Source of the DNA: an uncultured archaeon
GTDB taxonomy: Archaea; Altiarchaeota; Altiarchaeia; IMC4; QMZM01
Assembly (NCBI GenBank): GCA_964549685.1
Contig: CAZJVE010000003.1
Location: 17,706-81,705, forward strand
Direction of reading: 5' to 3'
DNA: 64,000 bases
This document shows, one piece after another, positions 1 through 64,000 of the stretch. Below the pieces are notes generated by a model, which saw only the letters and a program-made list of their open reading frames with translations, was not told the DNA's origin and searched no databases. Each line of letters begins with the position of its first letter. Positions within the stretch are counted from its first letter, which is position 1. The position numbers and the translations under genes are program-made.

Positions 1-23
1 ATAAAAGTGAAATGAGTTTCATT

Positions 24-830
24 CTAAAAACCAACCTGACAGGATTCCTCGTAGTCGATTAATTCCTTGATGGTTGGATTTTCTCCGCAGACAGGGCAGT
101 TTGGGTCTCTTTGGGTTCTGACCTCCCGAAAGCTCATCTCCAGAGCGTTATAAAGCAGGAGCCTATTTTTCAATAGGTCTCCTACACCGAGGATGTACTT
201 GAGCGCTTCTGTCGCCTGTATCAAGCCGACAACCCCCGGCAGGACGCCAAGGACTCCGGCTTCCTGACAGCTGGGAACCATTCCAGGAGGAGGCGGTTCC
301 GGGAAGAGGCACCTGTAGCATGCTCCTTCCTTTGGAATTATTGTGGTTGCCTGTCCCTCAAACCTGAACACGGAGCCATGAACCAGGGCCTTTCCTGCCA
401 AAACTGCGGCATCATTAACCAGGTAGCGTGTCGGAAAATTATCGCAACCGTCTACGATTACGTCATAGTCCTTTACTATATCAAGTATATTCTCGGATGT
501 CAGCCTCTCCTGATGCAGAATTACCTCTGTATCTGGATTAAGCAGCTCGATTTTTTCTTTTGCCGATATGGTCTTCTCCCCGTCAAGGTCCTTTACTGTG
601 TGGAGAATCTGCCTCTGGAGATTGCTAAGCTCTACCGTGTCAGAATCGACTATACCCAGCTTCCCTACCCCGGCAGCCGCGAGGTATATTGTTGAGGGGC
701 ATCCAAGCCCTCCCGCACCTATGGCAAGCACCCTGGCTTCGTTTATCTTCTTCTGTCCCTTCCCACCAACCTCTGGCAAGATTATATGCCTGCTATATCT
801 CTTTATCTGCTCCTCAGTAAATTCAACCAT
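24..830 (-). CDS. E1-like adenylyltransferase, ThiF/MoeB/UbaA family
   Basis: ORF 24..845. Motifs 'SRHIILPEVG' and 'LAIGAGGLGCP' (Rossmann fold), plus two CxxC pairs (CYRC, CPVC) as in the MoeB/ThiF zinc site. The track start at 845 is TTG. The first ATG (MVEFTEEQ) is at 830, 21 nt after the stop of the upstream GG protein. Confidence 0.9.
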   Translation of the reverse strand: MVEFTEEQIKRYSRHIILPEVGGKGQKKINEARVLAIGAGGLGCPSTIYLAAAGVGKLGIVDSDTVELSNLQRQILHTVKDLDGEKTISAKEKIELLNPDTEVILHQERLTSENILDIVKDYDVIVDGCDNFPTRYLVNDAAVLAGKALVHGSVFRFEGQATTIIPKEGACYRCLFPEPPPPGMVPSCQEAGVLGVLPGVVGLIQATEALKYILGVGDLLKNRLLLYNALEMSFREVRTQRDPNCPVCGENPTIKELIDYEESCQVGF

Positions 831-851
831 TTTGGGGATTCTCAACCAGTT

Positions 852-1127
852 TTAACCTCCTGCGATAGCAGGTACAATCGATACCTCACTGTCTTCATTC
901 ACCGAAGTATCAAGGCCTTCAGAGAACCTTATGTCTTCCCCGGCTACATAGATATTCACAAACCTTCTCACTTTTCCATCCTCATCGAGAAGCTTTTCCT
1001 TGATTCCAGCATATTGTTTATTCAGATTCTCTACCAGTTCCCTTACATTGCCGCCCTCAGAGTTCACCTCAAGTTCCCCCCCAGTCAGCTTGGTAAGGGG
1101 TGTCGGTATTCTAACTTTTATTGACAT
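852..1127 (-). CDS. MoaD/ThiS-family ubiquitin-like sulfur-carrier protein (SAMP-like), C-terminal Gly-Gly
   Basis: The translation ends '...VSIVPAIAGG' followed by the stop. Size is about 91 aa. An ATG at 1127 (MSIKVRIP) is preceded by GGAGGTGA. Lies immediately upstream of the E1-like gene. Confidence 0.85.
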   Translation of the reverse strand: MSIKVRIPTPLTKLTGGELEVNSEGGNVRELVENLNKQYAGIKEKLLDEDGKVRRFVNIYVAGEDIRFSEGLDTSVNEDSEVSIVPAIAGG

Positions 1128-1144
1128 GTTGTCACCTCCAATGA

Positions 1145-1158
1145 TTAACAATTGTTAA
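1145..1158. promoter_or_regulatory. Palindrome TTAACAATTGTTAA in the 5' leader of the GG-protein gene
   Basis: Perfect 14-nt palindrome between the predicted TATA box and the SD/ATG. A near-identical copy lies at 3242-3255. Confidence 0.5.
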
Positions 1159-1204
1159 TATATTAATGATAGTGATATTTGTATATAAATATTAATATGG
1201 TAAA

Positions 1205-1224
1205 AATATGCTAATATGCATAAT
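1205..1224. promoter_or_regulatory. Operator-like palindrome AATATGC-N6-GCATAAT upstream of the GG-protein/E1 operon
   Basis: One mismatch to ATTATGC-N6-GCATAAT. On the gene strand it lies 8-9 nt upstream of ATTAATATTTATATA (BRE/TATA). Confidence 0.65.
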
Positions 1225-1244
1225 TAATCCACTAAGGGCGTAAA

Positions 1245-1318
1245 AGCAGGGAGGGGGATTTGAACCCCCGATCGTCGGTCTGCAACCGACTGCCTTAACC
1301 GGGCTTGGCCACCCCTGC
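1245..1318 (-). tRNA. tRNA-Cys (GCA)
   Basis: The reverse complement folds as a cloverleaf: acceptor GCAGGGG/TCCCTGC, anticodon stem GTCGG/CCGAC with loop TTGCAGA (anticodon GCA), T arm GGGGG-TTCAAAT-CCCCC, discriminator U. 74 nt, no encoded CCA. Confidence 0.9.
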
Positions 1319-1399
1319 ACCGGGTTAAATGCTGTTGGGATATCAAAACGTATAAGGGTAAAAACAAGGGTAAATGTAATCACTGCCGTACGTTGGCAG

Positions 1400-1918
1400 C
1401 TATTGCTCTATTTTACACCAGTTCTTGTTGAATATTTCGCTGAAGGACAGGCCCTTCTGCTTTAGTCTCACATACTCCTCTAACTCTCTGATGAATCTTG
1501 TGGCCCATTTCTCAATCTCGGCCTTTACGTTCTCGTCGAGGTTGCTTCCCCGTCCGTATCCCGGGCATCCCCCGATTGCTTTCAATCTCAGTATGATTTC
1601 ATCCCCGTATGCTATGCCATTGAATTTGAACGGGAGCATCCTGCAGAACAGCGGCTGCTTGTCGATTTTATGCAGCTCGCAGGAATAATCGTCGTTCAGG
1701 AAGTGGCACTTTCCGTCATGCTCCCGGGTTTTGAGTCTGAACAACCCCGGCTTGTCCTCGCTGGAATGGATGAATTCCTCCGGCTTAAGCTTTGTGGCAT
1801 CGGAAATTCTCTTTATGCTGCCTATCGTTATCAGCGGCGGTTCGCAGCAAAATGCCTTGCATTCCTTGTATGCGCATTCCCACCTCTCTATTCCGTCTTT
1901 GGATATTATTTCAATCAT
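1400..1918 (-). CDS. YkgJ/UPF0153-type cysteine-cluster (Fe-S or Zn) protein
   Basis: N-terminal 'CAYKECKAFCC' (CxxxxCxxxCC) plus further conserved Cys (CHF, CELH, FCRMLP, GGCPGYG). Its ATG overlaps the stop of the upstream ThrC-like gene (ATGA). Confidence 0.6.
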   Translation of the reverse strand: MIEIISKDGIERWECAYKECKAFCCEPPLITIGSIKRISDATKLKPEEFIHSSEDKPGLFRLKTREHDGKCHFLNDDYSCELHKIDKQPLFCRMLPFKFNGIAYGDEIILRLKAIGGCPGYGRGSNLDENVKAEIEKWATRFIRELEEYVRLKQKGLSFSEIFNKNWCKIEQ

Positions 1919-3240
1919 TTTACCTCGTCCAGGAGTTGTTTAGCCTCGCTCTCGAATCCAAATTTTTTGCCGTATTCGAGTAAGTCGTCCTCTATCCTTC
2001 CATTCCCCGAACCGGTGATGTTTGCAACCACGACGCTGCCCTCTTTTAGGTCTCCCTGCCGCACCCCCTTTACAATACCGGCCAGGGTTACCCCGCCAAC
2101 GAATTGTGAAAATATTCCCTCCTTGAAATAGAGGTCAAGCGTGCTTTTGAGTATGTCTCCCTCACTGACGCCCCAGCCCCCTCCGTTGCTCTTTTTAATG
2201 ACATCTAAAGTTTGATACCCACTGCCGGGATTTCCGATGGCTATGCTCTTTGCAACGGTCTTTGGATTCTTTATTGGAACTATCTCCCCTGTTGATATTG
2301 CATCTATTATTGGAGAACAGTCCTCTGACTGGGCCCCCCACATCCTTACATCATTGTCGAACAGGCCAAGGTCTCTTAATTCCCCTATGCCCTTGTATGC
2401 GGAACAGAAGAGCGCGCCGCTTCCCAGAGGGTATACGATGTTTACAGCCCCGTCTTTTATCTGCTCCTTGAGCTGAAGCGCTATCTCTGTCCCCGAGGTT
2501 TTTGAGCCCTCCTTGTAGTATGGCCTGAAGCTGCTGTTCGGGACAAAGGATTTCTTTTTGCCGGTTTTTTTGAGTTCTTCCTCGTTTGCCTTCTCGCAAT
2601 CGTTCATGGCCTTGATGTTTGTCTCGTCATAGCTTCCATCGTACTCTATCAAATCGTTTGGATGGGGAAGGTAGTGTCGTATGGCATCCTTTTTAACCTC
2701 ACCCAGGCTTTCAGGCACATAGGCCCTGCAGGTTATGCCAGTTTCCCTTGCTAAATATGCAGTAGCTACAGCCAGGTTTCCTGTCGATGCTACATAGACA
2801 GTATTATAACCTGCTTCCAGGGCTTTGTTAAAGGCCAAAGTAACAGGCCTGTCCTTGAACGACCTTGTCGGGTTGGTTTCGGTTGAGTCTAATTTGAAGT
2901 ACAGTTCTATGCCAAGCTCGTCTCCAATCTCCTTCGACTTTACAAGCGGGGTGTATGGGGTTTCCCCGGATACAGCTACTTCATCCACTGGAAGGAGTTC
3001 CTTCAGCTTCCAGAAGTTGTCCGGTCTTTTGTTTAATTCATCCTCCGTGAGCACATCCCTTAGTGCATTGTAGTCGTACTTCACATCCAGCGGGCCCATG
3101 CAGAGGTCATAGCATATGTTCACCATGGTCGTGCCCTGCTCCTCTTTGAGCTTCTCCAGGCTGTATTTCTCGCCGCAGTTCAGGCATTCCAGATGACTTA
3201 CATAGCCAAACCCCGAGGTCGTATTATCCACGCTTTCCAT
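1915..3240 (-). CDS. Threonine-synthase-like fold-type II PLP enzyme with N-terminal zinc ribbon
   Basis: 441 aa. 'CLNCGEKY' ribbon, PLP-lysine context 'NPTRSFKDR', glycine-rich 'STGNLAVATA' and 'PLGSGAL' loops typical of ThrC and Trp-synthase-beta-like enzymes. Confidence 0.8.
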   Translation of the reverse strand: MESVDNTTSGFGYVSHLECLNCGEKYSLEKLKEEQGTTMVNICYDLCMGPLDVKYDYNALRDVLTEDELNKRPDNFWKLKELLPVDEVAVSGETPYTPLVKSKEIGDELGIELYFKLDSTETNPTRSFKDRPVTLAFNKALEAGYNTVYVASTGNLAVATAYLARETGITCRAYVPESLGEVKKDAIRHYLPHPNDLIEYDGSYDETNIKAMNDCEKANEEELKKTGKKKSFVPNSSFRPYYKEGSKTSGTEIALQLKEQIKDGAVNIVYPLGSGALFCSAYKGIGELRDLGLFDNDVRMWGAQSEDCSPIIDAISTGEIVPIKNPKTVAKSIAIGNPGSGYQTLDVIKKSNGGGWGVSEGDILKSTLDLYFKEGIFSQFVGGVTLAGIVKGVRQGDLKEGSVVVANITGSGNGRIEDDLLEYGKKFGFESEAKQLLDEVK

Positions 3241-3241
3241 G

Positions 3242-3255
3242 TTAACAATCGTTAA
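3242..3255. promoter_or_regulatory. Palindrome-like TTAACAATCGTTAA abutting the ThrC-like start codon
   Basis: TTAAC-N4-GTTAA inverted repeat directly upstream of ATG 3240. Homologous to 1145-1158. Confidence 0.5.
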
Positions 3256-3299
3256 TATTTATAATGTTGGTATTTTTATTTAAATATTAAGGGTATAGA

Positions 3300-3319
3300 A
3301 TTATGCATATCAGCATAAT
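3300..3319. promoter_or_regulatory. Operator-like perfect palindrome ATTATGC-N6-GCATAAT upstream of the ThrC-like/YkgJ operon
   Basis: On the gene strand it is followed after 9 nt by TTAATATTTAAATA (BRE/TATA), 37 nt before the ATG. Confidence 0.65.
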
Positions 3320-3327
3320 ATCATATT

Positions 3328-4134
3328 TTATACGTGTTTCCCACGCTGCCGTAGAATATCCTTCGTGTAATCCAGCCAGTGTTTCTCGGCCCTGACGAAA
3401 TTCCTCAGTATTCCAATTTTCTCAATCTCAATTTCAACGGTGTCTCGGTCGCTCAGTTTTCCAACGCATGGAACAGTCCCGGTTGCAATTAAATCCCCCG
3501 TCTCAAGCTTCATGAATCTGCTAACGAACCTTACGCATTCATCGGGAGAATATATCATATCCGAGGTTTTTGCGTCCTGTCTTAATTTCCCATTAACCCG
3601 GCAGCGTATTCTTAGGCTGTCTGGGTCCAGGTCGGTATTGACGTAAGGCCCCGTCGGGCAGAAGGTCGGGAAGCTCTTGGACGGGCTCCACTGACCCATG
3701 TCGTGCTGGATGTCTCTTGCTGTCACGTCGTTGACGATAGTATAGCCTAGGACGTGCTCCTGCGGATTTTCGATCCTATAGCCATCTTTCCCGATGATTA
3801 TTCCAAGCTCTGCCTCGTGGTCGACCCTGTCCGAGATATCCGGTAGAAGTATATTCTGATTATGTCCCAGCAACGAGCTCGGCGCCTTTAGGGCTATGGT
3901 TGGTTTTTTTGTCGCTATCTCCTTGAGTTGGATTGCATGCTTCCCGTAATTGAATCCTATGCAGGTTATTTTTCCCGGCTTTACGGGGGGTAGAAATTCT
4001 ACTTCCTCTTCCTTGTAAACTGCCCCGGTTTCCTTCCCGGGATTGAACAGATTTCCATCTATTTCCTTGATTTTACCAGGGGATGAAATCCCGATTTTTT
4101 CTAAATTCTCGACTTTGAACCTGCAGAGTTTCAC
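3328..4134 (-). CDS. Fumarylacetoacetate hydrolase (FAH) family protein
   Basis: 268 aa. 'MKLCRFKV...' N-terminus, 'DHEAELGIIIGK' and 'GDLIATGT' motifs typical of FAH/HpcE-type hydratases or decarboxylases. GTG start. Confidence 0.8.
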   Translation of the reverse strand: MKLCRFKVENLEKIGISSPGKIKEIDGNLFNPGKETGAVYKEEEVEFLPPVKPGKITCIGFNYGKHAIQLKEIATKKPTIALKAPSSLLGHNQNILLPDISDRVDHEAELGIIIGKDGYRIENPQEHVLGYTIVNDVTARDIQHDMGQWSPSKSFPTFCPTGPYVNTDLDPDSLRIRCRVNGKLRQDAKTSDMIYSPDECVRFVSRFMKLETGDLIATGTVPCVGKLSDRDTVEIEIEKIGILRNFVRAEKHWLDYTKDILRQRGKHV

Positions 4135-4193
4135 AGTCCTACCTCTTGGTTTAAGGATAGTTGATATTCTTGTTTAAATAGTATATACATAAA

Positions 4194-4213
4194 ATTATGC
4201 ACGTGCGCATAAT
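4194..4213. promoter_or_regulatory. Operator-like perfect palindrome ATTATGC-N6-GCATAAT in the divergent FAH / nadA-iscS-iscU promoter region
   Basis: Flanked on both sides by TATA-like boxes: ATTATTTATATG toward nadA after 9 nt, and TTTATGTATATA toward the FAH gene. Confidence 0.65.
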
Positions 4214-4259
4214 CATAACAATATTATTTATATGTCTCGGATGCACTATGGATAACGGG

Positions 4260-5168
4260 ATGGCTCAATCAGACATTGTGGGAAGGATCCAGAATTTGAA
4301 GAAGGATAGAAATGCGATTATCCTTGCCCATAACTATCAGCCCGGCGAGGTGCAGGACGTTGCGGATTATCTGGGGGATTCCCTGGAGCTCAGCAGGATT
4401 GCTGCAAAGAGCGAAGCCGAGGTTATTGTATTCTGTGGAGTGCATTTCATGGCTGAGACTGCTTCCATTCTATCGCCGGACAAAAAGGTTCTGTTGCCTG
4501 ACATAGACGCCAGATGCCCGATGGCCGACATGATTACCGCTGACGGCCTGAGGGAACTGAAGGCAAAACATCCCGACGCAAAGGTAGTCGGCTATGTCAA
4601 TACTACTGCAGATGTAAAGGCGGAGATGGATATCTGCTGTACATCAACCAATGCTATCAAGGTCATAAATTCTCTGGAGGGAGATGAGGTTATCTTCGTC
4701 CCAGACAAGTATCTGGCAGACTATGTCTCCAAGCACACTGACAAGAAGATTATACCATGGAACGGTTCCTGTCCAACCCATGTGAAGATAACGCCTGAAG
4801 ACATAGAGAAACAGAGGGGGCTTCATCCGGAGGCAAAGGTGATTGTGCACCCGGAATGTACGCCCGCAGTAATAGAGGTTGCTGATGAGGCCTTGTCAAC
4901 CGGCGGAATGTGTAAGTATGTGCGAGAGTCGAATGCCAGGGAATTCATCATCGGTACGGAGACCGGAATCATCCACAGACTCAAGAAGGAGAATCCGGAT
5001 AAGGAATTCTATCCTGCCTCGGAGCTGGCTGTCTGTCCGAACATGAAGAAGATAAACCTCGAGAAGGTGCTCTGGGCGCTTGAGGATATGAAACACGAGG
5101 TCAAGGTGCCTGAGGAAATCAGAATGAAGGCAAAACAAGCAGTCGACAGAATGCTTGAGATTGCATAG
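4260..5168 (+). CDS. nadA: Quinolinate synthase NadA
   Basis: 'AIILAHNYQPGEVQDVADYLGDSLELSR', 'FCGVHFMAETA', 'CPMA', 'CCTSTNA', 'HPEC'. The track start at 4197 lies inside an operator palindrome and adds a non-conserved hydrophobic leader. ATG 4260 (or 4248) sits about 25 nt downstream of a TTTATATG TATA box, which would make the transcript leaderless. Confidence 0.9.
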   Translation: MAQSDIVGRIQNLKKDRNAIILAHNYQPGEVQDVADYLGDSLELSRIAAKSEAEVIVFCGVHFMAETASILSPDKKVLLPDIDARCPMADMITADGLRELKAKHPDAKVVGYVNTTADVKAEMDICCTSTNAIKVINSLEGDEVIFVPDKYLADYVSKHTDKKIIPWNGSCPTHVKITPEDIEKQRGLHPEAKVIVHPECTPAVIEVADEALSTGGMCKYVRESNAREFIIGTETGIIHRLKKENPDKEFYPASELAVCPNMKKINLEKVLWALEDMKHEVKVPEEIRMKAKQAVDRMLEIA

Positions 5169-5169
5169 A

Positions 5170-6324
5170 ATGAAAAGAATCTATCTGGACCATGCGGCAA
5201 CCACTCCGGTGGACCCGGAGGTCAGGAAGGCGATGGAGCCCTTTCTTTCCGATAACTTCGGTAATGCCTCGTCACTGCACTCCTTTGGAAGGGAGACGAA
5301 GCAGGCGCTGGAGGAGAGCAGGGGGAAGATAGCTGAGAGGCTGGGCGCCAGCCCTGATGAGATAGTCTTCACCTCCAGAGGGACCGAATCCAATAACCTC
5401 GCGCTGAAGGGAGTCGCGTTCGCGAACAGGAAGAAGGGAAAGCACATTATAACATCAAAGATTGAGCACGACTGCGTCCTGAATTCCTGCAAGTGGCTGG
5501 AGAACGAGGGGTTCGAGGTGGAGTATCTGGATGTGGACAGGGAGGGATTTATTGACATGAGAAAGCTAGGGGATTCCATCAGAGACGATACGATTCTTGT
5601 CTCGATTATTCATGGAAATAATGAGATTGGAACAATTCAGAATCTCAAGGAAATAGGGAAAATCTGCTCGGAAAAGGACGTCTATTTCCATACCGATGCC
5701 TGTCAGAGCTTCACAAAGGTTCCACTGGACGTCGGGAAACATAATCTCGACCTTGTCACGATAAATTCCCACAAGATTTACGGGCCAAAGGGGGTAGGAG
5801 CTCTGTTTGTCAGAAAGGGCACGAGAATCATCCCGTGGCAGCACGGCGGCGGCCATGAATTCAACAAGCGCAGCGGGACGGAAAATATTCCCGCCATAGT
5901 TGGATTTGCGAAGGCGACTGATGTTACGGGGGAGAAGGAGATTCAGCACATGACCGGGTTGAGGGATAGGCTGATTGCTGAAATCCCTGGAGAATTCCCT
6001 GACTCCTGGCTGAACGGCCCCAAGGAGAATAGATTGTGCAACAATGCAAACTTCTCATTCAAGCATATTGAAGGCGAGTCCATAGTCCTACGAATGGACC
6101 AGAAGGGTATTGCGGTATCGACGGGTTCGGCCTGCTCATCCCACTCATTGGAGCCCAGTCACGTCATGATTGCAATAGGTCTCAAGCCGGAAGAAGCTCA
6201 TGGAAGCGTCAGGATTACTGTGGGTAAGGAGAATACAATGGAGGAAATAGAGTTTGCGATAGAATCTCTCAGGGAGGTGACTGACGGGCTCAGGAAGATG
6301 AGCCCATTCGTGAAAAATGTATAG
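5170..6324 (+). CDS. iscS: Cysteine desulfurase (NifS/IscS class)
   Basis: 'IYLDHAATTPVDPEV', 'SIIHGNNEIGTIQ', 'NSHKIYGPKG' (PLP Lys), 'STGSACSS' (active-site Cys loop). ATG at 5170, 2 nt after the nadA stop. The track start at 5155 is TTG. Confidence 0.92.
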   Translation: MKRIYLDHAATTPVDPEVRKAMEPFLSDNFGNASSLHSFGRETKQALEESRGKIAERLGASPDEIVFTSRGTESNNLALKGVAFANRKKGKHIITSKIEHDCVLNSCKWLENEGFEVEYLDVDREGFIDMRKLGDSIRDDTILVSIIHGNNEIGTIQNLKEIGKICSEKDVYFHTDACQSFTKVPLDVGKHNLDLVTINSHKIYGPKGVGALFVRKGTRIIPWQHGGGHEFNKRSGTENIPAIVGFAKATDVTGEKEIQHMTGLRDRLIAEIPGEFPDSWLNGPKENRLCNNANFSFKHIEGESIVLRMDQKGIAVSTGSACSSHSLEPSHVMIAIGLKPEEAHGSVRITVGKENTMEEIEFAIESLREVTDGLRKMSPFVKNV

Positions 6325-6682
6325 CGACAAGGTCATAGACCACTTCAACAACCCCAGGAACATGGGCGAGATTCCGGACGCTGATGGGATTGGGAAGGTC
6401 GGAAACCCAGTCTGCGGAGATGTGATGTACATCTACATCAAGGTCAAGGACGACAGGATAACGGATATAAAGTTCAAGACCATGGGTTGCGCAGCAGCAA
6501 TAGCAACCAGCAGCATAATAACCGAACTTGCCAAGGGAAAGACACTGGACGAGGCGATGAAGATTACAAAAGAAAGCGTCTCCGATGCTCTGGAAGGCCT
6601 GCCTCCAATAAAGCAGCACTGCTCCAATCTTGCTGCTGACGGCCTTCATAAGGCGATTGAAAACTATATAGGGAAAAAATAA
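6317..6682 (+). CDS. iscU: Fe-S cluster scaffold IscU/NifU N-terminal type
   Basis: 'VIDHFNNPRNMG', 'GNPVCGD', 'FKTMGCAAAIATSS', 'HCSNLAADGLHKAI'. Three conserved Cys. Overlaps the desulfurase stop by 8 nt. Confidence 0.92.
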   Translation: MYSDKVIDHFNNPRNMGEIPDADGIGKVGNPVCGDVMYIYIKVKDDRITDIKFKTMGCAAAIATSSIITELAKGKTLDEAMKITKESVSDALEGLPPIKQHCSNLAADGLHKAIENYIGKK

Positions 6683-6710
6683 GGATTTATTAATCTGTTC
6701 CTATAGAATT

Positions 6711-6732
6711 CTATAATGATTTTTCATTATAG
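6711..6732 (+). terminator. AT-rich hairpin with T5 tract downstream of iscU (possible terminator)
   Basis: CTATAATGA-TTTT-TCATTATAG is a perfect 9-bp inverted repeat. A T5 run spans the loop. Located 29 nt after the iscU stop. Archaeal terminators are oligo-T based, so this call is tentative. Confidence 0.35.
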
Positions 6733-6738
6733 ACCCGT

Positions 6739-6788
6739 TAGATAGAGAATGTATGTAGATGGATTAATAGATAGAGAATGTATGTAGA
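6739..6788 (+). repeat. Perfect 21-nt tandem direct repeat TAGATAGAGAATGTATGTAGA (period 29)
   Basis: Copies at 6739-6759 and 6768-6788. The second copy contains the ATG at 6778 of the first gene of the downstream operon. The first copy has the same ATG followed by an early stop. Confidence 0.9.
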
Positions 6789-7170
6789 CTATATAAATCT
6801 TATTAACGGTAGCATACTGGTTGGCCTTATCCTCCTTGCAATGTATTTTGTAGTCATGAATATGCGCACCTTCCTTCTGCCGGAGCACGTGGGCCACGTG
6901 GTTGCTTTCGGTCCCGGTGGTGAGGCTGACAACGTTCTCGGAATCTACAAAGACTGCAACTCCTGCCAGATATCCGAGAATTCGGGCAGGCTTGCCTTCC
7001 CTATCAAGATAAAGCTGGACGATAAATCGGTAGTTGACGCGGAGATAAGTCCCTGCTCCCTCTGCATGGATAAGGTAAAGGTGGGGGACAAGGTGGGGGT
7101 AACAACGGTCGGTTCCAGGTGCATTGCACAGAAGCTTGGTAAATTCACAATCCACCATAAGTCAGACTAA
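6778..7170 (+). CDS. Small membrane-anchored Cys-rich protein (hypothetical), first gene of the 13-gene operon
   Basis: 130 aa. Hydrophobic N-terminal helix 'GSILVGLILLAMYFVVMNM', two CxxC pairs (CNSC, CSLC). No family recognised. Start uncertain because of the tandem repeat. Confidence 0.5.
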   Translation: MYVDYINLINGSILVGLILLAMYFVVMNMRTFLLPEHVGHVVAFGPGGEADNVLGIYKDCNSCQISENSGRLAFPIKIKLDDKSVVDAEISPCSLCMDKVKVGDKVGVTTVGSRCIAQKLGKFTIHHKSD

Positions 7171-7171
7171 A

Positions 7172-8536
7172 ATGATGCTCTTGGGCTTGGATGTGTTGGG
7201 TCTCATCGGACTGGTGATGTTTTTTGGAGTCCTGATAGCCTCTCTTAAGGGATGGATTCCACAGGACGTACTGCCCGTGCAGTCGGCACTTGTTCTGACC
7301 GCCCTTGTGCTGGTTATTGTCGCTTTCCTCTTCGGTAAGCCAATAGGGATTAAGGATTTGATGGCGAATATCTTCCTCCATCCGATTACAGCATTAATCG
7401 GCGGTTTTCTTGTTGCGGGGGCACTGGAGGCGTCCGGGGCCTTCAAGGCTGCCATTAATCTCCTGGAGAAACTGGCGAAAACGCCGCTCGGTTTAACAGG
7501 GACTGTTGTTGTCCTGGTGAATATGCCCACAATCTTTGCGATGCCCTGTGGGAGAATTCTCGCTGCTGCATTAATGCCGGCGGCAATTCTGTTCGGCTTC
7601 ACCCTCGCAAAGGTCAAAAAGGATACGCTTCTCGCGAGCATAGTTGTCTTTGGCTTTATTGTCAATGCTGCTGCCTCCTGTGGACCCTCGCCGCTTGGAG
7701 GCATCGGGATGATTGGCGAGGGGATGGGCGGCTACCCACTTGGTTCTTTCATAAATGCTCAGCAGATAGGCATTATGTTGATAACGGCAGTTGCAATGAT
7801 ATCTGTAAGATTTGTCTATAAGATTCTTCCCAATGAGTCCATAACAGCAAAGCTCCTTGCGGAGGAGTCCGGAGAGGATGAGGGAGAGGAGAAGAATAAG
7901 GGAGAAAAGAAGGTGGAGATTCCGAAGTCCGGTTATTTTTCATTTTTCTTCTTCATGGTCGGGATTGCCATCGTGTTTATAGCAAGGCCACCGATTCCGA
8001 TACAGACAATCCTCATGTTCTTCGTGCTGGTTATAATGTTAGCCAGCAGGGTATCGATAAAGGACCTGATAGGTGGGGTGATACTGCACCCGATAATGGC
8101 CATGATATCCGGCTTTATAATTGCAGGGGCTCTTGTGGCCATCGGCAGCTTCGATGTCCTGATTCAGATTCTTATGGTCATAGCGGAAACTCCGCTTGGC
8201 TTTATAGGTGTTGTTGTCATCCTTGCGAATATCCCGACAATCCTGCCCATGCCCTGTGGAAGGATAATAGCCATGGCGTTGATGCCCGGCATACTTATGT
8301 TTGGTCTGAGGGTCAGTGAGATAACAGGGAATGTATGGATAGTTCCGCTGGTGCTGGTGGGGTTCATAATTAATGCTGCTGCCTCCTGCGGCCCTTCGCC
8401 GCTTGGAGGCATCGGCGGAATTGGCGAGGGCAACCTTGGAACGGCAATAGGAATCTCAGGACGGCCGCAGCAGGTCGGGATAATGATAGGGACAGGGACA
8501 GCGGTGCTGATAATAGGCATGGTGGGGTTTATCTAA
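7172..8536 (+). CDS. Polytopic membrane transporter with internal two-fold duplication and conserved Cys motifs (family not recognised)
   Basis: Both halves carry 'LHPI(T/M)A(L/M)I(G/S)GF', 'ETPLG / KTPLG', 'MPCGRI(L/I)A(A/M)ALMP' and 'INAAASCGPSPLGGIG'. An acidic linker 'EESGEDEGEEKNKGEKK' joins them. ATG-ATG at 7172, 1 nt after the previous stop. The track start at 7124 is TTG. Confidence 0.75.
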   Translation: MMLLGLDVLGLIGLVMFFGVLIASLKGWIPQDVLPVQSALVLTALVLVIVAFLFGKPIGIKDLMANIFLHPITALIGGFLVAGALEASGAFKAAINLLEKLAKTPLGLTGTVVVLVNMPTIFAMPCGRILAAALMPAAILFGFTLAKVKKDTLLASIVVFGFIVNAAASCGPSPLGGIGMIGEGMGGYPLGSFINAQQIGIMLITAVAMISVRFVYKILPNESITAKLLAEESGEDEGEEKNKGEKKVEIPKSGYFSFFFFMVGIAIVFIARPPIPIQTILMFFVLVIMLASRVSIKDLIGGVILHPIMAMISGFIIAGALVAIGSFDVLIQILMVIAETPLGFIGVVVILANIPTILPMPCGRIIAMALMPGILMFGLRVSEITGNVWIVPLVLVGFIINAAASCGPSPLGGIGGIGEGNLGTAIGISGRPQQVGIMIGTGTAVLIIGMVGFI

Positions 8537-8539
8537 AAA

Positions 8540-8683
8540 ATGGCATTTGAACTATTCACGATATCGATAGGGGTAGGGATCTTATCTGGAGCCATAATAA
8601 ACATCTCCCTGGGATACAAATTTTACGACAAGGGTGGTCTGCTGGGAGGCCTTGCAGTGGGCCTTATGATGGCGGTACTCTAG
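8540..8683 (+). CDS. Mini membrane protein, 47 aa (below the ORF-track cutoff)
   Basis: Hand translation: MAFELFTISIGVGILSGAIINISLGYKFYDKGGLLGGLAVGLMMAVL. Two hydrophobic, glycine-zipper-like helices. 3 nt after the transporter stop. Paralogous to the next ORF. Confidence 0.6.
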   Translation: MAFELFTISIGVGILSGAIINISLGYKFYDKGGLLGGLAVGLMMAVL

Positions 8684-8684
8684 A

Positions 8685-8840
8685 ATGGACAGTACAGAAT
8701 TAAAAGGACTCGGCCTGATGGTAGGGGCAGGAATACTGACAGGGATTATGTTCAATATAGGTATTATGAAGGACCCGTTTAACATGGGGGGAATCCTTGG
8801 TGGCTTTGTCACAGGGATTCTGATGTACATATTTTCATAA
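8685..8840 (+). CDS. Mini membrane protein, 51 aa, paralog of 8540..8683
   Basis: Hand translation: MDSTELKGLGLMVGAGILTGIMFNIGIMKDPFNMGGILGGFVTGILMYIFS. Shares the pattern G.GIL.G...NI...GG(L/I)LGG..(V/T)G..M with the preceding ORF. 1-nt and 2-nt gaps to its neighbours. Confidence 0.6.
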   Translation: MDSTELKGLGLMVGAGILTGIMFNIGIMKDPFNMGGILGGFVTGILMYIFS

Positions 8841-8842
8841 AA

Positions 8843-9322
8843 ATGGAAAAGAGACTAAGGCAATTCAACGTGGGGATGTTCATGATAGCGGCATTGATCC
8901 TGGGGGCTCTGGTCTTTACGGGCTTCATGTCGGGGCATCCATGGGCCCTGACCTGCTACCAGTGCAAGGCATGTAACCTCAAGTGCCCCTTGGGCTATGA
9001 CGTTTCACTTTTTGTGGCGGCATCGGCAACGAACAATCCCAATCTTTATATGAGCGCAACGAATCTCCAGCTCACAGTGGAAGAGGCCTATGAAACCGAC
9101 AGGAATATGCTGGTGGAGGTTGAGGGGAAAAAGATGACGGCTGAGGAGGCCCATGGAGAATTCAAACCGGACATGGTGGTCTGGGCAAGGAAGCTCAGGG
9201 TTAAGGACGCTGCGAAATTCGACCCGATAGACGGGTACTGCGACAGCCTGTGTCCAATAGGCCTGCCGGTAACCAATGCGATAAGAGACCTCAAATCGGA
9301 CGGGGAATTCAACGGAAGATAA
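8843..9322 (+). CDS. Single-pass membrane-anchored ferredoxin-like protein (one complete CxxCxxCxxxCP motif plus a CxxxCP remnant)
   Basis: N-terminus 'KRLRQ' then helix 'FNVGMFMIAALILGALVFTGF'. Motifs 'CYQCKACNLKCP' and 'CDSLCP'. HdrC/SdhB-like spacing with a helical insert between the motifs. Confidence 0.65.
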   Translation: MEKRLRQFNVGMFMIAALILGALVFTGFMSGHPWALTCYQCKACNLKCPLGYDVSLFVAASATNNPNLYMSATNLQLTVEEAYETDRNMLVEVEGKKMTAEEAHGEFKPDMVVWARKLRVKDAAKFDPIDGYCDSLCPIGLPVTNAIRDLKSDGEFNGR

Positions 9323-9325
9323 AAA

Positions 9326-9931
9326 ATGGATAAGAAGAATCTCGTAATGTTTTTGGCGATAATGGGGGTCCTGGTGGCCCTCTCCTATGTAAACATGCTC
9401 GGCGAGGGGGCTGAGTTAGTGAGAAAGGGAAAGCCGATAATCAGGGAGGCCTTCTCAGATGCCGATTATAAGATGGAAATAACCGACGGGAAGCTGTTAG
9501 TAAAATTTGCCTCATATGTTGCAAACGAGTACGAAGGCGAGTTCCTTGCAGTCTATGCCTATGACGCTGATGGAAACCACGTAATGAAGATGAAGAGGGT
9601 AGTCAATGGAAATATCGTCATAAACAAGGACGAGATTCCAAGCTTCGTGGCGAGCTTTGAAGGCAATGTGATAAAGGATATCGAAAAGGCCGAACAGTCG
9701 CTCAGGTTCCTGGAGATATTGCAGGATGCAAAAAGGGAGGGTAGAAACCTCGGGGTTGAGAGGTGCCTCATGGGCAAGAGATGCATAGCCATCTGTCCTG
9801 CAGCAGCAATAGAGGTGCTGATAAGGGATGATGAAAGCAACGGCAGAATCATCCCAGACATAGATTACGATAAATGCATCGAGGGCGGTTTATGTGCCAG
9901 CAGGTGTCCAACCGATTTGATAGTAACATAG
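9326..9931 (+). CDS. Single-pass membrane-anchored protein with C-terminal ferredoxin-like domain carrying two C-x5-C-x3-CP motifs
   Basis: Helix 'LVMFLAIMGVLVALSYV'. 'CLMGKRCIAICP' and 'CIEGGLCASRCP'. In both motifs the second Cys of the canonical CxxCxxCxxxCP is replaced by Gly. Confidence 0.65.
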   Translation: MDKKNLVMFLAIMGVLVALSYVNMLGEGAELVRKGKPIIREAFSDADYKMEITDGKLLVKFASYVANEYEGEFLAVYAYDADGNHVMKMKRVVNGNIVINKDEIPSFVASFEGNVIKDIEKAEQSLRFLEILQDAKREGRNLGVERCLMGKRCIAICPAAAIEVLIRDDESNGRIIPDIDYDKCIEGGLCASRCPTDLIVT

Positions 9932-9932
9932 G

Positions 9933-10286
9933 ATGACAAGGATAACAGAAGTAACAAGAACTGGGAAGAGGGGAAAGATTGCGGTATTCTTCCTTATAGC
10001 GGCAGTCCTGGGTCTTGGTCTCCTGCTGGTGGAAAAAGACGCCAGCAAATTCAATGCCCAGTGCCCGAGGGATTACTTCTGCGATAACAAATGCCCCGTG
10101 GATGCAATATCTCTCGACGAGCACGGGTTCCCCCAGATTGACAAGAGCGTATGCCTGTCATGGGTCCCCGAGAAAGATGAATTCGATTGGGATAAGTGCG
10201 GCCTGTGCCTGCAGGGGTGCCCTACAAGAGTCATAGATTTGCTGAACAGTGATTTTGAAGAAAGGGAAAAACACACGTTGAATTAA
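9933..10286 (+). CDS. Single-pass membrane-anchored ferredoxin-like protein with degenerate Cys motifs
   Basis: Basic N-terminus 'TRTGKRGK', helix 'IAVFFLIAAVLGLGLLLV'. 'CPRDYFCDNKCP' (central Asp replaces Cys) and 'CGLCLQGCP'. Confidence 0.6.
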   Translation: MTRITEVTRTGKRGKIAVFFLIAAVLGLGLLLVEKDASKFNAQCPRDYFCDNKCPVDAISLDEHGFPQIDKSVCLSWVPEKDEFDWDKCGLCLQGCPTRVIDLLNSDFEEREKHTLN

Positions 10287-10287
10287 G

Positions 10288-11112
10288 ATGGATGAAAAGG
10301 AGGAAAACCCAAAGAAGGAGAATAATGGGGTGAATCAGAAGAAGCTCAGGAAGGCTAGCCAGGTCCTGGTGTTGATTCTAGTCCTGGTCCTAACTTATTT
10401 GGTATACAGCGTGGCATTCTCTGTCTGCTGGCTGGACCCGATGTGGCACCTACAGGCATTGTTCGCTAACAGGTTTGATACAGGTACGGATACGTACTTC
10501 ATGGAGGGGCTGACGAGAATTTTTGTCCCTTCCGTCCTCATCCTTGGGGCCTTCGTATTCCTTGCAATACTTTTCGGTAGGATATTCTGCGGCTGGTTCT
10601 GTCCGTTTGGAACCATGCTCGATTACATAGAGGGGATAAGCCCGTTCAGAGGGAAGCTTCATTTCCCAAGAGAGCTTAAAGACCCGGGCATAAAGTATTC
10701 AATACTCATAGGTTTCCTAATCCTTTCCCTTATGACGTCGCAGGAGGCCTTCTGCGAATTCTGTCCTGCAGGCACCGTATTAAAGGGGCTTACGGGGCAT
10801 GTAATCTTCCTCTCGATTCCCGTCTTTATAGTGACCCTGTTTATCGTCCTCTTCTACGGAAGAAAGACGTGGTGCTCCTATCTCTGCCCCTTGGGGGCGT
10901 TCTTTGCACTCTTTACCAGATTCCACCTTTTCGGAATCAGAGCAAATAAGGAGGATTGCGTAAAATGCTTCATGTGCGACAAGGCATGCCCTATGGACGT
11001 CCTCGTAGTTGAGAAGTACATCCAAGAGGGTAAAAAAATAAACGACCCCGAATGCATCAAGTGCATGGATTGCGTTGATGCGTGCCCAAGAAAGATACTA
11101 AAGTTTCCGTAA
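10288..11112 (+). CDS. NapH/MauN/NosR-like integral membrane polyferredoxin
   Basis: Membrane-embedded 'CGWFCPFG' and 'WCSYLCPLG' (CxxxCP) motifs. C-terminal canonical 2x[4Fe-4S] motifs 'CVKCFMCDKACP' and 'CIKCMDCVDACP'. Confidence 0.8.
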   Translation: MDEKEENPKKENNGVNQKKLRKASQVLVLILVLVLTYLVYSVAFSVCWLDPMWHLQALFANRFDTGTDTYFMEGLTRIFVPSVLILGAFVFLAILFGRIFCGWFCPFGTMLDYIEGISPFRGKLHFPRELKDPGIKYSILIGFLILSLMTSQEAFCEFCPAGTVLKGLTGHVIFLSIPVFIVTLFIVLFYGRKTWCSYLCPLGAFFALFTRFHLFGIRANKEDCVKCFMCDKACPMDVLVVEKYIQEGKKINDPECIKCMDCVDACPRKILKFP

Positions 11113-11113
11113 A

Positions 11114-11902
11114 ATGGTAGCATACCAGTTCATAACATCGGGAATAGCATCCATGTTGATACTGACTCCGTTAGCCATGATACTGTACATGGTTCTCAGG
11201 GACAAGGGGGCTGCCGTCCTCTGCATGGAGTGTCAGCAGTGCAGGGCCGTGTGTCCCGTAATTCGGGCCCATGACAGTTATGCAGGGCCGAAGGACATAA
11301 TGGTTGCCGTAAAATCCGGTAAATACGACCTGGCCCTGCAGGGAAACGCCGAATTATGCGCCTCCTGCGCCGCATGCACGGAGCGTTGTCCGAGAAAGCT
11401 GGGAGCAGACGAGGAAACAACAGGTATAGTATCAGCAGAAATGGAGGACATATTCGGCAGGGATACGATAAAATACATGGAGGGAATCCCCAACCCAAAG
11501 ATGCAGCGAACCTATGAGGCGGTTATCAGAAGATTTGAGGGTAAGAAAACGGGCCTTCCATGGGACTGGGTAACCAAGAGTACACGGCTCAGGAAATTTT
11601 ATAATCCAATAGAGGACAAGCCGATGAAGGCCCAGATTAAGACACAGATTCCCGAGGCCGGGATGTCCCTTCTCACAGCAAAAGCAAATCTTTTCGGGGA
11701 AACTCCCCCCGAGCCGAAAGAGAGAGAAACTCCATCCGAAAGAGAGGCCGGGTTCGCAAAGCCGGATGGGGAGAAAACGTGTGAGATGGAAACGGAGAAG
11801 TCAAAACCTGCTGAACCCGTGGTGAAAGAAAAACCTGGTGAAGGGGAAGCAAAACCTGAGGAAAAATCTGAATCCAAAGAACAAAATGGCGGAGAAGTTT
11901 GA
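11114..11902 (+). CDS. HdrC-like 2x[4Fe-4S] subunit with N-terminal TM anchor and long E/K/P-rich C-terminal tail
   Basis: Helix 'ITSGIASMLILTPLAMILYMVL'. 'CMECQQCRAVCP' ... 'CASCAACTERCP' with a helical spacer, as in HdrC and SdhB C-terminal domains. Last ~90 aa are low complexity: 'PPEPKERETPSEREAG...KPGEGEAKPEEKSESKEQ'. Confidence 0.7.
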   Translation: MVAYQFITSGIASMLILTPLAMILYMVLRDKGAAVLCMECQQCRAVCPVIRAHDSYAGPKDIMVAVKSGKYDLALQGNAELCASCAACTERCPRKLGADEETTGIVSAEMEDIFGRDTIKYMEGIPNPKMQRTYEAVIRRFEGKKTGLPWDWVTKSTRLRKFYNPIEDKPMKAQIKTQIPEAGMSLLTAKANLFGETPPEPKERETPSEREAGFAKPDGEKTCEMETEKSKPAEPVVKEKPGEGEAKPEEKSESKEQNGGEV

Positions 11903-12659
11903 GATACCGGAACGGCTGATATTTTTCGAGGGATGCACGACCTCAAGGCTATTGAAGGAGATGAGACTCGCAACCTATGTAATCCTGGAGAGGGCAGTCG
12001 AGAAGGGAATCATAAAGGAGTACACGGTTCTCCCGAATGAGAGGTGCTGCGGTTATGCCTCGATGGTGATGGGGGACTTCAAGAACCAGAATAAATGCCT
12101 TATCTTCAACCTGGACCAGATGACACGGCTCGGGATAAAGGATGTGTTCTTTACATGCGGGGCATGCACTCACTTCATGGGCGACTCTCCCGAATTCAGG
12201 GCACGGGGTTTCAGGCCGATAAACATCATGGAGTTCCTGTATGCATTGATAAAGAACGGGCAGTTTGACAAGCTGATAGATAGGAAGCTCCCGAAAGGCT
12301 TCAAGATTACAGGCCATTATTCATGTCATCTGAGAAGGCTCTCAGGATTGAAGATGGATGAACTTTATAAGGAGATTGCAAACGCCCTGGGGGCAGAGTA
12401 TGTTGAGATGCCCGATGCAACGGATTGTTGCGGGGCCGGCTCGGAGGGTAAGGTGGCAATAGAGATTGCAAAGAGGAAGGTTGAGAGCGCTGACAAAACC
12501 GATGCAGATATATGCCCACTGGCCTGTGCGGGCTGCGAAGCAATTCTAAGCATAGTCTCGAAGCAGAGTAAGAGCAAAACGAAATTTACCTCGCTGTCGA
12601 CTGTAATCGCGAGTTGTATGACAGACCTTGATAAAAGGATTGAAAAACTAAATAAATAG
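11886..12659 (+). CDS. HdrB-like protein with two CCG cysteine-rich domains
   Basis: 'FFEGCTTS...ERCCGYAS...FTCGACTHF' and 'HYSCHLRR...DCCGAGSE...CPLACAGCE' match the C..CCG..CxxC pattern twice, as in the canonical HdrB at 18410..19249. ATG at 11886 (MAEKFEIP) overlaps the previous gene by 17 nt. Confidence 0.8.
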   Translation: MAEKFEIPERLIFFEGCTTSRLLKEMRLATYVILERAVEKGIIKEYTVLPNERCCGYASMVMGDFKNQNKCLIFNLDQMTRLGIKDVFFTCGACTHFMGDSPEFRARGFRPINIMEFLYALIKNGQFDKLIDRKLPKGFKITGHYSCHLRRLSGLKMDELYKEIANALGAEYVEMPDATDCCGAGSEGKVAIEIAKRKVESADKTDADICPLACAGCEAILSIVSKQSKSKTKFTSLSTVIASCMTDLDKRIEKLNK

Positions 12660-12683
12660 GCTATGATGTAAATTCATACCAAA

Positions 12684-13526
12684 GTGAAAGCTATAGAATA
12701 CCTAGTAAAGCTGATGAAAAGTCAGGAGGGCGAGTGGAAGGTAGAGGAGTTGATGACGAAGGAGGTCATAACCATAGAGCCGGAAGCCACCGTCCATGAT
12801 GCCGTTGAGAAGATGAGGAAGTATGGAATCCATGGTATCATAGTTGCAAAAGATGATGATATGCTAGGTATTGTCAGCTATTATGACATTCTTCTCCTGA
12901 TGGCAGGTAGGGAGCATGGGAAAAATGTCAGGGTGGAGGAGATAATGAATACTGACCTGATAACGGTTGATTCTGAAGAGGACATAATGGACTGCCTTGA
13001 GTTAATGCTGAAGAATCACGTCCTGAGATTGCCTGTTTTGGATAGTGGCAAATTAGTGGGGATTATAACAACTACGGATTTTGTAAACGTATTCGACAAG
13101 GGCTTTGATGGTGAGGGGTCTTTCCATGCCAAAAAAAGTCCTGAATTGGTGGCTGAGAACATAATGCATAAGCCAGTTGTAATGATAGAGCCCAACAAGA
13201 GTGTTTTTGAGGCGGCAAAGCTTATGACTGATAAGAACATCGGCTCTCTGGTTATAAACGACAACTGTAAGATTGGAATTGTTACGGAGAGTGACATCTT
13301 TAAGAGGGTCGTTGCCAAGGGCAAGGACAGCAGGAAGACAAAGGTGGGTGATGTTATGACCACCCCTTGCAAGACGGTGGGTCCAGATGCCGATATAATC
13401 GAGGCCAGCAGGATATTCCACGACAACGACATAAGGAGGCTGCCTGTTGTTGAAGACTGCAAGGTTATCGGTATAATGGCAGTCGAGGACATCATAGATA
13501 CCATATCCCTGAGGAGAAGGTTCTAA
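12684..13526 (+). CDS. CBS-domain protein (four tandem CBS motifs)
   Basis: Repeated 'LMTKEVITIEP...', 'IMNTDLITVD...', 'IMHKPVVMIEP...', 'VMTTPCKTVGP...' units with 'RLPV(L/V)' ends. The start at 12684 is GTG. An alternative ATG at 12714 is possible. Confidence 0.85.
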   Translation: MKAIEYLVKLMKSQEGEWKVEELMTKEVITIEPEATVHDAVEKMRKYGIHGIIVAKDDDMLGIVSYYDILLLMAGREHGKNVRVEEIMNTDLITVDSEEDIMDCLELMLKNHVLRLPVLDSGKLVGIITTTDFVNVFDKGFDGEGSFHAKKSPELVAENIMHKPVVMIEPNKSVFEAAKLMTDKNIGSLVINDNCKIGIVTESDIFKRVVAKGKDSRKTKVGDVMTTPCKTVGPDADIIEASRIFHDNDIRRLPVVEDCKVIGIMAVEDIIDTISLRRRF

Positions 13527-13528
13527 AT

Positions 13529-14272
13529 ATGCTCGAGACACTGTTTGAATTTCTGGGGTATGTAACCGAGAATGCCACGTCTTCCGTAACCTGGAGCTTC
13601 GTTGCAGGCTTCCTCTTCGGCCTGACATGCATCCAGTGCGTTCTTCCGATAGCGATTTACGGGGCCAAGGAGAAAAGCGGTAGAAAGGCCCTTCTCTTCG
13701 GGATTCTCTTCAATCTGCCCAGGATGCTCGTCTTTGTAGTTCTGGCAATTCTTGCGGCTGTCTCGATAGGAACAATCCAGAGTCTGGAGTCGACTTCCCC
13801 TACGCTCTTTGCTGCCACATGGGTAGTAACCGGTCTTGTCCTCATCATATTCGCCGCGGAGCTCTTTGGTTTATTCAATATCGACAGGGTTATCGGTGAT
13901 AAGCTGGTTAATATGATGATGCCCCTGTTCAGGCAGAACTTCGAGTCCCACTCCCTCGGAGCGATTATTAGAGGGACTATGTTCAGCATCGCATGCGCCC
14001 TGGAATCCTCGCTGATACTTCTGGGCATATGGGGAATGGCCGTCCTCTCAACAGACAGTCTCTTTGCATTTCTTGCAGTTATGGCCTTTGGTCTGGGGAA
14101 TATAACGTCCACGAGCCTTGCTGCTGCCTTCATGGGCTCGTCCACAAACCTCCTAGAGAACACGACAAAAATTAAAGTAAGAAAGTACGCGGCCTATACA
14201 GGGAGCATAATAATCCTCTATCTCGGGCTGCAGTATCTGATTCTCGGCTCCCTTAGGCTTGGGATTCTGTAG
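13529..14272 (+). CDS. CcdA/DsbD-like six-TM thiol:disulfide electron-transfer membrane protein (putative)
   Basis: About six hydrophobic segments. Cys in TM1 ('LTCIQCVLPIAIYG') and in TM4 ('MFSIACALESS'), the arrangement known from the CcdA/DsbD transmembrane domain. Family assignment made by eye only. Confidence 0.5.
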   Translation: MLETLFEFLGYVTENATSSVTWSFVAGFLFGLTCIQCVLPIAIYGAKEKSGRKALLFGILFNLPRMLVFVVLAILAAVSIGTIQSLESTSPTLFAATWVVTGLVLIIFAAELFGLFNIDRVIGDKLVNMMMPLFRQNFESHSLGAIIRGTMFSIACALESSLILLGIWGMAVLSTDSLFAFLAVMAFGLGNITSTSLAAAFMGSSTNLLENTTKIKVRKYAAYTGSIIILYLGLQYLILGSLRLGIL

Positions 14273-14302
14273 ATTGGTAAAAAAATAAGAAGAAAAAATA
14301 AT

Positions 14303-14479
14303 TTATTCTTCAGCCTCGTCAGGAACGACTAATGAGAGATTAACTCCCTTTATCTCGCCGCTTACAAACCTTGCAAGGGTCTGTATCGAGCCGGTATAGA
14401 ACATATCACCAACCCTGACGGTAAAGCCGTTGCCGGACTTTGTCTGGTTAATCCAGACATCTGACTTTTCTAAAGACAT
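14303..14479 (-). CDS. Small hypothetical protein, 58 aa (below the ORF-track cutoff)
   Basis: Hand translation: MSLEKSDVWINQTKSGNGFTVRVGDMFYTGSIQTLARFVSGEIKGVNLSLVVPDEAEE. Strong SD GAGGTGG 5 nt upstream of the ATG. No family recognised. Confidence 0.5.
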   Translation of the reverse strand: MSLEKSDVWINQTKSGNGFTVRVGDMFYTGSIQTLARFVSGEIKGVNLSLVVPDEAEE

Positions 14480-14581
14480 ATTACCACCTCATTATCTAAT
14501 GGGTGTGGCCCTTATTATACAAATTCTGCGTTTATTTCGTATATTTAATGATTTTAATGCTGATTTCCAAGTATAGGTAGT

Positions 14582-15313
14582 ATGGAAATCAGGGTACTGG
14601 AGTATAAGGGCGGGAAGCTGAGTGATGGAGAGCGCAGCGTTTCAGAGGAGAAACTGTTCCATATCCTTGTCAACGAAAAGCACCTCCTTTCCCTGTTCGC
14701 GCTTCCCAATAACCTAGAGGAGATGGTGACCGGTTTTCTTGTCTCAGAGGGAGTTACTGGCTATGAGAATGTCAAGGGGATAAGGAGGGCGAACTGCGAG
14801 CTGTGGGTAAAGACAAGGGAGGATATTCCTGAGTTGAAACCGGAGCTGAGAAGCTCGGGCTGCAGCGGAATTGCGATGTATAAGGCTCCAGAGCCGGTGG
14901 AATCAAAACAGGAATTTAATAGCAAGGTGATTGTGAATTCCCTGGAATATTTCAAAAAAGCTAAGGAGTGGAAAATCACTGGAGGTACTCACTTCGCGGC
15001 CTTAATCTCGGCGGATGGAAGATTTCTGCAGGGTTTTGAGGATGTGGGCAGGCACAATGCCCTGGACAAGGTCATAGGATGGGCCCTCATGAACAATCAT
15101 GGTCTGGCCGACAAATTCGTCCTCTTTACTGGAAGGCTCTCGACAGGGATGGTGATGAAGGCTGCGAGAGCGGGAATACCGCTGCTTGTCTCGAATACCG
15201 CCGTGCTGTATCAAGCCATTCATCTTGCTGAGGAACTGAATATCACGCTGGTTGGATTCGCAAGGGGAGAGGAGTTCAATGTCTACAGCAACCTGTGGAG
15301 AATCGGGAAATAA
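14582..15313 (+). CDS. fdhD: FdhD-type sulfurtransferase for Mo/W-bis-PGD enzymes
   Basis: 'GGTHFAALI', 'EDVGRHNALDKVIGW', 'SGRLSTGMVMKAARAGIPLLVS', 'ITLVGFARG' are hallmark FdhD motifs. Convergent with fwdB, with 1 nt between the stops. Confidence 0.9.
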   Translation: MEIRVLEYKGGKLSDGERSVSEEKLFHILVNEKHLLSLFALPNNLEEMVTGFLVSEGVTGYENVKGIRRANCELWVKTREDIPELKPELRSSGCSGIAMYKAPEPVESKQEFNSKVIVNSLEYFKKAKEWKITGGTHFAALISADGRFLQGFEDVGRHNALDKVIGWALMNNHGLADKFVLFTGRLSTGMVMKAARAGIPLLVSNTAVLYQAIHLAEELNITLVGFARGEEFNVYSNLWRIGK

Positions 15314-15314
15314 T

Positions 15315-16598
15315 TCAGCTCTCTATCTTCTTTATCTCTGCCAGGACCTGCTTCAGGGTGTCCACCGTGGACTTCGTCTCCTTTAACGGCGACTTGGCAA
15401 ACTTTCTGACGCGTATCGGTACGTTGTCCATTCTGTAAAAGGTTCCCTCGCACTCCATCGCGTTCAGGACATCCGGGATGACAACGTTGCTGAGCATGGT
15501 CGTGGGGCAGTGAGCAACCTCAACCGAGATTAGAGGTATGTCTGCGAGATGCTCTATGGCTTCTCTGGGAAGATGGGCCCCCAAATCGGCCCCTACCACA
15601 AGGACCGCATCTACTTCGCCCCTCGCAAGCAGATCAACTGTTGTCGTTTCGCCGGGGTTGAAGCGGGGAATTCTCCTCGAATAGTCCACTCCGAAGGGAT
15701 AGCCCGAGGTCCAGGTCATAATCTGATTGAAACCTGCAACGTTGCTGTGGCCCCTGTTTGCCAGAAGGATGAACCGTGAATAATTGTTTACGTTCTTCAC
15801 GAGGCGCATCGCCTTCTCCAGGTTCCTATACTTTCCAACGGAGCTTGCTATTCCAAGGCCCACGAAAATGACACCGTACTTGCAGGACTTCATCATCTCC
15901 GCGAGCTTCCTGACGGTTTTGGGTGGAACTCCCCCGACTGCCTTGTCTATGTCATGGCCGTTGATTACTGCACCTATGGCTGACATCAGCTCGAAGTCCT
16001 TGTTCGGCTCTATCTGTATGTGAAGGTCGGCAAGTTCCGCGGTTGGGGTCTTTCTTGGGTCCACCACTATGATGGTCCTCTCCTGACCACCGTGCTCCCT
16101 GAAGTAGCCCCGGGGGAACAATGAATAGCGGGATAACAGACGGGGATGCGATTCAATGGGGTTGCAGCCCCAGTATATCAGTAAATCGGCCCTGTTCTTG
16201 ACCTCTCCGAGGGTTGCTGATGGGAGCCCGGCCTCCTGGATGCCGAGGACTGTCGGGCCGTGGCACATTGTCGAATTTCCATCCACCACTCCACCGAGGT
16301 ATTCTGCCATTTCGATTCCGACTCTCATGGATTCCGTAGAAATCTCGCTGCCCATGAAGATTAGCGGCCTCTTTGCCTTGCCGAGAATTTCAGCAGTCTT
16401 TTTGATTGCATCCTTCCAGCCGGCTTTCTTTCCGTCTATTGTTGGAGTCAGGACTCTGTCCTTGTCCCTGAGCTTGTGGTACTTGGCCTCGCCCATGCTG
16501 CATGCATTGTAGACCTTGATATCATCTCTTGTGAGTTCTATGTCTATGTCGTCGCATGCAAGCCCACAGACCGAGCAGGTTATGTCCTTATGCAGCAT
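15315..16598 (-). CDS. fwdB: Formylmethanofuran dehydrogenase subunit B (Mo/W-bis-PGD subunit)
   Basis: 427 aa. N-terminal 'ITCSVCGLACDDIDIE' cluster motif, molybdopterin oxidoreductase-like core. Co-operonic with fwdA, fwdC and fwdD. Confidence 0.88.
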   Translation of the reverse strand: MLHKDITCSVCGLACDDIDIELTRDDIKVYNACSMGEAKYHKLRDKDRVLTPTIDGKKAGWKDAIKKTAEILGKAKRPLIFMGSEISTESMRVGIEMAEYLGGVVDGNSTMCHGPTVLGIQEAGLPSATLGEVKNRADLLIYWGCNPIESHPRLLSRYSLFPRGYFREHGGQERTIIVVDPRKTPTAELADLHIQIEPNKDFELMSAIGAVINGHDIDKAVGGVPPKTVRKLAEMMKSCKYGVIFVGLGIASSVGKYRNLEKAMRLVKNVNNYSRFILLANRGHSNVAGFNQIMTWTSGYPFGVDYSRRIPRFNPGETTTVDLLARGEVDAVLVVGADLGAHLPREAIEHLADIPLISVEVAHCPTTMLSNVVIPDVLNAMECEGTFYRMDNVPIRVRKFAKSPLKETKSTVDTLKQVLAEIKKIES

Positions 16599-17100
16599 TC
16601 AGTTCACCCATGATTTTCTCAGCGAGCTGGTCTCTGTTCTCCTGGTTGATGATGAATTTCCTGAATTCTACGCCGGGGAATTTACTAGTGAATTCCTCAA
16701 GCATTTTCTTTCTGATTACGATGATTACGTCCTTCTCTGTTGCTATTGCCCTCTCGGCTTCTGGAGAGAGGCCGTCCCCTTTCCTTTCGAGAGGGCCTAT
16801 CTCGTCGATGAAGACGAGGTCGGAGCCGTTTTCTATTGAGCAGTGAATTGCTTTTCTGCTAAGGGAAATTCCTTTTTTAGTTATAATATAATTTCCAACC
16901 GGAATCCCCTCTGCCTTTGAGTCCGTTGTTGCCATCTCCTCCTTTTCTCCCGTGGAGAGGTCAATGGCAGTGCTGCCCTCTCCAGCCCCAGGGCAGAGCA
17001 CGCCGCCGCATTTCCTGCCGTTCTCTTCTGCAATCTCTACTATCCTTTCGCAGAGGGTTGTCTTCCCGACTCCCGAAATTCCCGATATGAGTATTTTCAT
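16588..17100 (-). CDS. P-loop NTPase, THEP1/NTPase_1-like
   Basis: Walker A 'GISGVGKTT', Walker B-like 'LVFIDEIGPLE'. 170 aa. Overlaps the fwdB start by 11 nt. Confidence 0.7.
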   Translation of the reverse strand: MKILISGISGVGKTTLCERIVEIAEENGRKCGGVLCPGAGEGSTAIDLSTGEKEEMATTDSKAEGIPVGNYIITKKGISLSRKAIHCSIENGSDLVFIDEIGPLERKGDGLSPEAERAIATEKDVIIVIRKKMLEEFTSKFPGVEFRKFIINQENRDQLAEKIMGELNAA

Positions 17101-17756
17101 ATTCCTTTCACGCCCATGAGCCAGCAGAGCCCTGTGAGAAGGGCTGCAAGCTCGTAGAAGATTCCCGAGCGCACCGCCTTTTTCTGGATTAATGCCATTA
17201 TGTCTCCCGCCCTGTAGCCGGCCATTACTGTAACCGCTGATAGCAGGGCGGCCTGCGTTCCGTCAGCCAGGATGAAATTCATCATGTCTGTCAGGGACAT
17301 GTTCAGCCAGAATCTCGAGCCAATGCCCAGGTACTTGAAGACCATGCCGAAGCCCATATAGCTGAGGTAGGCGAAGCCCGCTCCTGTGGAGAGGTGGTTT
17401 ATTATCGGTGCTTTTATCCTGTGCGTTACAGTAAGGACGGCGCCGAAGGCCATTGCCTCTATCAGTATGGAAATCATCGGCCTGAATACCATCGGGCTGG
17501 GGCCGACTATGAAGATGTCAAATCCTTTCAGGAGTGAGGCCACAGCACCAATGCCGAGCAGGAATCCTATCCTGTTACTCGGCCGGTATGTTCTCAGGGC
17601 CGCTGACATGAGGAACGCGCCGAGGGAGAACATTATCGCTCCCTTGAGCATGAAGTGAATCATGTGCAGGAATACGCCAAGCGTGGCCTCAAACATTCCC
17701 CAGATTGAACCGAATAGTAGAATTCCAATCAGTATTTGTTTTTGTTTTTCATCCAT
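17097..17756 (-). CDS. Polytopic membrane protein (hypothetical)
   Basis: 219 aa, 6-7 hydrophobic segments ('ILIGILLFGSIWGMFEATLGVFL...'). No family recognised. ATGA overlap with the NTPase gene, and 1-nt gap after fwdD. Confidence 0.6.
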   Translation of the reverse strand: MDEKQKQILIGILLFGSIWGMFEATLGVFLHMIHFMLKGAIMFSLGAFLMSAALRTYRPSNRIGFLLGIGAVASLLKGFDIFIVGPSPMVFRPMISILIEAMAFGAVLTVTHRIKAPIINHLSTGAGFAYLSYMGFGMVFKYLGIGSRFWLNMSLTDMMNFILADGTQAALLSAVTVMAGYRAGDIMALIQKKAVRSGIFYELAALLTGLCWLMGVKGI

Positions 17757-17757
17757 T

Positions 17758-18156
17758 TTAATCGCCTCTCAAAATTTGTTTTTTCATCAGGTTCTCGCAG
17801 TCCAGGACAGGGTCATCCGTGCCTTCAACCTTGGCCTCCATCCCCTTGTAGAACGGGGAGCCCGAGTCAAAGGTTTCGGAGCTGATGACCATATTGGCCC
17901 AGAGGCCCCTTGGAATAAAGGCATGGCCCTTCTTCACCCCGGGGTCTGATTTCGCATGGACAGTGACAGAGCCCGACTTTGTCTTTACCTTAACGTTCTC
18001 CAGGTAGGAACCCTTTCGGTACCATACTCTCTTGAAGTCTTCGGGGTTGAGGCTGCAGAAAGCCGCCTCCTTGGTGTATTGGGGAGTCATCTTCTTTCCG
18101 CCCTTCGTTACCTTGCCCTGATTTATGGTCGAGGCTGTATTCAGGATGACTTTCAT
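17758..18156 (-). CDS. fwdD: Formylmethanofuran dehydrogenase subunit D
   Basis: 'MKVILNTASTINQG', 'AFCSLNPEDF', 'VKVKTKSGSVTVHAKSDPGVKKGHAFIP' (molydop_binding beta-barrel). ATG at 18156 overlaps the stop of the upstream ferredoxin gene (ATGA). The 37-aa track extension to 18267 is rejected. Confidence 0.85.
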   Translation of the reverse strand: MKVILNTASTINQGKVTKGGKKMTPQYTKEAAFCSLNPEDFKRVWYRKGSYLENVKVKTKSGSVTVHAKSDPGVKKGHAFIPRGLWANMVISSETFDSGSPFYKGMEAKVEGTDDPVLDCENLMKKQILRGD

Positions 18157-18428
18157 TCTTCTTTTTCCTCCTCCGCAGGAATTTCCTCCCGGACAAGCTC
18201 GCCCTCGGCCAGAATTTTTATTGCCTCCAGGGGACATACCTCCATGCAGATTCCACAGCCGGTGCATGGGGCATCGAACTCCGCCATGGCCTTGACTATC
18301 CTTATGACGCTACCGCTGTCGCCGATGCCATATCCTGCCTTGGTTGAGAGCGATGCTGAATTTGGACAGGCAACAACGCAGTTCGCGCATCCTATGCAAA
18401 GGTCCTTGTCTATTTTAACCCTAAACAT
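18153..18428 (-). CDS. 2x[4Fe-4S] ferredoxin (FwdG-like)
   Basis: 'CIGCANCVVACP' and 'CTGCGICMEVCP'. 91 aa with an acidic tail. Confidence 0.8.
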   Translation of the reverse strand: MFRVKIDKDLCIGCANCVVACPNSASLSTKAGYGIGDSGSVIRIVKAMAEFDAPCTGCGICMEVCPLEAIKILAEGELVREEIPAEEEKEE

Positions 18429-19249
18429 TTTTTTATCAGGCTTTCTGCACTTATCTGATGATACTGAACCCCCAACTCATTGGGATGGAAGCCAAATGCA
18501 ATTGCAATGAGCTCGGGGTAGTAAAAAACTGGGAGTTCCATCCCGAGTCTCTTCTGGGCCAGTTCGTACTGGAGGAAACATAGCGGACAGGGGGTGCAAA
18601 GTGCATCCGCCCCTGATTCCTTCAGCTCGTTGAGCTTTAATTCAACAAGGTCGTTTGCTACCTCCTGGTCGACTGCCGCAAGGGCTGAACCGCAGCATAA
18701 GTCCCTGTGAGGGTATTCGACAACCTCCAATCCTATCATTTTTACCAGGTCGTCCATCCGTTCAATGCAGTAATCCATTACCTTGGACGGCCTCTGGATG
18801 TGGCAGCCGTCATGGATTGCGACCTTCATCTTCATGGGGAACTGGATTAATTCTCTGGCCCTGTCAATGTTCTCGTGGATGAAATTCACTATGTGCCTGA
18901 CATCGTTTTTGCCCTCGTAGCTCAGGCCTATCTTCTTGAGTTCCTTGTTGACCTCGTTCCTCTTCTTCTCGTCCTGGAGTAAATGCTTCGCATCCAGTAG
19001 TGTGCCGCTGCAGCCAGAGCAGAGCGCTATTATGTCGAGGTTCTCCTTCTCTGCGAGGGCGAGGTTCCTTGCCGCTATCGCAAGCCAGGTTTCCTCATCC
19101 ATTGACTTCATGTGGGTGTTTGGGCAGCATGAAAACTCCAGGTATCTGGGTTCAACCCCCAGTTTCTTCAATACCTCTACCGATGCCTTTTCAAGCCATG
19201 GTAGCTTCGCAGGGATGAAGCATCCTGTGAATAGTGCATGGGGTTTCAT
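18410..19249 (-). CDS. hdrB: Heterodisulfide reductase subunit B
   Basis: 'LFTGCFIP...FSCCPN...LCSGCSG' and 'IHDGCHI...LCCGSAL...CTPCPLC', i.e. two CCG domains. 279 aa. Confidence 0.9.
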   Translation of the reverse strand: MKPHALFTGCFIPAKLPWLEKASVEVLKKLGVEPRYLEFSCCPNTHMKSMDEETWLAIAARNLALAEKENLDIIALCSGCSGTLLDAKHLLQDEKKRNEVNKELKKIGLSYEGKNDVRHIVNFIHENIDRARELIQFPMKMKVAIHDGCHIQRPSKVMDYCIERMDDLVKMIGLEVVEYPHRDLCCGSALAAVDQEVANDLVELKLNELKESGADALCTPCPLCFLQYELAQKRLGMELPVFYYPELIAIAFGFHPNELGVQYHQISAESLIKKCLGLK

Positions 19250-19710
19250 TCTGTCTTGATTTTGGATAGTTTCTTCAGGTCCTCGGGCCTTGGCTTCTTT
19301 ATCTCCTCAAGCTTCAGTTCCTCCCTCCACCGGGCTGCCCGCCCTATTATCGGGAGGACAAGGCCGTCCTTCACTATTGTCGCTGCCAGGGATTTTATCC
19401 TGCCAGGACACTGATGGCCCGATTCACGGGCGTGATTCCTTGCTGCTATGAAGAGCTCGTCCGGGTCGACTCCCTTGGGGCACATCTCAGAGCATGAATG
19501 GCATGTTGTGCATAACCATAGCTGGTCCGAGTCAAGGACTTCCTCATCTTCAATGAGGAGCCTATATATGGTCTTCCTCGGGGAGTGCTCCTCCCGGACA
19601 TAACCTATCGGACAGACAGAGCCGCATTCCCCGCACTGGAGGCACTTGCCCATTATCTTCTCCGACTCCTCTTCTATGAGCTTCCTGAACTTACTCTTCC
19701 TTTTTTCCAT
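19246..19710 (-). CDS. hdrC: Heterodisulfide reductase subunit C
   Basis: 'CLQCGECGSVCP' ... 'CTTCHSCSEMCP'. ATG at 19710 (MEKRKSKF). The track start at 19728 is TTG. ATGA overlap with hdrB. Confidence 0.88.
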   Translation of the reverse strand: MEKRKSKFRKLIEEESEKIMGKCLQCGECGSVCPIGYVREEHSPRKTIYRLLIEDEEVLDSDQLWLCTTCHSCSEMCPKGVDPDELFIAARNHARESGHQCPGRIKSLAATIVKDGLVLPIIGRAARWREELKLEEIKKPRPEDLKKLSKIKTE

Positions 19711-20296
19711 CCTTGTCGAAATTCTCAAGCTTTATCTCACCGAGGAACTTCTCCCTCAGCCTTTTCATTATCCTGGTTTCAGGGTCCTTTTTGCAGACAA
19801 TCTTGATTCTCTTAAGCGCTATCGCACTGGAAGGGCATCCAAGAGCGCAGGCGCCGCAGTAGGTGCATTTGTCAAGGTCAATCTCCACCTCCTTGGTAAT
19901 CTTTATCGCATCCTCCCTGCAGAGAACCTCACATACATCACAGAGCTTGGGGCATTTTTCCTGTTCGACTGAAATCTTGCCCTCGAATTCCATCTCCTTG
20001 GGAATTCCTTCGTTCTCGACTATAAGGATCCTCTCCTCGCCGTTTATCATTGTTTTGAATGCCTTTTTGATGCAGATTGCTGCGCAGACTCCGCAGAGAA
20101 CGCACTTGTCCTTGTCGAATTTCAGGGGTGGTTCTGAAATGTCCTCTTTTACCGATGCGCCTATCGGGTTCAGCTCCAGGGCCTCTTTCGGACACGCCTG
20201 AACGCAGAGAGCGCATCCGTTGCACTTCTCCCCGTCATAGAGCAGCTGGACCCTTTCCTGCCACATCTCGATTGACTTTAACTCCTCGTGGGTCAT
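19691..20296 (-). CDS. Polyferredoxin, four [4Fe-4S]-type motifs (FwdF/MvhB-like)
   Basis: '[12 protein letters not shown]', '[11 protein letters not shown]', '[12 protein letters not shown]', '[12 protein letters not shown]'. ATG at 20296 (MTHEE) overlaps the hdrA stop (ATGA). Confidence 0.8.
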
Positions 20297-22713
20297 TTTA
20301 TCGCGCCCTCCTTTTTCAGCTTCTCCAAGGTGCTGGTTAATTCTTTCATGAGTCCTGCGAATTCCGCTCCCTCGGAGGCTGATATCCATGCGAGCCTGAA
20401 TCTTCGTGAATCGATGCCCTTCTCCTCCAGGGCCTTTTCATACTTGTCTATTCTCTTCTCGCACTCGAAGTTTCCTGAAATATAATGGCAGTCGTGCAGG
20501 TGGCAACCAGTAAGTGCAACAATTCCGGCCCCCAGCTCCAATGCCCGGTCTATGAATTTGGTAGCTACCCTTCCGGAGCACATGACCCTTATTACGCGAA
20601 GGTTCTCGGGGTATTTGAATCTGGAGACTCCTGCCGTGTCCGCTCCTCCATAGGAGCACCAGTTGCATAGGAATCCAAGGATTTTGTCCTGGGGATTCTC
20701 TTTCAGTGCCGCCTCTATCTGGGAGAATATCTGCTCGTCGGTGAAGCCCCGCTGCTGCAATGCATCCTTGGGGCAGATGGCAACACAAGTGCCGCAGCCC
20801 TTGCAGGCGGCAGGGATTATCTCCACGGGCTTGCCCTTCTCGTGCCTTATTGCGCTGTAGGGACAGTACTTGGCGCATAAACCGCAGCTTATGCAGAGCT
20901 CCGGGTTTACCTCCGCTATGATTGAGTCGGGTTCAACGAAACCCCTGCTCATCGGGATTGCGGCTCCTGCTGCCGCGGCTCTTGCCTGTGATACCGATGC
21001 GGGAATGTCCTTGGGTCCCTGGGCAGCTCCGGCAAGGAATACGCCGTCCGTCGGAGTATCGACAGGCCTCAGCTTTGGGTGGGCCTCCATGAAGAACCCG
21101 TCTCCTGTGCAGGAGATGTTCAGCTTTCTCTGGAGCTCCTTTGCGTCATCGGTTGGCTCAGCCCCTGAGGAGAGAATTACCATGTCCAGCTTCATCTCCT
21201 TAATCTTTCCGGAGAGGGTGTCATCAACCCTGATTATAAGTTTGCCATCCATGTCCTGTATTACATTAGAGGGCCTTCCGCGGATGAATTTCACGCCCTT
21301 GTTCCTCAGCCGCTCATAGAACTCCTCGTAGTCCTTTCCGAATGAGCGGACGTCCATGTAGAATATGTAGATGTCCAGGTCGGGATACTTCTCCTTGAGC
21401 TGGGTTGCGTGCTTCATCGCATACATGCAGCAGAAGTTCGAACAGTAGGGGTTTTCCTCGTTCCTTGAGCCGACGCACTGGATGATGCCCACGCTCTTCG
21501 GCTTCTCACCGTTCTTCAGGGTTACCTTGCCCTGCGTTGGGCCTGAGGCGTTGATAATTCTCTCGAAGTCGATTCCTGTAAGGACGTTATCGTATTTGCC
21601 GTAGCCGTATTCTCCCGTAGCATCGTGGTCCTTGAATCCAGTGGCGGCTATTATCGTTCCGACCTCCAGGTCTATTATCTCGTCCTCCTGGTCGAAATCC
21701 ACGGCTTCCCTTTCGCAGACCTTCTCGCAGAGGCCACATTCTATGCACGAGTCCTTGTCTATCGTCGCTGTCAACGGAACCGCCTGAGGGAAAGAGATGT
21801 AGCAGGCCTTTCTTGGTCCCGTGCCCCTGTCGAATTCGTTCTTGCAGATTACGGGGCATACCTCCCAGCACTCGCCGCAGCCGTTGCAGTCCTCGTTGGT
21901 ATAGCGGGCCTTCTTCCTCACCTTCACACTGAAATTCCCGATGTAGCCCTCGACGCTCTCCACCTCCGAATATGCCAGTAACTCTATGTTCGGGTGGTTG
22001 CCGACATCTGACATTTTAGGACCAAGGATGCAAATGGAACAATCTATTGTGGGGAAAGTCTTGTCCAGCATCGCCATGTGCCCTCCGATAGATGGGTTCT
22101 TCTCAACAAGGTATGTTTTGAATCCCATATCCGCCAAATCCAGTGCTGATTGAATCCCTGCAACTCCGGCCCCTATGACGAGGGCCTTCTTAGTTACGGG
22201 GGAGCGTATCTTCGGCAGGGGCATGAGGTGCCTTGCCTTTGACACGGCCATGGCGACCAGGTCCTTTGCCTTCTCTGTTGCCTTGGCCTTGTCCTCATGG
22301 ACCCATGAGCAATGCTCCCTGATGTTAGCCATCTCGAACATGTACCGGTTCAGGCCAGCCGCTTCTATGCACTTTCTGAAGGTCGGTTCATGAAGCCTTG
22401 GAGAGCATGATGCTACGACGACCCTGTCGAGGTCAAGCTCCTTTATGTCCTGCTTTATCTCCTCCTGTCCAGAGTCGGAGCAGGTGTATTTGTTTTCCCG
22501 GGCTATTACGACGCCGTTTAGCTTGGAGGCGAATTCAGTAACGGCCTTGCAGTCGACCACCGAGGCGATGTTAAGGCCGCAGTCGCAGACATAGACGCCA
22601 ATCTTTGGCTTCTCCTTGCCAGTGACAAGGTGTCCTTTATGTACGGGGATGTCCCCTATTGAGAGCTTCGGGCCCTTTTTAGCCTTCTTCGATGTAGATT
22701 TCGCCTTTGCCAT
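20293..22713 (-). CDS. hdrA: Heterodisulfide reductase subunit A fused to a C-terminal MvhD/FlpD-like domain
   Basis: '[19 protein letters not shown]', FAD motif '[17 protein letters not shown]', and ferredoxin motifs '[12 protein letters not shown]', '[12 protein letters not shown]', '[12 protein letters not shown]', '[12 protein letters not shown]'. The C-terminal ~140 aa, '[15 protein letters not shown]...RVMCSGRV...GCHLHDCHY', form an MvhD-type domain. ATG at 22713 overlaps fwdC by 35 nt. Confidence 0.9.
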
Positions 22714-23419
22714 TCTCGGACAGGTCACCTATATATTTATTGCCTTCCTTTTTGAAGGAGGGAAGCATTTCCTCCGCCTTGCCTTTTATCGTGATTCTGC
22801 CGGCCTCCATCTCGGCCCCGGCTCTTGCTCCAGAATTCCCATCGACGATGATTTCACCGTCCTGCATCCTGAAGCCCAGGAACTGCCCGGCATTGCCATG
22901 AACGGAAATCTTCCCCCCAAGCATGCATGTTCCAAGGTTGTCTCCGACGTTGCCGTGGATTATTATCTCCCCGGCCTTCATGCCCTTCCAAGCGCCCCTG
23001 TAGGCGGAGCCGATGAAGTTTCGAGCGTTGCCTTTGATTTCTATCCTGCCGTCTTTCATCTCCATCCCGGCCCAGGAGTCGGCATTCCCTTCCACCATGA
23101 TTTTGCCGCCACTCATTCTGGAACCGAGGTGCATTCCCACATTGCCCTTGACCAGAATTTCCCCGCCAGTCATTGCCTGGCCGATTCTTTTGACCCTAGA
23201 GCAGTCACCCTCTATGACTATTTTTATTTCAGTGGATTTATCTGACTTTTCCCCATGGATGTCGAAGTACCTGCCCAGCTTCCCGGCCTGGTTGCCCGCA
23301 TAGACGTTCATGTCTTCTATCTCCTTCATGGTCTTCCCTGCGAATTTATCGGGTGAGATGCAGTCGGCTTCCAGCCCCGTTGACGGGATTTCCTTTGCCC
23401 TCAGTATTATTTCAGCCAT
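22679..23419 (-). CDS. fwdC: Formylmethanofuran dehydrogenase subunit C
   Basis: Repetitive beta-helix 'G(N/D)xGxxxGxxMxGGxIxVxGN' units as in FwdC and the GltB C-terminal domain. 246 aa. Confidence 0.88.
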
Positions 23420-25040
23420 TTGTCTTCACCTCCACCGGATTTGGGAGGTACTCCATGCCGACCCCATAGTTCCCAACGTTCACTGTATAGTATAGGAATC
23501 TCTTCCTGATGTCCTCTTCTATGTCGACCTTTACCTTTGGACAGACATAGTAGGTCTTTCCTATCGCTGAATCTACGACCTTTCCGCCCTTCACCACAAT
23601 CTTCCCGTCCTTTATCGTACACGATGCTGAGGAGAATGCCTTCTCTATCTTCTTGCCATCCCTCTCCCCCGGACCGATATCATATATTGCAATGTTTGCG
23701 GGGTTCCCCTCCTTCAGGGAGAGGTCAAGGCCCAGCCTCTTCGCGGGACCAGCTCTGGTCATTATTGCTATTTCCTCAAGAGTTAATTCCCTGTCCAGCG
23801 AACCGAGTCCAGTCCTGCTTGATGCCCACTTGTGGCTTCTTTCCATAGTTCCGTCCCTATACTTTTTACTCATCAGCCAGGCTATAATCTTTGGGTAATG
23901 GGTAAAGACCCCTGCATTTGGATTGTCCGTTGTTATGAAAGCCTGCCAGGGGTTCTTGATTCCTAGAGCGAGCTCGAGCCCGATGGTCCACTGTACCGAG
24001 TTAACGCCGGATTTCCTGCTGTAGTAGTAAGGGACAACGCCGCCGCTGGTTTCATTCTCTACGTCTCCATTGCTCCACTTCTGCCTGTTTATCAGGGAGA
24101 GACCGAATTCAAACGGGGCGTCAGCCGTCATGGTCGTTACATCCCCGTAGACGACCTGACCCAGGTCAATGCTGATGTCCTTATTCCTGTTTACCGCCAT
24201 TGCGAGTTTCTCCGCCCCTGAGCTGAACGTCTTCCATGAGTCCCCGCCATAGGAGCTGAACTGCAGATGCGTAATGTGCAGGGGGGAGAATTTCATCGTC
24301 TTTATCGCTGTTTCAAAGTTCCCAGGATGCCCGAGGTTGTTCGTATGCAGATGCACCGGGTGGGGGAGCTTCAGTTCCCTGTTGATTCTGATTAGCTCCT
24401 TGATAATCTCGGCAGGAGTTACCTCAAAGTATGGTACAGGGTCATCAAGGGATTTGACGTTCTTGCCCCAGCCCCATGCGAAGGTTCCACCGGGGTTCGC
24501 CGCCTTTATACCATAGGTCTTTGTCCTTGAGAGCATCCATGCTATGAGCGATGTTGCCTTTTCCTTCTCTCCCTTGGAGATGTACTCTATGAGCTGGTGG
24601 TTATTGCCAAGGAGGAGGAGACCCAGCTTGTCTATTATTGGGGTATCGATGAATTCCTCATGGGTGTGGATGGCCGTTAATGGAGGAACCGCTGGCTCAT
24701 TCACAGTAGTATAGCCCATCTCCGCATACTTATAGCCGGTTGCCCATGTGCTTGGAACGATAAAACCAGACCCGGCCCTGAATTTGCCCCTTGCCGGAAT
24801 TTCGTTTCCCAGATGGTCCTCAGGCCGGAATAAGCGCCCCATGTTTACCTTGGCCCCTGCGAAATGGGAGTGTATGTCCACACCCCCTGGGAAGACGGCC
24901 TTGCCTGATGCGTCTATTGTCTTTGCATTCTTCTGAGCCTTAGCTGCTATCTTCCCCCCGCTAATGAAGATGTCCTTCTCTTCCCCATTGAGTCCGTTGA
25001 GGGGGTCGAAGACCCGGCCGTTCCTGATTACGAGGTCCAT
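23412..25040 (-). CDS. fwdA: Formylmethanofuran dehydrogenase subunit A (amidohydrolase fold)
   Basis: 'MDLVIRNGRVFDP', 'FPGGVDIHSHF', 'PVHLHTNNLG' metal-binding motifs. 542 aa. Overlaps fwdC by 8 nt. Confidence 0.9.
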   Translation of the reverse strand: MDLVIRNGRVFDPLNGLNGEEKDIFISGGKIAAKAQKNAKTIDASGKAVFPGGVDIHSHFAGAKVNMGRLFRPEDHLGNEIPARGKFRAGSGFIVPSTWATGYKYAEMGYTTVNEPAVPPLTAIHTHEEFIDTPIIDKLGLLLLGNNHQLIEYISKGEKEKATSLIAWMLSRTKTYGIKAANPGGTFAWGWGKNVKSLDDPVPYFEVTPAEIIKELIRINRELKLPHPVHLHTNNLGHPGNFETAIKTMKFSPLHITHLQFSSYGGDSWKTFSSGAEKLAMAVNRNKDISIDLGQVVYGDVTTMTADAPFEFGLSLINRQKWSNGDVENETSGGVVPYYYSRKSGVNSVQWTIGLELALGIKNPWQAFITTDNPNAGVFTHYPKIIAWLMSKKYRDGTMERSHKWASSRTGLGSLDRELTLEEIAIMTRAGPAKRLGLDLSLKEGNPANIAIYDIGPGERDGKKIEKAFSSASCTIKDGKIVVKGGKVVDSAIGKTYYVCPKVKVDIEEDIRKRFLYYTVNVGNYGVGMEYLPNPVEVKTNG

Positions 25041-25139
25041 GTTTTTGGCATGATTTTTCCATATAGATAGCAGAACCCAGGTTAAAATATAGGGTTAGAT
25101 GCTTTATTTGAATAAGCATATCCGGAAAAAAACAAGGAC

Positions 25140-25553
25140 TTACTTGTGCTTCTCTATCTCGCCCTTCTGCCATTCAACTGCAGCTTCGCCCTTCATGAGA
25201 TTGTTCACATCATCAGGGCTGCTCATCTCAATCTTGAATACCCAGCCCTCTCCGTAGGGGTCCTTGTTGATGGTGGTGGGGTCATCATACAGCTTCTCAT
25301 TCGTCGCGGAAACCTTTCCTGAGACCGGGGCAAACATCTTTCCAACCCACTTGCCTGTTTCTATCGTTCCGACCTCGCCGTCCTGGGAAACCTCATCTCC
25401 ATCAAAGGGCATCTCGACATAGCTAACGTCTCCCGCCATCTTCTGCGCAAAGTCCGTAAAGCCAATAGTAGCAACGTTTCCTTCAATCTTCGCCCACATG
25501 TATTCCTTGTGATAATAAAGGTCATCGGGCATATTGTATCCTTCAACGTCCAT
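25140..25553 (-). CDS. gcvH: GcvH-like lipoyl-carrier protein
   Basis: 'YHKEYMWAKIEGNVATIGFTDFAQ', 'GTIETGKWVGKMFAPVSGKV' (Lys aligned with the lipoyl-Lys of E-S-V-K-A), 'DPYGEGWVFKI'. Confidence 0.85.
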   Translation of the reverse strand: MDVEGYNMPDDLYYHKEYMWAKIEGNVATIGFTDFAQKMAGDVSYVEMPFDGDEVSQDGEVGTIETGKWVGKMFAPVSGKVSATNEKLYDDPTTINKDPYGEGWVFKIEMSSPDDVNNLMKGEAAVEWQKGEIEKHK

Positions 25554-25612
25554 TTTATCTCATCAGATCGTAATTATTATTAAGAACTGAGAATAAATAA
25601 AACTGAATCCAA

Positions 25613-25810
25613 ATGGCAGACATACCTCTAGCATCGGTAGAACGCCTGATGAGAAAGGCAGGAGCTGATAGGGTTAGCGTTGACGGGGCAAAGGAGCTGA
25701 GAGACACTCTGGAAGAGATTGGTAAGGGGATTAGCGAGAGAGCAGCAAAGTTCGCAAAGCACGCCGGCAGAAAGACGGTCAAGGCAGAGGACGTGAAGCT
25801 TGCAAAATAG
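25613..25810 (+). CDS. Archaeal histone (HMf family)
   Basis: 65 aa. 'IPLASVERLMRKAGADRVS', 'AAKFAKHAGRKTVKAEDVKLA' is a classical histone fold. Confidence 0.92.
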   Translation: MADIPLASVERLMRKAGADRVSVDGAKELRDTLEEIGKGISERAAKFAKHAGRKTVKAEDVKLAK

Positions 25811-25842
25811 ATTTAAAGTCCCGAATTCTAATCTCTAACAGG

Positions 25843-26307
25843 ATGCAATCAAATTCCGGAAAGGCCCAGTCATCTGTCGAATATTCAATAATCTACAGCC
25901 TTGGTGTTGTGGTGATAATTCTTGCCATTATTATCGTGTGGCGGATGGATGCCTTCACTCCGGAGGCCCCGCTGAAGGGAAATGCCGGCTTCTCCCAGCT
26001 CGAGATTACGGATCAGGCAGCCTACGTGGACTCGAGCAGGCTTGTTCTTGCTGTGAGAAATGATGCAGGCAATGATATTAAGGTTACAAGGACTGATGCC
26101 AACATCGAGAGTATATACTGCTACAACTCTTCCCCGATTACAATGACTCCGGGAATGAAAACGCTTGCAGACCTGAGGTGCTCAGATTTTCCAGACGACT
26201 ATGTTGGGGGATCTTACTACAGGGCCAATGTAACCATAAATTACACAAACCTTGAAACGGGGAATATCCACTACAGCAAGGGCATGGTGTGGGGTGGGGT
26301 TGAATAG
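25843..26307 (+). CDS. Class III signal peptide (archaeal type IV pilin-like) protein
   Basis: N-terminus 'GKAQSSVEYSIIYSLGVVVIILAIIIV' matches the K/R-G/A-Q-S-S-hE-Y prepilin-like processing motif followed by a hydrophobic helix. Confidence 0.7.
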   Translation: MQSNSGKAQSSVEYSIIYSLGVVVIILAIIIVWRMDAFTPEAPLKGNAGFSQLEITDQAAYVDSSRLVLAVRNDAGNDIKVTRTDANIESIYCYNSSPITMTPGMKTLADLRCSDFPDDYVGGSYYRANVTINYTNLETGNIHYSKGMVWGGVE

Positions 26308-26338
26308 ATTTAATAACATAAAACAAAAATAATACGAA

Positions 26339-27367
26339 ATGGTAAAAGTAACGGTTGTTGGGGCATCCGGCTATCTTGGGGGTGAACTCCTCCGGGTTCT
26401 TGTGAATCATCCAAAGGTCAATGAGATAGAGGCTGTCTCAAGGACACATGCGGGGAAGGCAGTCTCTACAATACACAGTAATCTGGCGGACGTCTTTGAC
26501 GAAAAATTTATGGATTTTAAGGCCGAGAAGATTGGCTCAGACGTTGTGTTCTTTGCCTCTCCCCCGGGGGAGTGGCTGAAGAAGGTCTCCATGCTTCTGG
26601 ACAAGGGCATGAAGGTAATTACGCTGGGGGGGAAGTTCAGGATTCAGGATGCCGAGTTGGACGAGAGAATCTACCCCGACTATAAGAACAAAAGGCTCCT
26701 GGAGGAAAGGGTCTACGGTTTGCCTGAGGTATACAGAAAGGAGATAAAGAATGCAAGATTTGTTACAAACCCCGGCTGCTATCCAACCTCCGTAATCCTC
26801 GCCATGATGCCCCTGGCGAAGCTTGATGGGGATGTTGAGCTGGACAAGGTTGTGATAAACTCAGTCTCCGGAAGCTCCGGGGCCGGGGCAGACACATCCA
26901 AATTTTTACACCACCCGGAGGTCTCCGGGAATCTCAGGCCATACAAGCTATTTGTGCATAGACACAAACCGGAGATGGACTTCATCCTTGGGGATGTGTT
27001 CAATGCAACGGTGAATGCCCTCTTCACCCCCTCGGTGGGGGACTTCGCGAGGGGAATTCTGAGCTATGTAACCGTCTTTTCGGCGGGAATCAATGAGAAT
27101 TTAACAAAGCATTACAGGGAATTCTACGCCAAGGAGCCGTTCGTCAGGATTATCGACCAGGACATTGAGAACGTTCCAAATCTCAAGGACGTTATTGGCA
27201 CGAATTTCTGCGACGTTGGGGTGAATTTCAACTCTGACAGGATTATCATTCTGAGCGCGATAGACAACCTGCTGAAAGGGGGTTCAGGCCAGGCAGTCCA
27301 GAACATGAACCTGATGCTCGGCTTTGATGAAAAGGCGGGGCTGAACCTGGTCGGGGGGCGTCCCTAA
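26339..27367 (+). CDS. argC: N-acetyl-gamma-glutamyl-phosphate reductase (ArgC/LysY)
   Basis: 'VVGASGYLGGELLRVL', active site 'NPGCYPTS', 'DNLLKGGSGQAVQNMNLM'. Confidence 0.9.
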   Translation: MVKVTVVGASGYLGGELLRVLVNHPKVNEIEAVSRTHAGKAVSTIHSNLADVFDEKFMDFKAEKIGSDVVFFASPPGEWLKKVSMLLDKGMKVITLGGKFRIQDAELDERIYPDYKNKRLLEERVYGLPEVYRKEIKNARFVTNPGCYPTSVILAMMPLAKLDGDVELDKVVINSVSGSSGAGADTSKFLHHPEVSGNLRPYKLFVHRHKPEMDFILGDVFNATVNALFTPSVGDFARGILSYVTVFSAGINENLTKHYREFYAKEPFVRIIDQDIENVPNLKDVIGTNFCDVGVNFNSDRIIILSAIDNLLKGGSGQAVQNMNLMLGFDEKAGLNLVGGRP

Positions 27368-27408
27368 AGCATATTTTAACCCTTAATCGAATAAATAAAA
27401 ACTTTAAG

Positions 27409-27831
27409 ATGGCAATAGCAAACTTCAGGCTTGAGAAGATAGCCGGTGAGAGAAATGATAAGGATGCGAAGAACGTAGAAGTAGTCTCGAACTTTAAGAT
27501 AAGGTCCATGAGTAAGGAGAAGAACAAACGGATGGGCGATTATCTCAGGGTGAATTTTGAGTTCGACATAAGCTACAAACCCTCTCTCGGCAAGATTGAG
27601 ATGGAGGGCGTCCTCTGGTATCAGGATTCTGACCTCAACAAGAACGTGAAGGACAAGGGGAAGAAGTTCGAGCTGGATTCCAAGGTAGTGAAGGAGATTT
27701 CCACCGCAATCATAAGGGAGTCGCTACTGGAGTCTCTTGACGTGTCGAAAAAGCTGAGGCTTCCAGCGCCGATAAGGCTGCCCAAGGTCAACGTGGAACC
27801 AAAGCAGGTGGAGTTTCTGAAGGCTTCGTGA
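27409..27831 (+). CDS. Hypothetical protein, 140 aa
   Basis: Clean ORF with its own AT-rich upstream region. Lys-rich. No family recognised by eye. Confidence 0.5.
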   Translation: MAIANFRLEKIAGERNDKDAKNVEVVSNFKIRSMSKEKNKRMGDYLRVNFEFDISYKPSLGKIEMEGVLWYQDSDLNKNVKDKGKKFELDSKVVKEISTAIIRESLLESLDVSKKLRLPAPIRLPKVNVEPKQVEFLKAS

Positions 27832-27926
27832 GTTTCCTGATGCACATCTAATTCTGGGGAATTCCTTTGTGTTAATGGACAATTCTTGCTAGTTAGTTAT
27901 TTATTCCAGAAATAGTATATTATCAT

Positions 27927-28064
27927 ATGGTGGAGGGCCTGTGCGACATCTGCGGCGGGGCAGCAGCGATTCAAAGCTGCAAGCTCTGCGGAAAGAGGAT
28001 ATGTTCTTCGTGCATGACCGAGAGAGGGGTCTGTAAGGTCTGTCTGTCAGGGATGAAATACTAA
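27927..28064 (+). CDS. Mini zinc-ribbon protein, 45 aa (below the ORF-track cutoff)
   Basis: Hand translation: MVEGLCDICGGAAAIQSCKLCGKRICSSCMTERGVCKVCLSGMKY. Four CxxC pairs. The stop is 1 nt before the GT4 start. Confidence 0.55.
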   Translation: MVEGLCDICGGAAAIQSCKLCGKRICSSCMTERGVCKVCLSGMKY

Positions 28065-28065
28065 A

Positions 28066-29055
28066 ATGAGAGTTTGTCTCTATCTTGAGCTTGAATCGAA
28101 GATGAGGGGGAGCGGAATCGGAGCCGCCATAAAGAACCAGAGGAGAGGGTTGGAGCTGAATGATGTCGAATATACGAGCGACCTGAATGAAGAATTCGAC
28201 ATCCTCCATACGAATTCTATCGGCCTGAACTCTCTCAGAGTGGCTAGAGGGATGAAGAAAAAGGGGAAGAAGGTCGTCATGCATGCCCATACAACGGCAG
28301 ATGATTTCAGGAACAGCTACAGGTTCAGCAATGTCATAGCGCCCTTTCTCAAAAAATATCTCAACTACTATTATAACCACGCCGACCTCGTTCTTTGCCC
28401 CTCAGAGTATACGAAGGGCGTGCTAGAGAAGGCGGGGGTTAAAGCCCCCATAATACCGATAAGCAACGGCATAGACATAGAGAGGTTTAAGTTCTCCAAG
28501 AAGAAGAGGAGGGAATTCAGAAAAGAGTTTGAACTGGAGGGAATTACTCCCCTCTCAGTTGGCCATGTATTCAGGAGGAAAGGTGTATCGACCTTCACCC
28601 GTCTCGCTGAAAGGCTTCCCAACAGATTCGTCTGGGTCGGCAGGAGATACAAGAGGATGGAGGACCCCTCAATTGCCAAGCTGATAAAGAACGCGCCCAG
28701 TAACTTCATACTCATACATTTCATCAAGGACATTGTCTCTGCCTATTCGGGCTCGGACATATTTCTGTTTCCCAGCCACTGCGAGAACCAGGGCATAGTT
28801 ATTCTGGAGGCGAGCTCCTGCAGGATGCCCATTATAGTAAGGGATTTGCCAGTCTATAAGGGCTGGTTGGAAGATGGAGTTAATTGTCTCAAGGCCAGGA
28901 ACGAAGGGGATTTCAAGAAAAAACTGAAAATATTGATAGAGGACGAGAAACTAAGAGATAAACTGGCCAAGAACGCCTACAAGATGTCGAGGGAGCACTC
29001 CCTCCAGAAGGTAGGTAAAAAACTCAAGGAGATATACTCTGGGCTTCTGGAATAG
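28066..29055 (+). CDS. Glycosyltransferase family 4 (GT-B, group 1)
   Basis: 'GSGIGAAI', 'HAHTTADDF', C-terminal 'FPSHCENQGIVILEASSCRMPII' (E-x7-E region). Confidence 0.85.
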   Translation: MRVCLYLELESKMRGSGIGAAIKNQRRGLELNDVEYTSDLNEEFDILHTNSIGLNSLRVARGMKKKGKKVVMHAHTTADDFRNSYRFSNVIAPFLKKYLNYYYNHADLVLCPSEYTKGVLEKAGVKAPIIPISNGIDIERFKFSKKKRREFRKEFELEGITPLSVGHVFRRKGVSTFTRLAERLPNRFVWVGRRYKRMEDPSIAKLIKNAPSNFILIHFIKDIVSAYSGSDIFLFPSHCENQGIVILEASSCRMPIIVRDLPVYKGWLEDGVNCLKARNEGDFKKKLKILIEDEKLRDKLAKNAYKMSREHSLQKVGKKLKEIYSGLLE

Positions 29056-31189
29056 TCAGCGGCTCTGGTACAGGGATAATCTCGGCCTCCAGGTTCTTTT
29101 TCTCGGTTATGTCCTCAACAATAGCCACCAGACCAGTAACCTTACCCTTCATATCCATTAGAGGAAACACCTTCAGCCTTGCAAAAATCCTCTTTCCCCA
29201 GTGGGATACGTACTCCTTCTCGAGGTCGAATTCCTTTCCCTCCATAAGGACCTTCTTGAATACCTTGTCCAGGCCAGCTTTCTTTATGGCAGCCAGTTTG
29301 AAGAGATTGAGGCTCTTTGTCTTCTCCTCAGAGGGACTTCCTAGGATTTGGATAATGGCAGGATTTGTATGTATTATATTCCCTTCTTTATCCCCTGTCA
29401 GAATCCCAAAAGGCGCGTTGTCTATAACGCTCCTTTTAAGCTCGTTGAGATATTTTATCCGGTTCTCGGCCCCTTTGCGCTCGGTTATGTCTTCAACCAT
29501 CCCAAGGACTGTTTTTTCACCGTTGATAGTGACTACTTTAGTCCGGACTTCAATGGACTTCGTAGTACCATCTTTCCTGCTTATCTCAAACTCATCAGGA
29601 CCCGTTGGCTTCCCCATTCTATTTAGGGTAAGTAGCTTTGTTGCCTTGAGGACGTCTTTTGAACTGAGAAGCTTAAGTTCCAGAAAGTTCTTGCCAACCA
29701 ATTCGTTGGATTCATAACCCACTATTTCTTCAGCTTTTTTATTGCCATAAAGGAAGGCTCCATTCATGTCGTTATAATAGATTCCAATAGGTGCATTCTC
29801 CGTAAGGATCCTGAACCTGTCCTCTGAATTCTTAAGTGCATCCTCCGCCTTCTTGCGCTCGGTGATGTCTCTGAATATCCCCTGAATCACTGGTTTTCCC
29901 CTGATTAAAGTAACGGATGCCGATATGTGAACCGGTTTTATCTTTCCTGACTTGGTTATTATCTCGGCCTCGTCGTCAACGGCCCCTTTTCGTTCTATAT
30001 GCTCTTTGAACTGGTTGCTGTAATATTCCGATTTTTCCGGGGAATGGAGCTTTGTTTGATGTAGTCCAATAATCTCGTGCCTTTCTCTCTCCAAAAGGGT
30101 TTCTGCCGCCCTATTACAGTTGGTAATCAGGCCGGTCTTGGGGTCTGCCCAGAAGATTGCGTCCTTTGCATTCTCGAATGTTAGCCTGAATTCCTCCTCG
30201 CTCTCCCGCACTGCCTCCCTCGCCTCCTTGCGCTCGGTGATGTCCCGTGTAGTAGCAATAAAGGCATTTGGTTTCCCATTGGCATCTTTAATCAGTGCGG
30301 CGTTCAATTCACCGGTAAAGGTGGTTCCATCTTTCCTCAGTAAGGTATATTCCAACCCCCTTGAAACCCCTTCCGTGAGGGTTTTCTGGAGATTTGCAGC
30401 CGCATTTTCGTGGTCTTCTGGAGATATAAATTCAAAGGCGTTTTTTCCGATTAACTCCTTGGTCTTTTTGAAACCATGTATTTCAAGTGTTCGCTGGGAT
30501 ACGTAAGTAATATTCCCCTCCAAATCGGTTACAGTCACTGCCTCAGGGGAGGTTTTTACCAGCGTCTTATACATTTCCTCTGACCCCCGCATCGCCTCCT
30601 CCGCCCGTTTCATCTCGGTTATGTCCCTAACCATCTCAATGACGGACACGCTTCCGTCGGGGTTCTTCATTGGCGAAGCAATCAGGTCATATGACTTGTC
30701 ATCTTTGTCTGTTGCCTGGTATCTCATCGGGGCCAGGTTTCCTTTATGCAGAATTTCTGTGACCGGGCATTTTACGCATGGTTCGTCCCGCCCTATAAAG
30801 GCCTTGTAGCACTTCTCTCCAACCCTGTTGCCAAATTTTTTGATAAGGGACTCGTTCATGAACTCAATCTCATAGTTTTCGTTCTCTACCACTATGCCAT
30901 CGGGCATTGTAGACAGGATATGCCCAAGGGTTGTTTTCAGGCCAGTGTCAACAATATCCTTTGATCCATTTGAAACGCCATGTAGTGGGGACTTCTCTAT
31001 GAACCATATCTTCCCCATGCCTGCTCTCTTGAAGCCTATCTTACCCTCGGCATTCAGTATATTAAGATACTTGGCGAGGGTGTGCCGGTTGATTCCCAGC
31101 GCTTTTGAGATTTCGGTGGATGAGGCCCCGTGCAGGCCGTGCTCCTTTATGCAGCCGATAATCCTCTCCTCGATATCTGAAGATTTCAT
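29024..31189 (-). CDS. One-component regulator: N-terminal winged-helix HTH plus five PAS domains, no kinase domain
   Basis: 'STEISKALGINRHTLAKYLNILNAEGKI' (HTH). Five PAS-like units are separated by recurring linkers: 'DITEMKRAEEA', 'DITERKEAREA', 'DITERKKAEDA', 'DITERKGAENR', 'DITEKKNLEAE'. No H-box or ATPase motifs. Confidence 0.8.
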   Translation of the reverse strand: MKSSDIEERIIGCIKEHGLHGASSTEISKALGINRHTLAKYLNILNAEGKIGFKRAGMGKIWFIEKSPLHGVSNGSKDIVDTGLKTTLGHILSTMPDGIVVENENYEIEFMNESLIKKFGNRVGEKCYKAFIGRDEPCVKCPVTEILHKGNLAPMRYQATDKDDKSYDLIASPMKNPDGSVSVIEMVRDITEMKRAEEAMRGSEEMYKTLVKTSPEAVTVTDLEGNITYVSQRTLEIHGFKKTKELIGKNAFEFISPEDHENAAANLQKTLTEGVSRGLEYTLLRKDGTTFTGELNAALIKDANGKPNAFIATTRDITERKEAREAVRESEEEFRLTFENAKDAIFWADPKTGLITNCNRAAETLLERERHEIIGLHQTKLHSPEKSEYYSNQFKEHIERKGAVDDEAEIITKSGKIKPVHISASVTLIRGKPVIQGIFRDITERKKAEDALKNSEDRFRILTENAPIGIYYNDMNGAFLYGNKKAEEIVGYESNELVGKNFLELKLLSSKDVLKATKLLTLNRMGKPTGPDEFEISRKDGTTKSIEVRTKVVTINGEKTVLGMVEDITERKGAENRIKYLNELKRSVIDNAPFGILTGDKEGNIIHTNPAIIQILGSPSEEKTKSLNLFKLAAIKKAGLDKVFKKVLMEGKEFDLEKEYVSHWGKRIFARLKVFPLMDMKGKVTGLVAIVEDITEKKNLEAEIIPVPEPLTIPEAQSISP

Positions 31190-31230
31190 CTTCCCTTGGT
31201 TAGATTAATATTCCAATGAACATTAAAATC

Positions 31231-31536
31231 CTATCTATGTGATGCCCTGCGGTTCTTGAACCACAGTTTTGTGCCTCCCGAGGTCTCAATCCTTCTCGAT
31301 GCTATGGCGTTCCTTATCCTGGGTTTCAGCTCATCGAGAACGCCATTATTGCTATCCTCGAGAGCAGTAAGAATAATGGATATCAACTCCTGAAATTCAT
31401 CATCGTCACTATATCTTTTTGAATAACCAGTGCATACCTCTTCCAGGCGCTCCGTCCTGTTCCTCTCCAAAAGGCTTAGCACGTCCATGAAGATATAGTG
31501 GCTTGCTAAGACCATTATAATGACCACCCACCCCAT
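31231..31536 (-). CDS. Small hypothetical protein (about 101 aa from ATG 31536), C-terminus '...TKLWFKNRRASHR'
   Basis: The track ORF runs to 31608, but that start is only 9 nt from the divergent gene. A TATA box (TTTATATATG) and a 9-bp palindrome lie inside the extension, so ATG 31536 (MGWVVIIM) is preferred. Start uncertain. Confidence 0.45.
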   Translation of the reverse strand: MGWVVIIMVLASHYIFMDVLSLLERNRTERLEEVCTGYSKRYSDDDEFQELISIILTALEDSNNGVLDELKPRIRNAIASRRIETSGGTKLWFKNRRASHR

Positions 31537-31540
31537 TGTA

Positions 31541-31564
31541 TTGGTTACCAATACTGGTAACCAA
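31541..31564. promoter_or_regulatory. Perfect palindrome TTGGTTACC-N6-GGTAACCAA in the divergent promoter region
   Basis: 9-bp arms, 6-nt spacer. 4 nt upstream of ATG 31536 (minus strand) and about 55 nt upstream of ATG 31618 (plus strand). TATA-like ATATATAAAA at about 31588-31597. Confidence 0.6.
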
Positions 31565-31617
31565 CAGAGTATATATGGATATACATATATAAAAGGGGGA
31601 AATTCCATTATTTAATA

Positions 31618-32274
31618 ATGGCAAAATTCGACAGAAGGGAATTTCCATCCCTGTTGCTGGTTATATTGATGTTTGTATTTGGTTTTGCCCTGTCAGCTGA
31701 ATTCCCGTCCAGTGTCCCGACGCAGTGGAATGTGTGGGGCGAGATAATAGGCTACGGTTCAAGCAATCAGGCCCTCTTCGTTATACCGCTGATAAGCCTT
31801 ATCACTTACATAATCCTGAGTGTCATCCCGAAGATAGCAGTGATGAAGACGAACATGGAGCTCTTCCTGGACTACATCTTCAGGATAAAGGCGGCCATAA
31901 TTCTCTTCTTCTTCGGGCTGTACATGAGCAGCGTTCTGAATTCCCTTGGCTATGAATTCAACATGAGCTACTACATAATACCCTCGCTTGCCGTCCTCCT
32001 CTATTATATCGGCTGGATTCTGCAGTACTCGAAGAGGAACTTCTTCATAGGTATAAAGACCCCGTGGACGCTCTCGGATGACAGGGTATGGGAAAACACC
32101 CACAGGATTGGGAGTATCACACTCAGGATAAACGCCGCGCTTCTCCTCCTTGCATTGCTTTTCCCGAACGTGATTCTCATAATATTCACTGTTCCGGTAA
32201 TACTGAACTTTGTCTTCTTCTGGGTTTTCTCCTACTGGGAATATCGAAGGCTTGGCCTCAACAAGCATGCTTGA
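31618..32274 (+). CDS. SdpI/YhfL-family membrane protein (DUF1648 plus SdpI domains)
   Basis: 'FPSSVPTQWNVWGEIIGYGS' (DUF1648-like) and 'RNFFIGIKTPWTLSDDRVWENTHR' (SdpI-like). Multiple TM segments. Confidence 0.7.
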   Translation: MAKFDRREFPSLLLVILMFVFGFALSAEFPSSVPTQWNVWGEIIGYGSSNQALFVIPLISLITYIILSVIPKIAVMKTNMELFLDYIFRIKAAIILFFFGLYMSSVLNSLGYEFNMSYYIIPSLAVLLYYIGWILQYSKRNFFIGIKTPWTLSDDRVWENTHRIGSITLRINAALLLLALLFPNVILIIFTVPVILNFVFFWVFSYWEYRRLGLNKHA

Positions 32275-32339
32275 TTCGGTGAAAACCGAAGAAAACCGAA
32301 ATCGCTTTATATATTCCTGGAGCATAGATTATTGGTAGA

Positions 32340-33038
32340 ATGCAAGACAAGATAACTCTGGACAGGGAGACCTTCAAGGCCCTTGCGATGGACACCAGAG
32401 TCAAGATATTGAAGAGGCTGGACGAGAACTACCAGTACACGCTGACGGACCTGGCCAGTGAAATGGACATGGCCCCCTCCACCATCAAGGAGCACCTGGA
32501 CAAACTGCTCGAGGTGGGGCTGATTAAGCAGGTGGAAAGAGGGAAAAAATGGAAATATTACCGCCTTACTGACAAGGGGAAGAAGATTCTCAATCCGTAT
32601 GAGAAAAGGGTGATGATAGTCCTTGCAGCAACGATGCTCTTCCTATTCGGCGTCGTCTACCGCCTTATCTACCTGATGGGCGGTCTTGTTAAGCCAGTAA
32701 TTGTGCAGCAGGTTCCTGGCATACTTGCGGGGACTGCCAAGAAGGAGACAGCGCTCGACCTCACCAGGGGAGCCGAGAAGGCGCTGACTACTGTTCCTGC
32801 CGATAGTATGGAGTACGCCGACACTGCGCTTAGTGCCGCGGAGGAGGGCGCGGCGGAGACAACGACCACGGTAATTGCAACTGTTGAAGAAGCGGCGAGT
32901 ACAATAATAGAAACAACGACCATACCGGCAGAATTCCCGGTCATGGAGCTTCCCTATGCCGAATTAGTCCTCGCACTGGTTCTTACCCTAATTGCAGGGA
33001 TATGCATAGGATATTTAGTCAGGAGGAGAATAACTTAA
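32340..33038 (+). CDS. ArsR/SdpR-like winged-helix regulator with TM segments and Thr/Ala-rich extracytoplasmic stretch
   Basis: 'FKALAMDTRVKILKRL...YTLTDLASEMDMAPSTIKEHLDKLLEVGLI' (ArsR HTH), then the helix 'VMIVLAATMLFLFGVVYRLIYLM' and a C-terminal helix 'LVLALVLTLIAGICIGYLV'. Confidence 0.75.
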   Translation: MQDKITLDRETFKALAMDTRVKILKRLDENYQYTLTDLASEMDMAPSTIKEHLDKLLEVGLIKQVERGKKWKYYRLTDKGKKILNPYEKRVMIVLAATMLFLFGVVYRLIYLMGGLVKPVIVQQVPGILAGTAKKETALDLTRGAEKALTTVPADSMEYADTALSAAEEGAAETTTTVIATVEEAASTIIETTTIPAEFPVMELPYAELVLALVLTLIAGICIGYLVRRRIT

Positions 33039-33042
33039 TGTC

Positions 33043-34134
33043 ATGAAGATTGGGATATTCACGGACACCTATTTTCCGCAGATTAACGGCGTAACCTTCA
33101 CGGTAAAGGCCTGGAAGGATAGACTTAAGGAAACGCATGAGGTATCCATCTATTATCCAAAGGGGAAGTACAAGCCGGAACATGACGAATTTCCCTTCAA
33201 GTCCATGGAGTTCAAGTTCTACAAGGGCTACAAGGTTGCCTTTCCCGTTGACATATCAAGGAAGGCAAAGGACCTGGACATAGTCCACATCCACGGGCTG
33301 TTCTCGATGGCCCTGGCTGGGCTTTACGTCTCAAAAAGATACAAGCTGCCGAGAATTCTCACATACCATACACCTGCCGACCAGTACATCAGCTACATGA
33401 CCAAGAACAAGACCCTCCAGAGCAGCCTGATGAAACTCTATAACCTCTGGGAGAGAAAGCTGCTGAATTCCTGCGACTTTGTCACATGCCCGTCAAACCC
33501 CATCAGGAAGATGCTGCTGAAGAAGGGCGTGAAAGACGTAACCGTTCTCTCCAACGGCATAGACCTGGAATTCTTCAGGCCGACCGACCCGGCACAGTTC
33601 AGGGAGAAATTCGGGGTTAAGGCTGAAAAGGTGATAGGATTCTGCGGCCGCTTCGGCTATGAAAAGCACCTGGAGGACCTGATAGGAATCGCTGATAAAT
33701 TCGACGGAGATATTCTGATTGCCGGAATGGGCCCTGCCGAGGCGCATTTCAAGAAACTCGGCAAGGGGAAGAAGAATGTGAAATTCATCGGCTTTCTTAC
33801 AAGAGAGGAGCTGCTTGCGTTCTACTCCTGCCTTGACATCTTTGTGTTTCCGTCAACGGCAGAAACCCAGGGCCTTGTTGCCTTGGAGGCGATGGCCTGC
33901 GGAACTCCAGTTGTTGGAGCAGATGCAATGGCCCTGAAAGATACCATTCAGGAGGGGGTGAATGGCTATAGGTATAAACAGGGCGACCTGAAGAAACTGA
34001 TGCAGCTGATTGACAAGGCCTACAAGAACAAGGATGAGCTGGCCAGTAACGGCCTTGAGACGGTGAAGGAACACTCGCTACACAATACTGTCGAGAAACT
34101 GAACGAAATCTACGAGAAGTTAGCCAGTCGCTGA
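33043..34134 (+). CDS. Glycosyltransferase family 4
   Basis: 'MKIGIFTDTYFPQINGV', 'FPSTAETQGLVALEAMACGTPVV'. Confidence 0.88.
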   Translation: MKIGIFTDTYFPQINGVTFTVKAWKDRLKETHEVSIYYPKGKYKPEHDEFPFKSMEFKFYKGYKVAFPVDISRKAKDLDIVHIHGLFSMALAGLYVSKRYKLPRILTYHTPADQYISYMTKNKTLQSSLMKLYNLWERKLLNSCDFVTCPSNPIRKMLLKKGVKDVTVLSNGIDLEFFRPTDPAQFREKFGVKAEKVIGFCGRFGYEKHLEDLIGIADKFDGDILIAGMGPAEAHFKKLGKGKKNVKFIGFLTREELLAFYSCLDIFVFPSTAETQGLVALEAMACGTPVVGADAMALKDTIQEGVNGYRYKQGDLKKLMQLIDKAYKNKDELASNGLETVKEHSLHNTVEKLNEIYEKLASR

Positions 34135-35394
34135 ATCCAGCCCGAGGCTGTCCTTGACTATTGTCTTTATTTCCTGTGGAGGATAACCAAGCCTTATCAG
34201 CCTTGTCGTGCCTCTTACTCCCTTACCTGACGCCCTCAGCGTAATCATACCCAGCATCTCTAATTCGTTCAGATAGTCTGAAAACTGCCTCATGGTCCTC
34301 GGGTTCCGCTCCAGTGAATTACAGTTGCCCTCATATGCCTCATACACCTCGCCGCTGAAGAGGTCGCCGTTATGTATCCCGGAAAGCCTCTTGTACATGC
34401 CCCCCTGCGATGCAAGCGCCGCTATCGAGTACATGACAATCTGCTGGTGCTCTGGGAGGGTGCTTATCGCCTCGGCCATTATGTCTGTTTCAACTGCATT
34501 CTTCGCCTTCCCGACGTCATCGGCATTAACCTTCTTCCTCCCGGAGTCCTGCGCTATCTCCCCCGCCTTCTGCAGCAGCTTTAATGCATACCTGGCATCG
34601 CCGTCCTGGGCCGCAAACGCCGAAATCCTTGAGATGGCAGAATCATCCATAGTCTTCTTCTGGAATCCCGCCGCTACTCTCTGCTTTAGGATGCTCTTCA
34701 GCTGCATGGCGTTGTAGGGCTTGAACAGCCGCTCCTCCTCACACAGCGTGCTTTTGGTCCGTGGGTCCAGCCGTTTCTTAAACCTTGCATCGTTCGATAT
34801 CCCTATTACCGAGAGTGAGCCGGATTTTATCTCGTCGTTTATCCTGGTTAAGAGGTAGACAACATCATTTAGGCCCTTGGTTATCATGTCAATCTCATCG
34901 AGAACGACTACGATGTTAAGGCCGTTGTCCTGGATAACCTTCAGGAGCCTTTCGTACAAATCCGCGGGGTCCATGCCCTTCAGCCCTTTATCAGACCTGT
35001 CGGAGAGGGGAATGCTCTTCAGCCCCTCGGTGTTCAGGGCCTCGTCCTCCAGAATCTTCAGGAAAACCTGGTATTTCGAGTTCCTTACCTTGCAGTTCAT
35101 ATACACGACTCCCACTATAACGTTGTTGGAATTCTTATCCGGGTTTTGGACGAATTCCTCCAGTTTCCTGAGAACGTATTTTACCGATACTGTCTTTCCT
35201 GTGCCTGTCTTCCCATAGACGAAGATGTTGTCCGGCTTCTCGTTCCTCAGGACGTGGGCTATAATCCGCGTCAGGTCCCTTATCTCGTTCTCCCTGTGAG
35301 GAAGCTCCACTGGAACATAGTGCGGAGACAGGATTGAGACGTTCTTGAATATCTTTCTTTCCTTCAGCTCCTTTTCGAATAAATCGTCTACCAT
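34120..35394 (-). CDS. cdc6: Orc1/Cdc6 replication initiator
   Basis: Walker A 'YGKTGTGKT', 'VVVLDEID', sensor regions and a C-terminal winged helix. 424 aa. Confidence 0.9.
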   Translation of the reverse strand: MVDDLFEKELKERKIFKNVSILSPHYVPVELPHRENEIRDLTRIIAHVLRNEKPDNIFVYGKTGTGKTVSVKYVLRKLEEFVQNPDKNSNNVIVGVVYMNCKVRNSKYQVFLKILEDEALNTEGLKSIPLSDRSDKGLKGMDPADLYERLLKVIQDNGLNIVVVLDEIDMITKGLNDVVYLLTRINDEIKSGSLSVIGISNDARFKKRLDPRTKSTLCEEERLFKPYNAMQLKSILKQRVAAGFQKKTMDDSAISRISAFAAQDGDARYALKLLQKAGEIAQDSGRKKVNADDVGKAKNAVETDIMAEAISTLPEHQQIVMYSIAALASQGGMYKRLSGIHNGDLFSGEVYEAYEGNCNSLERNPRTMRQFSDYLNELEMLGMITLRASGKGVRGTTRLIRLGYPPQEIKTIVKDSLGLDSATG

Positions 35395-35472
35395 TTTCCT
35401 GGCTAGGTTGTTTTTTAACCAAAGAAGTATAATTTATTAAGTAATCCTTTTAATTAACTGGTGAGACTAAAA

Positions 35473-35841
35473 ATGGTGCTTAAGAAGATTTTAGGGCGTG
35501 GAGAAGAGGTGGAAGAGGAGGAGATAGACATAGAGGAGTATCTCAATGATCTAAGCATAAGGGAAGGCAAAATCATCGAAAGGGACGACATCACCTACGT
35601 AAAGCCAGTTGACCTTGACAGGGAGGGCGGAGGACTGGCCCAGGCCATGCAGGAGCTGGAGAAGGACAACATAGTCGTCCTGAACGTAAGAACCCTTATG
35701 GACAACAAGCTGCTCCTGAGGAAGATAGTCAAGGAGTTGAGGGATGCCTGCCTCGATGCAGATGGAGATATAGGTAAAATATCAGACGAGAAGATTCTGA
35801 TAGTCCCCAGCGGAATGAGAATAGTCCATAGGGGAAGCTAA
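35473..35841 (+). CDS. sepF: Archaeal SepF-like cell-division protein
   Basis: Acidic N-terminal region, 'YVKPVDL', 'LEKDNIVVLNV', 'DIGKISDEKILIVPSGMRI' (DUF552/SepF core). ATG at 35473. The track start at 35461 is GTG. Confidence 0.75.
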   Translation: MVLKKILGRGEEVEEEEIDIEEYLNDLSIREGKIIERDDITYVKPVDLDREGGGLAQAMQELEKDNIVVLNVRTLMDNKLLLRKIVKELRDACLDADGDIGKISDEKILIVPSGMRIVHRGS

Positions 35842-35849
35842 CCCGTAGG

Positions 35850-36452
35850 ATGAGAGTTTTTGGAACGAATGTTGGCTTCATTGAGTCTGTAATTGCAGTA
35901 TGTTTTCTCGCCTTTATGGCCATCCAGATAGGGGGCAGGGCGGTCATTGCACTTATCGTATTGAGCCCCAGCACTGTTGCGATTTTTCCATGGACAGTTG
36001 TAAGCAGCATATTCGCCCACGCCGGAGTAACGCATCTCATATTCAACATGCTCGGGATGTACCTCTGGGGGAGCTATTTGCAGTCGATTATAGGTGAAAA
36101 GAGGCTGATAAGGGTTTTCTTTGCCGGCGGTCTTCTGGGAAGCGTCTTAAGCGTCATAATCTATTCAATCTCTAATCCCACAGTCTTTGTTCTCGGGGCT
36201 TCTGGAGCCATATTCGCAATCGCAGCAACCCTTGCAATGTTGAGGCCAAATATGAGGGTTATGATGATTCCAGTTCCTATCCCCATGCAGCTATGGAAGG
36301 CGGTATTTGGATTCATGCTGCTTCTCTCATTCATTCCCGGAACTGCGTGGCCGGGCCATCTTGGAGGGCTTGTAGCAGGGGCATTGATGGGACACTTCTA
36401 CAAGAAAAAAGGCATCGGCAAGGCGCCGGCTCATGGCTTCAGATTCTACTAA
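35850..36452 (+). CDS. Rhomboid-family intramembrane serine protease
   Basis: 'HAGVTHLIFNMLGMYLWG', catalytic 'GASGAIFAI', 'GHLGGLVAGALMG'. Confidence 0.88.
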   Translation: MRVFGTNVGFIESVIAVCFLAFMAIQIGGRAVIALIVLSPSTVAIFPWTVVSSIFAHAGVTHLIFNMLGMYLWGSYLQSIIGEKRLIRVFFAGGLLGSVLSVIIYSISNPTVFVLGASGAIFAIAATLAMLRPNMRVMMIPVPIPMQLWKAVFGFMLLLSFIPGTAWPGHLGGLVAGALMGHFYKKKGIGKAPAHGFRFY

Positions 36453-36454
36453 AA

Positions 36455-38239
36455 CTACCTCCCGAAATAATCATTCCAGGACTTTACCTCCATCTCCCTG
36501 TGCCTTACCAGGTCGATGGCATTGGCAGCAGCCAGAGCCCCTGCCACGGTCGTTATATAGGGGACATCCAAATCCACGGCGCTGCATCTAATCTTATAGC
36601 CATCTCTCTTCGGCTTCTTTCCGATGGTGGGTGTGTTTATTATGAGGTCTATGCTTTTTTCCCTCATCAAGTCGAGAACATTGGGGCTTCCCTCACTTAT
36701 CTTCAGGACCTTCCGGTTATCCACCCCATTCTTTGTCAGGAAATCGGAGGTTCCGGTCGTAGCGATTATCTCAAAACCCATATCCGAAAATTTCTTGGCT
36801 ATTGGAAGAAGCACTGGCTGATGCTTCGTGTTAACACTCATGAATATCTTTCCTTGCAATGGCAACTCGTTGCCTGCTGCAATCTGAGACTTGTAATAGG
36901 CCATTGCAAAGTCACGGTCTATACCCATAACCTCTCCAGTCGATTTCATCTCAGGGCCGAGGACCGGGTCGACATTCGGCAGTTTTATGAATGGAAAAAC
37001 GACCTCCTTTACCGAAACGTGCTTGATCTTCCCCATTGGATTAAAATCAGTAACTATGTCCTTCAGCTTCATCCCAATCATTGCCTTGGCCGCTATCTTT
37101 GCCAATGGAATCCCGACCGATTTGCCGACAAACGGAACGGTTCTTGATGATCTTGGATTGGCTTCCAGTGCATAGACCTTTCCGTCCCTTACAGCGTACT
37201 GTATATTCAGCAGGCCGACGACGTTCAGTTCAAGAGCAAGCTTCTTCGAATACTCCTCTATTGTCTTGATTATCCCCTTCTCCAGAGTCTGTGGCGGAAT
37301 TACGCATGCTGAATCTCCGGAATGGATTCCCGCCTCTTCGATGTGCTCCATTATAGCTCCTATAAGAACGTCCTTTCCGTCAGAGACGACATCGACATCA
37401 ACCTCAACAGCATCCTGAAGGAACTTGTCCACCAGAATCGGGTGCTTCGGCGACACCCTGACTGCCTCCTGGATGTAGTCCTCAAGTTCATCCTCGTCAT
37501 GAACTATCTCCATTGCTCTCCCACCAAGAACATAGCTCGGCCTTACGAGGACCGGGTATCCGATTCTCGAGGCAATCTCTTTTGCCTCCTTGAAGCTGTG
37601 AGCCGTGCCCCAGTCAGCAGAGGGTATCTTCAGTTTATCCAGAACCTTCCCGAAGAGGTCCCTGTTCTCTGCCCGGTCTATGTCCTCCGGCCTTGTGCCG
37701 AGAATCTTTACGCCGTTCTCATTTAATGAATGCACGAGATTTATTGCCGTCTGGCCCCCGAACTGGACCATCACTCCAAGCAGGTTTTTGGACTCCTCCT
37801 CAACGATATCCATAACATTCTCGAGTGTTATTGGCTCGAAGTACAGCTTGTCGGATATATCAAAATCCGTAGAAACCGTCTCAGGGTTGTTGTTAACAAC
37901 AACAGTCTCAATCCCTACCTCCCCTAATGCGAATACTGCATGCACCGTGCAGCAATCGAATTCTATCCCCTGGCCAATCCTTATTGGACCGGAGCCGAGA
38001 ATTATGACCTTCTTCTTGTCTGAAACCTCGGATTCATCCTCGTGCTCATAGGTCGAATAGTAGTAGGGCGTTTCTGCATCGAATTCGGCTGCACACGTAT
38101 CGACCATCTTATAGGTGGTTTCTATGGAACTCTTCCTTCTCAATTCCCTCAGCTTTTTCTCATCCCCCAACTGACTGTCCAGAAAGCCCATTCTCTTCAG
38201 CTTCTTTAGTTCCTCTGCATCAATCTTGACCATATCCAT
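36455..38239 (-). CDS. carB: Carbamoyl-phosphate synthase large subunit, C-terminal half only (split CarB)
   Basis: 594 aa. Begins in the oligomerisation-domain region ('GFLDSQL...YKMVDTCAAEFDAETPYYYSTYE'). Contains one ATP-grasp unit ('VIILGSGPIRIGQGIEFDCC', 'VLVRPSYVLGGRAMEIV') and the MGS-like allosteric domain. No first ATP-grasp half adjacent. Confidence 0.88.
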   Translation of the reverse strand: MDMVKIDAEELKKLKRMGFLDSQLGDEKKLRELRRKSSIETTYKMVDTCAAEFDAETPYYYSTYEHEDESEVSDKKKVIILGSGPIRIGQGIEFDCCTVHAVFALGEVGIETVVVNNNPETVSTDFDISDKLYFEPITLENVMDIVEEESKNLLGVMVQFGGQTAINLVHSLNENGVKILGTRPEDIDRAENRDLFGKVLDKLKIPSADWGTAHSFKEAKEIASRIGYPVLVRPSYVLGGRAMEIVHDEDELEDYIQEAVRVSPKHPILVDKFLQDAVEVDVDVVSDGKDVLIGAIMEHIEEAGIHSGDSACVIPPQTLEKGIIKTIEEYSKKLALELNVVGLLNIQYAVRDGKVYALEANPRSSRTVPFVGKSVGIPLAKIAAKAMIGMKLKDIVTDFNPMGKIKHVSVKEVVFPFIKLPNVDPVLGPEMKSTGEVMGIDRDFAMAYYKSQIAAGNELPLQGKIFMSVNTKHQPVLLPIAKKFSDMGFEIIATTGTSDFLTKNGVDNRKVLKISEGSPNVLDLMREKSIDLIINTPTIGKKPKRDGYKIRCSAVDLDVPYITTVAGALAAANAIDLVRHREMEVKSWNDYFGR

Positions 38240-38273
38240 ATATATTTAAATTCATTCAATATATTCAGTATCC

Positions 38274-39155
38274 ATGAAAACCGATAGGATAAAGGAATGG
38301 TTAAAGGCGCTCATTGATATTCTGAGGCTAAGAAACGGCATTATGTCATTCTTCGGCGTTTTGATTGCAGCCGAGATAGCGCTCTATGGCGGCCATCTTA
38401 TGCTACCTGTCAGGGTAATAATCGCAGGAATCTCTGCAGCCATGATAACCAGTGCCGGAAATATAATCAACGACTACTTCGACGTTGAGATAGACAAGAT
38501 TAACAAGCCGGACAGGCCCATCCCATCAGGGAGGATATCCAGGAGCGACGCCCTCATGCTGTCGTTCGCTCTCTTCATGATAGGGCTCGGCTTGGCAAAA
38601 TATGTGAACGTCTACTGTCTCGCCCTTGCGGGACTGAACTCCGTTCTCCTGATAATATACGGCAGATACTCAAAGAAGATGTTCATCATCTCGAATCTCA
38701 TAGTGAGTTACCTTGTTGCCTCAATATTTATCTTTGGAGCGCTGTCCGTGATAAATATGGCTGATTTCGGTTCGATGGGTTTGAGGCTCGTGGCTTTATT
38801 GTCCTCCTGCGCGTTCCTTATAACCCTCTCAAGGGAGATTGTAAAGGACGTTGAGGACATTGAGGGCGATAAAAAGAACTACTGCAGCACGCTGCCCATA
38901 TGCATAGGCCCGGATAATGCAAAGAACCTGGCAAAGATCTTCATTGCCTTCGCCATAGTCCTGAGCCTTGTGCCGTTTGTAACGCAACCAGTTAGATTCG
39001 ACCTTTTGTCCTATGCTCTCCCGATAATAGCTGCGGACCTCATCTTCATCATATCACTGACAATGAGCCCGACAATCGCGCAGAGGATTATGGTTTTCGC
39101 CATGTTTCTTGCATTAGTTGGCTTCTCCCTCGGTGCAATAATGCCAAAGGTATAA
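38274..39155 (+). CDS. UbiA-family prenyltransferase, digeranylgeranylglyceryl phosphate synthase-like
   Basis: 'NIINDYFDVEIDKINKPDRPIPSGRIS' and 'REIVKDVEDIEGD' (two Asp-rich motifs). Polytopic. Confidence 0.85.
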   Translation: MKTDRIKEWLKALIDILRLRNGIMSFFGVLIAAEIALYGGHLMLPVRVIIAGISAAMITSAGNIINDYFDVEIDKINKPDRPIPSGRISRSDALMLSFALFMIGLGLAKYVNVYCLALAGLNSVLLIIYGRYSKKMFIISNLIVSYLVASIFIFGALSVINMADFGSMGLRLVALLSSCAFLITLSREIVKDVEDIEGDKKNYCSTLPICIGPDNAKNLAKIFIAFAIVLSLVPFVTQPVRFDLLSYALPIIAADLIFIISLTMSPTIAQRIMVFAMFLALVGFSLGAIMPKV

Positions 39156-39192
39156 CTTAAATTCTGAATCTAATTATTAGAATATCTATTCG

Positions 39193-39304
39193 GCCTCAGT
39201 AGCTCAGTAGGTAGAGCGTTGCCTTGGTATCGCGACCTCGTCGCGATGACGGAGCGTAAGCGACAGAAAGGCAAAGGTCGTGGGTTCGATTCCCACCTGA
39301 GGCT
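39193..39304 (+). tRNA. tRNA-Thr (GGU) with a 39-nt intron in the anticodon loop
   Basis: Acceptor GCCTCAG/CTGAGGC, D arm GCTC-AGTAGGTA-GAGC, anticodon stem TTGCC/GGCAA, T arm GTGGG-TTCGATT-CCCAC, discriminator U. Between loop TTGGTA and A-GGCAA lie 39 nt (39230..39268, with boundary ambiguity from the A run). The spliced product is 73 nt. Confidence 0.85.
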
Positions 39305-39313
39305 TATTTCTGC

Positions 39314-41053
39314 TCAGTATTTCTCAAGTGTTGAAGTGTCTCCCAAGGGAAGGCCTAACTCCTGCGCCTTGAGAAGCCGCCTCATTATTTTCCCGCTTCT
39401 TGTTTTCGGCAAGGACTTCCTGAACTCTATCTCCCTTGGATATGCGTGGCCTGCAAGCCGTGTCTTGACGAACTTCTGGACATCCTTCATCAGCTTGTCC
39501 GTGGGCTTGTATCTCTCCCTCAGAACAACGAAGGCCTTTACTATCTCCCCCCTCATCTTGTCAGGTTTTCCTATCACTCCGGCTTCCACTATTGCGGGAT
39601 GCTCCACAAGAGCTGATTCTACTTCAAAGGGCCCAACCCTCTCCCCTGCTGTCTTGATAACATCATCAGCACGACCTATAAACCAGAAATAACCGTCCTC
39701 GTCCATCCATGCCTTATCTCCTGAGATGTACCACTTCTTCCTAAAATATGACTTATACTTCTGGGGATTCCCCCATATCTCCCTCATCATTGATGGCCAC
39801 CCAGGCTTCAGGGCCAGGTCTCCCTCGGTTCCGGGCGGAAGCTCCTTCCCATTGTCATCGATTATAGCAGCGCTAACCCCGGGAAAAGGCTTGCCCATGG
39901 ACCCCGGTTTGATGGGCATGCAAGCATAATTTGCAATGAGAATTCCGCCGCCCTCGGTCTGCCACCAGTTGTCGTGAAACGGAAGCCCGAACACCTTTAA
40001 ACTCCAGCGTATCGGCTCAGGGTTTAATGGTTCTCCAACTGAGCATAAATGCCTCAGGGTTGAGAGGTCGTATTTTTTCGGGAGCCTGTTGCCGGCCTTC
40101 ATCAGCATCCGTATGGCAGTAGGAGCAGTATACCATATGCTGACCTTATATTTCTCAATCAATGAATACCACTTCTCTGGATTGAACCTCCCTGCGTAGA
40201 CAACCTGGGAAACGCCACTGGACCAGGAGCCAAGGATTTCATAGGCGACACCCGTGACCCATCCCGGGTCTGCGGTGCACCAGTAGACATCATCGTCATT
40301 CAAATCGAGAACCCATTTTGCAGTTATGTGCTCCTGAATTATGGAGTAATGGGCGTGCATCACGCCCTTCGGCTTTCCTGTTGTTCCTGACGTATAGAGC
40401 ATGAAGGCATGGTCTTCGGGGTCCATCTCCCTCGTTTTGAAATTCCTGCTCGCCCGGTCCATCTCCTTTTCATAGCATACCTCGTTGTGATGGAAGTTTT
40501 TGTCCCCCACAAGAATAATCTTCTCAAGCTCAGGCAGCTCCTTCTCGATCTGGTAGGCCCTGTGCTTCAGTTCGGAATTAGTTATAAGAAATTTCGCCCC
40601 GGAATTCTCCAGCCTGTCCTTGATTCCCTGCGGACCAAATGCGGAGAACATAGTGCCAGCGATGGCTCCGGTCTTCACAATGCCCAGAAAGCTTATATAC
40701 AGCTCCGGAATCCTCGGCAGGAATATGAATACTCTGTCACCTTTCCTGACACCCATCTTCTTCAGGACGTTGGCGAATTTATTGGACAGATTCTTAAGGT
40801 CCTGGAACGTGTATTTCTCCTCCTCCCCGTCGGCTCCCTCCCAGTAGAGCGCTACCTTGTTCTTTCTCCACCCGTTTGCGTGCCTGTCAATCGCGTTATG
40901 GGCGACATTAATCTTTCTTCCCTTGAAGAACTCAATCTCCTTCTCCATATCCTTCCATCTGAAATCATTTACTGCATCATCATAGTCCCTAAAGTTGGGC
41001 TCCTTCTTTAGTTTTTTCTTATGAACAAGTTTAGAAGACTGCATTTTTATCAT
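39314..41053 (-). CDS. AMP-forming acetyl/acyl-CoA synthetase
   Basis: 'MLYTSGTTGKPKGV', 'WWQTEGGG', 'YISGDKAWMDEDGYFWFIGRADDVIK', 'LPKTRSGKIMRR'. Confidence 0.88.
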   Translation of the reverse strand: MIKMQSSKLVHKKKLKKEPNFRDYDDAVNDFRWKDMEKEIEFFKGRKINVAHNAIDRHANGWRKNKVALYWEGADGEEEKYTFQDLKNLSNKFANVLKKMGVRKGDRVFIFLPRIPELYISFLGIVKTGAIAGTMFSAFGPQGIKDRLENSGAKFLITNSELKHRAYQIEKELPELEKIILVGDKNFHHNEVCYEKEMDRASRNFKTREMDPEDHAFMLYTSGTTGKPKGVMHAHYSIIQEHITAKWVLDLNDDDVYWCTADPGWVTGVAYEILGSWSSGVSQVVYAGRFNPEKWYSLIEKYKVSIWYTAPTAIRMLMKAGNRLPKKYDLSTLRHLCSVGEPLNPEPIRWSLKVFGLPFHDNWWQTEGGGILIANYACMPIKPGSMGKPFPGVSAAIIDDNGKELPPGTEGDLALKPGWPSMMREIWGNPQKYKSYFRKKWYISGDKAWMDEDGYFWFIGRADDVIKTAGERVGPFEVESALVEHPAIVEAGVIGKPDKMRGEIVKAFVVLRERYKPTDKLMKDVQKFVKTRLAGHAYPREIEFRKSLPKTRSGKIMRRLLKAQELGLPLGDTSTLEKY

Positions 41054-41083
41054 TAGACTATTTCTCGCAGAAGTTAAAAAGAT

Positions 41084-41887
41084 TCATTTTCCTTTTGATT
41101 GGATAATGACGGAGTTTATAAGAGCCCCGAGCAAAAGGAGAACCGCTGTGATGTAAACCCATGTGAGTAGAACTATTATCCCCCCTATGGAGCCGTAGAT
41201 TACGCTATATCTTCCAAAATTCCTTACATAGAATCTGAAGACATAGGTTGCAAGAATCCAGACGAAGGAGAAGAACGCTGCTCCAGGTAAAAGCCTGTGG
41301 AAGGGCCGGTTTATGTTTGGCACGAACCTGTTCAGGAGCAGTATATTCAGGGTTACAAGAACGAATGTTCCGGCCACCTGGAGCAGCTCCAAAGGCAGAT
41401 TACCTCCGCCCGCCCATCCGAGAATCGTGTCCCCGATGAAGACAAACATTGTTGAAAGCATGAAGAGAGAAACAGCAACGATGAGCAGAACCATCGAGAA
41501 TATCTTCCTCCTGAGGAATGACCTGCTCTCCTCCACCTCGTAAATCCTGTCGAATGCCTTTATCGTAGAGTCCATTACTGTCGAGCCGGCCCATAGGGTA
41601 ATCAGTAAGCTCAGGCCGAATATACCTATTGAATTGGAGCCAATCATGTCCACAATTGCACTGTTTATGAAATCTATCGCCATTGGGGGTGCAAAGTCAT
41701 AGATGAGGACAAAAAACTGGGCCTGTATACCGGAGTATTTAGACAGAAGGCCAACAATGGAAACTAGAAGGAGGAGGAATGGGAACATAGAGAACAGGCT
41801 CTGGTACGATATTTCAGCAGATAAACCGAAACAGTCGTGCCTGTTGAATTTTTCATATATCCTTTTTACAAATTCCATTAATTTCAT
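41084..41887 (-). CDS. YihY/BrkB-family membrane protein
   Basis: 'CFGLSAEISYQSLFSMFPFLLLLVS' and 'YGSIGGIIVLLTWVYI' are typical of YihY. ATG at 41887 (MKLMEF). The longer track start would overlap the divergent gene. Confidence 0.75.
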   Translation of the reverse strand: MKLMEFVKRIYEKFNRHDCFGLSAEISYQSLFSMFPFLLLLVSIVGLLSKYSGIQAQFFVLIYDFAPPMAIDFINSAIVDMIGSNSIGIFGLSLLITLWAGSTVMDSTIKAFDRIYEVEESRSFLRRKIFSMVLLIVAVSLFMLSTMFVFIGDTILGWAGGGNLPLELLQVAGTFVLVTLNILLLNRFVPNINRPFHRLLPGAAFFSFVWILATYVFRFYVRNFGRYSVIYGSIGGIIVLLTWVYITAVLLLLGALINSVIIQSKGK

Positions 41888-41923
41888 CTTGTTAATTATA
41901 TTAGATAAAACACAATAGATAAC

Positions 41924-42508
41924 ATGCCTGTCAAAAAAGCGATGCTCGAGGTTGTGAGGCACGTTGAGGACATAGTAGAGGGACTTAATGAGAAGCAGAT
42001 AGCCGCCATGATAGAGGCCATAGAGGGGGCCGATAAGGTTTTCATGATTGGTGCGGGAAGGTCGGGAATGGCTTCAAGGGCTTTTGCGATGCGTCTCGTG
42101 CAGCTGGGTCTTACAGCCTATGTTGTCGGCGAATCAGTGACCCCTGCAATGACTGACAGAGACCTGCTAATAGCCGTCTCCGGCTCCGGAGAAACGAAAT
42201 CCATCGTTTCTGCTGCCAGGACCGCAAAGGGTGTAGGGTCGACGATTCTTGCTGTTACATCATATCCAAGCTCAAGGCTCGGCAGGATTGCTGACATGAG
42301 GGTCACGATAAAGGGTAGAACCAAGATAGACGTTGAGAAGGACCACCTGAAGCACCAGATTGTGGGCACGCACTCGACTCTAACCCCACTGGGAACCCTC
42401 TTCGAGGACACTGTCATGATATTCTTCGACGGGATAATAGCAAAGCTGATGTCGGACCTGAAAAAGGATGAGTTAGAGATGAAGAACAGGCACGCGACGC
42501 TTGAGTGA
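41924..42508 (+). CDS. 6-phospho-3-hexuloisomerase (SIS domain)
   Basis: 'VFMIGAGRSGMASRAFAMRLVQLG', 'LLIAVSGSGETKS', 'ILAVTS'. Confidence 0.8.
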   Translation: MPVKKAMLEVVRHVEDIVEGLNEKQIAAMIEAIEGADKVFMIGAGRSGMASRAFAMRLVQLGLTAYVVGESVTPAMTDRDLLIAVSGSGETKSIVSAARTAKGVGSTILAVTSYPSSRLGRIADMRVTIKGRTKIDVEKDHLKHQIVGTHSTLTPLGTLFEDTVMIFFDGIIAKLMSDLKKDELEMKNRHATLE

Positions 42509-42523
42509 AACAGGTATATCATA

Positions 42524-43087
42524 TTACTGCAACATTCCAAACCTCTTGTTTTTTGCAGTCATTTTGAGGAAGTATATCAAGCGCTTCTCAAAAACAGGTG
42601 GGCGATTTCTCGCCATTTCTATCCATCCTATTCGAATTCTTTTGTAGGATTCGGGAAATTTCTGAAAATTCTCCCATGTATTTTTATCTTGTTTCAAAGC
42701 CGTCAATATATCGGGCGCGATTTCTAATTCTTCTCGTTTTGAAGAAGAGTCAAAAGCGTGTTTTATCGCTTTCAGACCGTGGGAGGTCATCCTCTTTTGT
42801 TCGATCATTCGGAAAATGCGTTCCTTATTCATCTCGGAAAGAACACTACCCTTTCTGCGTGGAGTAAATCGCTGTGCGAATCTCTCTTCATCAATCTTTT
42901 TTACAGTGCTGTCAATCCATCCGTAGCATAATGCCTCTTCCACCGCATCATTATACGGAATCCTTGGTTTACCGGTATGTTTTTTATAGTAAACTAACCA
43001 AATTTCAGTTTCAGTATCATGATGTTTTTTCAACCAAGAACGCCATGCCTTTCTGTCAGTTACATAAAGTGTTTTTCCTATTTCCAT
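42524..43087 (-). CDS. YdeI/OmpD-associated family protein
   Basis: 'WRSWLKKHHDTETEIWLVYYKK', 'AVEEALCYGWIDS', 'RFTPRRKGSVLS'. Confidence 0.7.
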   Translation of the reverse strand: MEIGKTLYVTDRKAWRSWLKKHHDTETEIWLVYYKKHTGKPRIPYNDAVEEALCYGWIDSTVKKIDEERFAQRFTPRRKGSVLSEMNKERIFRMIEQKRMTSHGLKAIKHAFDSSSKREELEIAPDILTALKQDKNTWENFQKFPESYKRIRIGWIEMARNRPPVFEKRLIYFLKMTAKNKRFGMLQ

Positions 43088-43089
43088 GT

Positions 43090-44154
43090 CTAGTTCATCT
43101 TAAACCTGAGAACCGCCCCGATTCCGCCCAACGAATGCAGCTGCTTTCCGGCCTCCTCCTCGTGGTTCATTAGATGGAATTTTCCGCTGGTTGACTCTAC
43201 CGCCTTCATCATCGGCTCTATCCTCCCTCTTTCCTCAAGGAACAGGTTGTCGCATATCAGAAGGACATCAACAGCGCCAATATTCGCGGCCCGCTCCACC
43301 TCGTCCAGGCCGTAAACAGCAAGGCCTGTTTCCCTGCCTATCTCGGCAAGGAGCTTGCTAAGGAGCCTTATATCCCTGGCGGAGCTTATGTCACTGCTTA
43401 TCTTATTTACTGCGTCCCTCTTCATGACCTCTGCTATTCCATTGGCCCCATGGGAACCGATGTGTTCCAGCACAAGCCTGTCCTTCAGCTCGGGGTGCTT
43501 CTCCTGCATGAACCGGAAGAAATTCTCAGGCTCGAACCCCGCCCCCGCCACGATTATGGTAGATATCTTCTCCCTTTTTTCCGTGTCAAGAATGAATTGC
43601 GAGCTATGGTGGTAGAATTCCTCCTTTCTCTTTTCCCTCCCCTTGGTTTCGTACTTGCCACCTATTATGTCGGAGAGGGAGTAGTGCTCAATCTTTGATT
43701 CCCTTACAAGGCCGAAATTCGCATCGCCCTCGTCGATTATCGCGATGAGGAGCTTTGGTCTGACGGATGCCTTTTCTGCAGTCCTTAACCTGTCAAGGTC
43801 AAGCTTGGACCAGCCCTCCTTCTGTATCTTAATTGTCGTTCCCTCAACGACGTTGAACGTGTGATGCGAGCCCATTGGGATAAGGTCTTCGGGGCCTTCC
43901 TCGATAACCCCTGTAATCCTCAACGTGTCAGAGATGGAGCTGAATTCCACCTTCTCCAGCCTGATTCCCATGGTTACCTTGACCCTGCTGCTCTTCTCCC
44001 GCGCCATGTCGTCCTTTGCCTTTATCCGCCTGTCTGTCTTTGTTTTAACGAGGTCTCCGGCAGCGAGAACGCTGCTCAGATACCAGAGGTCGTCCAGGTT
44101 CTCTACCTTGAGCTTTACCATGCCGGTCTTCCTGTCAGTGTAGAAGATTTTCAT
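43090..44154 (-). CDS. Pelota (mRNA surveillance / ribosome rescue factor)
   Basis: 'VKLKVENLDDLWYLSSVL', central and eRF1-like domains ('IIVAGAGFEPENF', 'AVYGLDEVERAANIGAVDVLLI'). Confidence 0.9.
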   Translation of the reverse strand: MKIFYTDRKTGMVKLKVENLDDLWYLSSVLAAGDLVKTKTDRRIKAKDDMAREKSSRVKVTMGIRLEKVEFSSISDTLRITGVIEEGPEDLIPMGSHHTFNVVEGTTIKIQKEGWSKLDLDRLRTAEKASVRPKLLIAIIDEGDANFGLVRESKIEHYSLSDIIGGKYETKGREKRKEEFYHHSSQFILDTEKREKISTIIVAGAGFEPENFFRFMQEKHPELKDRLVLEHIGSHGANGIAEVMKRDAVNKISSDISSARDIRLLSKLLAEIGRETGLAVYGLDEVERAANIGAVDVLLICDNLFLEERGRIEPMMKAVESTSGKFHLMNHEEEAGKQLHSLGGIGAVLRFKMN

Positions 44155-44199
44155 GCTATTAGTTATTGATATATCTGTCTGCCTTCAAATAAGGTTACG

Positions 44200-44472
44200 A
44201 TGAAACGTTTGAAAAGAGTCAGAAAATCCGCAATTACAAGGGAGGAGCTCATTGCCGATGCAATATTCCTGTTTATCTCCGCATTCATTTCGTTCGGCAT
44301 AGTTTTCCTGTTCGACATACACCGCAGTTTTTATAAGTGGCCCATCTTTCCGCTGAGGTTTATATTCAAGACATATCAACCCTACGTCCTCTTTACGTTC
44401 ATCGGTACGGTTCTCGTGTTCTTTATAATCAAGCTGTTTATCTTTGGTATAAGGGAGGAAGAGGGCGAATAA
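44200..44472 (+). CDS. Small hypothetical membrane protein, 90 aa
   Basis: Basic N-terminus and two hydrophobic segments. No family recognised. Weak support. Confidence 0.35.
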   Translation: MKRLKRVRKSAITREELIADAIFLFISAFISFGIVFLFDIHRSFYKWPIFPLRFIFKTYQPYVLFTFIGTVLVFFIIKLFIFGIREEEGE

Positions 44473-44573
44473 GTGCTCCCGTCAGAAACGCCTGGAATAC
44501 TATATCCTCCAGGATAGTGAGTTTCTTTTCAGATACTATCGTGTTTTTAACGATGGCCTGCGTAATCTTACGT

Positions 44574-45428
44574 ATGGACAAATTGTTCGTATTCTTTTTG
44601 GCCATTGTATTGGTTGTTGCAGCATACGCCATGTATGCAGGCATTAGCGATGTTGCTGAGACCACGTATGAGACCACGTCAACCATTCCTTCTCCCCCAG
44701 ACGCATCTGAGGCAGTATCTTCCACGACCACTACGACAACGTCGAGTACCACTAGCACCGTGCCCAGATACGTGGAGGTTGATGTATTTTATGTTGAGGA
44801 CTGCAAAAACACTATTTTAGGGAGAATGAATAACATCCTGGTTAATGTTTCAGGCAATAATGTAAATGGTACATGGGGAACTGAACCCAAGCCCAGGTTT
44901 TATTTCTCATGCAATGGTGGTGAATTAACAGAATTTGACAAGGTCCTGGTCAGGGGGGGATCAAGCATCAAGCCGGAAAGTTCTGTCGAGGGGCTCTACA
45001 GGCTTTCAGAAAAATGCGGCCTGACTAAGAAGTTGAAGGATTTTGACAGCTGCTCTGATTTGCAGGTCTTTATAGATTTGGCGTACTTTGACGTCTCTTC
45101 AATTAACTCTTCCAAAGTGACGCAAACATCGTGGGGCATTCCCACAACCACAACAACTACAATCCTGTCAGACAATCCATATCTTGATAAATTCCGGGGT
45201 ATGGGCTATCGTAGGCTTGACGTGCATGTTGCCTGGATATGCCCAACGTGCGTTCCGACAGTCAATAAACTGGTCAGGGAGCAGGAGGGCGTCAAGTCCA
45301 GGAGTCTATCCTACGGGCAAGAGGCCAGCTACGTCATATATGACCCCACCCTAGTATCCCAGGAACAGATTCTGAGGTTGATTAACGCAGGGGCCACGGC
45401 CACCGTCCTCAACGATACCGAGATGTAG
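44574..45428 (+). CDS. Membrane-anchored extracytoplasmic protein with Thr-rich linkers and C-terminal HMA (MerP/CopZ-like) domain
   Basis: Signal anchor 'MDKLFVFFLAIVLVVAAYAMYAG', 'SSTTTTTTSSTTST' and 'PTTTTTT' linkers. C-terminal 'LDVHVAWICPTCVPTVNKLVREQEGVKS...ASYVIYDP...ILRLINAG' fits the beta-alpha-beta-beta-alpha-beta HMA fold with its CxxC. Start could be 44553 or 44574. Confidence 0.6.
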   Translation: MDKLFVFFLAIVLVVAAYAMYAGISDVAETTYETTSTIPSPPDASEAVSSTTTTTTSSTTSTVPRYVEVDVFYVEDCKNTILGRMNNILVNVSGNNVNGTWGTEPKPRFYFSCNGGELTEFDKVLVRGGSSIKPESSVEGLYRLSEKCGLTKKLKDFDSCSDLQVFIDLAYFDVSSINSSKVTQTSWGIPTTTTTTILSDNPYLDKFRGMGYRRLDVHVAWICPTCVPTVNKLVREQEGVKSRSLSYGQEASYVIYDPTLVSQEQILRLINAGATATVLNDTEM

Positions 45429-45429
45429 T

Positions 45430-45777
45430 ATGAAATTCAGGGACTTGTTTGCTGGCATTAAAGCGAGCATTATCGCCTCGAGCTGCTGCAGCCTTCCGCT
45501 CGCGCTCGCGTTCCTCTTCATGGCAACGGGCGTTGGAAATGTCGTGCTCGCTCTCCATATAGCAAAATATAAGGATTATTTCATCGGGCTGGGGACGGCA
45601 TTCCTGTTCGCTTCCCTTTACGTGCTGATAAAAGAGAAGTCGGGCGGCACGTGCAATGTTTGCGACATGAAGAAAAACTGGAAGATTATCCTGATTAACA
45701 TACTGACGTATGCCGTATTAACGGCAGCAATAGTCTACGGCGTCCTTCCCATTCTGGCTGAGGAGCTATTCAGATAA
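45430..45777 (+). CDS. MerT-like small metal-transport membrane protein
   Basis: 115 aa, three hydrophobic helices, vicinal Cys pair in helix 1 ('SSCCSLPLALAFL') and a second pair 'CNVC' in the loop before helix 3, which is the MerT arrangement. 1 nt after the HMA-protein stop. Confidence 0.55.
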   Translation: MKFRDLFAGIKASIIASSCCSLPLALAFLFMATGVGNVVLALHIAKYKDYFIGLGTAFLFASLYVLIKEKSGGTCNVCDMKKNWKIILINILTYAVLTAAIVYGVLPILAEELFR

Positions 45778-46614
45778 CTCGCCTTTTACCCCAACAACGA
45801 CCTGTTTAAAGAGTATATTCTTACCAGATGCATCAAGTGCATCCTTTGCGATTTTATACAGGCCAAAACAGCAAGGGACTTCCATATTTGCAACGGTTAA
45901 ACTCTTTATCTCGTTGTTCTTCAGTATATGGGTAATCTTCTCCCTGTACAGTTCAGCATCGTCCAGTTTAGGACATCCTATCAGCAAACTCTTTCCCTTT
46001 AATAGTTCATCATGAAAATTGGCGTGGGCGAATGGAACGCAATCTGCTGCTATTAACAAATCTGCCCCGTTCAGATAGGGGGCATTTGGTGGAACGAGCA
46101 TTAGCTGTACTGGCCATTGCCTCAGCTGAGATGCGGCTTTGGTAACGGGTTTGTCATCTCCAGCAGGCCCCTCATCCTTTTCCCTGAAATCCATCACCTT
46201 TGAGCCAGGGCATCCACAGAGCAGGTCTGTATGTTCATGGCCTTGCGAGGGTTCTTCATCCAGCGGGACTTCAATGCTCTTTTCCTTCAGGAAGTCTATC
46301 GCCTGACCGAGATACTCGTCCTGATTGTGGTCCTTAAGGTGCTCCAAGTGAGCCTTTATAACGTTGTTGCCCTGCTTTACGATATTTTCCATGACCCTTC
46401 TTTCGTCATATACCTCAGCCTCCCTTTCTTCAATATCAATAGCGCCTTCCGGACAGTGGCCAATGCAGGCACCCAGGCCATCACAGAACAAATCGCTTAC
46501 AAGCCTCGCTTTACCGTCTATTATCTGTAGTGCACCCTCAGGACAGTTAGGAATACATTGCCCGCAGCCGGTACATTTTTCCTCGTCGATTTTTATGATA
46601 TTTCTTTTTACCAT
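45766..46614 (-). CDS. 4Fe-4S dicluster ferredoxin-domain protein with Cys-rich C-terminal domain
   Basis: 'CTGCGQCIPNCP' and 'CDGLGACIGHCP'. C-terminal 'LIAADCVPFA', 'LLIGCPKLDD', 'VPCCFG'. The exact family was not recognised. Confidence 0.65.
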   Translation of the reverse strand: MVKRNIIKIDEEKCTGCGQCIPNCPEGALQIIDGKARLVSDLFCDGLGACIGHCPEGAIDIEEREAEVYDERRVMENIVKQGNNVIKAHLEHLKDHNQDEYLGQAIDFLKEKSIEVPLDEEPSQGHEHTDLLCGCPGSKVMDFREKDEGPAGDDKPVTKAASQLRQWPVQLMLVPPNAPYLNGADLLIAADCVPFAHANFHDELLKGKSLLIGCPKLDDAELYREKITHILKNNEIKSLTVANMEVPCCFGLYKIAKDALDASGKNILFKQVVVGVKGELSE

Positions 46615-46615
46615 T

Positions 46616-47089
46616 TTAGTCCTCCTCTCTCTTTAACCATTCCTTTGCCAATGTCTTTGAATGTTCGTTATACATGGAATTCATGATGGAATTCCAATCG
46701 GTATTTCTTGAATCATAGTAATAGAACTCTTCCTTGGAAAATTTTGCGAGTTGGTCAGCATCATATAGGATTTTAAATGCTTCGGACGGATTTTCCAGCC
46801 TTTCATGATGCGTCCTTATCATTTCGCAGACCTCCTCAATGATTTGAGCCGGATAACCGGCCTGTTTCAGTAGTTTTGCAGCTATCTCAGGGCCCATTTC
46901 GTACTGTTCCTTTATGGAACTTCCGCCAATATCGTGCAGTATAACCAGGGCACGTGCCTTTTCCTCAATATTATCGGGGATCCTAAAATACTCTTTTGCT
47001 ATGTCAAATACTCTTTGGGTGTGGGCTACTCCAAAGTCATTCCTCTCGAGATATGGCTTCGCCAGCTCAAACAATTTTTCATGTTTCAT
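46616..47089 (-). CDS. HD-domain phosphohydrolase
   Basis: 'GVAHTQRV', 'ALVILHDIGG', 'IRTHH'. ATG at 47089 (MKHEKLFEL). The 54-aa track extension has no support. Confidence 0.75.
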   Translation of the reverse strand: MKHEKLFELAKPYLERNDFGVAHTQRVFDIAKEYFRIPDNIEEKARALVILHDIGGSSIKEQYEMGPEIAAKLLKQAGYPAQIIEEVCEMIRTHHERLENPSEAFKILYDADQLAKFSKEEFYYYDSRNTDWNSIMNSMYNEHSKTLAKEWLKREED

Positions 47090-47300
47090 CGTCTTATTCG
47101 CACTTCTCAAATGTCCCGCCACAGCCACAGGTTTTCCTTGGCTTACAGCGGCTTTCCCTTTCAAGTCCACATTTTTCACACATATATTTTGCCATTTTGC
47201 TTTAACTATACTTTGTATAGTTAGTATATTGCATGCAGACATAAAAAGCATGCAGGTATCTAACTGGATAGGGGTTGCAAAGGAGAAAAGATTAGGTTTT

Positions 47301-47375
47301 TGCTCCCGTCGGGATTCGAACCCGAGTCACCGGCTCGAAAGGCCGGAATGATTGGCCGGACTACACTACGGGAGC
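47301..47375 (-). tRNA. tRNA-Glu (UUC)
   Basis: Reverse complement: acceptor GCTCCCG/CGGGAGC, anticodon stem CCGGC/GCCGG with loop CTTTCGA (anticodon TTC), T arm TCGGG-TTCGAAT-CCCGA, discriminator A. 75 nt. Confidence 0.88.
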
Positions 47376-47423
47376 GTTGTATAGAAGAATATATTCAGAG
47401 TTAATCAAGAAAAATAGAAGAAT

Positions 47424-47732
47424 TTACTTGGTCAGCTCAATCTCGATATGCACCCTGTCAGGCACCTGGACACGCATTATCTGCCTCAGCGAGCGCTCAT
47501 CTGCATCGACGTCAATAACCCGCTTATGGATGCGCATCTCCCACCTCTCCCACGTCTCGGTTCCCTCGCCATCGGGGGACTTCCTCGTGGTTATCTGCAT
47601 TTTCTTGGTGGGCAAGGGAATAGGACCAGAGTACTTGGTACCTATCCTCTTTGTTATGTCGACTATCTGAGTGCAGACTTCGCCAAGCTTTTTTGGGTCG
47701 TGGCCGATGATGATTATTCTCGCTTTCTCCAA
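47424..47732 (-). CDS. rps10: 30S ribosomal protein S10 (uS10)
   Basis: 'ARIIIIGHDPKKL', 'GPIPLPTKK', 'RKSPDGEGTETWERWEMRIHKRVIDV'. The only in-frame start at the N-terminus is TTG, 1 nt after the EF-1alpha stop. Confidence 0.92.
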   Translation of the reverse strand: MEKARIIIIGHDPKKLGEVCTQIVDITKRIGTKYSGPIPLPTKKMQITTRKSPDGEGTETWERWEMRIHKRVIDVDADERSLRQIMRVQVPDRVHIEIELTK

Positions 47733-47733
47733 T

Positions 47734-49005
47734 TTAGATCTGTTTCTTCTTGACTTCCATCACCATGCCGGCTGCGACTGTCGAACCCATGTCCCTTATC
47801 GCGAACCTGCCCAACTGCGGGAATTCCTTGGCTGATTCTATAACGAGCAGCTTGGTCGGCTTCAGCTTTACGACTGCAACATCGCCAGTCTGTAAGAACT
47901 CGGGCTTCTCCTGAAGAACCCCACCAGTTTTGGGGTCTATCTTCTTCACAAGCTCAGTAAAGGTGCATGCAACCTGGGCCGTATGCACGTGGAAAACGGG
48001 TGTGTATCCAACGGTAATTGCTGAGGGGTGCTGCAGAACGACAATCTGTGCGGTAAATTCCTCAGCCACCGTGGGTGGATTGTCAACCGGCCCAACAACA
48101 TCGCCTCTCTTGGCATCTTTCTTCCCGATGCCTCTTACGTTGAAACCAACGTTGTCTCCCGGCTCTGCCTGTGGAAGCTCTTCATGGTGCATTTCCACGG
48201 TTTTTACCTCTCCTTGAGCTCCAGAAGGCATGAATACTATCTTCATCCCAGGCTTCAATACGCCTGTTTCGACTCTCCCCACAGGAACAGAGCCTACTCC
48301 AGTTATAGTATAGAGGTCCTGAACCGGCAATCTCAGTGGCTTGTCAACCGGCTTCTCCGGTGCTGTTAAAGTGTTTAAAGCCTCAAGAAGGGTCGGGCCC
48401 TTGTACCAGGACATGTTCTCGCTCTTCTTGGTTAGGTTATCCCCGCCATACGCCGACGTGGGTATGATAGGTATCTGGTCGACCTTGTAGCCGATGCTTG
48501 TAAGTAGCTTGCTTAATTCATCTTTTACCTTGTTGTACTGGGCCTCGTCGTATTTGACTGCATCCATCTTGTTCATGGACACAATCAGCTGCTGGACTCC
48601 AAGTGTTTTTGATAGAAAAGCGTGCTCCTTGGTCTGGGGCTGAATCCCGTCCTTTACCGAGCAGACAAGAACTGCAGCATCTGCCTGGCTTGTTCCGGTA
48701 ATCATGTTTTTGACGAAGTCTCTGTGTCCGGGAGCGTCAATGATGGTGAAAAAATTCTTGTCGGTCTGGAACTTCTTGTGAGCTATGTCTATTGTTAAAC
48801 CTCTCTCCCTCTCGTCCTTGAGAGAGTCCATGACCCATGCAAACTCGAATGTGCCTTTCCCTAGCTTCTCTGCTTCGTCCTTGTACTTCTTCATAGTCTG
48901 CTCTGTTACCTCTCCAAGCTCATAGAGCATCCTACCCACGGTTGTTGACTTACCGTGGTCTACGTGTCCTATAAACACCAGGTTTATGTGTGGTTTATCT
49001 GCCAT
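47734..49005 (-). CDS. tuf: Translation elongation factor aEF-1alpha
   Basis: '[15 protein letters not shown]', 'DAPGHRDF', 'NKMD'. 423 aa. Confidence 0.97.
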
Positions 49006-49136
49006 TTTGAATCTACCTCAATTTTACGTATAACGTATTCTACTGTAAAAAAGATGTTTAATACTATTCGAATTAACCTTTAAAAAAGGCCTGCTGCCCC
49101 CATCTACTCTTCTACTGGAGCTGGCTGGATTTAAAA

Positions 49137-52100
49137 TCAGCCGGAACTTGCCCAGTTATTTATGGCCTCGATTACGTCTGCAAGAGTGAGCTCATCATCG
49201 TACCACATGCTTATGGCGTCTATCACCTCGGACAGGGTAACTTCACCATCCCCGTCAAAGTCTCCTGTAAGAGCACTCTCTGAGACGTCAATGGTTGTAT
49301 CTCCCGCTATCGCCTGATCATCCACATCACCATATTCAAGCGTTCCGGAGAAGGTGTGGGTTCCGTTTGCACTTCCAAGTACCTGCACTGTGTAGGTTAT
49401 GGTGGTATTCTCAACCGGATTGCCCAGGGCCCAGAACAGCCATTCTATCTTGTCTTCGCTCGGAGTATACTTTGCAGTTGGCGAAGTAGCGGTTACATTC
49501 CATCCAGAGGGCACGTTTTCGGTCACTCCCAGGGCCTCTGGAGGCATGCCACCAACAACAAGGTTTAGAGATACGGTAAATGTTCCACCAGGTGATGCCG
49601 TTGATGGGAGAGTTCTCGTAACCGTTATCTGTTCAATAGCGGTCGTATAGTTCACATAAAACCCGCCCATCAGGACATCGTACTGCGAGTCCGGATTTGT
49701 AACCTTGACGTTCTTGTACCCTCCTGAGAGCCCTGCCGGGACCGTTCCCGTGATGGAGGTTGAGTTTACAACCACAACGTTGTTAACGGCGGATCCCCCT
49801 ACCAGAACCGTAGCCCCGCTCTCAAAGTTGGTGCCGGTTATTGTCACCGCCGTTGGCTGGTCGTTTGTTCCAGAGGTTGGGCTGATGCTTGTTACGGATG
49901 GCGGGTAGGTTGTCGTTACTGTGAATGCGTTTGAGCTTGTTGCCTGCTCGGCATTCGGGTTTATCACGGTGATGTCGTAGGTTCCGTCAGCGAGTGAAGG
50001 CACCGATACCTGTATTAGCGAGGAGCTGACAACGGAGACTGTAGTTGCATAGGTAGTTCCAAACATTACGCTCGCTCCGTTCATAAAGTTGGTTCCGGCT
50101 ATTACAACCTCCGCACCTGTAGCCCCTGTGCTTGGCGCCACCGCCTCAATTGTGGGCGTAATTGCAGCCCCTGTCGTACCTACCATCACGTCATCTATAA
50201 TCCATCCCCTGAAGCCGTTGTACAGGTTGTCTATAGTGTTGAAGGTAAACTTGATTACAGTCTGGCTGGATGCATAGTCGCTTATGTCAAAGTACTGCGA
50301 GATCCAGACTCCGGGCAGCCCAAGGCCGCCGGAGCTGTATGACTTGAATGTTTCTCCATCGACGTCGTTTATCGGGTTTATCGCCCCCAGTTGTGTGTAT
50401 GTAACTCCTCCGTCCGTGGAGATGTAGACGTACATCATGTCATAGCGGTCAACATCAAAACCCTCTATCTCGTACCAAGACATGAAGGTCAGGCTTGAGT
50501 TGGCTACTCCTGTAAGGTCTATCGTTGGGGATATGAGGTCGCCTGTATTCGCGGCATATGAAGTGCCGCCGCCCTTCGGGTTCTGGCAGTCGCCGTTGTA
50601 GTAGTAGTATGTAATATTATCGCATATGTTGGTGTAATAGTCAGACCCTATGAAGGTTCCTGTTGAGTTCTCTCCATACCACCAGACCGTGGAGCCGCTG
50701 TATGCGCTCGGTAGATAGCCGTTGTCAGGCAATGAAACCAGTTCCGGGTTGATGCCGGAGATTATGCTGACCAGCTCAGGGTTTGTCTCCTGGTGCCAGA
50801 AGCCCGTTGAGGTCCATCCGTTCGTTCCGCTTTCCATGTTGTCAAAAAACGATGTGTTTACGACCGCGCTTGAGCCGGTAACAGAGACGTTGTAGGCAGT
50901 GTCTGAAGTAACACTTGTATATCCTCCGTAGGGTGCTATCTTCACATAATACGTTCCTGAGGATGTCGCAGTCCATTCTATCTTGGATTCCAGTCCGAGA
51001 TAGTCGTCGTTCTCGCTCAGCAGCGATACGCAGTCCGTGTCGTATAGATAAAGGTAGGTGTCCGCGTTCGCAAACAGCTCGGACGTCTCTATCGTGTACA
51101 CACCACCAGAAACGGCAGTGAATTTCACCCAGTCCTGGTCGTTGTATGGAACAAAGTTATGCGTCTGCTTGGTTCCATCAGTTGAGATTGTGGTTGCATC
51201 TGAGCAGGTGTCATCGGGCTCATAAGCGTCTGCTTCAGCTAAGATTGTGGTCGTTGATGTTGTCGTAGTAGTAGTCGTGTCATTGCACTCGTTGCAGGGA
51301 GACACCTCGGTCAGGACGTATCTCATGACAAGCGGGTCGGTGCAGGTGGGATACATGAGTGTTGTCGAGTATATCTCGCCGGTGTAGCAGTGCCCTGCAA
51401 CCGGAGTAATGCCCATGCCGGAATTCATCACGTCGTCCAGCCAGACCCATGCCTGCTCACCGCAGTCGTCGCCGCTTCTTAGCTCTATGAGGTATTCTGT
51501 GGCGTTTCCTGCTCCCTCGCCGCAGCCGGCCTGGGTGCAGCCCTCGGAAACGACGTAGAACTCGATGCTTCCTGTCGTCCAGCCGGGGTCAGAGTGCGGG
51601 GTGTTGCATGTTCCAGAGACGGTGGTTGTGGTGGTAGGTACGGTCGTGGTTGTTGTTACGTTGATTGTGGTTGTGGTTGTTACGTTGATTGTGCTGGTTG
51701 TTGTAGTAGTAACGCAGCATGCCTCGGGCACGTTTACCGTCACATTAACGGTGTTAGAATCCACGTTTGATGAGGTTACAGTCACAGTGATGGTCATATT
51801 GCCGCAGACCCCGCCGTAGGGCTCCACGCTCCATGACGATTGGTTGCTGCTGCCGTTGGCAATATTCCCCATGTCCTTCTGTGATGTTTCTCCGGCTGAG
51901 AGCATAAGGCCTGCGGGCAGCGAAATTGTCGCTGCAACGTCGTTTGCTGTAGAGCCACCTACATTGCTGACATAGGCAACGACCGTGAAATTGCTGCAGT
52001 TACTTACAGTAGACGTTGCCGTAAGGCCGGCTGTCAGATTACCTGAAGCAATCGTAACCTTTCCAAGCCCGTAGTAGGTCGTGTAGGTTCTGGATTGGCC

Positions 52101-52475
52101 TGCTGCGAGTGTCGTTGGATTCCAGTAGATAGCTACCGCGCTGTCCCCTGTTGCTTGCCCGGGGGTTACAGTGTAATTCCAATAGTAATCGTATATCTCA
52201 TCCCACGAGGCAATAGTAAACTTATCGGGAGTTGTGGCGCCCCCTGTGGTGAGGGTTCCCTGGGCAATCAGGGTTGGGTTGGTTAAGGTATCAAAGCCCT
52301 GCCAGTATTCGGGTATGTTCGCCCCGGTGAATTCCATCTCAGTCGTTACAGCACCGGTTCCGGGAACGTTGAATGGGACGGCGTCATTGGAAGCAATCAT
52401 CGTATCCAGCATCACTCTGGCGCCCACGTCCTGAGAAACTGAGCCATTGTTCGTTACGGTATATTTAATCTCCAC
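49137..52475 (-). CDS. Large cell-surface protein (body): CARDB/DUF11-like and Thr-rich linkers, PPC (pre-peptidase C-terminal) domain, two IPT/TIG domains, C-terminal dockerin-like repeat. Lacks its own signal peptide.
   Basis: 'YEPDDTCSDATTIS...DQDWVKFTAVSGGVYTIE...YLYLYDTDC...GTYYVKI' (PPC). 'PTIEAVAPSTGATGAEVVIAGTNF' and 'PSVTSISPTSGTNDQPTAVTITGTNF' (IPT/TIG). 'GDFDGDGEVTLSEVIDAISMWYDD' (dockerin/EF-hand-like). The track start is an internal GTG. See the frameshift finding. Confidence 0.75.
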   Translation of the reverse strand: MEIKYTVTNNGSVSQDVGARVMLDTMIASNDAVPFNVPGTGAVTTEMEFTGANIPEYWQGFDTLTNPTLIAQGTLTTGGATTPDKFTIASWDEIYDYYWNYTVTPGQATGDSAVAIYWNPTTLAAGQSRTYTTYYGLGKVTIASGNLTAGLTATSTVSNCSNFTVVAYVSNVGGSTANDVAATISLPAGLMLSAGETSQKDMGNIANGSSNQSSWSVEPYGGVCGNMTITVTVTSSNVDSNTVNVTVNVPEACCVTTTTTSTINVTTTTTINVTTTTTVPTTTTTVSGTCNTPHSDPGWTTGSIEFYVVSEGCTQAGCGEGAGNATEYLIELRSGDDCGEQAWVWLDDVMNSGMGITPVAGHCYTGEIYSTTLMYPTCTDPLVMRYVLTEVSPCNECNDTTTTTTTSTTTILAEADAYEPDDTCSDATTISTDGTKQTHNFVPYNDQDWVKFTAVSGGVYTIETSELFANADTYLYLYDTDCVSLLSENDDYLGLESKIEWTATSSGTYYVKIAPYGGYTSVTSDTAYNVSVTGSSAVVNTSFFDNMESGTNGWTSTGFWHQETNPELVSIISGINPELVSLPDNGYLPSAYSGSTVWWYGENSTGTFIGSDYYTNICDNITYYYYNGDCQNPKGGGTSYAANTGDLISPTIDLTGVANSSLTFMSWYEIEGFDVDRYDMMYVYISTDGGVTYTQLGAINPINDVDGETFKSYSSGGLGLPGVWISQYFDISDYASSQTVIKFTFNTIDNLYNGFRGWIIDDVMVGTTGAAITPTIEAVAPSTGATGAEVVIAGTNFMNGASVMFGTTYATTVSVVSSSLIQVSVPSLADGTYDITVINPNAEQATSSNAFTVTTTYPPSVTSISPTSGTNDQPTAVTITGTNFESGATVLVGGSAVNNVVVVNSTSITGTVPAGLSGGYKNVKVTNPDSQYDVLMGGFYVNYTTAIEQITVTRTLPSTASPGGTFTVSLNLVVGGMPPEALGVTENVPSGWNVTATSPTAKYTPSEDKIEWLFWALGNPVENTTITYTVQVLGSANGTHTFSGTLEYGDVDDQAIAGDTTIDVSESALTGDFDGDGEVTLSEVIDAISMWYDDELTLADVIEAINNWASSG

Positions 52476-52897
52476 GGTATCTGCCTTCCAGTCGTTGAGC
52501 TTGTGACTATGGTAAGGGTCTGGGTTATGACTATGTCGGCTATAGTTTCTGTGAGAGTTATGGCATTCGTTGATGTCGTTGGAGCCGTAACCGCAATCGT
52601 GCCGGTACCATAGAGATAATTACTTCCATTTATCCTTAGTGAAGTGAAGGAACTCCATGGACTAGGGTGTCCAAACATCAATATCTGGTTATCGTCATTC
52701 GCATTGGCCGGGTCGCCTTGTTTGGTTCCCACGGTAAATTTGGTGTTATCGGCGACGGCAATTTCTACATAAGTGTTATTGACCGTCACAATAGTAGCCG
52801 GCTCTATTCCGGCTTTCTCAACAGCAGTAACATTCAAAGATGCAAAAACAAGCAAAACAAAAAGGCACGTCCAGAGTTTGAGGGTGCTGAATTCCAT
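52454..52897 (-). CDS. N-terminal signal-peptide fragment of the same surface protein (separate reading frame)
   Basis: 'MEFSTLKLWTCLFVLLVFASLNVTAVEKAG' is a signal peptide from ATG 52897. The ORF ends at 52454-52456 and overlaps the start of the 1112-aa ORF by 22 nt in another frame. Confidence 0.65.
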   Translation of the reverse strand: MEFSTLKLWTCLFVLLVFASLNVTAVEKAGIEPATIVTVNNTYVEIAVADNTKFTVGTKQGDPANANDDNQILMFGHPSPWSSFTSLRINGSNYLYGTGTIAVTAPTTSTNAITLTETIADIVITQTLTIVTSSTTGRQIPWRLNIP

Positions 52898-52937
52898 TGT
52901 GATTATATATTGCACAATGGAATAAAAAAGGGTTTTT

Positions 52938-55133
52938 TCAGCGCTCCATGAAGCCCTCTGCCTTTGGAATTTCCATGCTGAGGCCCTTCCTTTTTCTGAC
53001 GTCCATGACTACCTTGCCCTGGAGCTCGCTGGGCAATTTCTCGAAGCCCGAATTCTCGGTGCTCCAGAGGGCGTGGCCCTCGGTTGCGCTTCTTATATCT
53101 CCCGCAAAACCGAAGGATTCACCCACCGGCACCTTTCCTTCCACGGTCATGAGGTCGTCCTTCTGGTTCATCTGCAGTATTACGCCCCTTCTCTTCTGCA
53201 GCTCCTGGGTTACGGAGCCCATGTATTCCTGGGGCGTGTCTATCCATACCATCTGCATGGGTTCCATCATGCACGGTTCTGACTTGAGCAGGCAGGCATA
53301 TATGGGATTCTTTACTGCAGGATATATCTGTGCCGGGCCCCTGTGGATTGCGTCCTCGTGCAGAGTAGCGTCCATCAGCTTTACCTTGACCTTTATCGTC
53401 GGCTCCTTCGCCAGGGGACCGTTCTCCATGATGTCCTCAAATGCGTCGAACATCAGCTCCATGACCTCGTCCAGGTGCTGGACTCCCCTCGTCATGTCAA
53501 TGAACATATTGCCGCGGTAGATGTTGATTACTCTCTTTGCTTCCTCGCCGTCCATTCCCAGCTCTACGAGTTCAGCCCTTATGTCCTTGCTCTTGCCCTT
53601 TCTCCTGCCTTCTTCGATGTCGCCCTCGACTATTGCCTCGTATACTGAGTCTTCGAGGGGCTCCACCATGAGTTGGAACTTGTTGTGCTTGTTGGGGGAC
53701 TTGCCCTCGATGGGACCAAATTTCCCGGAGATTGTCTCCCTGTAAACGACTATCGGCGGGGATGCGTTTATCTCAAGGCCGTCGGCCTTTATCCTGTTTA
53801 CTATGACATCGAGATGGAGCTCGCCCATTCCCGAAAGGAGGTTCTCGCCTGTTTCCTCGTCAATCTGAACTCGCAATGCGGGGTCTTCCTTGGCTGTTTG
53901 TCTTAGAACCTCAACGACCTTTGGTAAATCCTTCATGCTCTTGGCCTCTATTGCCATGGTAACTACTGGCTCGGAGGTGTGAATCATGGCCTCGAAGGGC
54001 TTTATATCCTCAACGGAGACCGTTTCTCCGGCAAATGCCTTTTTAAGGCCAGTTATCCCGACGATGTTGCCTGCGGAAACAGCATCGGTATTCAGCCTGC
54101 TTGCGCCCATGTAGACGCTCACCTGCTGCACTCTCTCGGTGGATTTTGCCCCGACCAGGTAGACGTCCTGCCCCTGCTTAACAGTGCCTGAGAAGAGCCT
54201 GCCCGTAGCAACCTCGCCCTCCCTCTTGTCAAAGACGGATATGTTGGTTATCATCATGGCCAGCTTTCCATTGGCGTCGCTGTTAATCATCGACTTGCCC
54301 ATATCGCTCTCCAGGTCCCCCTTCCATATCTTGGGGATTCTGAATCTCTGCGCCTCCAGCGGATTCGGTAGGTGCTTTACAGCAATGTTGAGAAGAATCT
54401 CGTGGGCCGGGGCCTTTTCAGAGAGCTCCCTCTGCCTTTCTTCATTGCAGTGGTCGATGATGTCCTTGAATGTGATGTTGCTCTGCTTCATATAGGGGAC
54501 TGAAATTGCCCAGTTATGATAGGCAGAGCCAAAGGCAACGCTTCCTCCGTCAACGCTTACGGCCCAGTCGACTCCTTCAGGCTGCCTCTGCTTTATTATC
54601 TTGTTGACCTCAGTTATGATTTTAACGAATCTCTTCTGCAGCTCCTCTGGAGTAAGCTTCAATTCGTTGATGAGGCGGTCGACCTTGTTTATGAACAATG
54701 TGGGCTTAACCCCCTCCTTGAGGGCCTGGCTGACTACGGTCTTCGTCTGGGGCATTACTCCCTCCACCGCACATGCCACTACTATTACTCCGTCAACTGC
54801 TCTCATTGCCCGGGTAACGTCTCCGCCAAAGTCAACGTGGCCGGGGGTGTCAATCATGTTTATGAGATATTTCCTGTCCTCGTAGGGGTGAACCATGGAT
54901 ACGTTGGCTGCGTTTATGGTAATGCCTCTCTCCCTCTCATCGTCGTGGAAGTCCAGAGCAAGCTGCTTGCCAGCCATCTCCTTGGATATCATCCCTGCAT
55001 TGCACAGGAGATTGTCCGAAAGGGTCGTCTTTCCGTGGTCTATATGAGCGACAATACCCATGTTCCGAATCTGCTCGGGCTTGCCAATCAGCTCCGTTAT
55101 TTCCCGCATAATCTTATCTTCTCTAGCACCCAT
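52938..55133 (-). CDS. fusA: Translation elongation factor aEF-2
   Basis: '[22 protein letters not shown]', 'DTPGHVDF', 'NKVDR'. 731 aa. Confidence 0.97.
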
Positions 55134-55135
55134 TT

Positions 55136-55747
55136 TTATCTTGAAGACTTTGCAATCCTCTCTGTTTCCTCCTTGCGCTGGATTGCATAGCTCTTTGTAT
55201 CAGAATTCGCGGCCCAGATTATCTCATTGGCCAGGCAGTCCTCAACGGAATTCTTTGAATTAAAGGCTGTTGAGAAAGCGCCCAGGGATATGTACTTGAG
55301 AGCGAAGTCGACCCTTCTTTGCGAGGAAACATCAACGGCTTTGTGATAGCGGATTCCGCCGTATATTATGGTGGTGGTTTCTTCACTGGGCCCTGCATTT
55401 ATGACGGCATTTACCAGTACCTGTACTGGATTCTGCTTTGTCCTCTTCTCTATGATTGCAAAAGCGTCCCTGACGATGTTTATCGCGTTCTGCTTCTTCC
55501 CTGTATTCCCGCCTCCCCGTATATAGCGGCCGGCTACCTTCTTTGTTCCCTGACCGGAGCGCATCATCTTGTTTGCCAAACGCTCAACGATATTCATCTT
55601 GCTCTTTGCGAACTGCTTGCCGGTCCTTCTTCCTGCCGTGTGTGGAATGTATACGGGCTCAAGGCATATGTATCTCTTCAGGCCCTCATCCTTCACATCG
55701 ACCTTGAAGTCCCACTTCCCGAATAGCTTCTTTGTGTCTATGTCCAT
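55136..55747 (-). CDS. rps7: 30S ribosomal protein S7 (uS7)
   Basis: '[20 protein letters not shown]', '[10 protein letters not shown]', '[15 protein letters not shown]'. Confidence 0.93.
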
Positions 55748-55749
55748 CT

Positions 55750-55902
55750 CTAACTGTATTTTTTGAATCCTATGTTATTCGCATTCTCCCTGAAGCACCT
55801 CCTGCAGATGTTCAGACCGTATTTGTGGATAATGCCATCGTGGGCGCCGCATACCGAGCATACCAACTTCCTTGCGTCTATCTTTTCGTTCTTCTTAAAC
55901 AT
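55750..55902 (-). CDS. rps14: 30S ribosomal protein S14 (uS14, zinc-ribbon type), 50 aa (below the ORF-track cutoff)
   Basis: Hand translation: [50 protein letters not shown]. CxxC...CxxC. Sits between L5 and S7 with 1-2 nt gaps. Confidence 0.88.
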
Positions 55903-55903
55903 T

Positions 55904-56425
55904 TTACTCCTCTGATATCTGAACCCCGAATTTTTCGCGCATGAATTCGATGGATTCCTCCCTCTTTATCAGGCTCTTGGCCGGAATCCTCGACTTTTTG
56001 AATCTCCTCCTCTTTACCCTGAAGCCTGGCCTCTCCATCCTTACCGAGATGTTCATCCCAAATACACCGATGTCAGGGTCATATCTTGTTCCAGGCAAAT
56101 CGATATACTCGGTAATTCCGAATGATATGTTTCCGTTGTTGTCAAAGCAGGACTCCTTGATGCTGTTCTCCTTGGCCTGGAATCCCTTCTTCAGGAATTC
56201 CTCCGCCTTTTCTCCCCTCATGGTCACCTTGCAGCCTATTGGGTCTCCTTTCTTGAGGTTCCAGGAGGGAATCTTGTGCCTCGATACGGTCCTGACTGGC
56301 TTGCACTCCGTCAGCTCCTCCAGGAGCTTCTCTGCCTTTACAAGCTTCTCTCCCGAGTCTCCCACACCTATATTCACGACGATTTTCTCTATTCTCGGTT
56401 TCCTCATGGAGTTGGGGTATTCCAT
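55904..56425 (-). CDS. rpl5: 50S ribosomal protein L5 (uL5)
   Basis: '[17 protein letters not shown]', '[11 protein letters not shown]', 'GMNISV'. Confidence 0.93.
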
Positions 56426-56426
56426 C

Positions 56427-57092
56427 TTAGATAGATATTGAGGGCTTGTCCTTGCCTATAACGAAAAGGTATCTTGTGAGTGTCTGAAGCTCTCCGACCT
56501 TGGTTAGCGAGTCTCTCTTCATGGTTCCTGGAAGTATCTCGCCAATCTTCCCGGCCTCTCCTGAATGCCTGCCATGCACAACCATGGCAGTATTCCCCTC
56601 CTTGAATTCTATCGAGTCCTTTACCTTCCCTGTCTTTATGTCAATCACCAGGGTGTCCTTTCGCTTGTATTCGTTCTTATCGAGCAGGATATTGGTTCCG
56701 TCATGGAGGTTCAGCTGTATCTTGCCCTTTGGCATGGTTGATTTGCTGACTATCTTGCACAGCCTTGTTCCTGCCTCCTTGTCGTCAATCCCCTTTGGAT
56801 AGAGGCCCTTCTTGCTCGGAAGAATCCTGAAGGATTTTTTGAGTGTCGGTATCTCGATTATATCCATAAGTCCGACAGCGTATTTTGGTTCCCTTCTTGC
56901 CTTTCCATTAACGATGATATGGCCGTCCCTTATTGCCCTCCTGGCCTCTCTTGCGGTGTCAGCATGGCCAAGGACATCCCTTAATAGCGTAATCAGGGGT
57001 ATGCTCCCCTCCTTTGAATGCGCTCCTGGGTTGGGTACGGTTATGAATATCGGGTGCTTTCCCTGGCCGGATGCAATTCTCTTTTGGTGCAT
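56427..57092 (-). CDS. rps4e: 30S ribosomal protein S4e (eS4)
   Basis: 'PLITLLRDVLGHADTAREARRAI', 'VNGKARREPKYAVGLMDIIEI', and a KOW-like C-terminal region. Confidence 0.9.
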   Translation of the reverse strand: MHQKRIASGQGKHPIFITVPNPGAHSKEGSIPLITLLRDVLGHADTAREARRAIRDGHIIVNGKARREPKYAVGLMDIIEIPTLKKSFRILPSKKGLYPKGIDDKEAGTRLCKIVSKSTMPKGKIQLNLHDGTNILLDKNEYKRKDTLVIDIKTGKVKDSIEFKEGNTAMVVHGRHSGEAGKIGEILPGTMKRDSLTKVGELQTLTRYLFVIGKDKPSISI

Positions 57093-57093
57093 T

Positions 57094-57465
57094 TTATTTT
57101 ATGTTCCTCTCAAGGAGGTCCATCCTCTCCTTGTCGTCCATATAAAGGTCGGTTATCATGACATTCGATGGGTCTATCGCCTTCTCAACGTCTGTGCCGT
57201 CTGCCTTCTTTATCGTTATACCATCGACGTAGATTTTGTAGTCCTTGAGGCTTACTCTCGTTATCTCCCCCACATTGTCCTTGAAGTCCCCCCTCATTAC
57301 CCTCACCTTGTCGCCCTTCCTGACGTTGAGGGTCCTTCTCTTGTACTTCTGTCCAAGTTCCTTGCTTAAAGGAGAGGAAAGCATCTTCTGCCTCCTGTGC
57401 AATGGAGCAACTGCCTTCCATTTCCTCTGCTTTCCTGGCTTCTTGGAACTTGGATGCGTTTTCAT
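57094..57465 (-). CDS. rpl24: 50S ribosomal protein L24 (uL24)
   Basis: 'RKGDKVRVMRGDFKDNVGEITRV' (KOW motif). Confidence 0.92.
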   Translation of the reverse strand: MKTHPSSKKPGKQRKWKAVAPLHRRQKMLSSPLSKELGQKYKRRTLNVRKGDKVRVMRGDFKDNVGEITRVSLKDYKIYVDGITIKKADGTDVEKAIDPSNVMITDLYMDDKERMDLLERNIK

Positions 57466-57466
57466 C

Positions 57467-57904
57467 TTAAATTACAATGCTTGCTATCGAGCCGATTTTG
57501 TTCCACTTCTCGGTGGCTTCTCTTGCAATGGCCCCCTTTATCTCGGTGCCTTTCGGAAGTCCGTCATCATTCACAAGAACAGCAGCATTGTCCTCGAATT
57601 TTATCTTCGAGCCGTTGAATCTTGTGTACTCCTTCCTCTGCCTCACTATGACTGCAAGGGATGTTTGATGCCTGAGCTCCGGCTTGCCCTTCTTTATTGA
57701 AACGGTGACCAAATCGCCAATCCCTGCCTTTGGAAGCCTCCTCCTCACCCCCTTGTATGCCCTCACTGAGATTATCTCCACCTCCTTGGCTCCCGTGTTG
57801 TCTGCACAGGTCAGCTTCGAACCTGTAACTAATGATTTTGTTATTTTTGCCGTAACCGCCTTCCCCAGCGGCAGGTTCTTCATTACTCCCAGTGGTTTTG
57901 CCAT
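57467..57904 (-). CDS. rpl14: 50S ribosomal protein L14 (uL14)
   Basis: 'LTCADNTGAKEVEIISV', 'AAVLVNDDGLPKGTEIKG'. Confidence 0.94.
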   Translation of the reverse strand: MAKPLGVMKNLPLGKAVTAKITKSLVTGSKLTCADNTGAKEVEIISVRAYKGVRRRLPKAGIGDLVTVSIKKGKPELRHQTSLAVIVRQRKEYTRFNGSKIKFEDNAAVLVNDDGLPKGTEIKGAIAREATEKWNKIGSIASIVI

Positions 57905-57905
57905 T

Positions 57906-58232
57906 CTAATCCAATTTCTCGGTAACGACGAAACTAACGGTCTTGCTCAGTTTCCTGCATTCCCTTATCCTGACCCTGTCCCCGGCCTTTGCATCAATGC
58001 ATGGGGGGTTGTGGGCAGCAATCCTCGACTTTGAGGACCTGTAACGCTCATACTTGTTCAGCCTTATCTTGTAATCACTCTGCACAATCACCGTCTTGTC
58101 CATCTTGTCCGAGGCCACGGCTCCCTCGAGAACCGCCCCTCTCGTCGATAGAGAGCCATGAATGGGACAATTCATGTCATTGCATCCCTTTGCCTCCTTC
58201 TTGGCAGCCTTCTTCTTTGGTTTCTCTTCCAT
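57906..58232 (-). CDS. rps17: 30S ribosomal protein S17 (uS17)
   Basis: 'CNDMNCPIHGSLSTRG', 'KTVIVQSDY', 'GDRVRIRECRKLSKTVSF'. Confidence 0.93.
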   Translation of the reverse strand: MEEKPKKKAAKKEAKGCNDMNCPIHGSLSTRGAVLEGAVASDKMDKTVIVQSDYKIRLNKYERYRSSKSRIAAHNPPCIDAKAGDRVRIRECRKLSKTVSFVVTEKLD

Positions 58233-58278
58233 TCTTCAAGCAAATGATATTTTGATGAGTAACGATACAAGAAGAAAA

Positions 58279-58563
58279 TTACGCGAATTTTATCCTGTAT
58301 TTCTTCTTCACCCGGTCCTCTGGTCTTGCGACTATCAGCCTTCCATCAAGCCTGACTTTCTCACCACCAGGAAGCCTCAATTCCAGCGTTATGCAATCCT
58401 TGGGGAGCTTTCTGACCTTTTTGTCGCGTCCCTGTATTTCCAGCGTATTCCTTGTCTCCCTGATTATGGTTCCGTTACACTTGTAGCCAGGATGCGCCGA
58501 ATCCACTATTTTTGCTTCCAGGCCGATTAGCTCGTGCTGCAATATGTTGTAAGGGGTGATCAT
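58279..58563 (-). CDS. rnp1: RNase P protein component 1 (Rpp29/Pop4)
   Basis: 'ELIGLEAKIVDSAHPGYKCNGTIIRETRNTLEI', 'GRLIVARPEDR'. Usual archaeal position between SUI1/L29 and S17. Confidence 0.88.
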   Translation of the reverse strand: MITPYNILQHELIGLEAKIVDSAHPGYKCNGTIIRETRNTLEIQGRDKKVRKLPKDCITLELRLPGGEKVRLDGRLIVARPEDRVKKKYRIKFA

Positions 58564-58565
58564 GT

Positions 58566-58862
58566 CTATCCTATATCAATCATGTCCTCGGAGAAGCCCA
58601 TGCTTACGAGAACATTCTTCATCTTGGTAAGATGGTTTCCCTGTAGCTCAATCGTATTGCCCTTGGATGTCCCGCCGCACGCCATTTTTGTCTTAAGTTC
58701 CTTGGCAATCTTGTGGACATCCACGTTGTCCAGGCCGTCAATGATTGTCACGGGTTTGCCGTATTTTCTCCTGTCATTGCGAACTCTGATGCGCTGACCC
58801 TCCTTGGTCATTTCGTCGCAGACACACAACTCCTCGGGAAGCCCACACCTAGGACAATTCAT
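58566..58862 (-). CDS. Translation initiation factor aSUI1 (aIF1)
   Basis: N-terminal 'CPRCGLPEELCVC' knuckle, 'RKYGKPVTIIDGL', 'KELKTKMACGGT', 'IELQGNH'. Confidence 0.9.
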   Translation of the reverse strand: MNCPRCGLPEELCVCDEMTKEGQRIRVRNDRRKYGKPVTIIDGLDNVDVHKIAKELKTKMACGGTSKGNTIELQGNHLTKMKNVLVSMGFSEDMIDIG

Positions 58863-59070
58863 TTCGTTTTTCTTTTGAATCTTCGTTTTTTATCGTTAGT
58901 ATTCTGGCTATGGTGCGTTTTATCTCCCTTGCCTTTCCTATGTCTTCCGGAATTCCGCCGGACGATAAAACGCCCTTAATCTTCATGTACTCGAGCCTCA
59001 GCTCAGAGAGATGCTTGTCCAGTTCCTCGTCGTTCATCCCCCTTAACTCCTCCGCCCTTAGTATTGCCAT
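58849..59070 (-). CDS. rpl29: 50S ribosomal protein L29 (uL29)
   Basis: 'LRAEELRGMNDEELDKHLSELRLEY', 'REIKRTIARILT'. Confidence 0.92.
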   Translation of the reverse strand: MAILRAEELRGMNDEELDKHLSELRLEYMKIKGVLSSGGIPEDIGKAREIKRTIARILTIKNEDSKEKRNELS

Positions 59071-59110
59071 GCTATGAAGTATAATATATATGATTGTTAT
59101 TATTAAAAAT

Positions 59111-59872
59111 CTACTTGGCCTTGGCCTTTTCTGACTTTTTCTTTTTCTCGGCCCTTGGTTTTTTTGTTTCCTTTTTCCTGGCCTTCTTCTTTTTCTCTTC
59201 CTTGGCCTCGCTCTCCCTGGCTTCCTTCTCCTTCAGGGCCTCGGCCTCCTTTGCCTTCTCCTCCTTTCGGGCGGCCTTGGATATGACCTCTATCTGATCT
59301 GGAAATATAACATCTGGGCGGACTATCTTCACGGTCACTCCAATAACGCCTGCCTTCAGATATGCCTGAGTAGCGCCATTATCAACCAACTTTGAGGAAT
59401 CACCGGCCTTCTTCATATACCCTTCGAGGTACTTTTCAGTTCTGGACCTTCCCCCCTTCCCGACCAGTTTGCCACGGAGGGTTATCTCAATGCCCCTGGC
59501 CCCGCAGCCCATGACTGCCCTCAGGGCCTTATAGATTACCCTTCTCCGGTTCATTCCCCTCTCCAGTGCGACTGCAATCCTCCTTGCGACTATGTTCGCA
59601 TCGAGAGTAGGTACTTCAATCTTCTGGACATCTATGGCGGGATTGTCGACCCCATACTTCTCCTGAAGCACCCTTGTGAGTCTGTTTATCCTCTTGCCCT
59701 TCTTACCTATGACAAGGGGGGGTTTCTCAACATAGAGAATCACCCTTGTTGCAAGAGGGGTCTTCTGTATGTTTATCCCTGAATAGCCTGACCTGTTCAA
59801 TTCGCTCTTTAGGTAGTTCTCTATTTCTGAGCGGATTATTCCCTCCTGAATGAAATGCTTTTCCATCGCCAT
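59111..59872 (-). CDS. rps3: 30S ribosomal protein S3 (uS3) with Lys/Glu-rich C-terminal tail
   Basis: KH domain 'VEKPPLVIGKKGKRI', 'GARGIEITLRGKL'. Tail 'KEEKAKEAEALKEKEARESEAKEEKKKKARKKETKKPRAEKKKKSEKAKAK'. Confidence 0.93.
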   Translation of the reverse strand: MAMEKHFIQEGIIRSEIENYLKSELNRSGYSGINIQKTPLATRVILYVEKPPLVIGKKGKRINRLTRVLQEKYGVDNPAIDVQKIEVPTLDANIVARRIAVALERGMNRRRVIYKALRAVMGCGARGIEITLRGKLVGKGGRSRTEKYLEGYMKKAGDSSKLVDNGATQAYLKAGVIGVTVKIVRPDVIFPDQIEVISKAARKEEKAKEAEALKEKEARESEAKEEKKKKARKKETKKPRAEKKKKSEKAKAK

Positions 59873-59873
59873 C

Positions 59874-60326
59874 TTACTTTTCCTTTGCTATTGCCTGTAT
59901 ATGGACAAGCTCCGTTCTCCAGAGCTTCCATCTACCCTTGGGCTTTATCCTCCTTCTTCTGGCTCCCTTGTGCGCCTCTATATGAGTCAGCTTTAGTTTC
60001 TCCGTATCCAGGCCCTTGTAGTCTGCATTGGCCTCGACGTTCCTCAGGACCTTGAGAATCTCGGAGGCCGCCTTCTTTGGGTATTTTGCAATGGTCTCCT
60101 TGCCATCGCCCTTCCTGTGGCCAACGCCCGTCCTGAACCTCTTGAATGGAATTGGCCTCTCCTTTGAGATTACCGACTCCAGGAGATTTATGGCCTTGGA
60201 CAGCTCCATGCTCCTTATCCTGTCACAGACCGTTACCGAGTGCTTGAATGACATATTAAGGCCAACGCCCATGCCCTTCGCAAGCTTGCTCTCGTCCTCC
60301 AGCTTTTGTGAATATTTGAGTTCCAT
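59874..60326 (-). CDS. rpl22: 50S ribosomal protein L22 (uL22)
   Basis: 'VCDRIRSMELSKAINLLESV', 'VGHRKG', 'HIEAHKGARRRR'. Confidence 0.92.
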   Translation of the reverse strand: MELKYSQKLEDESKLAKGMGVGLNMSFKHSVTVCDRIRSMELSKAINLLESVISKERPIPFKRFRTGVGHRKGDGKETIAKYPKKAASEILKVLRNVEANADYKGLDTEKLKLTHIEAHKGARRRRIKPKGRWKLWRTELVHIQAIAKEK

Positions 60327-60330
60327 TCTA

Positions 60331-60738
60331 CTATTTTATTGGTACGAATAATGAGGAGCGGGTTGCTCCAACGCCCGGGGCTGAGTGCTTGACCGGCTTC
60401 CTTGTTGGGGAATATTCTCCAAGGTACTGGCCAATCATCTCCGTTTTAATCTCAACCCGGGTAAATTCCTTCCCGTTATAAATCTCAAAGTCGAGGCCCA
60501 CCATCTCCGGGAGTATGGGCGTGTCCCTGCAGTGTGTCTTTACGGCCTCCTTCTTCCCTTCCTTCAGGGCCTCCTGTGCCTTCTTTACCTTCTTCAGAAG
60601 CTTCTTCTGCTCCTCGTTAAGGCCCCTCGTCAAAGACCTTCTTGCTCTGGACGGCAGTATCTTTACCAGCTCGTCCATCGACATTGCATTCAGCTCTTCC
60701 AGGCTATGGCCCCTGTACTTGAAAACCTTCTTTACCAT
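60331..60738 (-). CDS. rps19: 30S ribosomal protein S19 (uS19)
   Basis: '[11 protein letters not shown]', 'RARRSLTRG', '[28 protein letters not shown]'. Confidence 0.94.
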
Positions 60739-61460
60739 TATCTTTTCCTCCTGCCCGTCCTTTTAGGAGATATATGTCCCACCTTTGCCCCCGGAGGCGT
60801 GTCATGGGTTACCGACGGCCTTGAGTGCGGGTTCCTTCCGCCTCCGTGTGGATGGTCGACAGCATTCATCGCGTTTCCAGAGGTTCGGGGATATAGTTTA
60901 TTTCTTGCTTTATGCTTATAAAACGCCTGTCCTGCATGCACGAGGGGCTTTTCCTTTCTGCCGCCTCCGGCAACCTTGCCTATGGTCGCCCTCGCATTGC
61001 TGTTTATCGCTATGGTCTTCTTTGAAGGCATCTGGACATAGGTTAGATTTGAGCCCTTCTCATGGGAAACGACATAGGCACTGGTTCCTGAGGCCCTTAC
61101 CAGTTTTCCTCCGTCGCCGGGTTTCATCTCAAGGTTATAGACCTGAGTGCCTTCCTGTATCTTGCCCAGGGGGAGGATATTTCCCTTGCCGGGCTTGGCC
61201 TTCTCCCCCAGGTCAATCCAGTCTCCAACCTGGATTCCCTCCGGAGCTATTATCATAATCCCCTGGAAATTCTCCAGTAGAATTCTCGCGAGTGGGGCAG
61301 ACCTTCCTGGGTCGTTTATCAGCTCGGTTACCTGTCCCGAAATCCCCTTGCCGTAGTCCTTGACCGATGGGTATTTTATATCGCCCTTGAACCTGTGCGA
61401 AGGGGTCCTGTAACGGGGAGTTCCCCTCCCTCTCCTCTGCGGTATAAGTCTCTTGCCCAT
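60738..61460 (-). CDS. rpl2: 50S ribosomal protein L2 (uL2)
   Basis: '[15 protein letters not shown]', '[22 protein letters not shown]', '[10 protein letters not shown]'. Confidence 0.96.
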
Positions 61461-61462
61461 TT

Positions 61463-61723
61463 TTACAGCACTCCGAACTGTGAAGCAACCTCCTCTGCCG
61501 AGAACTTCTCAGAGAGTTTTATATGTGCCTTCTTCTTGCCGTCCATTGTATTCATGGTGTTCACGTCAAGTATCTCCACATCATACAGAGATTCAACCGC
61601 GTCCCTGATGTCCTTCTTTGTCGACTCTTTCGACACTATGAATGTGAGCTTGTTTTCCATTTCCCTCAGCATGGTGGCCTTTTCGCCCATCATGGGGTAT
61701 AAAAGAACCTTATTTGGATCCAT
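61463..61723 (-). CDS. rpl23: 50S ribosomal protein L23 (uL23)
   Basis: 'LYPMMGEKATML', 'KLTFIVSKESTKKDIRDAVESLYDVEI'. Confidence 0.92.
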   Translation of the reverse strand: MDPNKVLLYPMMGEKATMLREMENKLTFIVSKESTKKDIRDAVESLYDVEILDVNTMNTMDGKKKAHIKLSEKFSAEEVASQFGVL

Positions 61724-62519
61724 TCTCGTTTATCGCCTTCTCCACGTTGTTAATGGCTCCCTTTGTCCAGAGAGTCAGTCTTCCGGCATGGGTTCCGGGA
61801 GCAAGCAGCTCGATGTTCAGTTCATCGACCCTGGCTATGTCAACGCCGGGGATGTTCCTTGCCCCTGACTTTATGCCAGAGTCCTCGTTGACAATTATTA
61901 GCAGACTCTTCCTTTTCTTGTATTTTCTTCCCCTCATCTTGCCTCTGCCGGCCCTTATCCTTTTCTCTTCGGCCCTTGCGAGGTCGTCATCAAGCCCAAG
62001 GATATCGAGCGTCTTCTTGACCTCCTTGGTTTTGTTCAGCTTCTCGAACGAATCCTCGACAACGAGGGGGAATTCCTTGACCTTTTCTATCTTGTGGCCC
62101 CTTCCTTTTATTAAATCGGAGTCCGCGGTTGCAGCAATCGCGGATTTTATTGCAAGAATGTATTCCTTTTTGTTTATCTTCTTTGTGAAATCCTGTCCAA
62201 CGGGTGGGTGGGACCTTCTGCCGCCGACTGATTGGGGAACTCTCCTTACCTTGCCAAGTCCGCCACCCCCTGTCTTCTCTCTCGGAAGTCTTGACTGCCC
62301 CCTGTTTATCGTCTGCCTGTACGTGTCTCTCCTTCTTCCGAAGTAGTCTGCACTGGTTCCCAGGCCGGCTCTCTTCTTTACCGAGTAGTGCTGCCTCTTA
62401 TTGGCCTCGGCCGATACCACTGCCCTCTGAATCAGGTCGGGCCTGAATTCTACCTTGAACAACTCGGGTAATTGGATATTTCCTGCCTCCTTACCGTCTA
62501 GAGAATAAATCTTTGACAT
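61710..62519 (-). CDS. rpl4: 50S ribosomal protein L4 (uL4)
   Basis: 'PELFKVEFRPDLIQRAV', 'GRRRDTYRQTINRGQSRLPREK', 'IRAGRGKMRGRKY'. Confidence 0.94.
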   Translation of the reverse strand: MSKIYSLDGKEAGNIQLPELFKVEFRPDLIQRAVVSAEANKRQHYSVKKRAGLGTSADYFGRRRDTYRQTINRGQSRLPREKTGGGGLGKVRRVPQSVGGRRSHPPVGQDFTKKINKKEYILAIKSAIAATADSDLIKGRGHKIEKVKEFPLVVEDSFEKLNKTKEVKKTLDILGLDDDLARAEEKRIRAGRGKMRGRKYKKRKSLLIIVNEDSGIKSGARNIPGVDIARVDELNIELLAPGTHAGRLTLWTKGAINNVEKAINENGSK

Positions 62520-62520
62520 A

Positions 62521-63510
62521 TTATACTCCCTGTTTTGATTCCACGTTAATGTGCTTTATCTCGAGGTTTATCTCCCCCGCCTCACGCCTTGGGTTGTTGA
62601 TTCTTATCAGCCTTTTAGTGGGACCTGGAACGGAGCCCTTCACAATGATGTAACTGCCACTGACATTCCCGTACTTGAGAAAGCCGCCCTTGGGAGTCAC
62701 CTCCTTACCGTCGTTGCCCACCCTTATGATGCCCTTGTTGAGCTCAGTCCTTGTGTGATAACCCATCTGCCCCGGAAGCGGCTCGGACCACAGCTTATAG
62801 GCGGGCTTCCATGCCCCGCCGCTACCCATGTGCCTCCTGCCCTTGCTCGCCTTCCTCTGCTGTTTCCTGAGCCCGTATCTCTTTATGATGCCCTGGAAGC
62901 CCTTTCCCTTGGTTACTGCAGTCACATCAGCCATAGAATTCTCCTGCAGAATCTCATCGGCCTTTATCTCCTTGCCAAGGTGCTCCTTTGCGAATTCGAG
63001 CTTTTCCTGAATCTGCCCTCCCAGGGCAATCTCCATCATGTCCGGAACCTTTTTTGATAATGACGTAAGTCTTGGCTGTGTATGGGCCAGAAGCCTTATG
63101 TCCGAGATACTGTCAAGGTTCTTCTCCAATCCCTTTATGCCCTTGTCATGGTCCCTCTTCTTCGGGAGCTTGGTCCTCTTATCAAGGTCCTTGCTCAGTT
63201 CCTTGGTCCAGACATCGACAGAGGTCTTCTTTCCGCCGTAGCCGTTCGAATATGCGCGAAAACCAGCAATCACCATCGGGGGGGCGTCTATCACCGTAAC
63301 CGGAACGAAGATTTCCAGGCCCGCGGTGGGGCTGTTCTTCCCGTTGTCTTTTGCTATTATGTGGGTCATTCCCACCTTGTAGCCGACAAAACCGAGCGGC
63401 TTGGCCTCATCTGAACCGGGCCATGAGCGCTGCCTGGGCGTCTGCTTCTTCGCCCTCTTTCTCGGTTTATAGGCCAGTGAACCTCTTCTCGGTTTATGGA
63501 TGCTTGCCAT
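62521..63510 (-). CDS. rpl3: 50S ribosomal protein L3 (uL3)
   Basis: 'HKPRRGSLAYKPRKRA', 'GYKVGMTHI', 'TKGKGFQGIIKRYG', 'GQMGYHTRTE'. Confidence 0.96.
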   Translation of the reverse strand: MASIHKPRRGSLAYKPRKRAKKQTPRQRSWPGSDEAKPLGFVGYKVGMTHIIAKDNGKNSPTAGLEIFVPVTVIDAPPMVIAGFRAYSNGYGGKKTSVDVWTKELSKDLDKRTKLPKKRDHDKGIKGLEKNLDSISDIRLLAHTQPRLTSLSKKVPDMMEIALGGQIQEKLEFAKEHLGKEIKADEILQENSMADVTAVTKGKGFQGIIKRYGLRKQQRKASKGRRHMGSGGAWKPAYKLWSEPLPGQMGYHTRTELNKGIIRVGNDGKEVTPKGGFLKYGNVSGSYIIVKGSVPGPTKRLIRINNPRREAGEINLEIKHINVESKQGV

Positions 63511-63562
63511 TTTGTGAAGTAAGTATAAGACATAAGAACTGAGATATAAAAATAGGCCCTTG

Positions 63563-64000
63563 CTACTGAAATGAGGGTAGAATCGAATTCCTCAGGCTGG
63601 GGCCAATCCCGAGAATGAGAATCACTAATTTCAGCATTTTGTAGAGGGTCTCGTCCTTTTCTTCCTCCTCCCGATACCACTTCTCGAGGAGATATAGGAC
63701 TGTCAGGATTACCAACAGCTTGAGGGGAATCATGATTATCGCATTTCCTGCAAAATCTATCAGAAGCCTGGGCAGGAGATGCTCCTCAAGGAAGCCATAA
63801 TACTCTATACCATAAAAGGAAGAGGTGCCGTCAAGGAGGTGGGCGAATATTATTGCAACGTTCTCCTGCTTCCGGAATATTCGCAGCCCTGGAGTTGATG
63901 ATGCAAAATAGACGATTCCCGTGATAAATGCAGCAATGGCCACTGGATAGAGGATTACGAGGGGATTTTTTATGTAAGGGATAAGGTAGTAGATGAGAAT
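63563..64000 (-). CDS. DUF63-type archaeal membrane protein (5' end beyond the window)
   Basis: 'FAHLLDGTSSFYGIEYYGFLEEHLLPR', multiple TM segments. The frame stays open from the GTG at 63943 to the window edge (hand-checked, no stops). Usual position upstream of L3 in archaea. Confidence 0.7.
   Translation of the reverse strand: MLIYYLIPYIKNPLVILYPVAIAAFITGIVYFASSTPGLRIFRKQENVAIIFAHLLDGTSSFYGIEYYGFLEEHLLPRLLIDFAGNAIIMIPLKLLVILTVLYLLEKWYREEEEKDETLYKMLKLVILILGIGPSLRNSILPSFQ

Follow-up and report, generated by a model that had tools for sequence, protein, structure and literature searches.

A PLP enzyme of the threonine synthase family, encoded in a 64-kb stretch of Altiarchaeota DNA (hereafter, the window), is probably a homocysteine synthase that acts on O-phosphohomoserine and draws its sulfur from the thiocarboxylate of a Gly-Gly carrier protein, within a large sulfate-assimilation/SepCysS regulon (probability about 0.65, judged from sequence comparisons). 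This 441-aa enzyme is not, as far as its sequence tells, the threonine synthase of the genome. The original prediction had suggested a thiocarboxylate-using sulfhydrylase in a methane-metabolising archaeon. Paralogy, phylogeny, active-site motifs and synteny support the first part; the second must be dropped, as the host belongs to the Altiarchaeota and no McrA was found in its genome (G000).

Gene layout and regulation

The five genes of the cluster all lie on the minus strand of the window, where the original prediction had placed them. The features discussed below are as follows (palindromes carry no strand).

24..845, minus strand: ThiF/MoeB/UbaA-type E1 adenylyltransferase, 273 aa (PF00899 ThiF, 280 bits; no rhodanese domain)
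852..1127, minus strand: Gly-Gly sulfur carrier, ubiquitin-fold, SAMP1/MoaD/MetO type, 91 aa (PF02597 ThiS, 53.8 bits)
1145..1158: proximal palindromic operator TTAACAATTGTTAA, 5′ of the carrier gene; kept in loci L011 and L013
1205..1224: distal palindrome, ATTATGC-N6-GCATAAT with one mismatch, 5′ of the carrier operon
1245..1318, minus strand: tRNA-Cys(GCA), found by ARAGORN between the two transcription units
1400..1918, minus strand: Cys-rich protein, 172 aa, YkgJ-like by cysteine pattern only; ATGA overlap with the PLP enzyme
1915..3240, minus strand: ThrC-family fold-type II PLP enzyme, 441 aa (PF00291, 188.5 bits); proposed MetM-like homocysteine synthase
3242..3255: proximal palindromic operator TTAACGATTGTTAA, stopping one base short of the PLP enzyme's ATG; kept in L011 and L016
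3300..3319: distal palindrome, ATTATGC-N6-GCATAAT without mismatch, 5′ of the PLP enzyme; kept in L011
5155..6324, plus strand: NifS/IscS-type cysteine desulfurase of a nadA-nifS pair (TIGR03402, 502 bits)

The stop codon of the PLP enzyme overlaps the start codon of the Cys-rich gene in an ATGA (gaggtaaaATGAttg), in keeping with the predicted translational coupling. The tRNA-Cys(GCA) that had been placed between the two operons was recovered by ARAGORN; it is one of two copies in G000, and its position is kept only in L011, the closest relative. For the carrier, the likeliest start is the ATG at 1127 behind GGAGGTGA rather than the TTG at 1151 picked by the ORF lister; the protein ends in AIAGG, followed by the stop codon.

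A palindrome, TTAACRATTGTTAA, stands immediately 5′ of both start codons (1145–1158 and 3242–3255); shuffled versions of the window gave a mean of 0.47 matches by chance. Just five sites were found in the whole 1.17-Mb genome, all on one contig, and the palindrome is kept 5′ of the orthologous genes in three other Altiarchaeota genomes. The common operator and duplicated promoter described in the original prediction are thereby confirmed, and they are extended by the second palindrome, ATTATGC-N6-GCATAAT, farther 5′ of both transcription units. This distal element also occurs at 4194–4213, in the promoter region of the nadA-nifS pair, and marks the COG1900 homocysteine gene. Beyond the E1, the operon continues with genes for ThiI, TusA, thioredoxin, DUF169, SepCysS (TIGR02539, 386.8; cut-off 365) and TauE, followed by APS reductase, ATP sulfurylase, TusA, sulfite reductase, a SerA-like protein and siroheme synthesis. 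Because palindromic operators are common to both units and the long sulfur operon, all of these appear to be switched together as one sulfur regulon. The operator-marked set includes ThiI, two TusA genes, a TtuA/NcsA-like protein, LarE and Thi4, and the NifS at 5155–6324 is a possible source of persulfide for the carrier.

The YkgJ label of the Cys-rich partner comes from its cysteines, whose spacing (C-x3-CC ... C ... C ... PLFCRxLPF) is similar to that of YkgJ/UPF0153 (PF03692, CxxCxxCC); the 172-aa protein had no Pfam match even at E≤1. Only nine homologues were found, exclusively in Altiarchaeales, one of which has a precomputed PF03692 match; C20, C24, C25, C71, C80, C92 and C118 are invariant in the family. 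Its placement is unchanged in L011 and L012, and in L016 it precedes the PLP enzyme gene.

The PLP enzyme is distinct from threonine synthase

The enzyme combines an N-terminal four-Cys zinc ribbon and a threonine synthase fold with a Schiff-base lysine, K129, in an SFKDRP motif; K129 is invariant among 28 clade members. Its best named matches were threonine synthase models and structures, but it scored under the cut-off of every threonine synthase model (TIGR00260 thrC, 143.9/144.6 against 167.1; PRK08197, 181 against 303). It fell far below the models for cysteate synthase (TIGR03844, 45.6 against 324.9 bits; 9k3c matched weakly and at the C terminus only) and cysteine synthase (TIGR01138, 35.7 against 394; TIGR01136, 34 against 344), with CysM/CysK models giving 34–39 bits.

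A canonical thrC is present elsewhere in G000 (contig C12, 274 bits; cut-off 167), and one or two such copies occur in 13 of the 13 other genomes with the paralogue. The 441-aa protein is thus not the sole ThrC homologue, and O-phosphohomoserine is implied to be available in all 14 genomes. In its active site, FRPYYKEGSKT and GSGAL replace the NPxRxEGQKT and GNAGN motifs that are retained in four solved threonine synthases. The phosphate-site Arg is kept in 92% of canonical ThrC copies; where it aligns with R160 of threonine synthase from Thermus thermophilus, Tyr stands in all members (100%) of the window clade and of a bacterial clade that we call MetM-like. Both clades have RPYYxEGSKT, and in both the GNAGN loop is replaced.

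The MetM-like label was assigned by agreement with what has been described for MetM (control by a SAM riboswitch, a carrier gene next door, a relative in an actinomycete, and homologues in cyanobacteria), not from the Streptomyces albulus sequence itself. In the phylogeny, the window clade, the MetM-like clade and the canonical ThrCs were each monophyletic with support of at least 100/98. The 441-aa protein thus lies outside the threonine synthases, in a clade that is sister to the MetM-like clade (∼38% identity) and not nested within it. The window clade spans Altiarchaeota, Woesearchaeota and CPR bacteria. SAM riboswitches lie 5′ of three members of the MetM-like clade. An actinomycete (Nonomuraea) homologue with a SAM riboswitch 5′ and a GG carrier 3′, the arrangement described for S. 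albulus metM, falls in this clade. The archaeal and CPR loci gave no Rfam match, SAM riboswitches included; the window has palindromic operators instead.

The carrier and E1 accompany the ThrC-like gene

All 10 archaeal loci (64–90% identity) have the carrier and E1 3′ of the ThrC-like gene, in the order ThrC-like, (YkgJ-like), carrier, (NIL), E1, TusA, with bracketed genes optional. A clade member at 44% identity also has a ThiS gene directly 3′, and the deep members P0067, P0044 and P0065 are without a ThiS neighbor. In CPR genomes, NIL adjoins the ThrC-like gene and the carrier is not adjacent, which suggests that free sulfide may be a substrate of the enzyme. A stand-alone NIL protein is encoded in the operon of both Woesearchaeota and CPR. 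The orthologous operon of Woesearchaeota is headed by a NifS-type cysteine desulfurase, and cysteine is therefore likely the sulfur donor rather than the product.

Further neighbors belong to methionine metabolism. In Peribacteria, MetK neighbors the ThrC-like gene, and a split MetE shares an operon with the ThiS gene. In an Altiarchaeia genome (G003), the operator region is shared with a divergently transcribed cystathionine beta-synthase and gamma-lyase-type pair, which constitutes a route from homocysteine to cysteine. MetH or MetE was present in the six Woesearchaeota and CPR genomes, in which neither COG1900 nor a MetY/MetB/MetC-type enzyme was found. G000 has the COG1900/NIL-ferredoxin homocysteine route as well (contig C14), so the proposed pathway would be redundant there and fill no gap; neither MetE nor MetH was detected in G000 or in three related Altiarchaeota genomes. 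A canonical homoserine kinase scored above cut-off in only 1 of 14 genomes.

The carrier is the sole ThiS-family gene detected in G000 and scores just below the SAMP1 model (NF041918, 57.4; cut-off 60). Full-length identity is 54% with the carrier that follows the SAM-riboswitch MetM-like gene of Nonomuraea; carriers adjoining other MetM-like and ThrC-like genes share 43–52% identity with it. The 273-aa E1 passes the MoeB subfamily cut-off (PRK05690, 289.6 against 266) and falls below that for UbaA (NF047750, 354.7 against 450); it has no domain besides PF00899 and hence no MoeZ-type rhodanese domain. A small JAMM protein is encoded elsewhere in the genome (C15). We rejected the carrier as a MoaD, the small subunit of molybdopterin synthase: its partner MoaE (PF02391) had no match in G000 and was missing from 12 of the 14 genomes searched. 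The carrier/E1 pair follows the ThrC-like gene and does not covary with molybdopterin synthesis. Nor is the pair dedicated to the PLP enzyme, since G000 has no other ThiS-family protein and ThiI, TusA and the TtuA/NcsA-like protein are co-regulated with the carrier; tRNA thiolation probably draws on this single carrier too, as SepCysS perhaps does.

Proposed reaction and alternatives

The sequence analysis shows gene content, paralogy, phylogeny, motif changes, synteny, operators and phylogenetic profiles; we infer which substrate the enzyme takes, what it makes, that it draws on the carrier rather than on free sulfide, and how homocysteine leaves the carrier. The MetM-like enzyme would take O-phospho-L-homoserine and eliminate phosphate to give a PLP-bound vinylglycine intermediate, as threonine synthase does. 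Sulfur would then be added at C-gamma to yield homocysteine, in place of water at C-beta. The 91-aa Gly-Gly carrier is the predicted donor, through its C-terminal thiocarboxylate. It would be adenylated by the adjacent E1 and would receive its sulfur either as sulfide that the co-regulated sulfate-reduction genes provide or as persulfide relayed by TusA, the ThiI PP-loop protein and NifS.

Cysteine could instead be the product, if a ThrC scaffold performed CysM/CysO-type chemistry, joining O-phosphoserine with the carrier thiocarboxylate and adding a supply of free cysteine to the tRNA-bound SepRS/SepCysS route. The tRNA-Cys between the units and the SepCysS and SerA-like dehydrogenase genes in the carrier operon fit this alternative; within the ThrC family, cysteate synthase uses O-phosphoserine, and mycobacterial CysO is similar to the carrier family as well. 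We nevertheless consider it unlikely. The sister clade is under SAM riboswitches, the NIL, MetK and MetE associations point to methionine, and the cysteine desulfurase at the head of the Woesearchaeota operon and the low CysM/CysK scores likewise argue against it. Moreover, the divergent operon in G003 converts homocysteine to cysteine, a step that would be pointless if the ThrC-like enzyme made cysteine directly. The evidence favors homocysteine over cysteine as the product.

The homocysteine synthase reading further supposes that enzyme and carrier work together. About as improbable as direct cysteine synthesis is a PLP enzyme that uses free sulfide or sulfite, adjacent to a carrier and E1 that serve tRNA thiolation, thiamine synthesis, and perhaps SepCysS or protein conjugation, with common sulfur regulation as the only reason for the adjacency. 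A genome with one ThiS-family carrier, the ThiI, TusA, TtuA/NcsA-like, LarE and Thi4 genes of the operator-marked set and the separation of carrier from ThrC-like gene in CPR would suit such an arrangement, as would the APS reductase and TauE sulfite exporter in the operon, given that cysteate synthase is a ThrC relative. However, the carrier is immediately 3′ in every archaeal locus and in the member at 44% identity, the enzyme–carrier pairing recurs in the bacterial sister clade, the Peribacteria carrier adjoins MetE rather than thiolation genes, and the cysteate synthase model is missed by a wide margin. A second, divergent threonine synthase is very improbable. The PLP lysine, an STGN motif and the zinc ribbon are kept and the top named matches are of this kind, but every curated cut-off is missed, the phosphate-site Arg and GNAGN loop are replaced, each genome with the gene also has one or two canonical copies, and synteny and regulation tie the gene to sulfur metabolism.

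Relation to known systems

The closest counterpart of the proposed carrier-dependent homocysteine synthase is MetM/MetO of S. albulus, which with MoeZ and Mec converts O-phospho-L-homoserine to homocysteine (Hasebe et al. 2024, Appl Environ Microbiol 90:e01247-24, as reported in PMC13759103 and PMC12172450). The original prediction had named this Streptomyces route correctly, as judged by its description in GapMind 2026 (PMC13759103), which cites Hasebe et al. 2024; SAM-riboswitch control of metM is reported in PMC12172450. As in MetM/MetO, a threonine synthase homologue is present as an extra paralogue and partnered with a Gly-Gly carrier and a ThiF-type E1; the carrier shows the 54% identity noted above to that of an actinomycete MetM-like operon, and the active-site changes are common with the SAM-riboswitch-linked bacterial clade. 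Unlike MetM/MetO, the window enzyme belongs to a sister clade, has two palindromic operators and no SAM riboswitch, is translationally coupled to a YkgJ-like Cys-rich protein, and has its cluster embedded in a sulfate-assimilation/SepCysS operon. The E1 lacks the rhodanese domain of MoeZ, for which TusA, ThiI and NifS are the likely relay, and no Mec-type maturation should be needed because the carrier already ends in GG.

The cluster differs more strongly from other sulfur-carrier and homocysteine routes. A 2011 study by Krishnamoorthy and Begley, which PMC5764234 cites, reportedly described the formation of homocysteine via a sulfur-carrier thiocarboxylate by MetY, a fold-type I O-acetylhomoserine sulfhydrylase. 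The MetY system likewise has a carrier thiocarboxylate as sulfide donor and genes clustered with sulfate assimilation, whereas the window enzyme is a fold-type II threonine synthase homologue with O-phosphohomoserine as its predicted substrate. In Mycobacterium tuberculosis, CysO, CysM, MoeZ and Mec make cysteine, CysM having the CysK fold and using O-phosphoserine. Carrier family, thiocarboxylate chemistry and a phosphorylated amino-acid acceptor are the same, but the window enzyme barely registers on CysM/CysK models. The COG1900 (HcyBio, MA1821) and NIL-ferredoxin (MA1822) route of methanogens has the same end product and the NIL association, and in G000 (C14) it bears the same distal palindrome as the window units; its enzymes are unrelated, and COG1900 starts from aspartate semialdehyde and sulfide, not O-phosphohomoserine. 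The Haloferax SAMP/UbaA system also pairs a single rhodanese-less E1 with a SAMP1/MoaD-type Gly-Gly carrier that probably serves several sulfur transfers. In contrast to Haloferax, G000 has no detectable MoaE and the carrier is fixed beside a PLP enzyme; the SAMP1 equivalog score is just below, and the UbaA score below, cut-off.

Homocysteine is the precursor of methionine. If the proposed reaction is correct, the window would encode an archaeal and candidate-phyla version of the bacterial homocysteine route first described in 2024.

Genes of the Cluster and Their Host

The ThrC-family enzyme lies in a group of five genes at 24-3240, whose coordinates and features proved correct in the original prediction.

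3240-1915, minus strand: ThrC-family PLP enzyme, 441 aa
1918-1400, minus strand: Cys-rich (YkgJ-like) protein, 172 aa, with an ATGA overlap with the PLP enzyme gene
1318-1245, minus strand: tRNA-Cys(GCA)
1127-852, minus strand: ThiS/MoaD-fold carrier, 91 aa, with the C terminus AIAGG followed by the stop codon
845-24, minus strand: ThiF/MoeB/UbaA-type E1, 273 aa, without a rhodanese domain

We read the 441-aa enzyme as a MetM-like homocysteine synthase that would use O-phosphohomoserine and the carrier thiocarboxylate, on the model of Streptomyces albulus MetM/MetO (Hasebe et al. 2024), and we give this reading a probability of about 0.65. The idea of a thiocarboxylate-using sulfhydrylase is supported by several independent comparative lines drawn from sequence. 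Its premise of a methane-metabolising host had to be dropped: the closest homologues go under the names Altiarchaeota or Altarchaeaceae, and McrA was not detectable in the host genome (G000; 1.17 Mb, 27 contigs, ∼85% complete). A fumarylacetoacetate-hydrolase family gene (3328-4134, minus strand; PF01557, 202 bits) between the ThrC-like gene and nadA has no evident tie to the sulfur genes.

The Enzyme Is Not the Threonine Synthase of Its Genome

The enzyme scores below all curated threonine synthase cut-offs (TIGR00260, 144 vs. 167; PRK08197, 181 vs. 303), and a canonical thrC (274 bits) lies on contig C12 of G000. Scanning genome contigs with two peptide patterns gave 13 loci of the enzyme family, whose true distribution is probably wider; one or two canonical thrC copies above cut-off were present in all 13 of the 13 other species genomes that carry it. 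In a maximum-likelihood tree (a larger quick tree was also built), three groups emerged, each with support of at least 100/98: a window clade of Altiarchaeota, Woesearchaeota, Peribacteria, Gracilibacteria, and other CPR members; a bacterial clade ∼38-40% identical to it; and the canonical ThrCs encoded in these genomes. A sole thrC that groups with threonine synthases would have spoken against the original prediction; the enzyme is neither the only thrC nor grouped with them, and it is not the threonine synthase of G000. Deep-branching clade members occur as tandem PALP-PALP pairs without a ThiS neighbor (locus L023, 4403-7392; locus L061, 4614-7452) and may be a functionally different subgroup.

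The active site separates the groups as well. Four solved threonine synthases share the motif N-S-V-N-P-x-R-x-E-G-Q-K-T and the PLP-phosphate loop G-N-A-G-N, and we take the Arg of this motif to be the phosphate-binding R160 of Thermus thermophilus threonine synthase. The Arg is kept in 92% of the canonical copies; every sequence (100%) of the window clade and of the MetM-like clade has Tyr in its place, with an Arg three residues earlier (RPYYxEGSKT; Arg239 in the window enzyme, beside Tyr241 and Tyr242) and the GNAGN loop replaced. The PLP lysine, the STGN motif, and an N-terminal four-Cys ribbon are kept across all three groups.

Conserved Synteny with Carrier, E1, and TusA

The same gene order recurs in 10 of 10 distinct archaeal loci with enzymes 64-90% identical to that of the window: enzyme, YkgJ-like protein (present in the window and three further loci), carrier, NIL (in others), E1, and TusA. 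The Woesearchaeota operon reads NifS (a NifS-type cysteine desulfurase), enzyme, ThiS, NIL, ThiF, TusA, and ThiS is directly downstream even in a clade member at 44% identity. In CPR bacteria, NIL precedes the enzyme in a gene pair with MetK nearby. The carriers are one family, the window carrier being 43-54% identical to those beside other ThrC-like or MetM-like genes. For a Peribacteria genome, the sole good ThiS match shares its operon with a split MetE.

Locus L056 (G009:C17:9500-15607), 2286-5309, minus strand: ThiS-family GG carrier and split cobalamin-independent methionine synthase (N-like half and catalytic half)

Altiarchaeota-type clusters (69-76% identity) also occur in bins labeled otherwise (L012, JAIMJY010000045.1, "Caldisericum sp."; L015, CAZKBD010000008.1, "Methanosarcinales"), where mis-binning is likely and horizontal transfer the alternative.

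The window copy of the YkgJ-like protein had no Pfam match, and only nine homologues were found, all in Altiarchaeales, with seven invariant cysteines; an AlphaFold2 model from the 9-sequence alignment was unusable (mean pLDDT 41). Among the loci compared, it and a stand-alone NIL are mutually exclusive, and two loci have neither. Our guess is that it assists sulfur transfer or product release as a metal-binding or Fe-S accessory protein.

Relation to MetM/MetO

The three bacterial-clade members examined all adjoin ThiS-like carriers, with ThiF, NIL, aspartate-semialdehyde dehydrogenase, or cysteine desulfurase nearby, and a SAM riboswitch precedes two of them. On the chromosome of Nonomuraea, an actinomycete, a SAM riboswitch is followed by an enzyme homologue placed within the bacterial clade and then by a 91-aa GG carrier; this homologue stands in the tree as proxy for S. 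albulus MetM (UniProt A0A059WBP2). The bacterial sister clade shows the arrangement reported for S. albulus metM/metO, in which a threonine synthase homologue has a SAM riboswitch ahead of it and a thiocarboxylate carrier as partner (PMC13759103, PMC12172450). The mechanism that we propose for the window enzyme is the same idea as the already known MetM/MetO mechanism; new would be the window clade and its hosts, Archaea and CPR. Unlike MetM/MetO, the window cluster has an E1 that lacks rhodanese and goes with a probable TusA/ThiI/NifS relay, is under operator control with a YkgJ-like partner, and is fused to a sulfate-assimilation/SepCysS operon.

A Proposed Two-Palindrome Sulfur Regulon

The palindrome TTAAC(A/G)ATTGTTAA directly precedes both the PLP enzyme gene and the carrier gene, against a mean of 0.47 matches in dinucleotide-preserving shuffles of the window. 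Allowing up to two mismatches, this proximal operator has only five sites in all of G000, none of them farther than 21 kb from the start of contig C3; of the other three, one precedes the Thi4 operon, one a 119-aa HTH_3 protein, and one, a variant site, a membrane-anchored winged-helix protein. Because three other Altiarchaeota genomes (enzymes 68-90% identical) also have it in front of the orthologous genes, we regard it as conserved and not as a chance match. A second, distal palindrome, ATTATGC-N6-GCATAAT, marks four units: it lies upstream of the PLP enzyme gene, of the carrier operon, and of the nadA-nifS pair, and on contig C14 it lies between a COG1900 homocysteine gene and an HTH-CBS gene. 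Positions in L004 (G000:C3:1-19000) and L057 (on contig C14) are as follows.

Window 1145-1158 and 3242-3255; L004 65-78, 1027-1040, and 3967-3980: proximal operator TTAACRATTGTTAA, five genomic copies
L004 151-510: HTH_3 protein, 119 aa, with a proximal operator in front
L004 511-1002: membrane-anchored winged-helix protein, 163 aa, with the variant proximal operator in front
Window 4194-4213: distal palindrome, nadA-nifS promoter region
L057 4183-4202: distal palindrome, divergent promoter of the COG1900 homocysteine gene and HTH-CBS gene
C14 4202-4762: HTH-CBS protein, sharing the distal-palindrome promoter with the COG1900 gene
L004 4009-18829, minus strand: sulfur operon starting with the carrier and E1, continuing from window 24 (∼15 kb, 19 genes)
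L004 1041-3963, minus strand: Thi4 operon, the next operator-marked unit (Thi4, LarE, archaeal ThrRS editing domain, TtuA/NcsA-like thiolase)

The HTH_3 and winged-helix proteins are candidate autoregulated regulators of the regulon, and the HTH-CBS protein is plausible as a SAM- or methionine-sensing regulator.

Carrier and E1 head a tightly packed operon that leaves the window leftwards on C3, neighboring genes lying a few bases apart or overlapping by a few. It runs through a ThiI PP-loop protein, TusA, thioredoxin, DUF169, and SepCysS; TauE, thioredoxin-dependent APS reductase, ATP sulfurylase, and a second TusA; and a small sulfite reductase, a SerA-like dehydrogenase, and six siroheme/tetrapyrrole genes (sirC, hemB, hemC, cobA-hemD, hemA, hemL). 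SepCysS exceeds its curated cut-offs, as does LarE of the Thi4 operon (320 bits vs. 150). Given this content and a Thi4 unit under the shared operator, the enzyme/carrier/E1 cluster stands at the head of a large apparent sulfur regulon. SepCysS follows directly on the carrier/E1/TusA relay, which suggests where tRNA-dependent cysteine synthesis may get its sulfur; the physiological donor of SepCysS is a long-standing question. The ThrRS editing domain and SepCysS are co-regulated in G000, and tRNA-Thr-ED is genetically coupled to some SepCysS genes (Mukai et al. 2017, PMC5424206). G000 has two tRNA-Cys(GCA) genes of clearly different sequence (window 1245-1318; G000:C4:59230-59303). The copy inside the regulon, kept at the same place in the closest relative (L011) only, might be a dedicated SepRS substrate.

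Homocysteine or Cysteine as Product

Sulfur transfer from the carrier could yield homocysteine or cysteine, and several independent observations favor homocysteine: the sister clade is SAM-regulated; the first gene of the Woesearchaeota operon encodes a cysteine desulfurase; NIL, MetK, and MetE recur as companions; and in another Altiarchaeia genome (G003), the operator region is shared with a divergent pair that looks like cystathionine beta-synthase and gamma-lyase, a route from homocysteine to cysteine.

L013 (G003:C19) 6937-9466, minus strand: PALP+CBS protein and Cys/Met PLP enzyme, diverging from the ThrC-like operon
L013 9622-9635: operator in the intergenic region between that pair and the ThrC-like operon

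We rejected cysteate synthase and CysM readings on model scores and conserved carrier synteny. Nor does the carrier/E1 pair go with molybdopterin genes, an association that would have weighed against the original prediction; a molybdopterin role of the carrier was rejected, as MoaE is absent. Because G000 has a single ThiS-family carrier and regulates ThiI, TusA, and a TtuA/NcsA-like protein together with it, the carrier/E1 pair probably serves several purposes, as in Haloferax. The family model finds a canonical homoserine kinase in a single genome only. Since canonical ThrC is universal, we take O-phosphohomoserine as available on this indirect evidence, and alternative homoserine kinases are known (PMC5764234, PMC13759103).

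The phylogenetic profile likewise fits homocysteine. How far homocysteine synthesis depends on the enzyme differs among hosts.

Host genomes and methionine-pathway genes
Two Woesearchaeota genomes: MetH present; COG1900 absent; true MetY/MetB/MetC-type enzyme absent
Four CPR genomes: MetE present; COG1900 absent; true MetY/MetB/MetC-type enzyme absent

In these six genomes, the ThrC-like enzyme is the sole candidate homocysteine synthase. On contig C14, G000 carries COG1900, a NIL-ferredoxin, and an ApbE-like gene, which already provide a route to homocysteine; COG1900 and the NIL-ferredoxin rule out the pathway-gap argument for G000, and it stands for the Woesearchaeota and CPR members only. 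G000 also has SepRS and SepCysS for cysteine. All four of G000, G001, G004, and G006 carry the COG1900 homocysteine enzyme; MetE (PF01717) and MetH (PF02574) were found in none of them, which says little, as the Methanosarcina acetivorans control was also blank. Two homocysteine routes could possibly be split by sulfur source, COG1900 using free sulfide and the regulon channeling sulfate reduction into protected, protein-bound sulfide.

Significance

A broader scheme, which we consider rather improbable as a whole, would make one ubiquitin-like carrier thiocarboxylate the sulfur-assimilation hub of these Altiarchaeota. It would take up sulfide produced by sulfate reduction and feed the MetM-like homocysteine synthase with its lineage-specific YkgJ-like Cys-rich partner, SepCysS tRNA-dependent cysteine synthesis, and tRNA and thiamine thiolation, under two-palindrome control also covering the COG1900 homocysteine genes. 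SepCysS directly downstream of the relay makes its sulfur-donor question approachable, and enzyme, carrier, and E1 form a compact, defined gene set testable in Escherichia coli. Database labels for the enzyme family read only "pyridoxal-phosphate dependent enzyme" or "threonine synthase." As a rule, Woesearchaeota and several CPR bacteria are taken for methionine auxotrophs; the lineages found here carry MetH or MetE, yet lack any known homocysteine route. If the MetM-like reading is right, the homocysteine step of methionine synthesis would be filled in Woesearchaeota and several CPR bacteria, and the MetM/MetO pathway described in 2024 would extend to Archaea.

Follow-up and report, generated by a model that had tools for sequence, protein, structure and literature searches.

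We propose that a 20-bp palindrome (palA), found in the promoters of sulfur-related genes in an uncultured, Altiarchaeota-like archaeon, is the operator of a family of archaeal proteins that join an HTH_3 domain to a CBS pair, and that it defines a sulfur amino-acid/SAM regulon. In the absence of binding, ligand or expression data we put the probability of this reading at about 0.7. The three palindromes in the window (the whole 64-kb stretch of DNA analysed) are real and conserved sites; the identity of the protein that binds them, and its effect, are inferred from comparison with other archaea.

palA sites and surrounding genes

The sites, their promoters and the adjoining genes are listed below (palindromes have no strand).

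24-845, minus strand: ThiF/MoeB/UbaA-type E1 adenylyltransferase
852-1127, minus strand: ThiS/MoaD/SAMP-like sulfur-carrier protein with GG at its end (GG protein)
1145-1158: palB copy 1, TTAACAATTGTTAA, operator-like, between TATA box and start codon (ATG) of the GG gene
1182-1196, minus strand: BRE-like block and TATA box of the GG/E1 promoter; TATA TTTATATA at 1182-1189, 15 nt after palA
1205-1224: palA site 1, AATATGC-TAATAT-GCATAAT, one mismatch, upstream of the GG-protein/E1 promoter and its candidate operator
1245-1318, minus strand: tRNA-Cys(GCA), between two units proposed to be under palA control
1400-1918, minus strand: Cys-rich protein of 172 aa (YkgJ/CxxCxxCC-like), translationally coupled to the ThrC-like gene
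1915-3240, minus strand: ThrC-like PLP enzyme with an N-terminal Cys4 ribbon
3242-3255: palB copy 2, TTAACAATCGTTAA (plus strand), abutting the ThrC-like ATG
3277-3290, minus strand: BRE-like block and TATA box of the ThrC-like promoter; TATA TTTAAATA at 3277-3284, 15 nt after palA
3300-3319: palA site 2, perfect, upstream of the ThrC-like/CxxCxxCC promoter and its candidate operator
3328-4134, minus strand: FAH-family protein
4171-4178, minus strand: TATA box of the FAH promoter, TTTAAACA, 15 nt after palA site 3
4194-4213: palA site 3, perfect, common to the divergent FAH (minus) and nadA-iscS-iscU (plus) promoters
4227-4234, plus strand: TATA box of the nadA promoter, TTTATATG, 13 nt after palA site 3
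4248-5168, plus strand: nadA (quinolinate synthase), likely true start at ATG 4260
5170-6324, plus strand: iscS/nifS cysteine desulfurase
6317-6682, plus strand: iscU/nifU scaffold

A preliminary description of this DNA had reported three copies of ATTATGC-N6-GCATAAT, at 1205-1224 (one mismatch), 3300-3319 and 4194-4213 (both perfect), and both the coordinates and the mismatch counts hold, as do its gene assignments (E1, GG protein, ThrC-like, Cys-rich protein, FAH, NadA, IscS/NifS and IscU); the tRNA-Cys gene and the palB palindrome were absent from it. The Cys-rich assignment includes an orthologue, at locus L108, with a weak CxxCxxCC match (PF03692). No further copy had been claimed, and none with up to two mismatches was found elsewhere in the 64 kb. 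At that tolerance 0.26 copies were expected by chance, and at least three were reached in 1 of 100 shuffles. A generalised core, TAT[GT]C-N6-G[AC]ATA, recovered the identical three sites against 0.21 expected, with at least three in none of 200 shuffles. All three sites are intergenic, lie within promoters and fit the inverted repeat TATKC-N6-GMATA with A/T-rich flanks. Sites 1 and 2 cannot be counted as independent, since the GG and ThrC-like promoters are paralogues along some 100 nt.

Conservation and proposed regulon content in other archaea

Conservation upstream of orthologous genes, which the preliminary description had proposed as a check, was observed in related loci (numbered with the prefix L). 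At most of the related loci from Altiarchaeota and Woesearchaeota, the orthologous ThrC-like/sulfur-carrier/E1 genes are preceded by the generalised form TTATKC-N6-GMATAA, whose position is unchanged where the ThrC-like protein is 64-90% identical to that of the window. Flanking sequence has diverged in these relatives and the spacing to TATA has stayed constant; across 11 aligned upstream regions (Altiarchaeota and Woesearchaeota), the only invariant columns were TAT.C / G.ATA and the TATA box. Orthologous copies of site 1 were observed in L001 (3075-3094) and L014 (11844-11863), and of site 3 in L001 (88-107) and L014 (9024-9043, one half degenerate), with orthologous or analogous copies of site 2 in L001, L014, L019, L003, L004, L006, L005, L021, L007 and L008. 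The L002/L108 lineage, with a ThrC-like protein 76% identical, had no site in the approximately 120-190 nt upstream of the ThrC-like gene. This conservation, together with the constant distance to TATA, supports the original view of palA as a transcription-factor site at a fixed TATA-proximal position.

Other archaeal genes preceded by the motif include cysH-cysD-cysN (L005), HcyBio+CBS, SAM synthetase, a SepCysS-like gene, Cys_Met_Meta_PP (OAH-sulfhydrylase-like) and a radical-SAM gene. The cross-archaeal core of the regulon is homocysteine, SAM and cysteine metabolism (HcyBio, SAM synthetase, SepCysS, OAH-sulfhydrylase-like and cysHDN), and palA is placed before sulfur amino-acid, SAM and sulfur-transfer genes, as such a regulon demands. 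The four transcription units had originally been grouped under a sulfur and Fe-S theme; the sulfur part of this stands, and Fe-S assembly as such is not part of that core. A palA site at nadA-iscS-iscU and FAH was observed only in the lineage of the window, and none was found in the iscS promoters of three other lineages, so that Fe-S membership is lineage-specific.

A candidate regulator with HTH_3 and CBS domains

No regulator had been evident beside the sites, and the window indeed contained no gene of the HTH_3+CBS family in its 64 kb; relatives, in contrast, yielded a strong candidate, a protein of about 185 aa with an N-terminal XRE-type HTH (Pfam HTH_3) and a C-terminal CBS pair. Its presence in the source genome is therefore assumed from these relatives. 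The gene adjoins the cluster in L018 (divergent) and L008 (immediately upstream), and in L003 it is on the contig of the cluster with a site of its own. We examined 80 loci chosen solely because they encode an HTH_3+CBS protein, and observed 67 occurrences of the motif against 2.5 expected, a 27-fold enrichment. Many of these loci are close relatives, so their counts are not independent. A strict or one-mismatch motif was observed upstream of the regulator gene itself in 74 of the 75 loci with enough upstream sequence, with a modal centre 37-38 nt before the ATG; this operator lies on the TATA box or start site of the regulator's own gene. The core of a matrix built on 76 distinct sites matches the palA core of the window.

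The divergent neighbour of the regulator gene, usually HcyBio or a SAM synthetase, was a methionine, SAM or cysteine gene in 54 of 63 cases: 28 HcyBio, 14 bacterial-type MetK, 7 archaeal SAM synthetase, 2 SepCysS-like, 2 Cys_Met_Meta_PP and 1 ThrC-like. The half-site variant was observed to track position 34 of the recognition helix. Twelve regulators, all of one clade and including the Altiarchaeota relatives L018 and L103, have the TATGC half-site in their own operator, and all twelve carry Arg at this position; all 68 others carry Lys, which accompanies TATTC. With its TATGC half-sites, the source genome would be expected to encode a regulator of the Arg-34 type. This covariation is confined to a single clade and hence represents one evolutionary event. 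L003 is an exception, with a Lys-type regulator and a TATGC target site.

An AlphaFold model of the regulator gave a confident HTH and Bateman module (pLDDT 88.7). The motif G-h-h-T-x-x-D of CBS2 (G174, D180), which we take from the CBS literature to be a ribose-binding motif, is invariant in the family. Grouped at 50% identity, the XRE-HTH/CBS family forms 664 clusters and is represented in Altiarchaeota, DPANN and Asgard archaea; one member adjoins formylmethanofuran-dehydrogenase genes. We found no curated name for it among NCBIfam models, no solved full-length structure and no literature on such a regulator. Membership of CcpN, HhpR or SpxR was rejected, the NCBIfam matches being domain-level only and far under the cut-offs (CcpN, 24.5 bits against 260; HhpR, 25-31 against 520; SpxR, 32-34 against 600).

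Promoter geometry

The sites had been described as lying 8-9 nt upstream of a TATA-like element. The fixed position was upheld and the figure is here sharpened: the arrangement is the 20-mer, 15 nt and then an 8-nt TATA box, the 15-nt spacer being made up of the 8-9 nt and a 6-nt BRE-like block. TATA matches plotted by offset from the 20-mer peaked at 15 (20 of 31 promoters) and 13 (19 of 31), and those farther than about 2 nt from these offsets occurred in at most 4 of the 31. The regulator loci had a TATA box at offset 15 on their divergent side in 29 of 69 cases. At target promoters the operator is centred 29 bp upstream of the TATA-box centre, around position -55 relative to the start site and immediately past BRE, and the spacer has some conserved bases of its own (tcTTTCAnaaa).

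Site 3 does serve two divergent promoters, as first suggested, with TATA boxes at offset 15 (FAH) and 13 (nadA). The FAH promoter element had to be reassigned, since the conserved spacing picks TTTAAACA (4171-4178) and not TTTATGTATATA, which abuts the palindrome. The TATA box at 4227-4234 puts the predicted nadA transcription start near 4257, and nadA would then be near-leaderless from ATG 4260; this start is inferred from the usual archaeal distance between TATA and start site. The GG and ThrC-like promoters contain a second palindrome, palB (TTAACRATTGTTAA), between the TATA box and the ATG. It overlies the predicted transcription start of both, and points to a separate factor binding over the start site of these two promoters.

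Discussion

Under the model that we prefer, a dimeric regulator would dock on palA with one HTH on each TTATKC half-site. Physical binding of the HTH_3+CBS protein to palA is inferred, and we regard it as very probable. From about -55 the bound dimer would most likely assist the recruitment of TFB and TBP and so activate its targets, which in the window would be the ThrC-like/CxxCxxCC genes, the sulfur carrier and E1, FAH and nadA-iscS-iscU, with site 3 driving the last two in both directions. The position of the operator on its own gene, over the TATA box or start site, leads us to propose that the regulator represses itself. We propose that the CBS pair responds to SAM or a related adenosyl metabolite, and this would tie the expression of homocysteine, SAM and sulfur-transfer genes to the methyl cycle; a SAM-type ligand is an inference that we offer only tentatively. 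Activation rather than repression is inferred from position only. We lean towards it while still allowing for repression through occlusion of TFB.

Such repression is a possibility that has to be taken seriously, even if we do not favour it. The same factor on the same operator would act as a co-repressor at its targets, a ligand-bound (e.g. SAM-bound) dimer at about -55 blocking TFB/BRE or oligomerising over the core promoter, and homocysteine, SAM and sulfur genes would be off when product is plentiful, as with MetJ in E. coli. End-product repression is the usual logic of biosynthetic regulons, and on its own promoter the regulator is clearly placed to repress. At the targets, however, 8-9 bp separate the end of the 20-mer from the BRE-like block and 15 bp separate it from TATA, a spacing that is rigid across phyla and unrelated genes, although the conserved spacer bases could stretch the footprint toward BRE. 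Two of the promoters already have an element in repressor position, palB. Known archaeal repressors overlap BRE/TATA or the start site, whereas the activators Ptr2 and TFB-RF1 sit just upstream of BRE.

It appears improbable that palA is bound by another, unidentified factor and that the HTH_3+CBS gene is only a frequently co-regulated member of the regulon. Regulator genes can be targets of other regulators, the HTH_3+CBS protein has no binding data behind it, and the window, which is without its gene, does hold an ArsR-type wHTH gene (32340-33038). Yet the motif is on the regulator's own promoter in nearly every locus, the operator variant follows both the regulator phylogeny and the recognition-helix residue, and no other DNA-binding gene recurs near the sites.

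It is very unlikely that palA works as an RNA hairpin, whether by terminating or processing transcripts behind FAH and tRNA-Cys or as a 5' regulatory stem. Site 2 begins 8 nt past the FAH stop codon, site 1 lies 20 nt after tRNA-Cys, and the stems (-4.3 to -7.3 kcal/mol) are somewhat better than shuffles, though weak. The half-sites, however, are conserved in sequence without covariation, and 18 of the 76 distinct sites (24%) mix G-type and T-type halves; such pairs would break a helix, which speaks against an RNA stem. Site 3 and most sites elsewhere separate two divergent genes and precede the TATA box of each. An Rfam scan of positions 1-8000 returned tRNA-Cys only, with no family at palA, and archaeal termination is known to rely on oligo-T tracts, not hairpins. 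Chance, or a functionless by-product of local promoter duplication, is hardly credible and already contradicted by the comparative data: sites 1 and 2 do share paralogous promoters and shuffling did once reach three matches with up to two mismatches, but motif and spacing persist where all flanks have diverged and before unrelated genes, and the 27-fold enrichment holds in the regulator loci.

Among known systems, SurR of Thermococcales is a sulfur-linked archaeal factor that is autoregulated and whose effect is set by the position of its palindromic site relative to BRE/TATA. Its consensus is GTTn3AAC (extended, GTTn3AACn5GTT), unrelated to TTATKC-N6-GMATAA, and a SurR regulon was rejected, as palA contains no GTTn3AAC. 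SurR is moreover a winged-helix protein with a redox CxxC switch, unlike an XRE-HTH with a CBS pair, and its regulon concerns hydrogenase versus S0 reduction rather than homocysteine, SAM and cysteine biosynthesis. Ptr2 (M. jannaschii) and TFB-RF1 (P. furiosus) bind directly next to BRE on its upstream side, with a constant spacing to TATA, and stimulate TBP/TFB recruitment. The position of palA is the same, and on that geometry alone the candidate may act likewise; the families (Lrp/AsnC for Ptr2, TrmB-like or other for TFB-RF1) and motifs differ.

MetJ, SahR, McbR, CymR and the S-box (SAM) riboswitches do the same physiological job as the proposed regulon. The four proteins (RHH, ArsR, TetR and Rrf2, respectively) are unrelated to the candidate and the S-box is RNA control; none is archaeal and none has a CBS sensor. 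In Proteobacteria, homocysteine synthesis, SAM synthetase and sulfur assimilation are reported to be under co-ordinate methionine/SAM control (PMC4239095). BCARR (PMC3795697) couples a DNA-binding module to small-molecule sensing by CBS domains, and CcpN (Bacillus subtilis), SpxR and HhpR share this plan with BCARR and the candidate; domain order and HTH type differ between the candidate and CcpN, SpxR and HhpR.

A thiocarboxylate pathway to homocysteine is described in Streptomyces, MetM/MetO/MoeZ (Hasebe et al. 2024, as cited in GapMind 2026 preprint), with the same parts as the palA genes: a threonine-synthase homologue, a ThiS-like GG carrier and a MoeZ/ThiF-type E1. Here these form one conserved cluster, as synthesis of that type would call for. 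The extra Cys-rich protein and the Cys4 ribbon on the ThrC-like enzyme set the palA cluster apart, and no Mec-type protease was seen with it. We infer that the ThrC-like enzyme is a MetM-like, thiocarboxylate-dependent homocysteine synthase, an inference that includes both its enzymology and its sequence relation to MetM. Its predicted reaction would turn O-phosphohomoserine and the carrier thiocarboxylate into homocysteine; the same operator before HcyBio or Cys_Met_Meta_PP in other archaea supports this indirectly.

In its broadest form the proposal is of a cross-phylum XRE-HTH/CBS master regulator of archaeal homocysteine and SAM synthesis, adenosyl-sensing, target-activating from a rigid place one BRE-width upstream of TFB and self-repressing from the same operator, with the window as one local arm; this remains speculative, at slightly under even odds. 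We found no description in the literature of an archaeal transcriptional regulator of methionine, SAM or homocysteine metabolism, nor, in what could be searched, any archaeal counterpart of the bacterial methionine/SAM regulators. The comparative data define a 20-bp operator, a protein, a predicted specificity residue (Arg/Lys-34 for G/T) and a predicted ligand class, and the unusually rigid operator-BRE-TATA geometry offers a clean model for activation in archaeal, eukaryote-like transcription. If the broad form is true, the ThrC-like/sulfur-carrier/E1 module would be the homocysteine synthase of this lineage, replacing HcyBio inside a conserved regulon. The operator gives regulatory support for placing this cluster of Altiarchaeota, DPANN and CPR in homocysteine synthesis, an assignment that closes a gap in the reconstructed metabolism of these uncultured organisms.

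palA sites and genes in the window

The preliminary description proposed that palA, a 20-nt inverted repeat (ATTATGC-N6-GCATAAT), marks a sulfur/Fe-S regulon and occurs three times in the window, with no other intergenic copy seen by eye. The three copies were recovered at 1205-1224, 3300-3319 and 4194-4213, no further copy was found in 64 kb at two or fewer mismatches, and the genes it had assigned around them agreed with ours. Three sites compare to 0.26 expected, and 1 of 100 shuffles reached three. The generalised core TAT[GT]C-N6-G[AC]ATA, derived later than the original pattern, returned the identical three sites against 0.21 expected, with at least three in 0 of 200 shuffles. One-mismatch matches to this core numbered 9 against 6.6 expected, so weaker sites in the window were indistinguishable from background.

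Features of the palA cluster in the window
845..24, minus strand, ThiF/MoeB-type E1
1127..852, minus strand, ThiS/MoaD/SAMP-like carrier with GG at its C-terminus (GG)
1145-1158, palB copy, TTAACRATTGTTAA
1182-1189, TATA box of GG/E1, TTTATATA
1205-1224, palA site 1, one mismatch
1318..1245, minus strand, tRNA-Cys(GCA)
1918..1400, minus strand, Cys-rich 172-aa protein
3240..1915, minus strand, ThrC-like PLP enzyme
3242-3255, palB copy, TTAACRATTGTTAA
3277-3284, TATA box of the ThrC-like gene, TTTAAATA
3300-3319, palA site 2, proposed to serve the ThrC-like unit
4134..3328, minus strand, FAH
4171-4178, TATA box of FAH, TTTAAACA
4194-4213, palA site 3, between FAH and nadA-iscS-iscU and proposed to serve both directions
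4227-4234, TATA box of nadA, TTTATATG, spacer 13 nt
4248/4260..6682, plus strand, nadA, iscS and iscU

Gene-ward from the palA 20-mer, 15 nt precede an 8-nt TATA box, and the final six nucleotides of this spacer form an A-rich BRE-like block. Two in-frame ATGs were found for nadA, at 4248 and 4260. The TATA box lies too near the first; it predicts a transcription start at ~4257, which favours a near-leaderless mRNA beginning at the second. Over ~100 nt (1120-1245 and 3233-3335, minus strand) the promoters of GG and of the ThrC-like gene are paralogous, with palA, BRE/TATA, a spacer containing AWAATAYCA and the second palindrome, palB, in the same order. The internal GG promoter was also present in L014 (11844-11922), where the genes have no tRNA between them.

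Conservation of palA and of the ThrC-like module

Conservation before orthologous genes had been suggested as a check on palA, and the site was kept in most loci, the exceptions being the L002/L108 lineage and CPR bacteria. Three palA sites were observed at orthologous places in L014 (86% identical), with differing spacers and diverged flanks, and conservation was the same in L001 (90% identical). More distant loci carried a palA-type site before the ThrC-like gene or an iscS-ThrC-like operon. These sites included a perfect ATTATGCATATATGCATAAT in L019, TATATGCATTAATGCATAAT in L003 with an additional GTTATGCTGAATAGAATAAT before GG, TTTATTC-N6-GCATAAW in L004 and L006, and the ATTATTCC-N4-GGAATATT type in L005, L021, L007 and L008, and the consensus is therefore TTATKC-N6-GMATAA. 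Across eleven aligned upstream regions the only invariant columns were TAT.C, G.ATA and the TATA box. The motif was also observed before cysH-cysD-cysN in L005, and in L003 it separates the ThrC-like gene from a divergent cystathionine-beta-synthase/Cys_Met_Meta_PP operon. No site was found within 120-190 nt upstream of the ThrC-like gene in the L002/L108 lineage, so conservation at this gene is not universal, and the motif was absent there in the CPR bacterial loci L009-L013. In three other lineages the iscS promoters lacked the site, and iscS was rejected as a universal regulon member.

The nearest ThrC-like relatives (64-90% identity) were from Altiarchaeota and Woesearchaeota MAGs. All of them conserve a module of ThrC-like gene, GG carrier and E1, sometimes with the Cys-rich protein, and in Woesearchaeota iscS precedes it. 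The GapMind 2026 preprint (10.1101/2024.10.14.618325) describes a recently discovered MetM/MetO/MoeZ route from O-phosphohomoserine to homocysteine, using a threonine-synthase homologue, a thiocarboxylated carrier and a MoeZ-type E1. By analogy we infer a similar role for the module in the window, its function being untested. In L108, from one Altiarchaeota-like lineage, the ThrC-like, GG and E1 genes are followed by PAPS reductase, TauE, ATP sulfurylase, TusA, two sulfite-reductase subunits, DUF169 and SepCysS (3318-10686). This is a complete sulfate-to-thiol island, and no palA was visible upstream of its first gene.

Several other features were observed around the module. The tRNA-Cys(GCA) accompanies the cluster at varying places: between the Cys-rich gene and GG in the window (1245-1318) and L001, after E1 and directly before SepCysS in L014 (12975-13047), and between GG and E1 in L018 (~4675-4750). 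This travelling tRNA suggests a functional tie of the module to Cys-tRNA/SepCysS. The Cys-rich protein (1400-1918, minus strand) is translationally coupled to the ThrC-like gene and had no match in Pfam, NCBIfam or PDB; its L108 orthologue gave only a weak CxxCxxCC (PF03692) match. It was kept in L001, L002, L014, L018 and L108 and absent from the remaining family. A Pfam-called NIL gene lies within the cluster of one Altiarchaeota locus (L021 12173-12409), and in CPR bacteria (L009-L012) the gene that immediately precedes the ThrC-like homologue has a NIL-like segment at its end, judged by eye without a Pfam check. NIL domains go with methionine transport and HcyBio systems, an association that again indicates homocysteine. 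Downstream of palA and the TATA box, the ThrC-like leader of L003 (~190 nt, 9810-9998) is dense in short GC-rich hairpins; no Rfam family scored above threshold in it, the best being the cspA thermoregulator (26 bits; gathering score 78).

A candidate regulator linked to palA

In L018, where the ThrC-like protein is 80% identical, a 187-aa protein with an HTH_3 (XRE) domain and a CBS pair is encoded divergently from the ThrC-like gene. In the Woesearchaeota locus L008 a homologue directly precedes the palA site and iscS, and L003 has another, 6 kb away from the cluster, whose own motif copy, TTATTCCTAAAGGAATA, abuts a TATA-like element. The preliminary description had seen no regulator beside the sites, and this is true of the window, in which tblastn with the L018 regulator returned only a CBS-only protein (12684-13526). 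This stand-alone four-CBS protein follows a ferredoxin/CCG-domain gene cluster (8843-12659), is syntenic with L014, and is another adenosyl-ligand sensor near sulfur genes, not the regulator. An ArsR-type wHTH (32340-33038) and a PAS protein found by Pfam were also rejected, being neither adjacent nor recurrent.

An alignment of regulator homologues, in which the recognition helix GVSQSLIA(R/K)IE was nearly invariant, was used to fetch 80 metagenomic loci (518,556 bp) selected solely for encoding the regulator. The strict motif occurred 67 times in these, where 2.5 copies were expected and the highest count in 50 shuffles was 7. Among the 75 loci whose upstream sequence was at least 80 nt long, 51 had a strict copy within 300 nt upstream of the regulator gene, and 23 of the remaining 24 had a copy there with one mismatch; the distance from motif centre to start codon had its mode at 37-38 nt. 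A divergent ORF was observed beside the regulator gene in 63 of 76 loci: 28 encoded HcyBio+CBS, 14 a bacterial-type MetK, 7 an archaeal SAM synthetase, 2 SepCysS-like proteins, 2 Cys_Met_Meta_PP and 1 a ThrC-like protein with a GG carrier. HcyBio is the archaeal sulfur-incorporating homocysteine enzyme, and by these counts a homocysteine or SAM gene nearly always faces the regulator gene across a common operator. Neither HcyBio nor SAM synthetase was found in the window or in those ThrC-like loci of Altiarchaeota that were sampled.

The 80 regulators were placed in a neighbour-joining tree together with those of L018, L003, L008 and L103. In it, the 12 with a TATGC half-site in their own operator formed one contiguous clade, to which the Altiarchaeota relatives L018 and L103 belong. 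Recognition-helix position 34 was Arg in 12/12 of this clade and Lys in the 68/68 others. The simplest reading of these sequences is a putative Arg-guanine contact at the variable half-site position; as the clade is single, the covariation represents one evolutionary event. The exception was L003, with a Lys-type regulator yet a TATGC target site.

The family comprises 664 clusters at 50% identity (E <=1e-30), all of ~185 aa, with source names including Altiarchaeota, Burarchaeum, Methanobacteriota and Jordarchaeales; by our reading of its Pfam list, one member adjoins a formylmethanofuran-dehydrogenase-type gene set. The regulator passed no NCBIfam model, and PDB sequence and fold searches matched the CBS pair only, with no full-length HTH+CBS match. 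Its AlphaFold model, of high confidence (pLDDT 88.7), has a helical HTH domain (residues 6-62) and a Bateman module. Adenosyl-ligand-binding CBS domains carry the ribose-binding motif G-h-h-T-x-x-D, to which we take the invariant G174...D180 of CBS2 to correspond.

Position of the proposed operator at target and regulator promoters

In a curated set of 31 target promoters, a TATA-like octamer was found at offset 15 in 20/31 and at offset 13 in 19/31, with no more than 4/31 beyond ~2 nt of these offsets. The divergent side of the regulator loci had the octamer at offset 15 in 29/69 and 13 in 19/69, and all four promoter directions in the window had this target-type geometry. Towards the regulator gene two other arrangements were observed. 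In one, the operator is directly next to the TATA box or overlaps with it; in the other, it follows a TATA box at 15-17 nt and is only 4-30 nt from the ATG. Both place it on the core promoter or start site. At two HcyBio genes (L025 2005; L057 4930) a second copy of the operator, AAATGCATAAATGCATAAAA, lies ~55 nt downstream of the first, AGTATGCATAAATGCATAGA, and no TATA box was found at the usual offset; these may be a two-operator arrangement with other logic.

A second palindrome, palB

The preliminary description missed palB, which lies in both the GG and ThrC-like promoters between TATA box and ATG, at about the predicted transcription start. Its form TTAACRATYGTTAA recurs in Altiarchaeota, always in the TATA box-ATG interval (L001 1046, 3141; L003, with four copies, 458, 1286, 9622, 11461; L006 352; L014 9986, 11909; L018 7021, 7205), and a near-copy, TTAAACAATTGTTAA, was found at L103 ~311. 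It precedes sulfur amino-acid genes, a molybdopterin oxidoreductase operon in L018 and the gene of an unknown secreted protein in L003. We take palB to be a separate, predicted operator in a repressor-type position. Binding by the palA factor was rejected: no copies occurred in the 80 regulator loci (1.0 expected), and this lack of enrichment implies a different, unidentified factor.

In L014 (17899-18258) and L003 (2944-3252), a gene 5-8 kb from the cluster, and by synteny just past the left end of the window, encodes a small HTH_3 protein whose C-terminal tail is rich in Cys. It may be a regulator that senses metal or sulfide, and it is a candidate for binding palB; no link to palB was found for it or for the DUF169-MarR fusions of L018 and L006.

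Discussion

In the mechanism we propose, the XRE-HTH/CBS protein binds palA as a dimer. Its centre at targets would be ~29 bp upstream of the centre of the TATA box, immediately outside the BRE, a position used by archaeal activators. The rigidity of this spacing across phyla and genes argues for protein-protein contact with TFB/TBP and so favours activation over repression at targets; we give activation a probability of about 0.55 from position alone, in the absence of binding data. At its own promoter the regulator would occlude TBP/TFB or RNA polymerase, giving autorepression. That the CBS pair senses SAM or a related adenosyl compound is tentative, at slightly less than an even chance. In the simplest logic, the ligand-free form would bind and activate when SAM is low. 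In the window, site 1 would serve GG/E1, site 2 the ThrC-like/CxxCxxCC unit, and site 3 FAH and nadA-iscS-iscU in both directions.

Ligand-dependent co-repression, with the same protein repressing its targets, remains a live alternative to this activation. Binding of palA by some other factor is not formally excluded, but it is unparsimonious given the motif linkage at regulator loci and the Arg/Lys covariation at position 34. An origin of palA by chance or duplication is contradicted by footprint conservation, regulator linkage and geometry. An RNA stem is likewise contradicted by mixed half-sites in 24% of sites, weak folding energies, positions upstream of TATA boxes and the lack of an Rfam match, only the tRNA-Cys being found by Rfam around the cluster.

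In the literature, subscription-only sources not covered, we found nothing describing the HTH_3+CBS family, the palA operator or any archaeal Met/SAM regulon. Systems of factor, operator and regulon are familiar as such; what appears to be undescribed is this regulator family, the use of its sensor architecture in archaea, the regulon and its rigid geometry.

Follow-up and report, generated by a model that had tools for sequence, protein, structure and literature searches.

The window analysed here, a stretch of 64,000 nucleotides of an uncultured member of the Altiarchaeota, carries on its plus strand an operon of 12 consecutive ORFs (g1 to g12, positions 6778 to 14272 in the ORF listing of the window), where an earlier interpretation made from the letters alone (the sequence-only reading) had announced 13 genes while itself listing 12. 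The tight spacing it described was correct: all genes lie on the same strand with gaps of 1-3 nt or overlaps, the widest intergenic gap being the 24 nt ahead of g11, and g2 (ATG start at 7169) overlaps the stop codon of g1, to which it is presumably translationally coupled, while g9 and g10 overlap by 17 nt. Profile searches also bore out the genes nadA-iscS-iscU directly upstream and a soluble hdr set elsewhere in the window (hdrB, hdrC and hdrA2, 18410-22728, minus strand). The operon is flanked by iscSU on one side and fdhD on the other; however, the iscSU adjacency is weak evidence, because it was found only in the near-identical MAG L001, beyond which the fdhD neighborhood is likewise not kept. 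In addition, a gcvH gene for the lipoyl-carrier H protein (25140-25553, minus strand, PF01597 E = 3e-39) stands at the head of the fwd-hdrABC gene string of the window, and its lipoyl-lysine context (ETGKW) is kept.

The transporter-shaped membrane protein of the operon is g2 (7169-8536, 455 aa), whose two halves share 46% identity (E = 9e-45) and each carry the motifs MPCGR and ASCGPSPLGG, as expected from the internally duplicated transporter with cysteine motifs that had been proposed. In the alignment, four cysteines are invariant, C127 and C363 (MPCGR) and C171 and C407 (ASCGPSPLGG). By sequence, g2 matched Pfam solely with CitMHS at E = 0.079 and the PDB not at all; no Pfam model of the family exists, and a published description was not found in the literature. 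The family is small and sharply bounded, with 67 representatives among 1.84e9 proteins, and some g2 halves carry N-terminal fusions to β-helix (NosD-like) or CARDB domains. The AF2 model (pLDDT 84.7, pTM 0.85) retrieved VcINDY, NaCT, NaS1, Pho90 and TRAP SiaQM from the PDB with Foldseek (best E 8e-7, TM-score 0.6-0.67), which indicates an elevator-type DASS/VcINDY fold. Mapped onto this model, the invariant cysteines lie at two hairpin tips and two broken-helix loops, predicted positions that coincide with the substrate-binding places of related DASS-type transporters.

The small neighbors of g2 appear to belong to the same unit. The mini membrane proteins g3 (8540-8683, 47 aa) and g4 (8685-8840, 51 aa), both noticed before, are paralogues of each other (38% identity, E = 1e-7). 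g3 corresponds by homology to an extension at the C-terminus of bacterial g2 proteins, with the common stretch GYKxxKPGGxLGG, and a g3-like protein adjoins g2 in 45 of 57 loci; g4 has a homologue of 65 aa encoded upstream of g2 in Desulfobacula. Both may act in the manner of the Q subunit in TRAP transporters. g1 (6778-7170, 130 aa), without a Pfam or NCBIfam match, combines one N-terminal TM helix with a Cys-rich C-terminal domain (CxxC...CxxC), of which C60, C93 and C96 are kept in 29/29 homologues and C63 in 24/29, and it adjoins g2 in archaea and in Desulfobacula. Topologies of g1, g5, g6, g7 and g9 were predicted by the positive-inside rule, that is, from K+R counts around the TM helix; for g1 they give N-out/C-in in 25/27 homologues, which places the Cys-rich domain in the cytoplasm.

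The Hdr-type part of the operon largely bears out what the sequence-only reading had seen. g9 (11114-11902, 262 aa) is an HdrC-like protein with an N-terminal TM anchor, matching Fer4_8 (E = 1e-8) and Fer4_17 (E = 2.2e-8); the eight cysteines of its two [4Fe-4S] motifs are kept in 52-58 of 58 homologues, the first motif begins about 6 residues past the anchor, the C-terminal tail is charged, and N-out/C-in is predicted in 44/55 homologues. The HdrB-like g10 (11886-12659, 257 aa) matches the CCG profile PF02754 in two stretches (E = 4.7e-18). A proper alignment, proposed earlier as the check on its CCG cysteines, found all ten (C17, C54, C55, C91, C94, C147, C181, C182, C214 and C217) invariant and aligned with those of the window's own HdrB, so both CCG domains are complete. 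HdrB chains head its sequence search of the PDB (E = 3e-7), whereas against TIGR03288 it scores only 33 bits, with a cut-off of 345. g8 (10288-11112, 274 aa), earlier called NapH-like, is a NapH/MauN-family membrane polyferredoxin, with Fer4_5 at E = 1.3e-20, TIGR02163 at E = 1.6e-33 (116 bits, below the cut-off of 213), and all four cysteine motifs, two CX3CP and two C-terminal CX2CX2CX3CP. The four CBS domains of g11 (12684-13526, 280 aa; PF00571 in four stretches, E = 3.8e-56) were likewise recovered; g11 is probably a regulatory or ligand-sensing subunit and, present in just 3/9 Altiarchaeota loci, a variable accessory gene.

Three single-pass iron-sulfur proteins lie between the mini proteins and g8. 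g5 (8843-9322, 159 aa) has weak Fer4 matches in Pfam, a CX2CX2CX3CP motif about 8 residues past its TM helix and an additional distal CX3CP; all six cysteines are kept in 35-36 of 36 homologues, and N-in is predicted in 31/36, which would put the Fe-S domain outside. It adjoins g2 in Altiarchaeota, Thermoplasmata, Undinarchaeota and bacteria. g6 (9326-9931, 201 aa) ends in a dicluster ferredoxin domain with two CX5CX3CP motifs (Fer4_7 E = 5.9e-8; cysteines kept in 28-30 of 30 homologues); its orientation by charge is ambiguous, and the Thermoplasmata protein at its position begins with a Tat signal (MDRRRFLKHLG). The NapG-like ferredoxin g7 (9933-10286, 117 aa; Fer4_7 E = 3.4e-6) has a strongly basic N-terminus, is predicted N-in in 8/11 homologues, again with the Fe-S domain outside, and has Thermoplasmata homologues with classical Tat signals (SRRSFMKALG; TIGR01409 above cut-off). 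Twin arginines are missing from g5, g6 and g7 of the window, which counts against placing them on the outer face, as it leaves the supply of clusters there unexplained. The last gene, g12 (13529-14272, 247 aa), had been called CcdA/DsbD-like: the six predicted TM helices stand, and homologues at about 50% identity (P0127-P0131) carry PF13386 (DsbD_2), but a direct Pfam/NCBIfam search with g12 itself gave no family match. Alignments show invariant C34 and C37 (CIQC, TM1) and C156 (TM4), and the AF2 model, of low confidence (pLDDT 62), has a single PDB match at a TM-score of about 0.5, the CcdA structure 5vkv. Judged through its homologues only, g12 is a divergent DsbD_2/CcdA-like member by sequence.

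Comparison across genomes showed strong synteny, for which the earlier interpretation had proposed a survey, and moved the emphasis away from the HdrB/NapH/DsbD combination it had stressed. The gene order is kept in eight other Altiarchaeota MAGs (g2 identity 66-75%), and the most constant partner of g2 is g9: a g9-like HdrC anchor adjoins g2 in 48/57 loci, and in 36/38 when the count is limited to loci flanked on both sides by 2.5 kb or more. Of the 17 bacterial clusters associated with RdhA-like proteins, 16 have g5 and g6; in Altiarchaeota, g5 is found in 8/9 loci and g6 in 9/9. The conserved core is thus g2 and g9, usually with g5, g6 and the mini proteins, while the HdrB/NapH/DsbD part lies outside it, and this core turns up again in anaerobic bacteria and archaea that are only very distantly related.

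Around this core the partners of g2 are all redox proteins, exchanged as modules by lineage. Archaea have the HdrB-like and NapH-like proteins; in Methanomassiliicoccales (Thermoplasmata), NapH is fused to a GltD-like NAD(P)H-type flavoprotein (Fer4_20 and Pyr_redox_2), and the Thermoplasmata cluster includes two ferredoxins with Tat signals that are predicted to be exported. The 17 bacterial clusters contain two RdhA-like proteins, each with three N-terminal TM helices and scoring 169 bits (above the cut-off of 160) and 142 bits against TIGR02486, a SufT/DUF59-like protein with an N-terminal anchor (14/17), DsbD_2 (16/17, compared with 5/9 in Altiarchaeota) and often an adjoining SurA-like chaperone gene; neither g8 nor g10 was found in any of them. 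Among nine other bacterial loci, three have a NapH-like gene nearby (Coatesbacteria and one unclassified bacterium), g10 was not found in any bacterial version, and Planctomycetota and Coatesbacteria possess an FMN_bind-TM-Fer4_8 (HdrC-like) fusion. A minimal archaeal form consists of g9-g10-g1-g2a-g2b-mini and nothing else, with no outer-face redox partner found in these clusters, which speaks against the transmembrane reading favored below. The cluster also occurs in Undinarchaeota (DPANN, with reduced genomes), which is as compatible with a role in housekeeping or uptake as with respiration.

Partners predicted outside, namely proteins with Tat signals, FMN_bind domains and N-in g5 and g7, point to transmembrane transfer of electrons or reductant in general, and FMN_bind domains are extracytosolic in characterised systems (PMC8238504). 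The β-helix or CARDB domains fused to some g2 halves also agree with an arm of the complex on the outside. Our favored reading, held tentatively and at somewhat less than an even chance, is that the operon encodes one multi-subunit complex of the cytoplasmic membrane, rich in iron-sulfur clusters and with no recognisable haem- or quinone-binding subunit, which would join redox couples of the cytoplasm to external redox proteins in a modular way, with g2 spanning the membrane. From sequence and predicted structure we infer a core of g2 with g3 and g4, coupled to the cytoplasmic Cys-rich g1. On the cytoplasmic face, g9, g10 with its two CCG thiol/disulfide sites and g8 would be placed, their location and contacts being putative, and g11 might act there as a sensor; the outer face would hold g5, g7 and probably g6 as single-pass iron-sulfur proteins, grouped with g12 as a DsbD_2-like thiol relay. 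Electrons might cross the membrane, in either direction, by way of the Cys4 site of g2, with g9 contributing the cluster at the inner membrane surface and g5 that at the outer one; the Cys4 site itself would carry an iron-sulfur cluster or work as a redox-active dithiol/disulfide. On the cytoplasmic side, archaea would use a thiol/disulfide couple acting at g10, for which lipoyl-GcvH is a candidate in the Altiarchaeota, and Thermoplasmata would use NAD(P)H via the fused GltD-like domain. On the outside, the partner might be ferredoxin-like proteins, FMN domains or reductases resembling dehalogenases, depending on lineage.

To our knowledge, the DASS fold is known from solute transporters only, with no member carrying a redox cofactor, and by analogy this record would count against g2 as a redox element. 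In a somewhat less probable alternative, g2 is a secondary elevator transporter of a thiophilic solute (Fe2+, Cu+, Ni2+, Zn2+, sulfide, polysulfide/persulfide sulfur or a low-molecular-weight thiol/disulfide) whose reduction or oxidation, before or after transport, would fall to the iron-sulfur, CCG and NapH-like proteins, much as CcoG, of the NapH family, reduces Cu2+ for a copper exporter. The structural similarity to VcINDY, NaCT, NaS1 and TRAP proteins and the four cysteines at substrate-site positions favor it, as do the NosD-like β-helix fused to some g2 halves (NosD acts in copper/sulfur trafficking), the presence in reduced DPANN genomes, the minimal archaeal cluster, whose cytoplasmic HdrBC-like pair with g1 and g2 fits reduction of an imported disulfide, and the position of the window operon between the sulfur-trafficking genes iscSU and fdhD. 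That position, however, is absent beyond L001, profile searches found no substrate-binding protein or metallochaperone domain in the 12 window proteins, and transport leaves the RdhA-like, Tat-ferredoxin and FMN_bind associations of the same core unaccounted for.

A heterodisulfide-type reductase at the membrane, restricted to archaea and analogous to HdrED or DsrMK, appears rather unlikely. Here g10 and g9 would reduce or oxidise a disulfide carrier in the cytoplasm, for which lipoyl-GcvH is a possibility in the Altiarchaeota. The soluble HdrABC-Fwd enzymes would turn this carrier over in the opposite sense, while the membrane part conserves energy or supplies electrons. The complete CCG sites agree with this, and so does the genomic context: gcvH lies directly upstream of g1 in the Altiarchaeota loci L003, L005/L061 and L007, lplA directly downstream of g12 in L003 and L005, and the window gcvH heads the fwd-hdrABC string. 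Sulfur-oxidising Hdr-like complexes moreover require a lipoate-binding GcvH-like protein (the sHdr-LbpA system), and GcvH may, as a lead, be a linked thiol/disulfide carrier for the operon. Yet the gcvH/lplA adjacency is limited to three or four Altiarchaeota loci, in L061 glutamate synthase genes also precede gcvH, g10 is missing from every bacterial version, and neither a haem b nor an NrfD-type subunit is present for coupling to a quinone/phenazine pool; this proposal is also compatible with the transmembrane conduit as its cytoplasmic half. Still less probable is a machinery for maturing extracytoplasmic iron-sulfur proteins, in which g5, g6, g7 and RdhA-like proteins would be inserted unfolded by Sec/YidC and loaded outside, with g1/g2 using the Cys4 site to export a cluster or its components, DsbD_2 exporting reducing power, the anchored SufT-like protein as carrier and g9, g10 and g8 as electron supply. 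It would explain outside-predicted iron-sulfur domains that lack Tat motifs in most lineages, and the SufT-like, DsbD_2 and SurA-like proteins of the bacterial clusters, the DsbD_2 genes of Altiarchaeota and the upstream iscS-iscU of the window fit as well; but we know of no precedent for iron-sulfur assembly beyond the cytoplasm, Thermoplasmata retain g2, g1, g9 and g10 despite ferredoxins that use Tat, an outside iron-sulfur client is lacking both in the minimal form of the archaea and in the FMN_bind variants, and the client topologies are themselves predictions.

The thiol/sulfur relay of the sequence-only reading holds for the archaeal versions at most, because the bacterial RdhA-type clusters replace g8 and g10 with dehalogenase-like proteins. 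Its claim of an undescribed membrane redox system with an Hdr-type (CCG) module is supported: the CCG sites are intact, and no characterised complex or paper describing the operon was found in the literature. Profile searches against Pfam and NCBIfam found no cytochrome, NrfD-like or molybdopterin domain in any of the 12 proteins, and the operon matches neither HdrED, DsrMKJOP, Qmo, Hmc/Tmc nor Nap, in line with the sequence-only reading. There is precedent in NapH-like and DsbD proteins, which are already known as modular devices for transmembrane electron transfer (PMC8238504). The operon may represent a new way to move electrons or reducing power across the membrane.

ORF calling placed twelve consecutive ORFs on the + strand of the window, which comes from an Altiarchaeota archaeon, between 6778 and 14272, one fewer than the thirteen genes claimed by the sequence-only reading, whose own gene list also held twelve items. 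These are g1 (6778-7170, 130 aa), g2 (7169-8536, 455 aa), g3 (8540-8683, 47 aa), g4 (8685-8840, 51 aa), g5 (8843-9322, 159 aa), g6 (9326-9931, 201 aa), g7 (9933-10286, 117 aa), g8 (10288-11112, 274 aa), g9 (11114-11902, 262 aa), g10 (11886-12659, 257 aa), g11 (12684-13526, 280 aa) and g12 (13529-14272, 247 aa), all on the + strand, and they overlap or are separated by 1-3 nt, except for 24 nt ahead of g11, exactly as had been described. The spacer between iscU and g1 is 95 nt long and AT-rich, so that transcription of g1-g12 as an operon from its own promoter is plausible. A perfect 21-nt direct repeat (TAGATAGAGAATGTATGTAGA) at 6739-6759 and 6768-6788 (spacing 29) duplicates the g1 start region; its upstream copy opens a 12-codon uORF (MYVDGLIDRECM and stop) in a frame other than that of g1, which terminates within the first codons of g1. 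This arrangement may serve as a leader or in regulation, or it may be the scar of a duplication.

The same order nadA-iscS-iscU-g1..g12-fdhD recurs on a contig of the Candidatus Altiarchaeota KR13_N1.mb.66 MAG (locus L001), in which g2 is 95% identical. A functional link to iscS-iscU or fdhD/fwd was considered and rejected, because that neighbourhood was found only in this 95%-identical MAG. Downstream of the operon, a 58-aa ORF (beginning MSLEKSDVWINQTKSGNGFTVRVGD) lies alone on the - strand at 14303-14479, within the 309-nt spacer between g12 and fdhD. The longest nadA ORF (4197-5168, +) starts with a hydrophobic 20-residue stretch (beginning MHVRIIITILFICLGCTMDNG) outside the NadA profile, which matches from residue 30 onwards, and translation probably starts at a Met further inside. 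Elsewhere in the window, a 112-nt tRNA match at 39193-39304 (+; Rfam RF00005, 63 bits), not reported by ARAGORN, is probably an intron-containing archaeal tRNA.

The two halves of g2, the internally duplicated membrane protein, are 46% identical to each other, and an alignment of archaeal and bacterial homologues showed four cysteines to be invariant, those of the two MPCGR motifs (C127, C363) and those of the two ASCGPSPLGG motifs (C171, C407). Its AlphaFold (AF2) model is confident (pLDDT 84.7, pTM 0.85), and a Foldseek search of the PDB with this model returned DASS/IT elevator transporters and TRAP M subunits only; every one of the 29 matches at E<=1e-3 was a DASS or TRAP protein, with TM-scores of 0.6-0.67 (VcINDY, 5uld: E=8e-7, TM-score 0.62). 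As modelled, g2 would have the two repeats of an elevator fold, each with a re-entrant hairpin and a broken helix; MPCGR forms the loop joining the two helices of the helical hairpin and ASCGPSPLGG the break of the discontinuous helix. In DASS proteins such as VcINDY, two hairpins and two helix breaks form the substrate site, and because the g2 cysteines sit on these four elements, they probably converge in the predicted structure.

Against Pfam, the only match to g2 was CitMHS (E=0.079, 12.5 bits against a cut-off of 31.9), the g2 profile matched none of the PDB sequences even at E=10, and the hairpin tips carry MPCGR in place of the SNT motifs of the DASS/IT signature. When 1.84 billion representatives were searched in full with HMMER, the g2 family amounted to 67 proteins and did not run over into families of other transporters. 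The mini TM proteins g3 and g4 are paralogues, homologous to the C-terminal extension of bacterial g2, and they suggest one mini-subunit per g2 half, which by analogy would be reminiscent of the TRAP Q subunit. Furthermore, some half-size g2 proteins, archaeal ones among them, have a Beta_helix/NosD-like or CARDB domain fused to the N-terminus, as in the family representatives P0140, P0141, P0144 and P0167; such domains are typically found in proteins of the cell surface. P0141 additionally carries a C-terminal HTH domain.

The remaining operon proteins had been read as NapH-like (g8), HdrC-like and membrane-anchored (g9) and HdrB-like (g10), and searches and alignments bore out all three assignments, though at scores below the respective family cut-offs. 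The first, g8, belongs to the NapH/MauN family, with Fer4_5 matching in two stretches (E=1.3e-20) and TIGR02163 at E=1.6e-33 (116 bits, cut-off 213; NF007013 107 bits, cut-off 234). Its translation contains CGWFCP, CSYLCP and two CX2CX2CX3CP motifs, and a hydropathy scan gave three clear TM helices and a likely fourth, which corresponds to the architecture of NapH, whose Fer4_5 domain spans the membrane four times, carries two CX3CP motifs and precedes a C-terminal pair of [4Fe-4S] motifs; a genuine NapH, above cut-off and encoded with napA and napG, is a different matter, as the operon has no molybdopterin subunit. The HdrC-type two-cluster domain of g9, with both CX2CX2CX3CP motifs present and conserved, follows an N-terminal TM helix, and this helix and a score of 27 bits against the TIGR03290 cut-off of 160 set it apart from soluble HdrC.

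In g10, PF02754 matched in two stretches (E=4.7e-18), delimiting two CCG domains of the HdrB type (CXnCCGXmCX2C), and the ten cysteines, on whose conservation the HdrB-like assignment had been staked, are all intact, being invariant and aligned with those of the window's own HdrB. The ten CCG cysteines of HdrB bind two non-cubane [4Fe-4S] clusters. The scores of g10 are far below the HdrB equivalog cut-offs (TIGR03288, 32.9 bits vs 345; NF041780, 20 bits vs 450), within NCBIfam it matches the LdhH and TfrB models best, in their C-terminal parts, and it stands apart from an HdrB encoded with hdrA or hdrE, as Pfam and NCBIfam searches of the 12 proteins found neither HdrA nor HdrE in the operon. 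These profile searches also gave no cytochrome, NrfD or molybdopterin domains.

Among the other products, g11 consists of four CBS domains (Pfam), and g1 combines one TM helix with a conserved CxxC...CxxC domain that matched no family in Pfam or NCBIfam. The single-pass iron-sulfur proteins g5, g6 and g7 differ in their motifs, with six invariant Cys in g5 (CX2CX2CX3C and CX3C), two CX5CX3CP motifs in g6, and one CX5CX3CP together with one C...CX2CX3CP motif in g7; the [3Fe-4S] site in SdhB/FrdB shows this CX5CX3CP pattern, which for g6 and g7 is only a lead. For g12, the label CcdA/DsbD-like held for topology, cysteines and homologues, not for a direct family match: it has six hydrophobic segments with invariant C34/C37 in TM1 and C156 in TM4, the DsbD/CcdA arrangement of six TM helices with Cys in TM1 and TM4, and its homologues at 46-52% identity carry PF13386 (DsbD_2), whereas g12 itself matched nothing in Pfam or NCBIfam. 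CcdA (5vkv, TM-score 0.49/0.53, E=0.44) was the only PDB structure near a TM-score of 0.5 to its low-confidence AF2 model (pLDDT 62), and BLASTP against the Desulfobacula DsbD_2 protein was not significant, the link running through intermediate homologues. Judged indirectly, through these features and homologues, the label is plausible.

A g2-profile scan that covered a single genome for each species found 57 loci, in which all ORFs were searched with the window proteins. A g9-like gene adjoins g2 in 48 of these loci, and in 36 of the 38 with a flank of at least 2.5 kb on each side, so that the synteny on which the sequence-only reading depended was found. Altiarchaeota (9 loci) retain the complete order from g1 to g12, in which g11 may be missing, and Thermoplasmata/Methanomassiliicoccales (12 loci) have g5, two ferredoxins, g9, g10, g1, g2, the minis and g8. 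The cluster in Halobacteriota, Hydrothermarchaeota and related lineages (8 loci) reads g9-g10-g1-g2a-g2b-mini, with or without g8, g2 being split into its two halves; in the minimal cluster L049, nothing else redox-related was found on the same strand. Two loci of Undinarchaeota (DPANN) have a similar set, plus g5. Among bacteria, 17 loci of Desulfobacterota, Spirochaetota and Acidobacteriota share a conserved RdhA-type cluster from which g10 and g8 are absent, and in Planctomycetota, Coatesbacteria, Clostridia and unclassified bacteria (9 loci) a g9-like gene accompanies g2 in eight, with a NapH-like gene nearby in three; in L043 (Planctomycetota) and L037 (Coatesbacteria), an FMN_bind domain and the g9-like protein form a fusion. 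Overall, the g2-g9 core is conserved, and its partners are redox proteins only, exchanged by lineage.

The RdhA-type cluster, found in Desulfobacula toluolica Tol2 (L058, 3840-14150), L062, L063 and 14 further loci, often starts with a sigma-54 activator, followed by a SufT/DUF59-like protein with an N-terminal anchor, DsbD_2 and a four-TM protein, continues with two RdhA-like proteins, the first of ~640 aa and the second of ~460 aa, with a small protein between them, and then a g4-like mini, and ends with g1-like, g2, g5, g6 and g9, frequently followed by a SurA-like chaperone. Another protein of L062 weakly matches Prenyltrans and DUF4430, and we take this architecture to be transcobalamin-like. 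Both RdhA-like proteins have three N-terminal TM helices and reach 142 and 169 bits with TIGR02486 (cut-off 160), and neither a Tat signal nor an rdhB gene was found for them. They are 'hybrid' or 'transmembrane' reductive dehalogenases (PMC6797604). Such genes are widespread, and in excerpts of PMC6797604 and PMC12219181 their function and electron supply are under question, with no description of g2, g5, g6, g9, DsbD_2 or SufT-like neighbours in these excerpts. The same core encoded beside transmembrane RdhA in bacteria therefore bears on dehalogenase electron supply.

Regarding the sidedness of the system, g8 of one Methanomassiliicoccales locus (L060) is fused to GltD-like Fer4_20 and Pyr_redox_2 domains, which implies a cytoplasmic pyridine-nucleotide site, and two ferredoxin-like proteins of the same locus start with Tat signals (MDRRRFLKHLG and SRRSFMKALG), both above the TIGR01409 cut-off. 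Because of the Pyr_redox_2 fusion and the two Tat ferredoxins, this cluster has redox proteins on both membrane sides. FMN_bind domains are extracytosolic in characterised systems (PMC8238504). For the single-pass proteins and all their homologues, topology was predicted from K+R counts on either side of the first TM helix: g1 (25 of 27 homologues) and g9 (44 of 55) came out N-out, with the Cys domain cytoplasmic, g5 (31 of 36) and g7 (8 of 11) N-in, with the domain outside, and g6 was ambiguous. The first cluster motifs lie ~6 residues (g9) and ~8 residues (g5) past the membrane anchor; g2 would lie between the clusters of these two proteins, one at each surface of the membrane. For the window's g5, g6 and g7, the classical Tat route was rejected, as none has a twin arginine, and a position outside would leave their cofactor loading without explanation. 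In BLASTP, g6 and the Thermoplasmata Tat-ferredoxin in the same position align at their N-termini only, and their putative orthology is positional.

We tentatively favour, at somewhat short of an even chance, a complex that connects a redox couple in the cytoplasm with outer-face redox proteins or reductases, with g2 as the crossing element. Electrons or reducing equivalents would, we infer, cross the membrane through g2, drawn from a cytoplasmic couple that may be thiol/disulfide at g10 in archaea and NAD(P)H in Thermoplasmata, and the crossing could rely on a Cys4-bound iron-sulfur cluster or a dithiol/disulfide on g2; g12 might form a second, DsbD-type relay and g11 a sensor. A more specific form, which we consider unlikely, is a 'redox elevator', in which g2, with its DASS fold, would hold a Cys4 Fe-S cluster or redox-active dithiol on the mobile transport domain or mid-membrane and shuttle electrons between the g9 [4Fe-4S] cluster at the inner and the g5 [4Fe-4S] cluster at the outer surface. 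If true, the known classes of transmembrane electron-transfer apparatus would gain a sixth, working without haem, quinone or flavin and common to Altiarchaeota, Thermoplasmata, DPANN and several bacterial phyla, which would also be the missing electron supply of the 'transmembrane' reductive dehalogenases.

Alternatively, g2 may belong to a redox-coupled transporter of a thiophilic solute, a possible if doubtful reading that fits the g2 fold, the NosD-like fusions of g2, the minimal archaeal form and the occurrence in DPANN; the transmembrane link is the only reading to cover the minimal, ferredoxin, FMN and RdhA variants together. An HdrED-like disulfide reductase with lipoyl-GcvH as carrier appears decidedly unlikely as a separate explanation, and it is compatible with the transmembrane link, of which it would be the cytoplasmic half. 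Maturation of iron-sulfur proteins outside the cytoplasm, which likewise leaves some of these variants uncovered, is improbable. Should these rivals prove true, the system would still be a first, either as an elevator transporter that is based on cysteines and coupled to an Hdr-type reductase, or as an instance of iron-sulfur proteins maturing outside the cytoplasm.

The genomic context adds a lipoate lead. In three Altiarchaeota loci (L061, Altiarchaeales Bin_400, 9215-17155; L003; L007), gcvH lies immediately upstream of g1, and lplA is found right downstream of g12 in two; farther upstream, the gcvH-bearing loci have glutamate synthase genes, which are split, and a gene for a fusion of HdrB with HdrC. 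The window has its own gcvH (25140-25553, -), with the lysine kept in an ETGKW context, at the head of a - strand string (15315-25553) of gcvH-fwdA-fwdC-hdrA2-polyferredoxin-hdrC-hdrB-fwdD-(219-aa unknown)-NTPase-fwdB, so that formylmethanofuran dehydrogenase and HdrABC are co-encoded with a lipoyl-carrier gene; the 219-aa ORF is at 17097-17756 (-). No mcr gene was found among the annotated window ORFs. A lipoyl-protein might cycle between the membrane complex and soluble HdrABC, an attractive but speculative hypothesis. Altiarchaeota fix CO2 and are abundant in the subsurface, to our knowledge it is still unclear what serves them as electron donors and acceptors, and a phylum-wide 12-gene complex with a possible lipoyl-GcvH link to HdrABC-Fwd is a testable candidate for their energy metabolism.

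Among known systems, the NapH-like class comprises NapH, NosH/NosR, PceC/RdhC, MauN and CcoG (Méheust et al. 2021, PMC8238504). With NapGH-like systems, g8 shares the Fer4_5 membrane domain with its CX3CP and C-terminal [4Fe-4S] motif pairs, the pairing with a small NapG-like ferredoxin (g7, Tat-exported in Thermoplasmata) and the modular attachment to different reductases. Unlike Nap, the operon lacks napA, napB and napC, has no FMN_bind in the window and gives no evidence of a quinone pool. Moreover, g8 is missing in 17 of 17 RdhA-type bacterial loci and present near g2 in only 3 of the 9 other bacterial loci, and since g2 and g9 persist where it is missing, the defining core is not NapH.

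Similarly, g10 resembles HdrBC/HdrED, DsrMK, TmcB and HmcF in its two complete CCG domains aligned with genuine HdrB, g9 resembles HdrC in its two-cluster domain, and as in HdrED and DsrMK the module is membrane-attached. However, the haem-b subunit (HdrE/DsrM) and HdrA are missing, the HdrC-like g9 has its own TM anchor, and the membrane partner is the DASS-fold g2. As neither a haem-b (HdrE/DsrM/QmoC) nor an NrfD-type subunit is among the 12 operon proteins, membership of Nap, HdrED, Dsr, Hmc, Tmc and Qmo was rejected for lack of their defining subunits, in agreement with the earlier statement that the operon matches none of HdrED, DsrMKJOP, Qmo, Hmc/Tmc and Nap. The sulfur-oxidising sHdr-LbpA system is encoded by hdrC1B1-hdrA-hyp-hdrC2B2 with dsrE/tusA and a lipoate-binding protein, whereas the operon is without HdrA, DsrE and TusA, and the only link is the gcvH/lplA neighbourhood in some Altiarchaeota relatives.

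With DsbD/CcdA (PF02683, PF13386), g12 shares six TM helices and Cys in TM1/TM4, the best likeness of its low-confidence model is to CcdA, and g2 is similar to DsbD in logic, with an internal repeat and an essential cysteine set per repeat on re-entrant elements. The fold of g2 is entirely different (DASS elevator, two Cys per repeat), however, and the operon encodes iron-sulfur proteins instead of a thioredoxin-like partner. The overall fold of g2 is like that of DASS/IT proteins (VcINDY, NaCT, NaS1, Pho90) and TRAP proteins (DctM/SiaQM), at TM-scores of 0.6-0.67, and the small accessory TM subunits g3 and g4 parallel the TRAP Q subunit, yet g2 has no sequence-level kinship with them, carries invariant-Cys MPCGR and ASCGPSPLGG in place of SNT-type motifs, has halves as similar as 46% identity and is always encoded with iron-sulfur proteins. 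'Hybrid'/transmembrane RdhA genes (Atashgahi 2019, PMC6797604; PMC12219181) occur in pairs in bacterial relatives of the operon, whereas the window operon is without any RdhA-like gene.

Five classes of transmembrane electron-transfer apparatus have been distinguished, NapH-like, MsrQ-like, PepSY-like, DsbD and NQR/RNF-like (PMC8238504), and the g2 family is in none of them. Likewise, literature searches on Altiarchaeota energy metabolism, NapH/NosR/PceC and Desulfobacula proteins turned up no account of the g2 family or its neighbourhood, and the system, widespread and conserved across domains, is unnamed. The conserved core (g2, g9, g5, the minis and g1) belongs to no described family, and its function is one that we infer. 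Electrons are known to cross membranes by way of haems, quinones, DsbD-type cysteine relays, or flavins together with NapH-like or Rnf/Nqr proteins. Overall, the operon shares parts with NapGH-like, HdrBC/HdrD-type and DsbD systems and departs from each in a defining feature, and its cysteine-lined transporter fold, as the sole candidate for a membrane-spanning redox element, points to a possible new principle.
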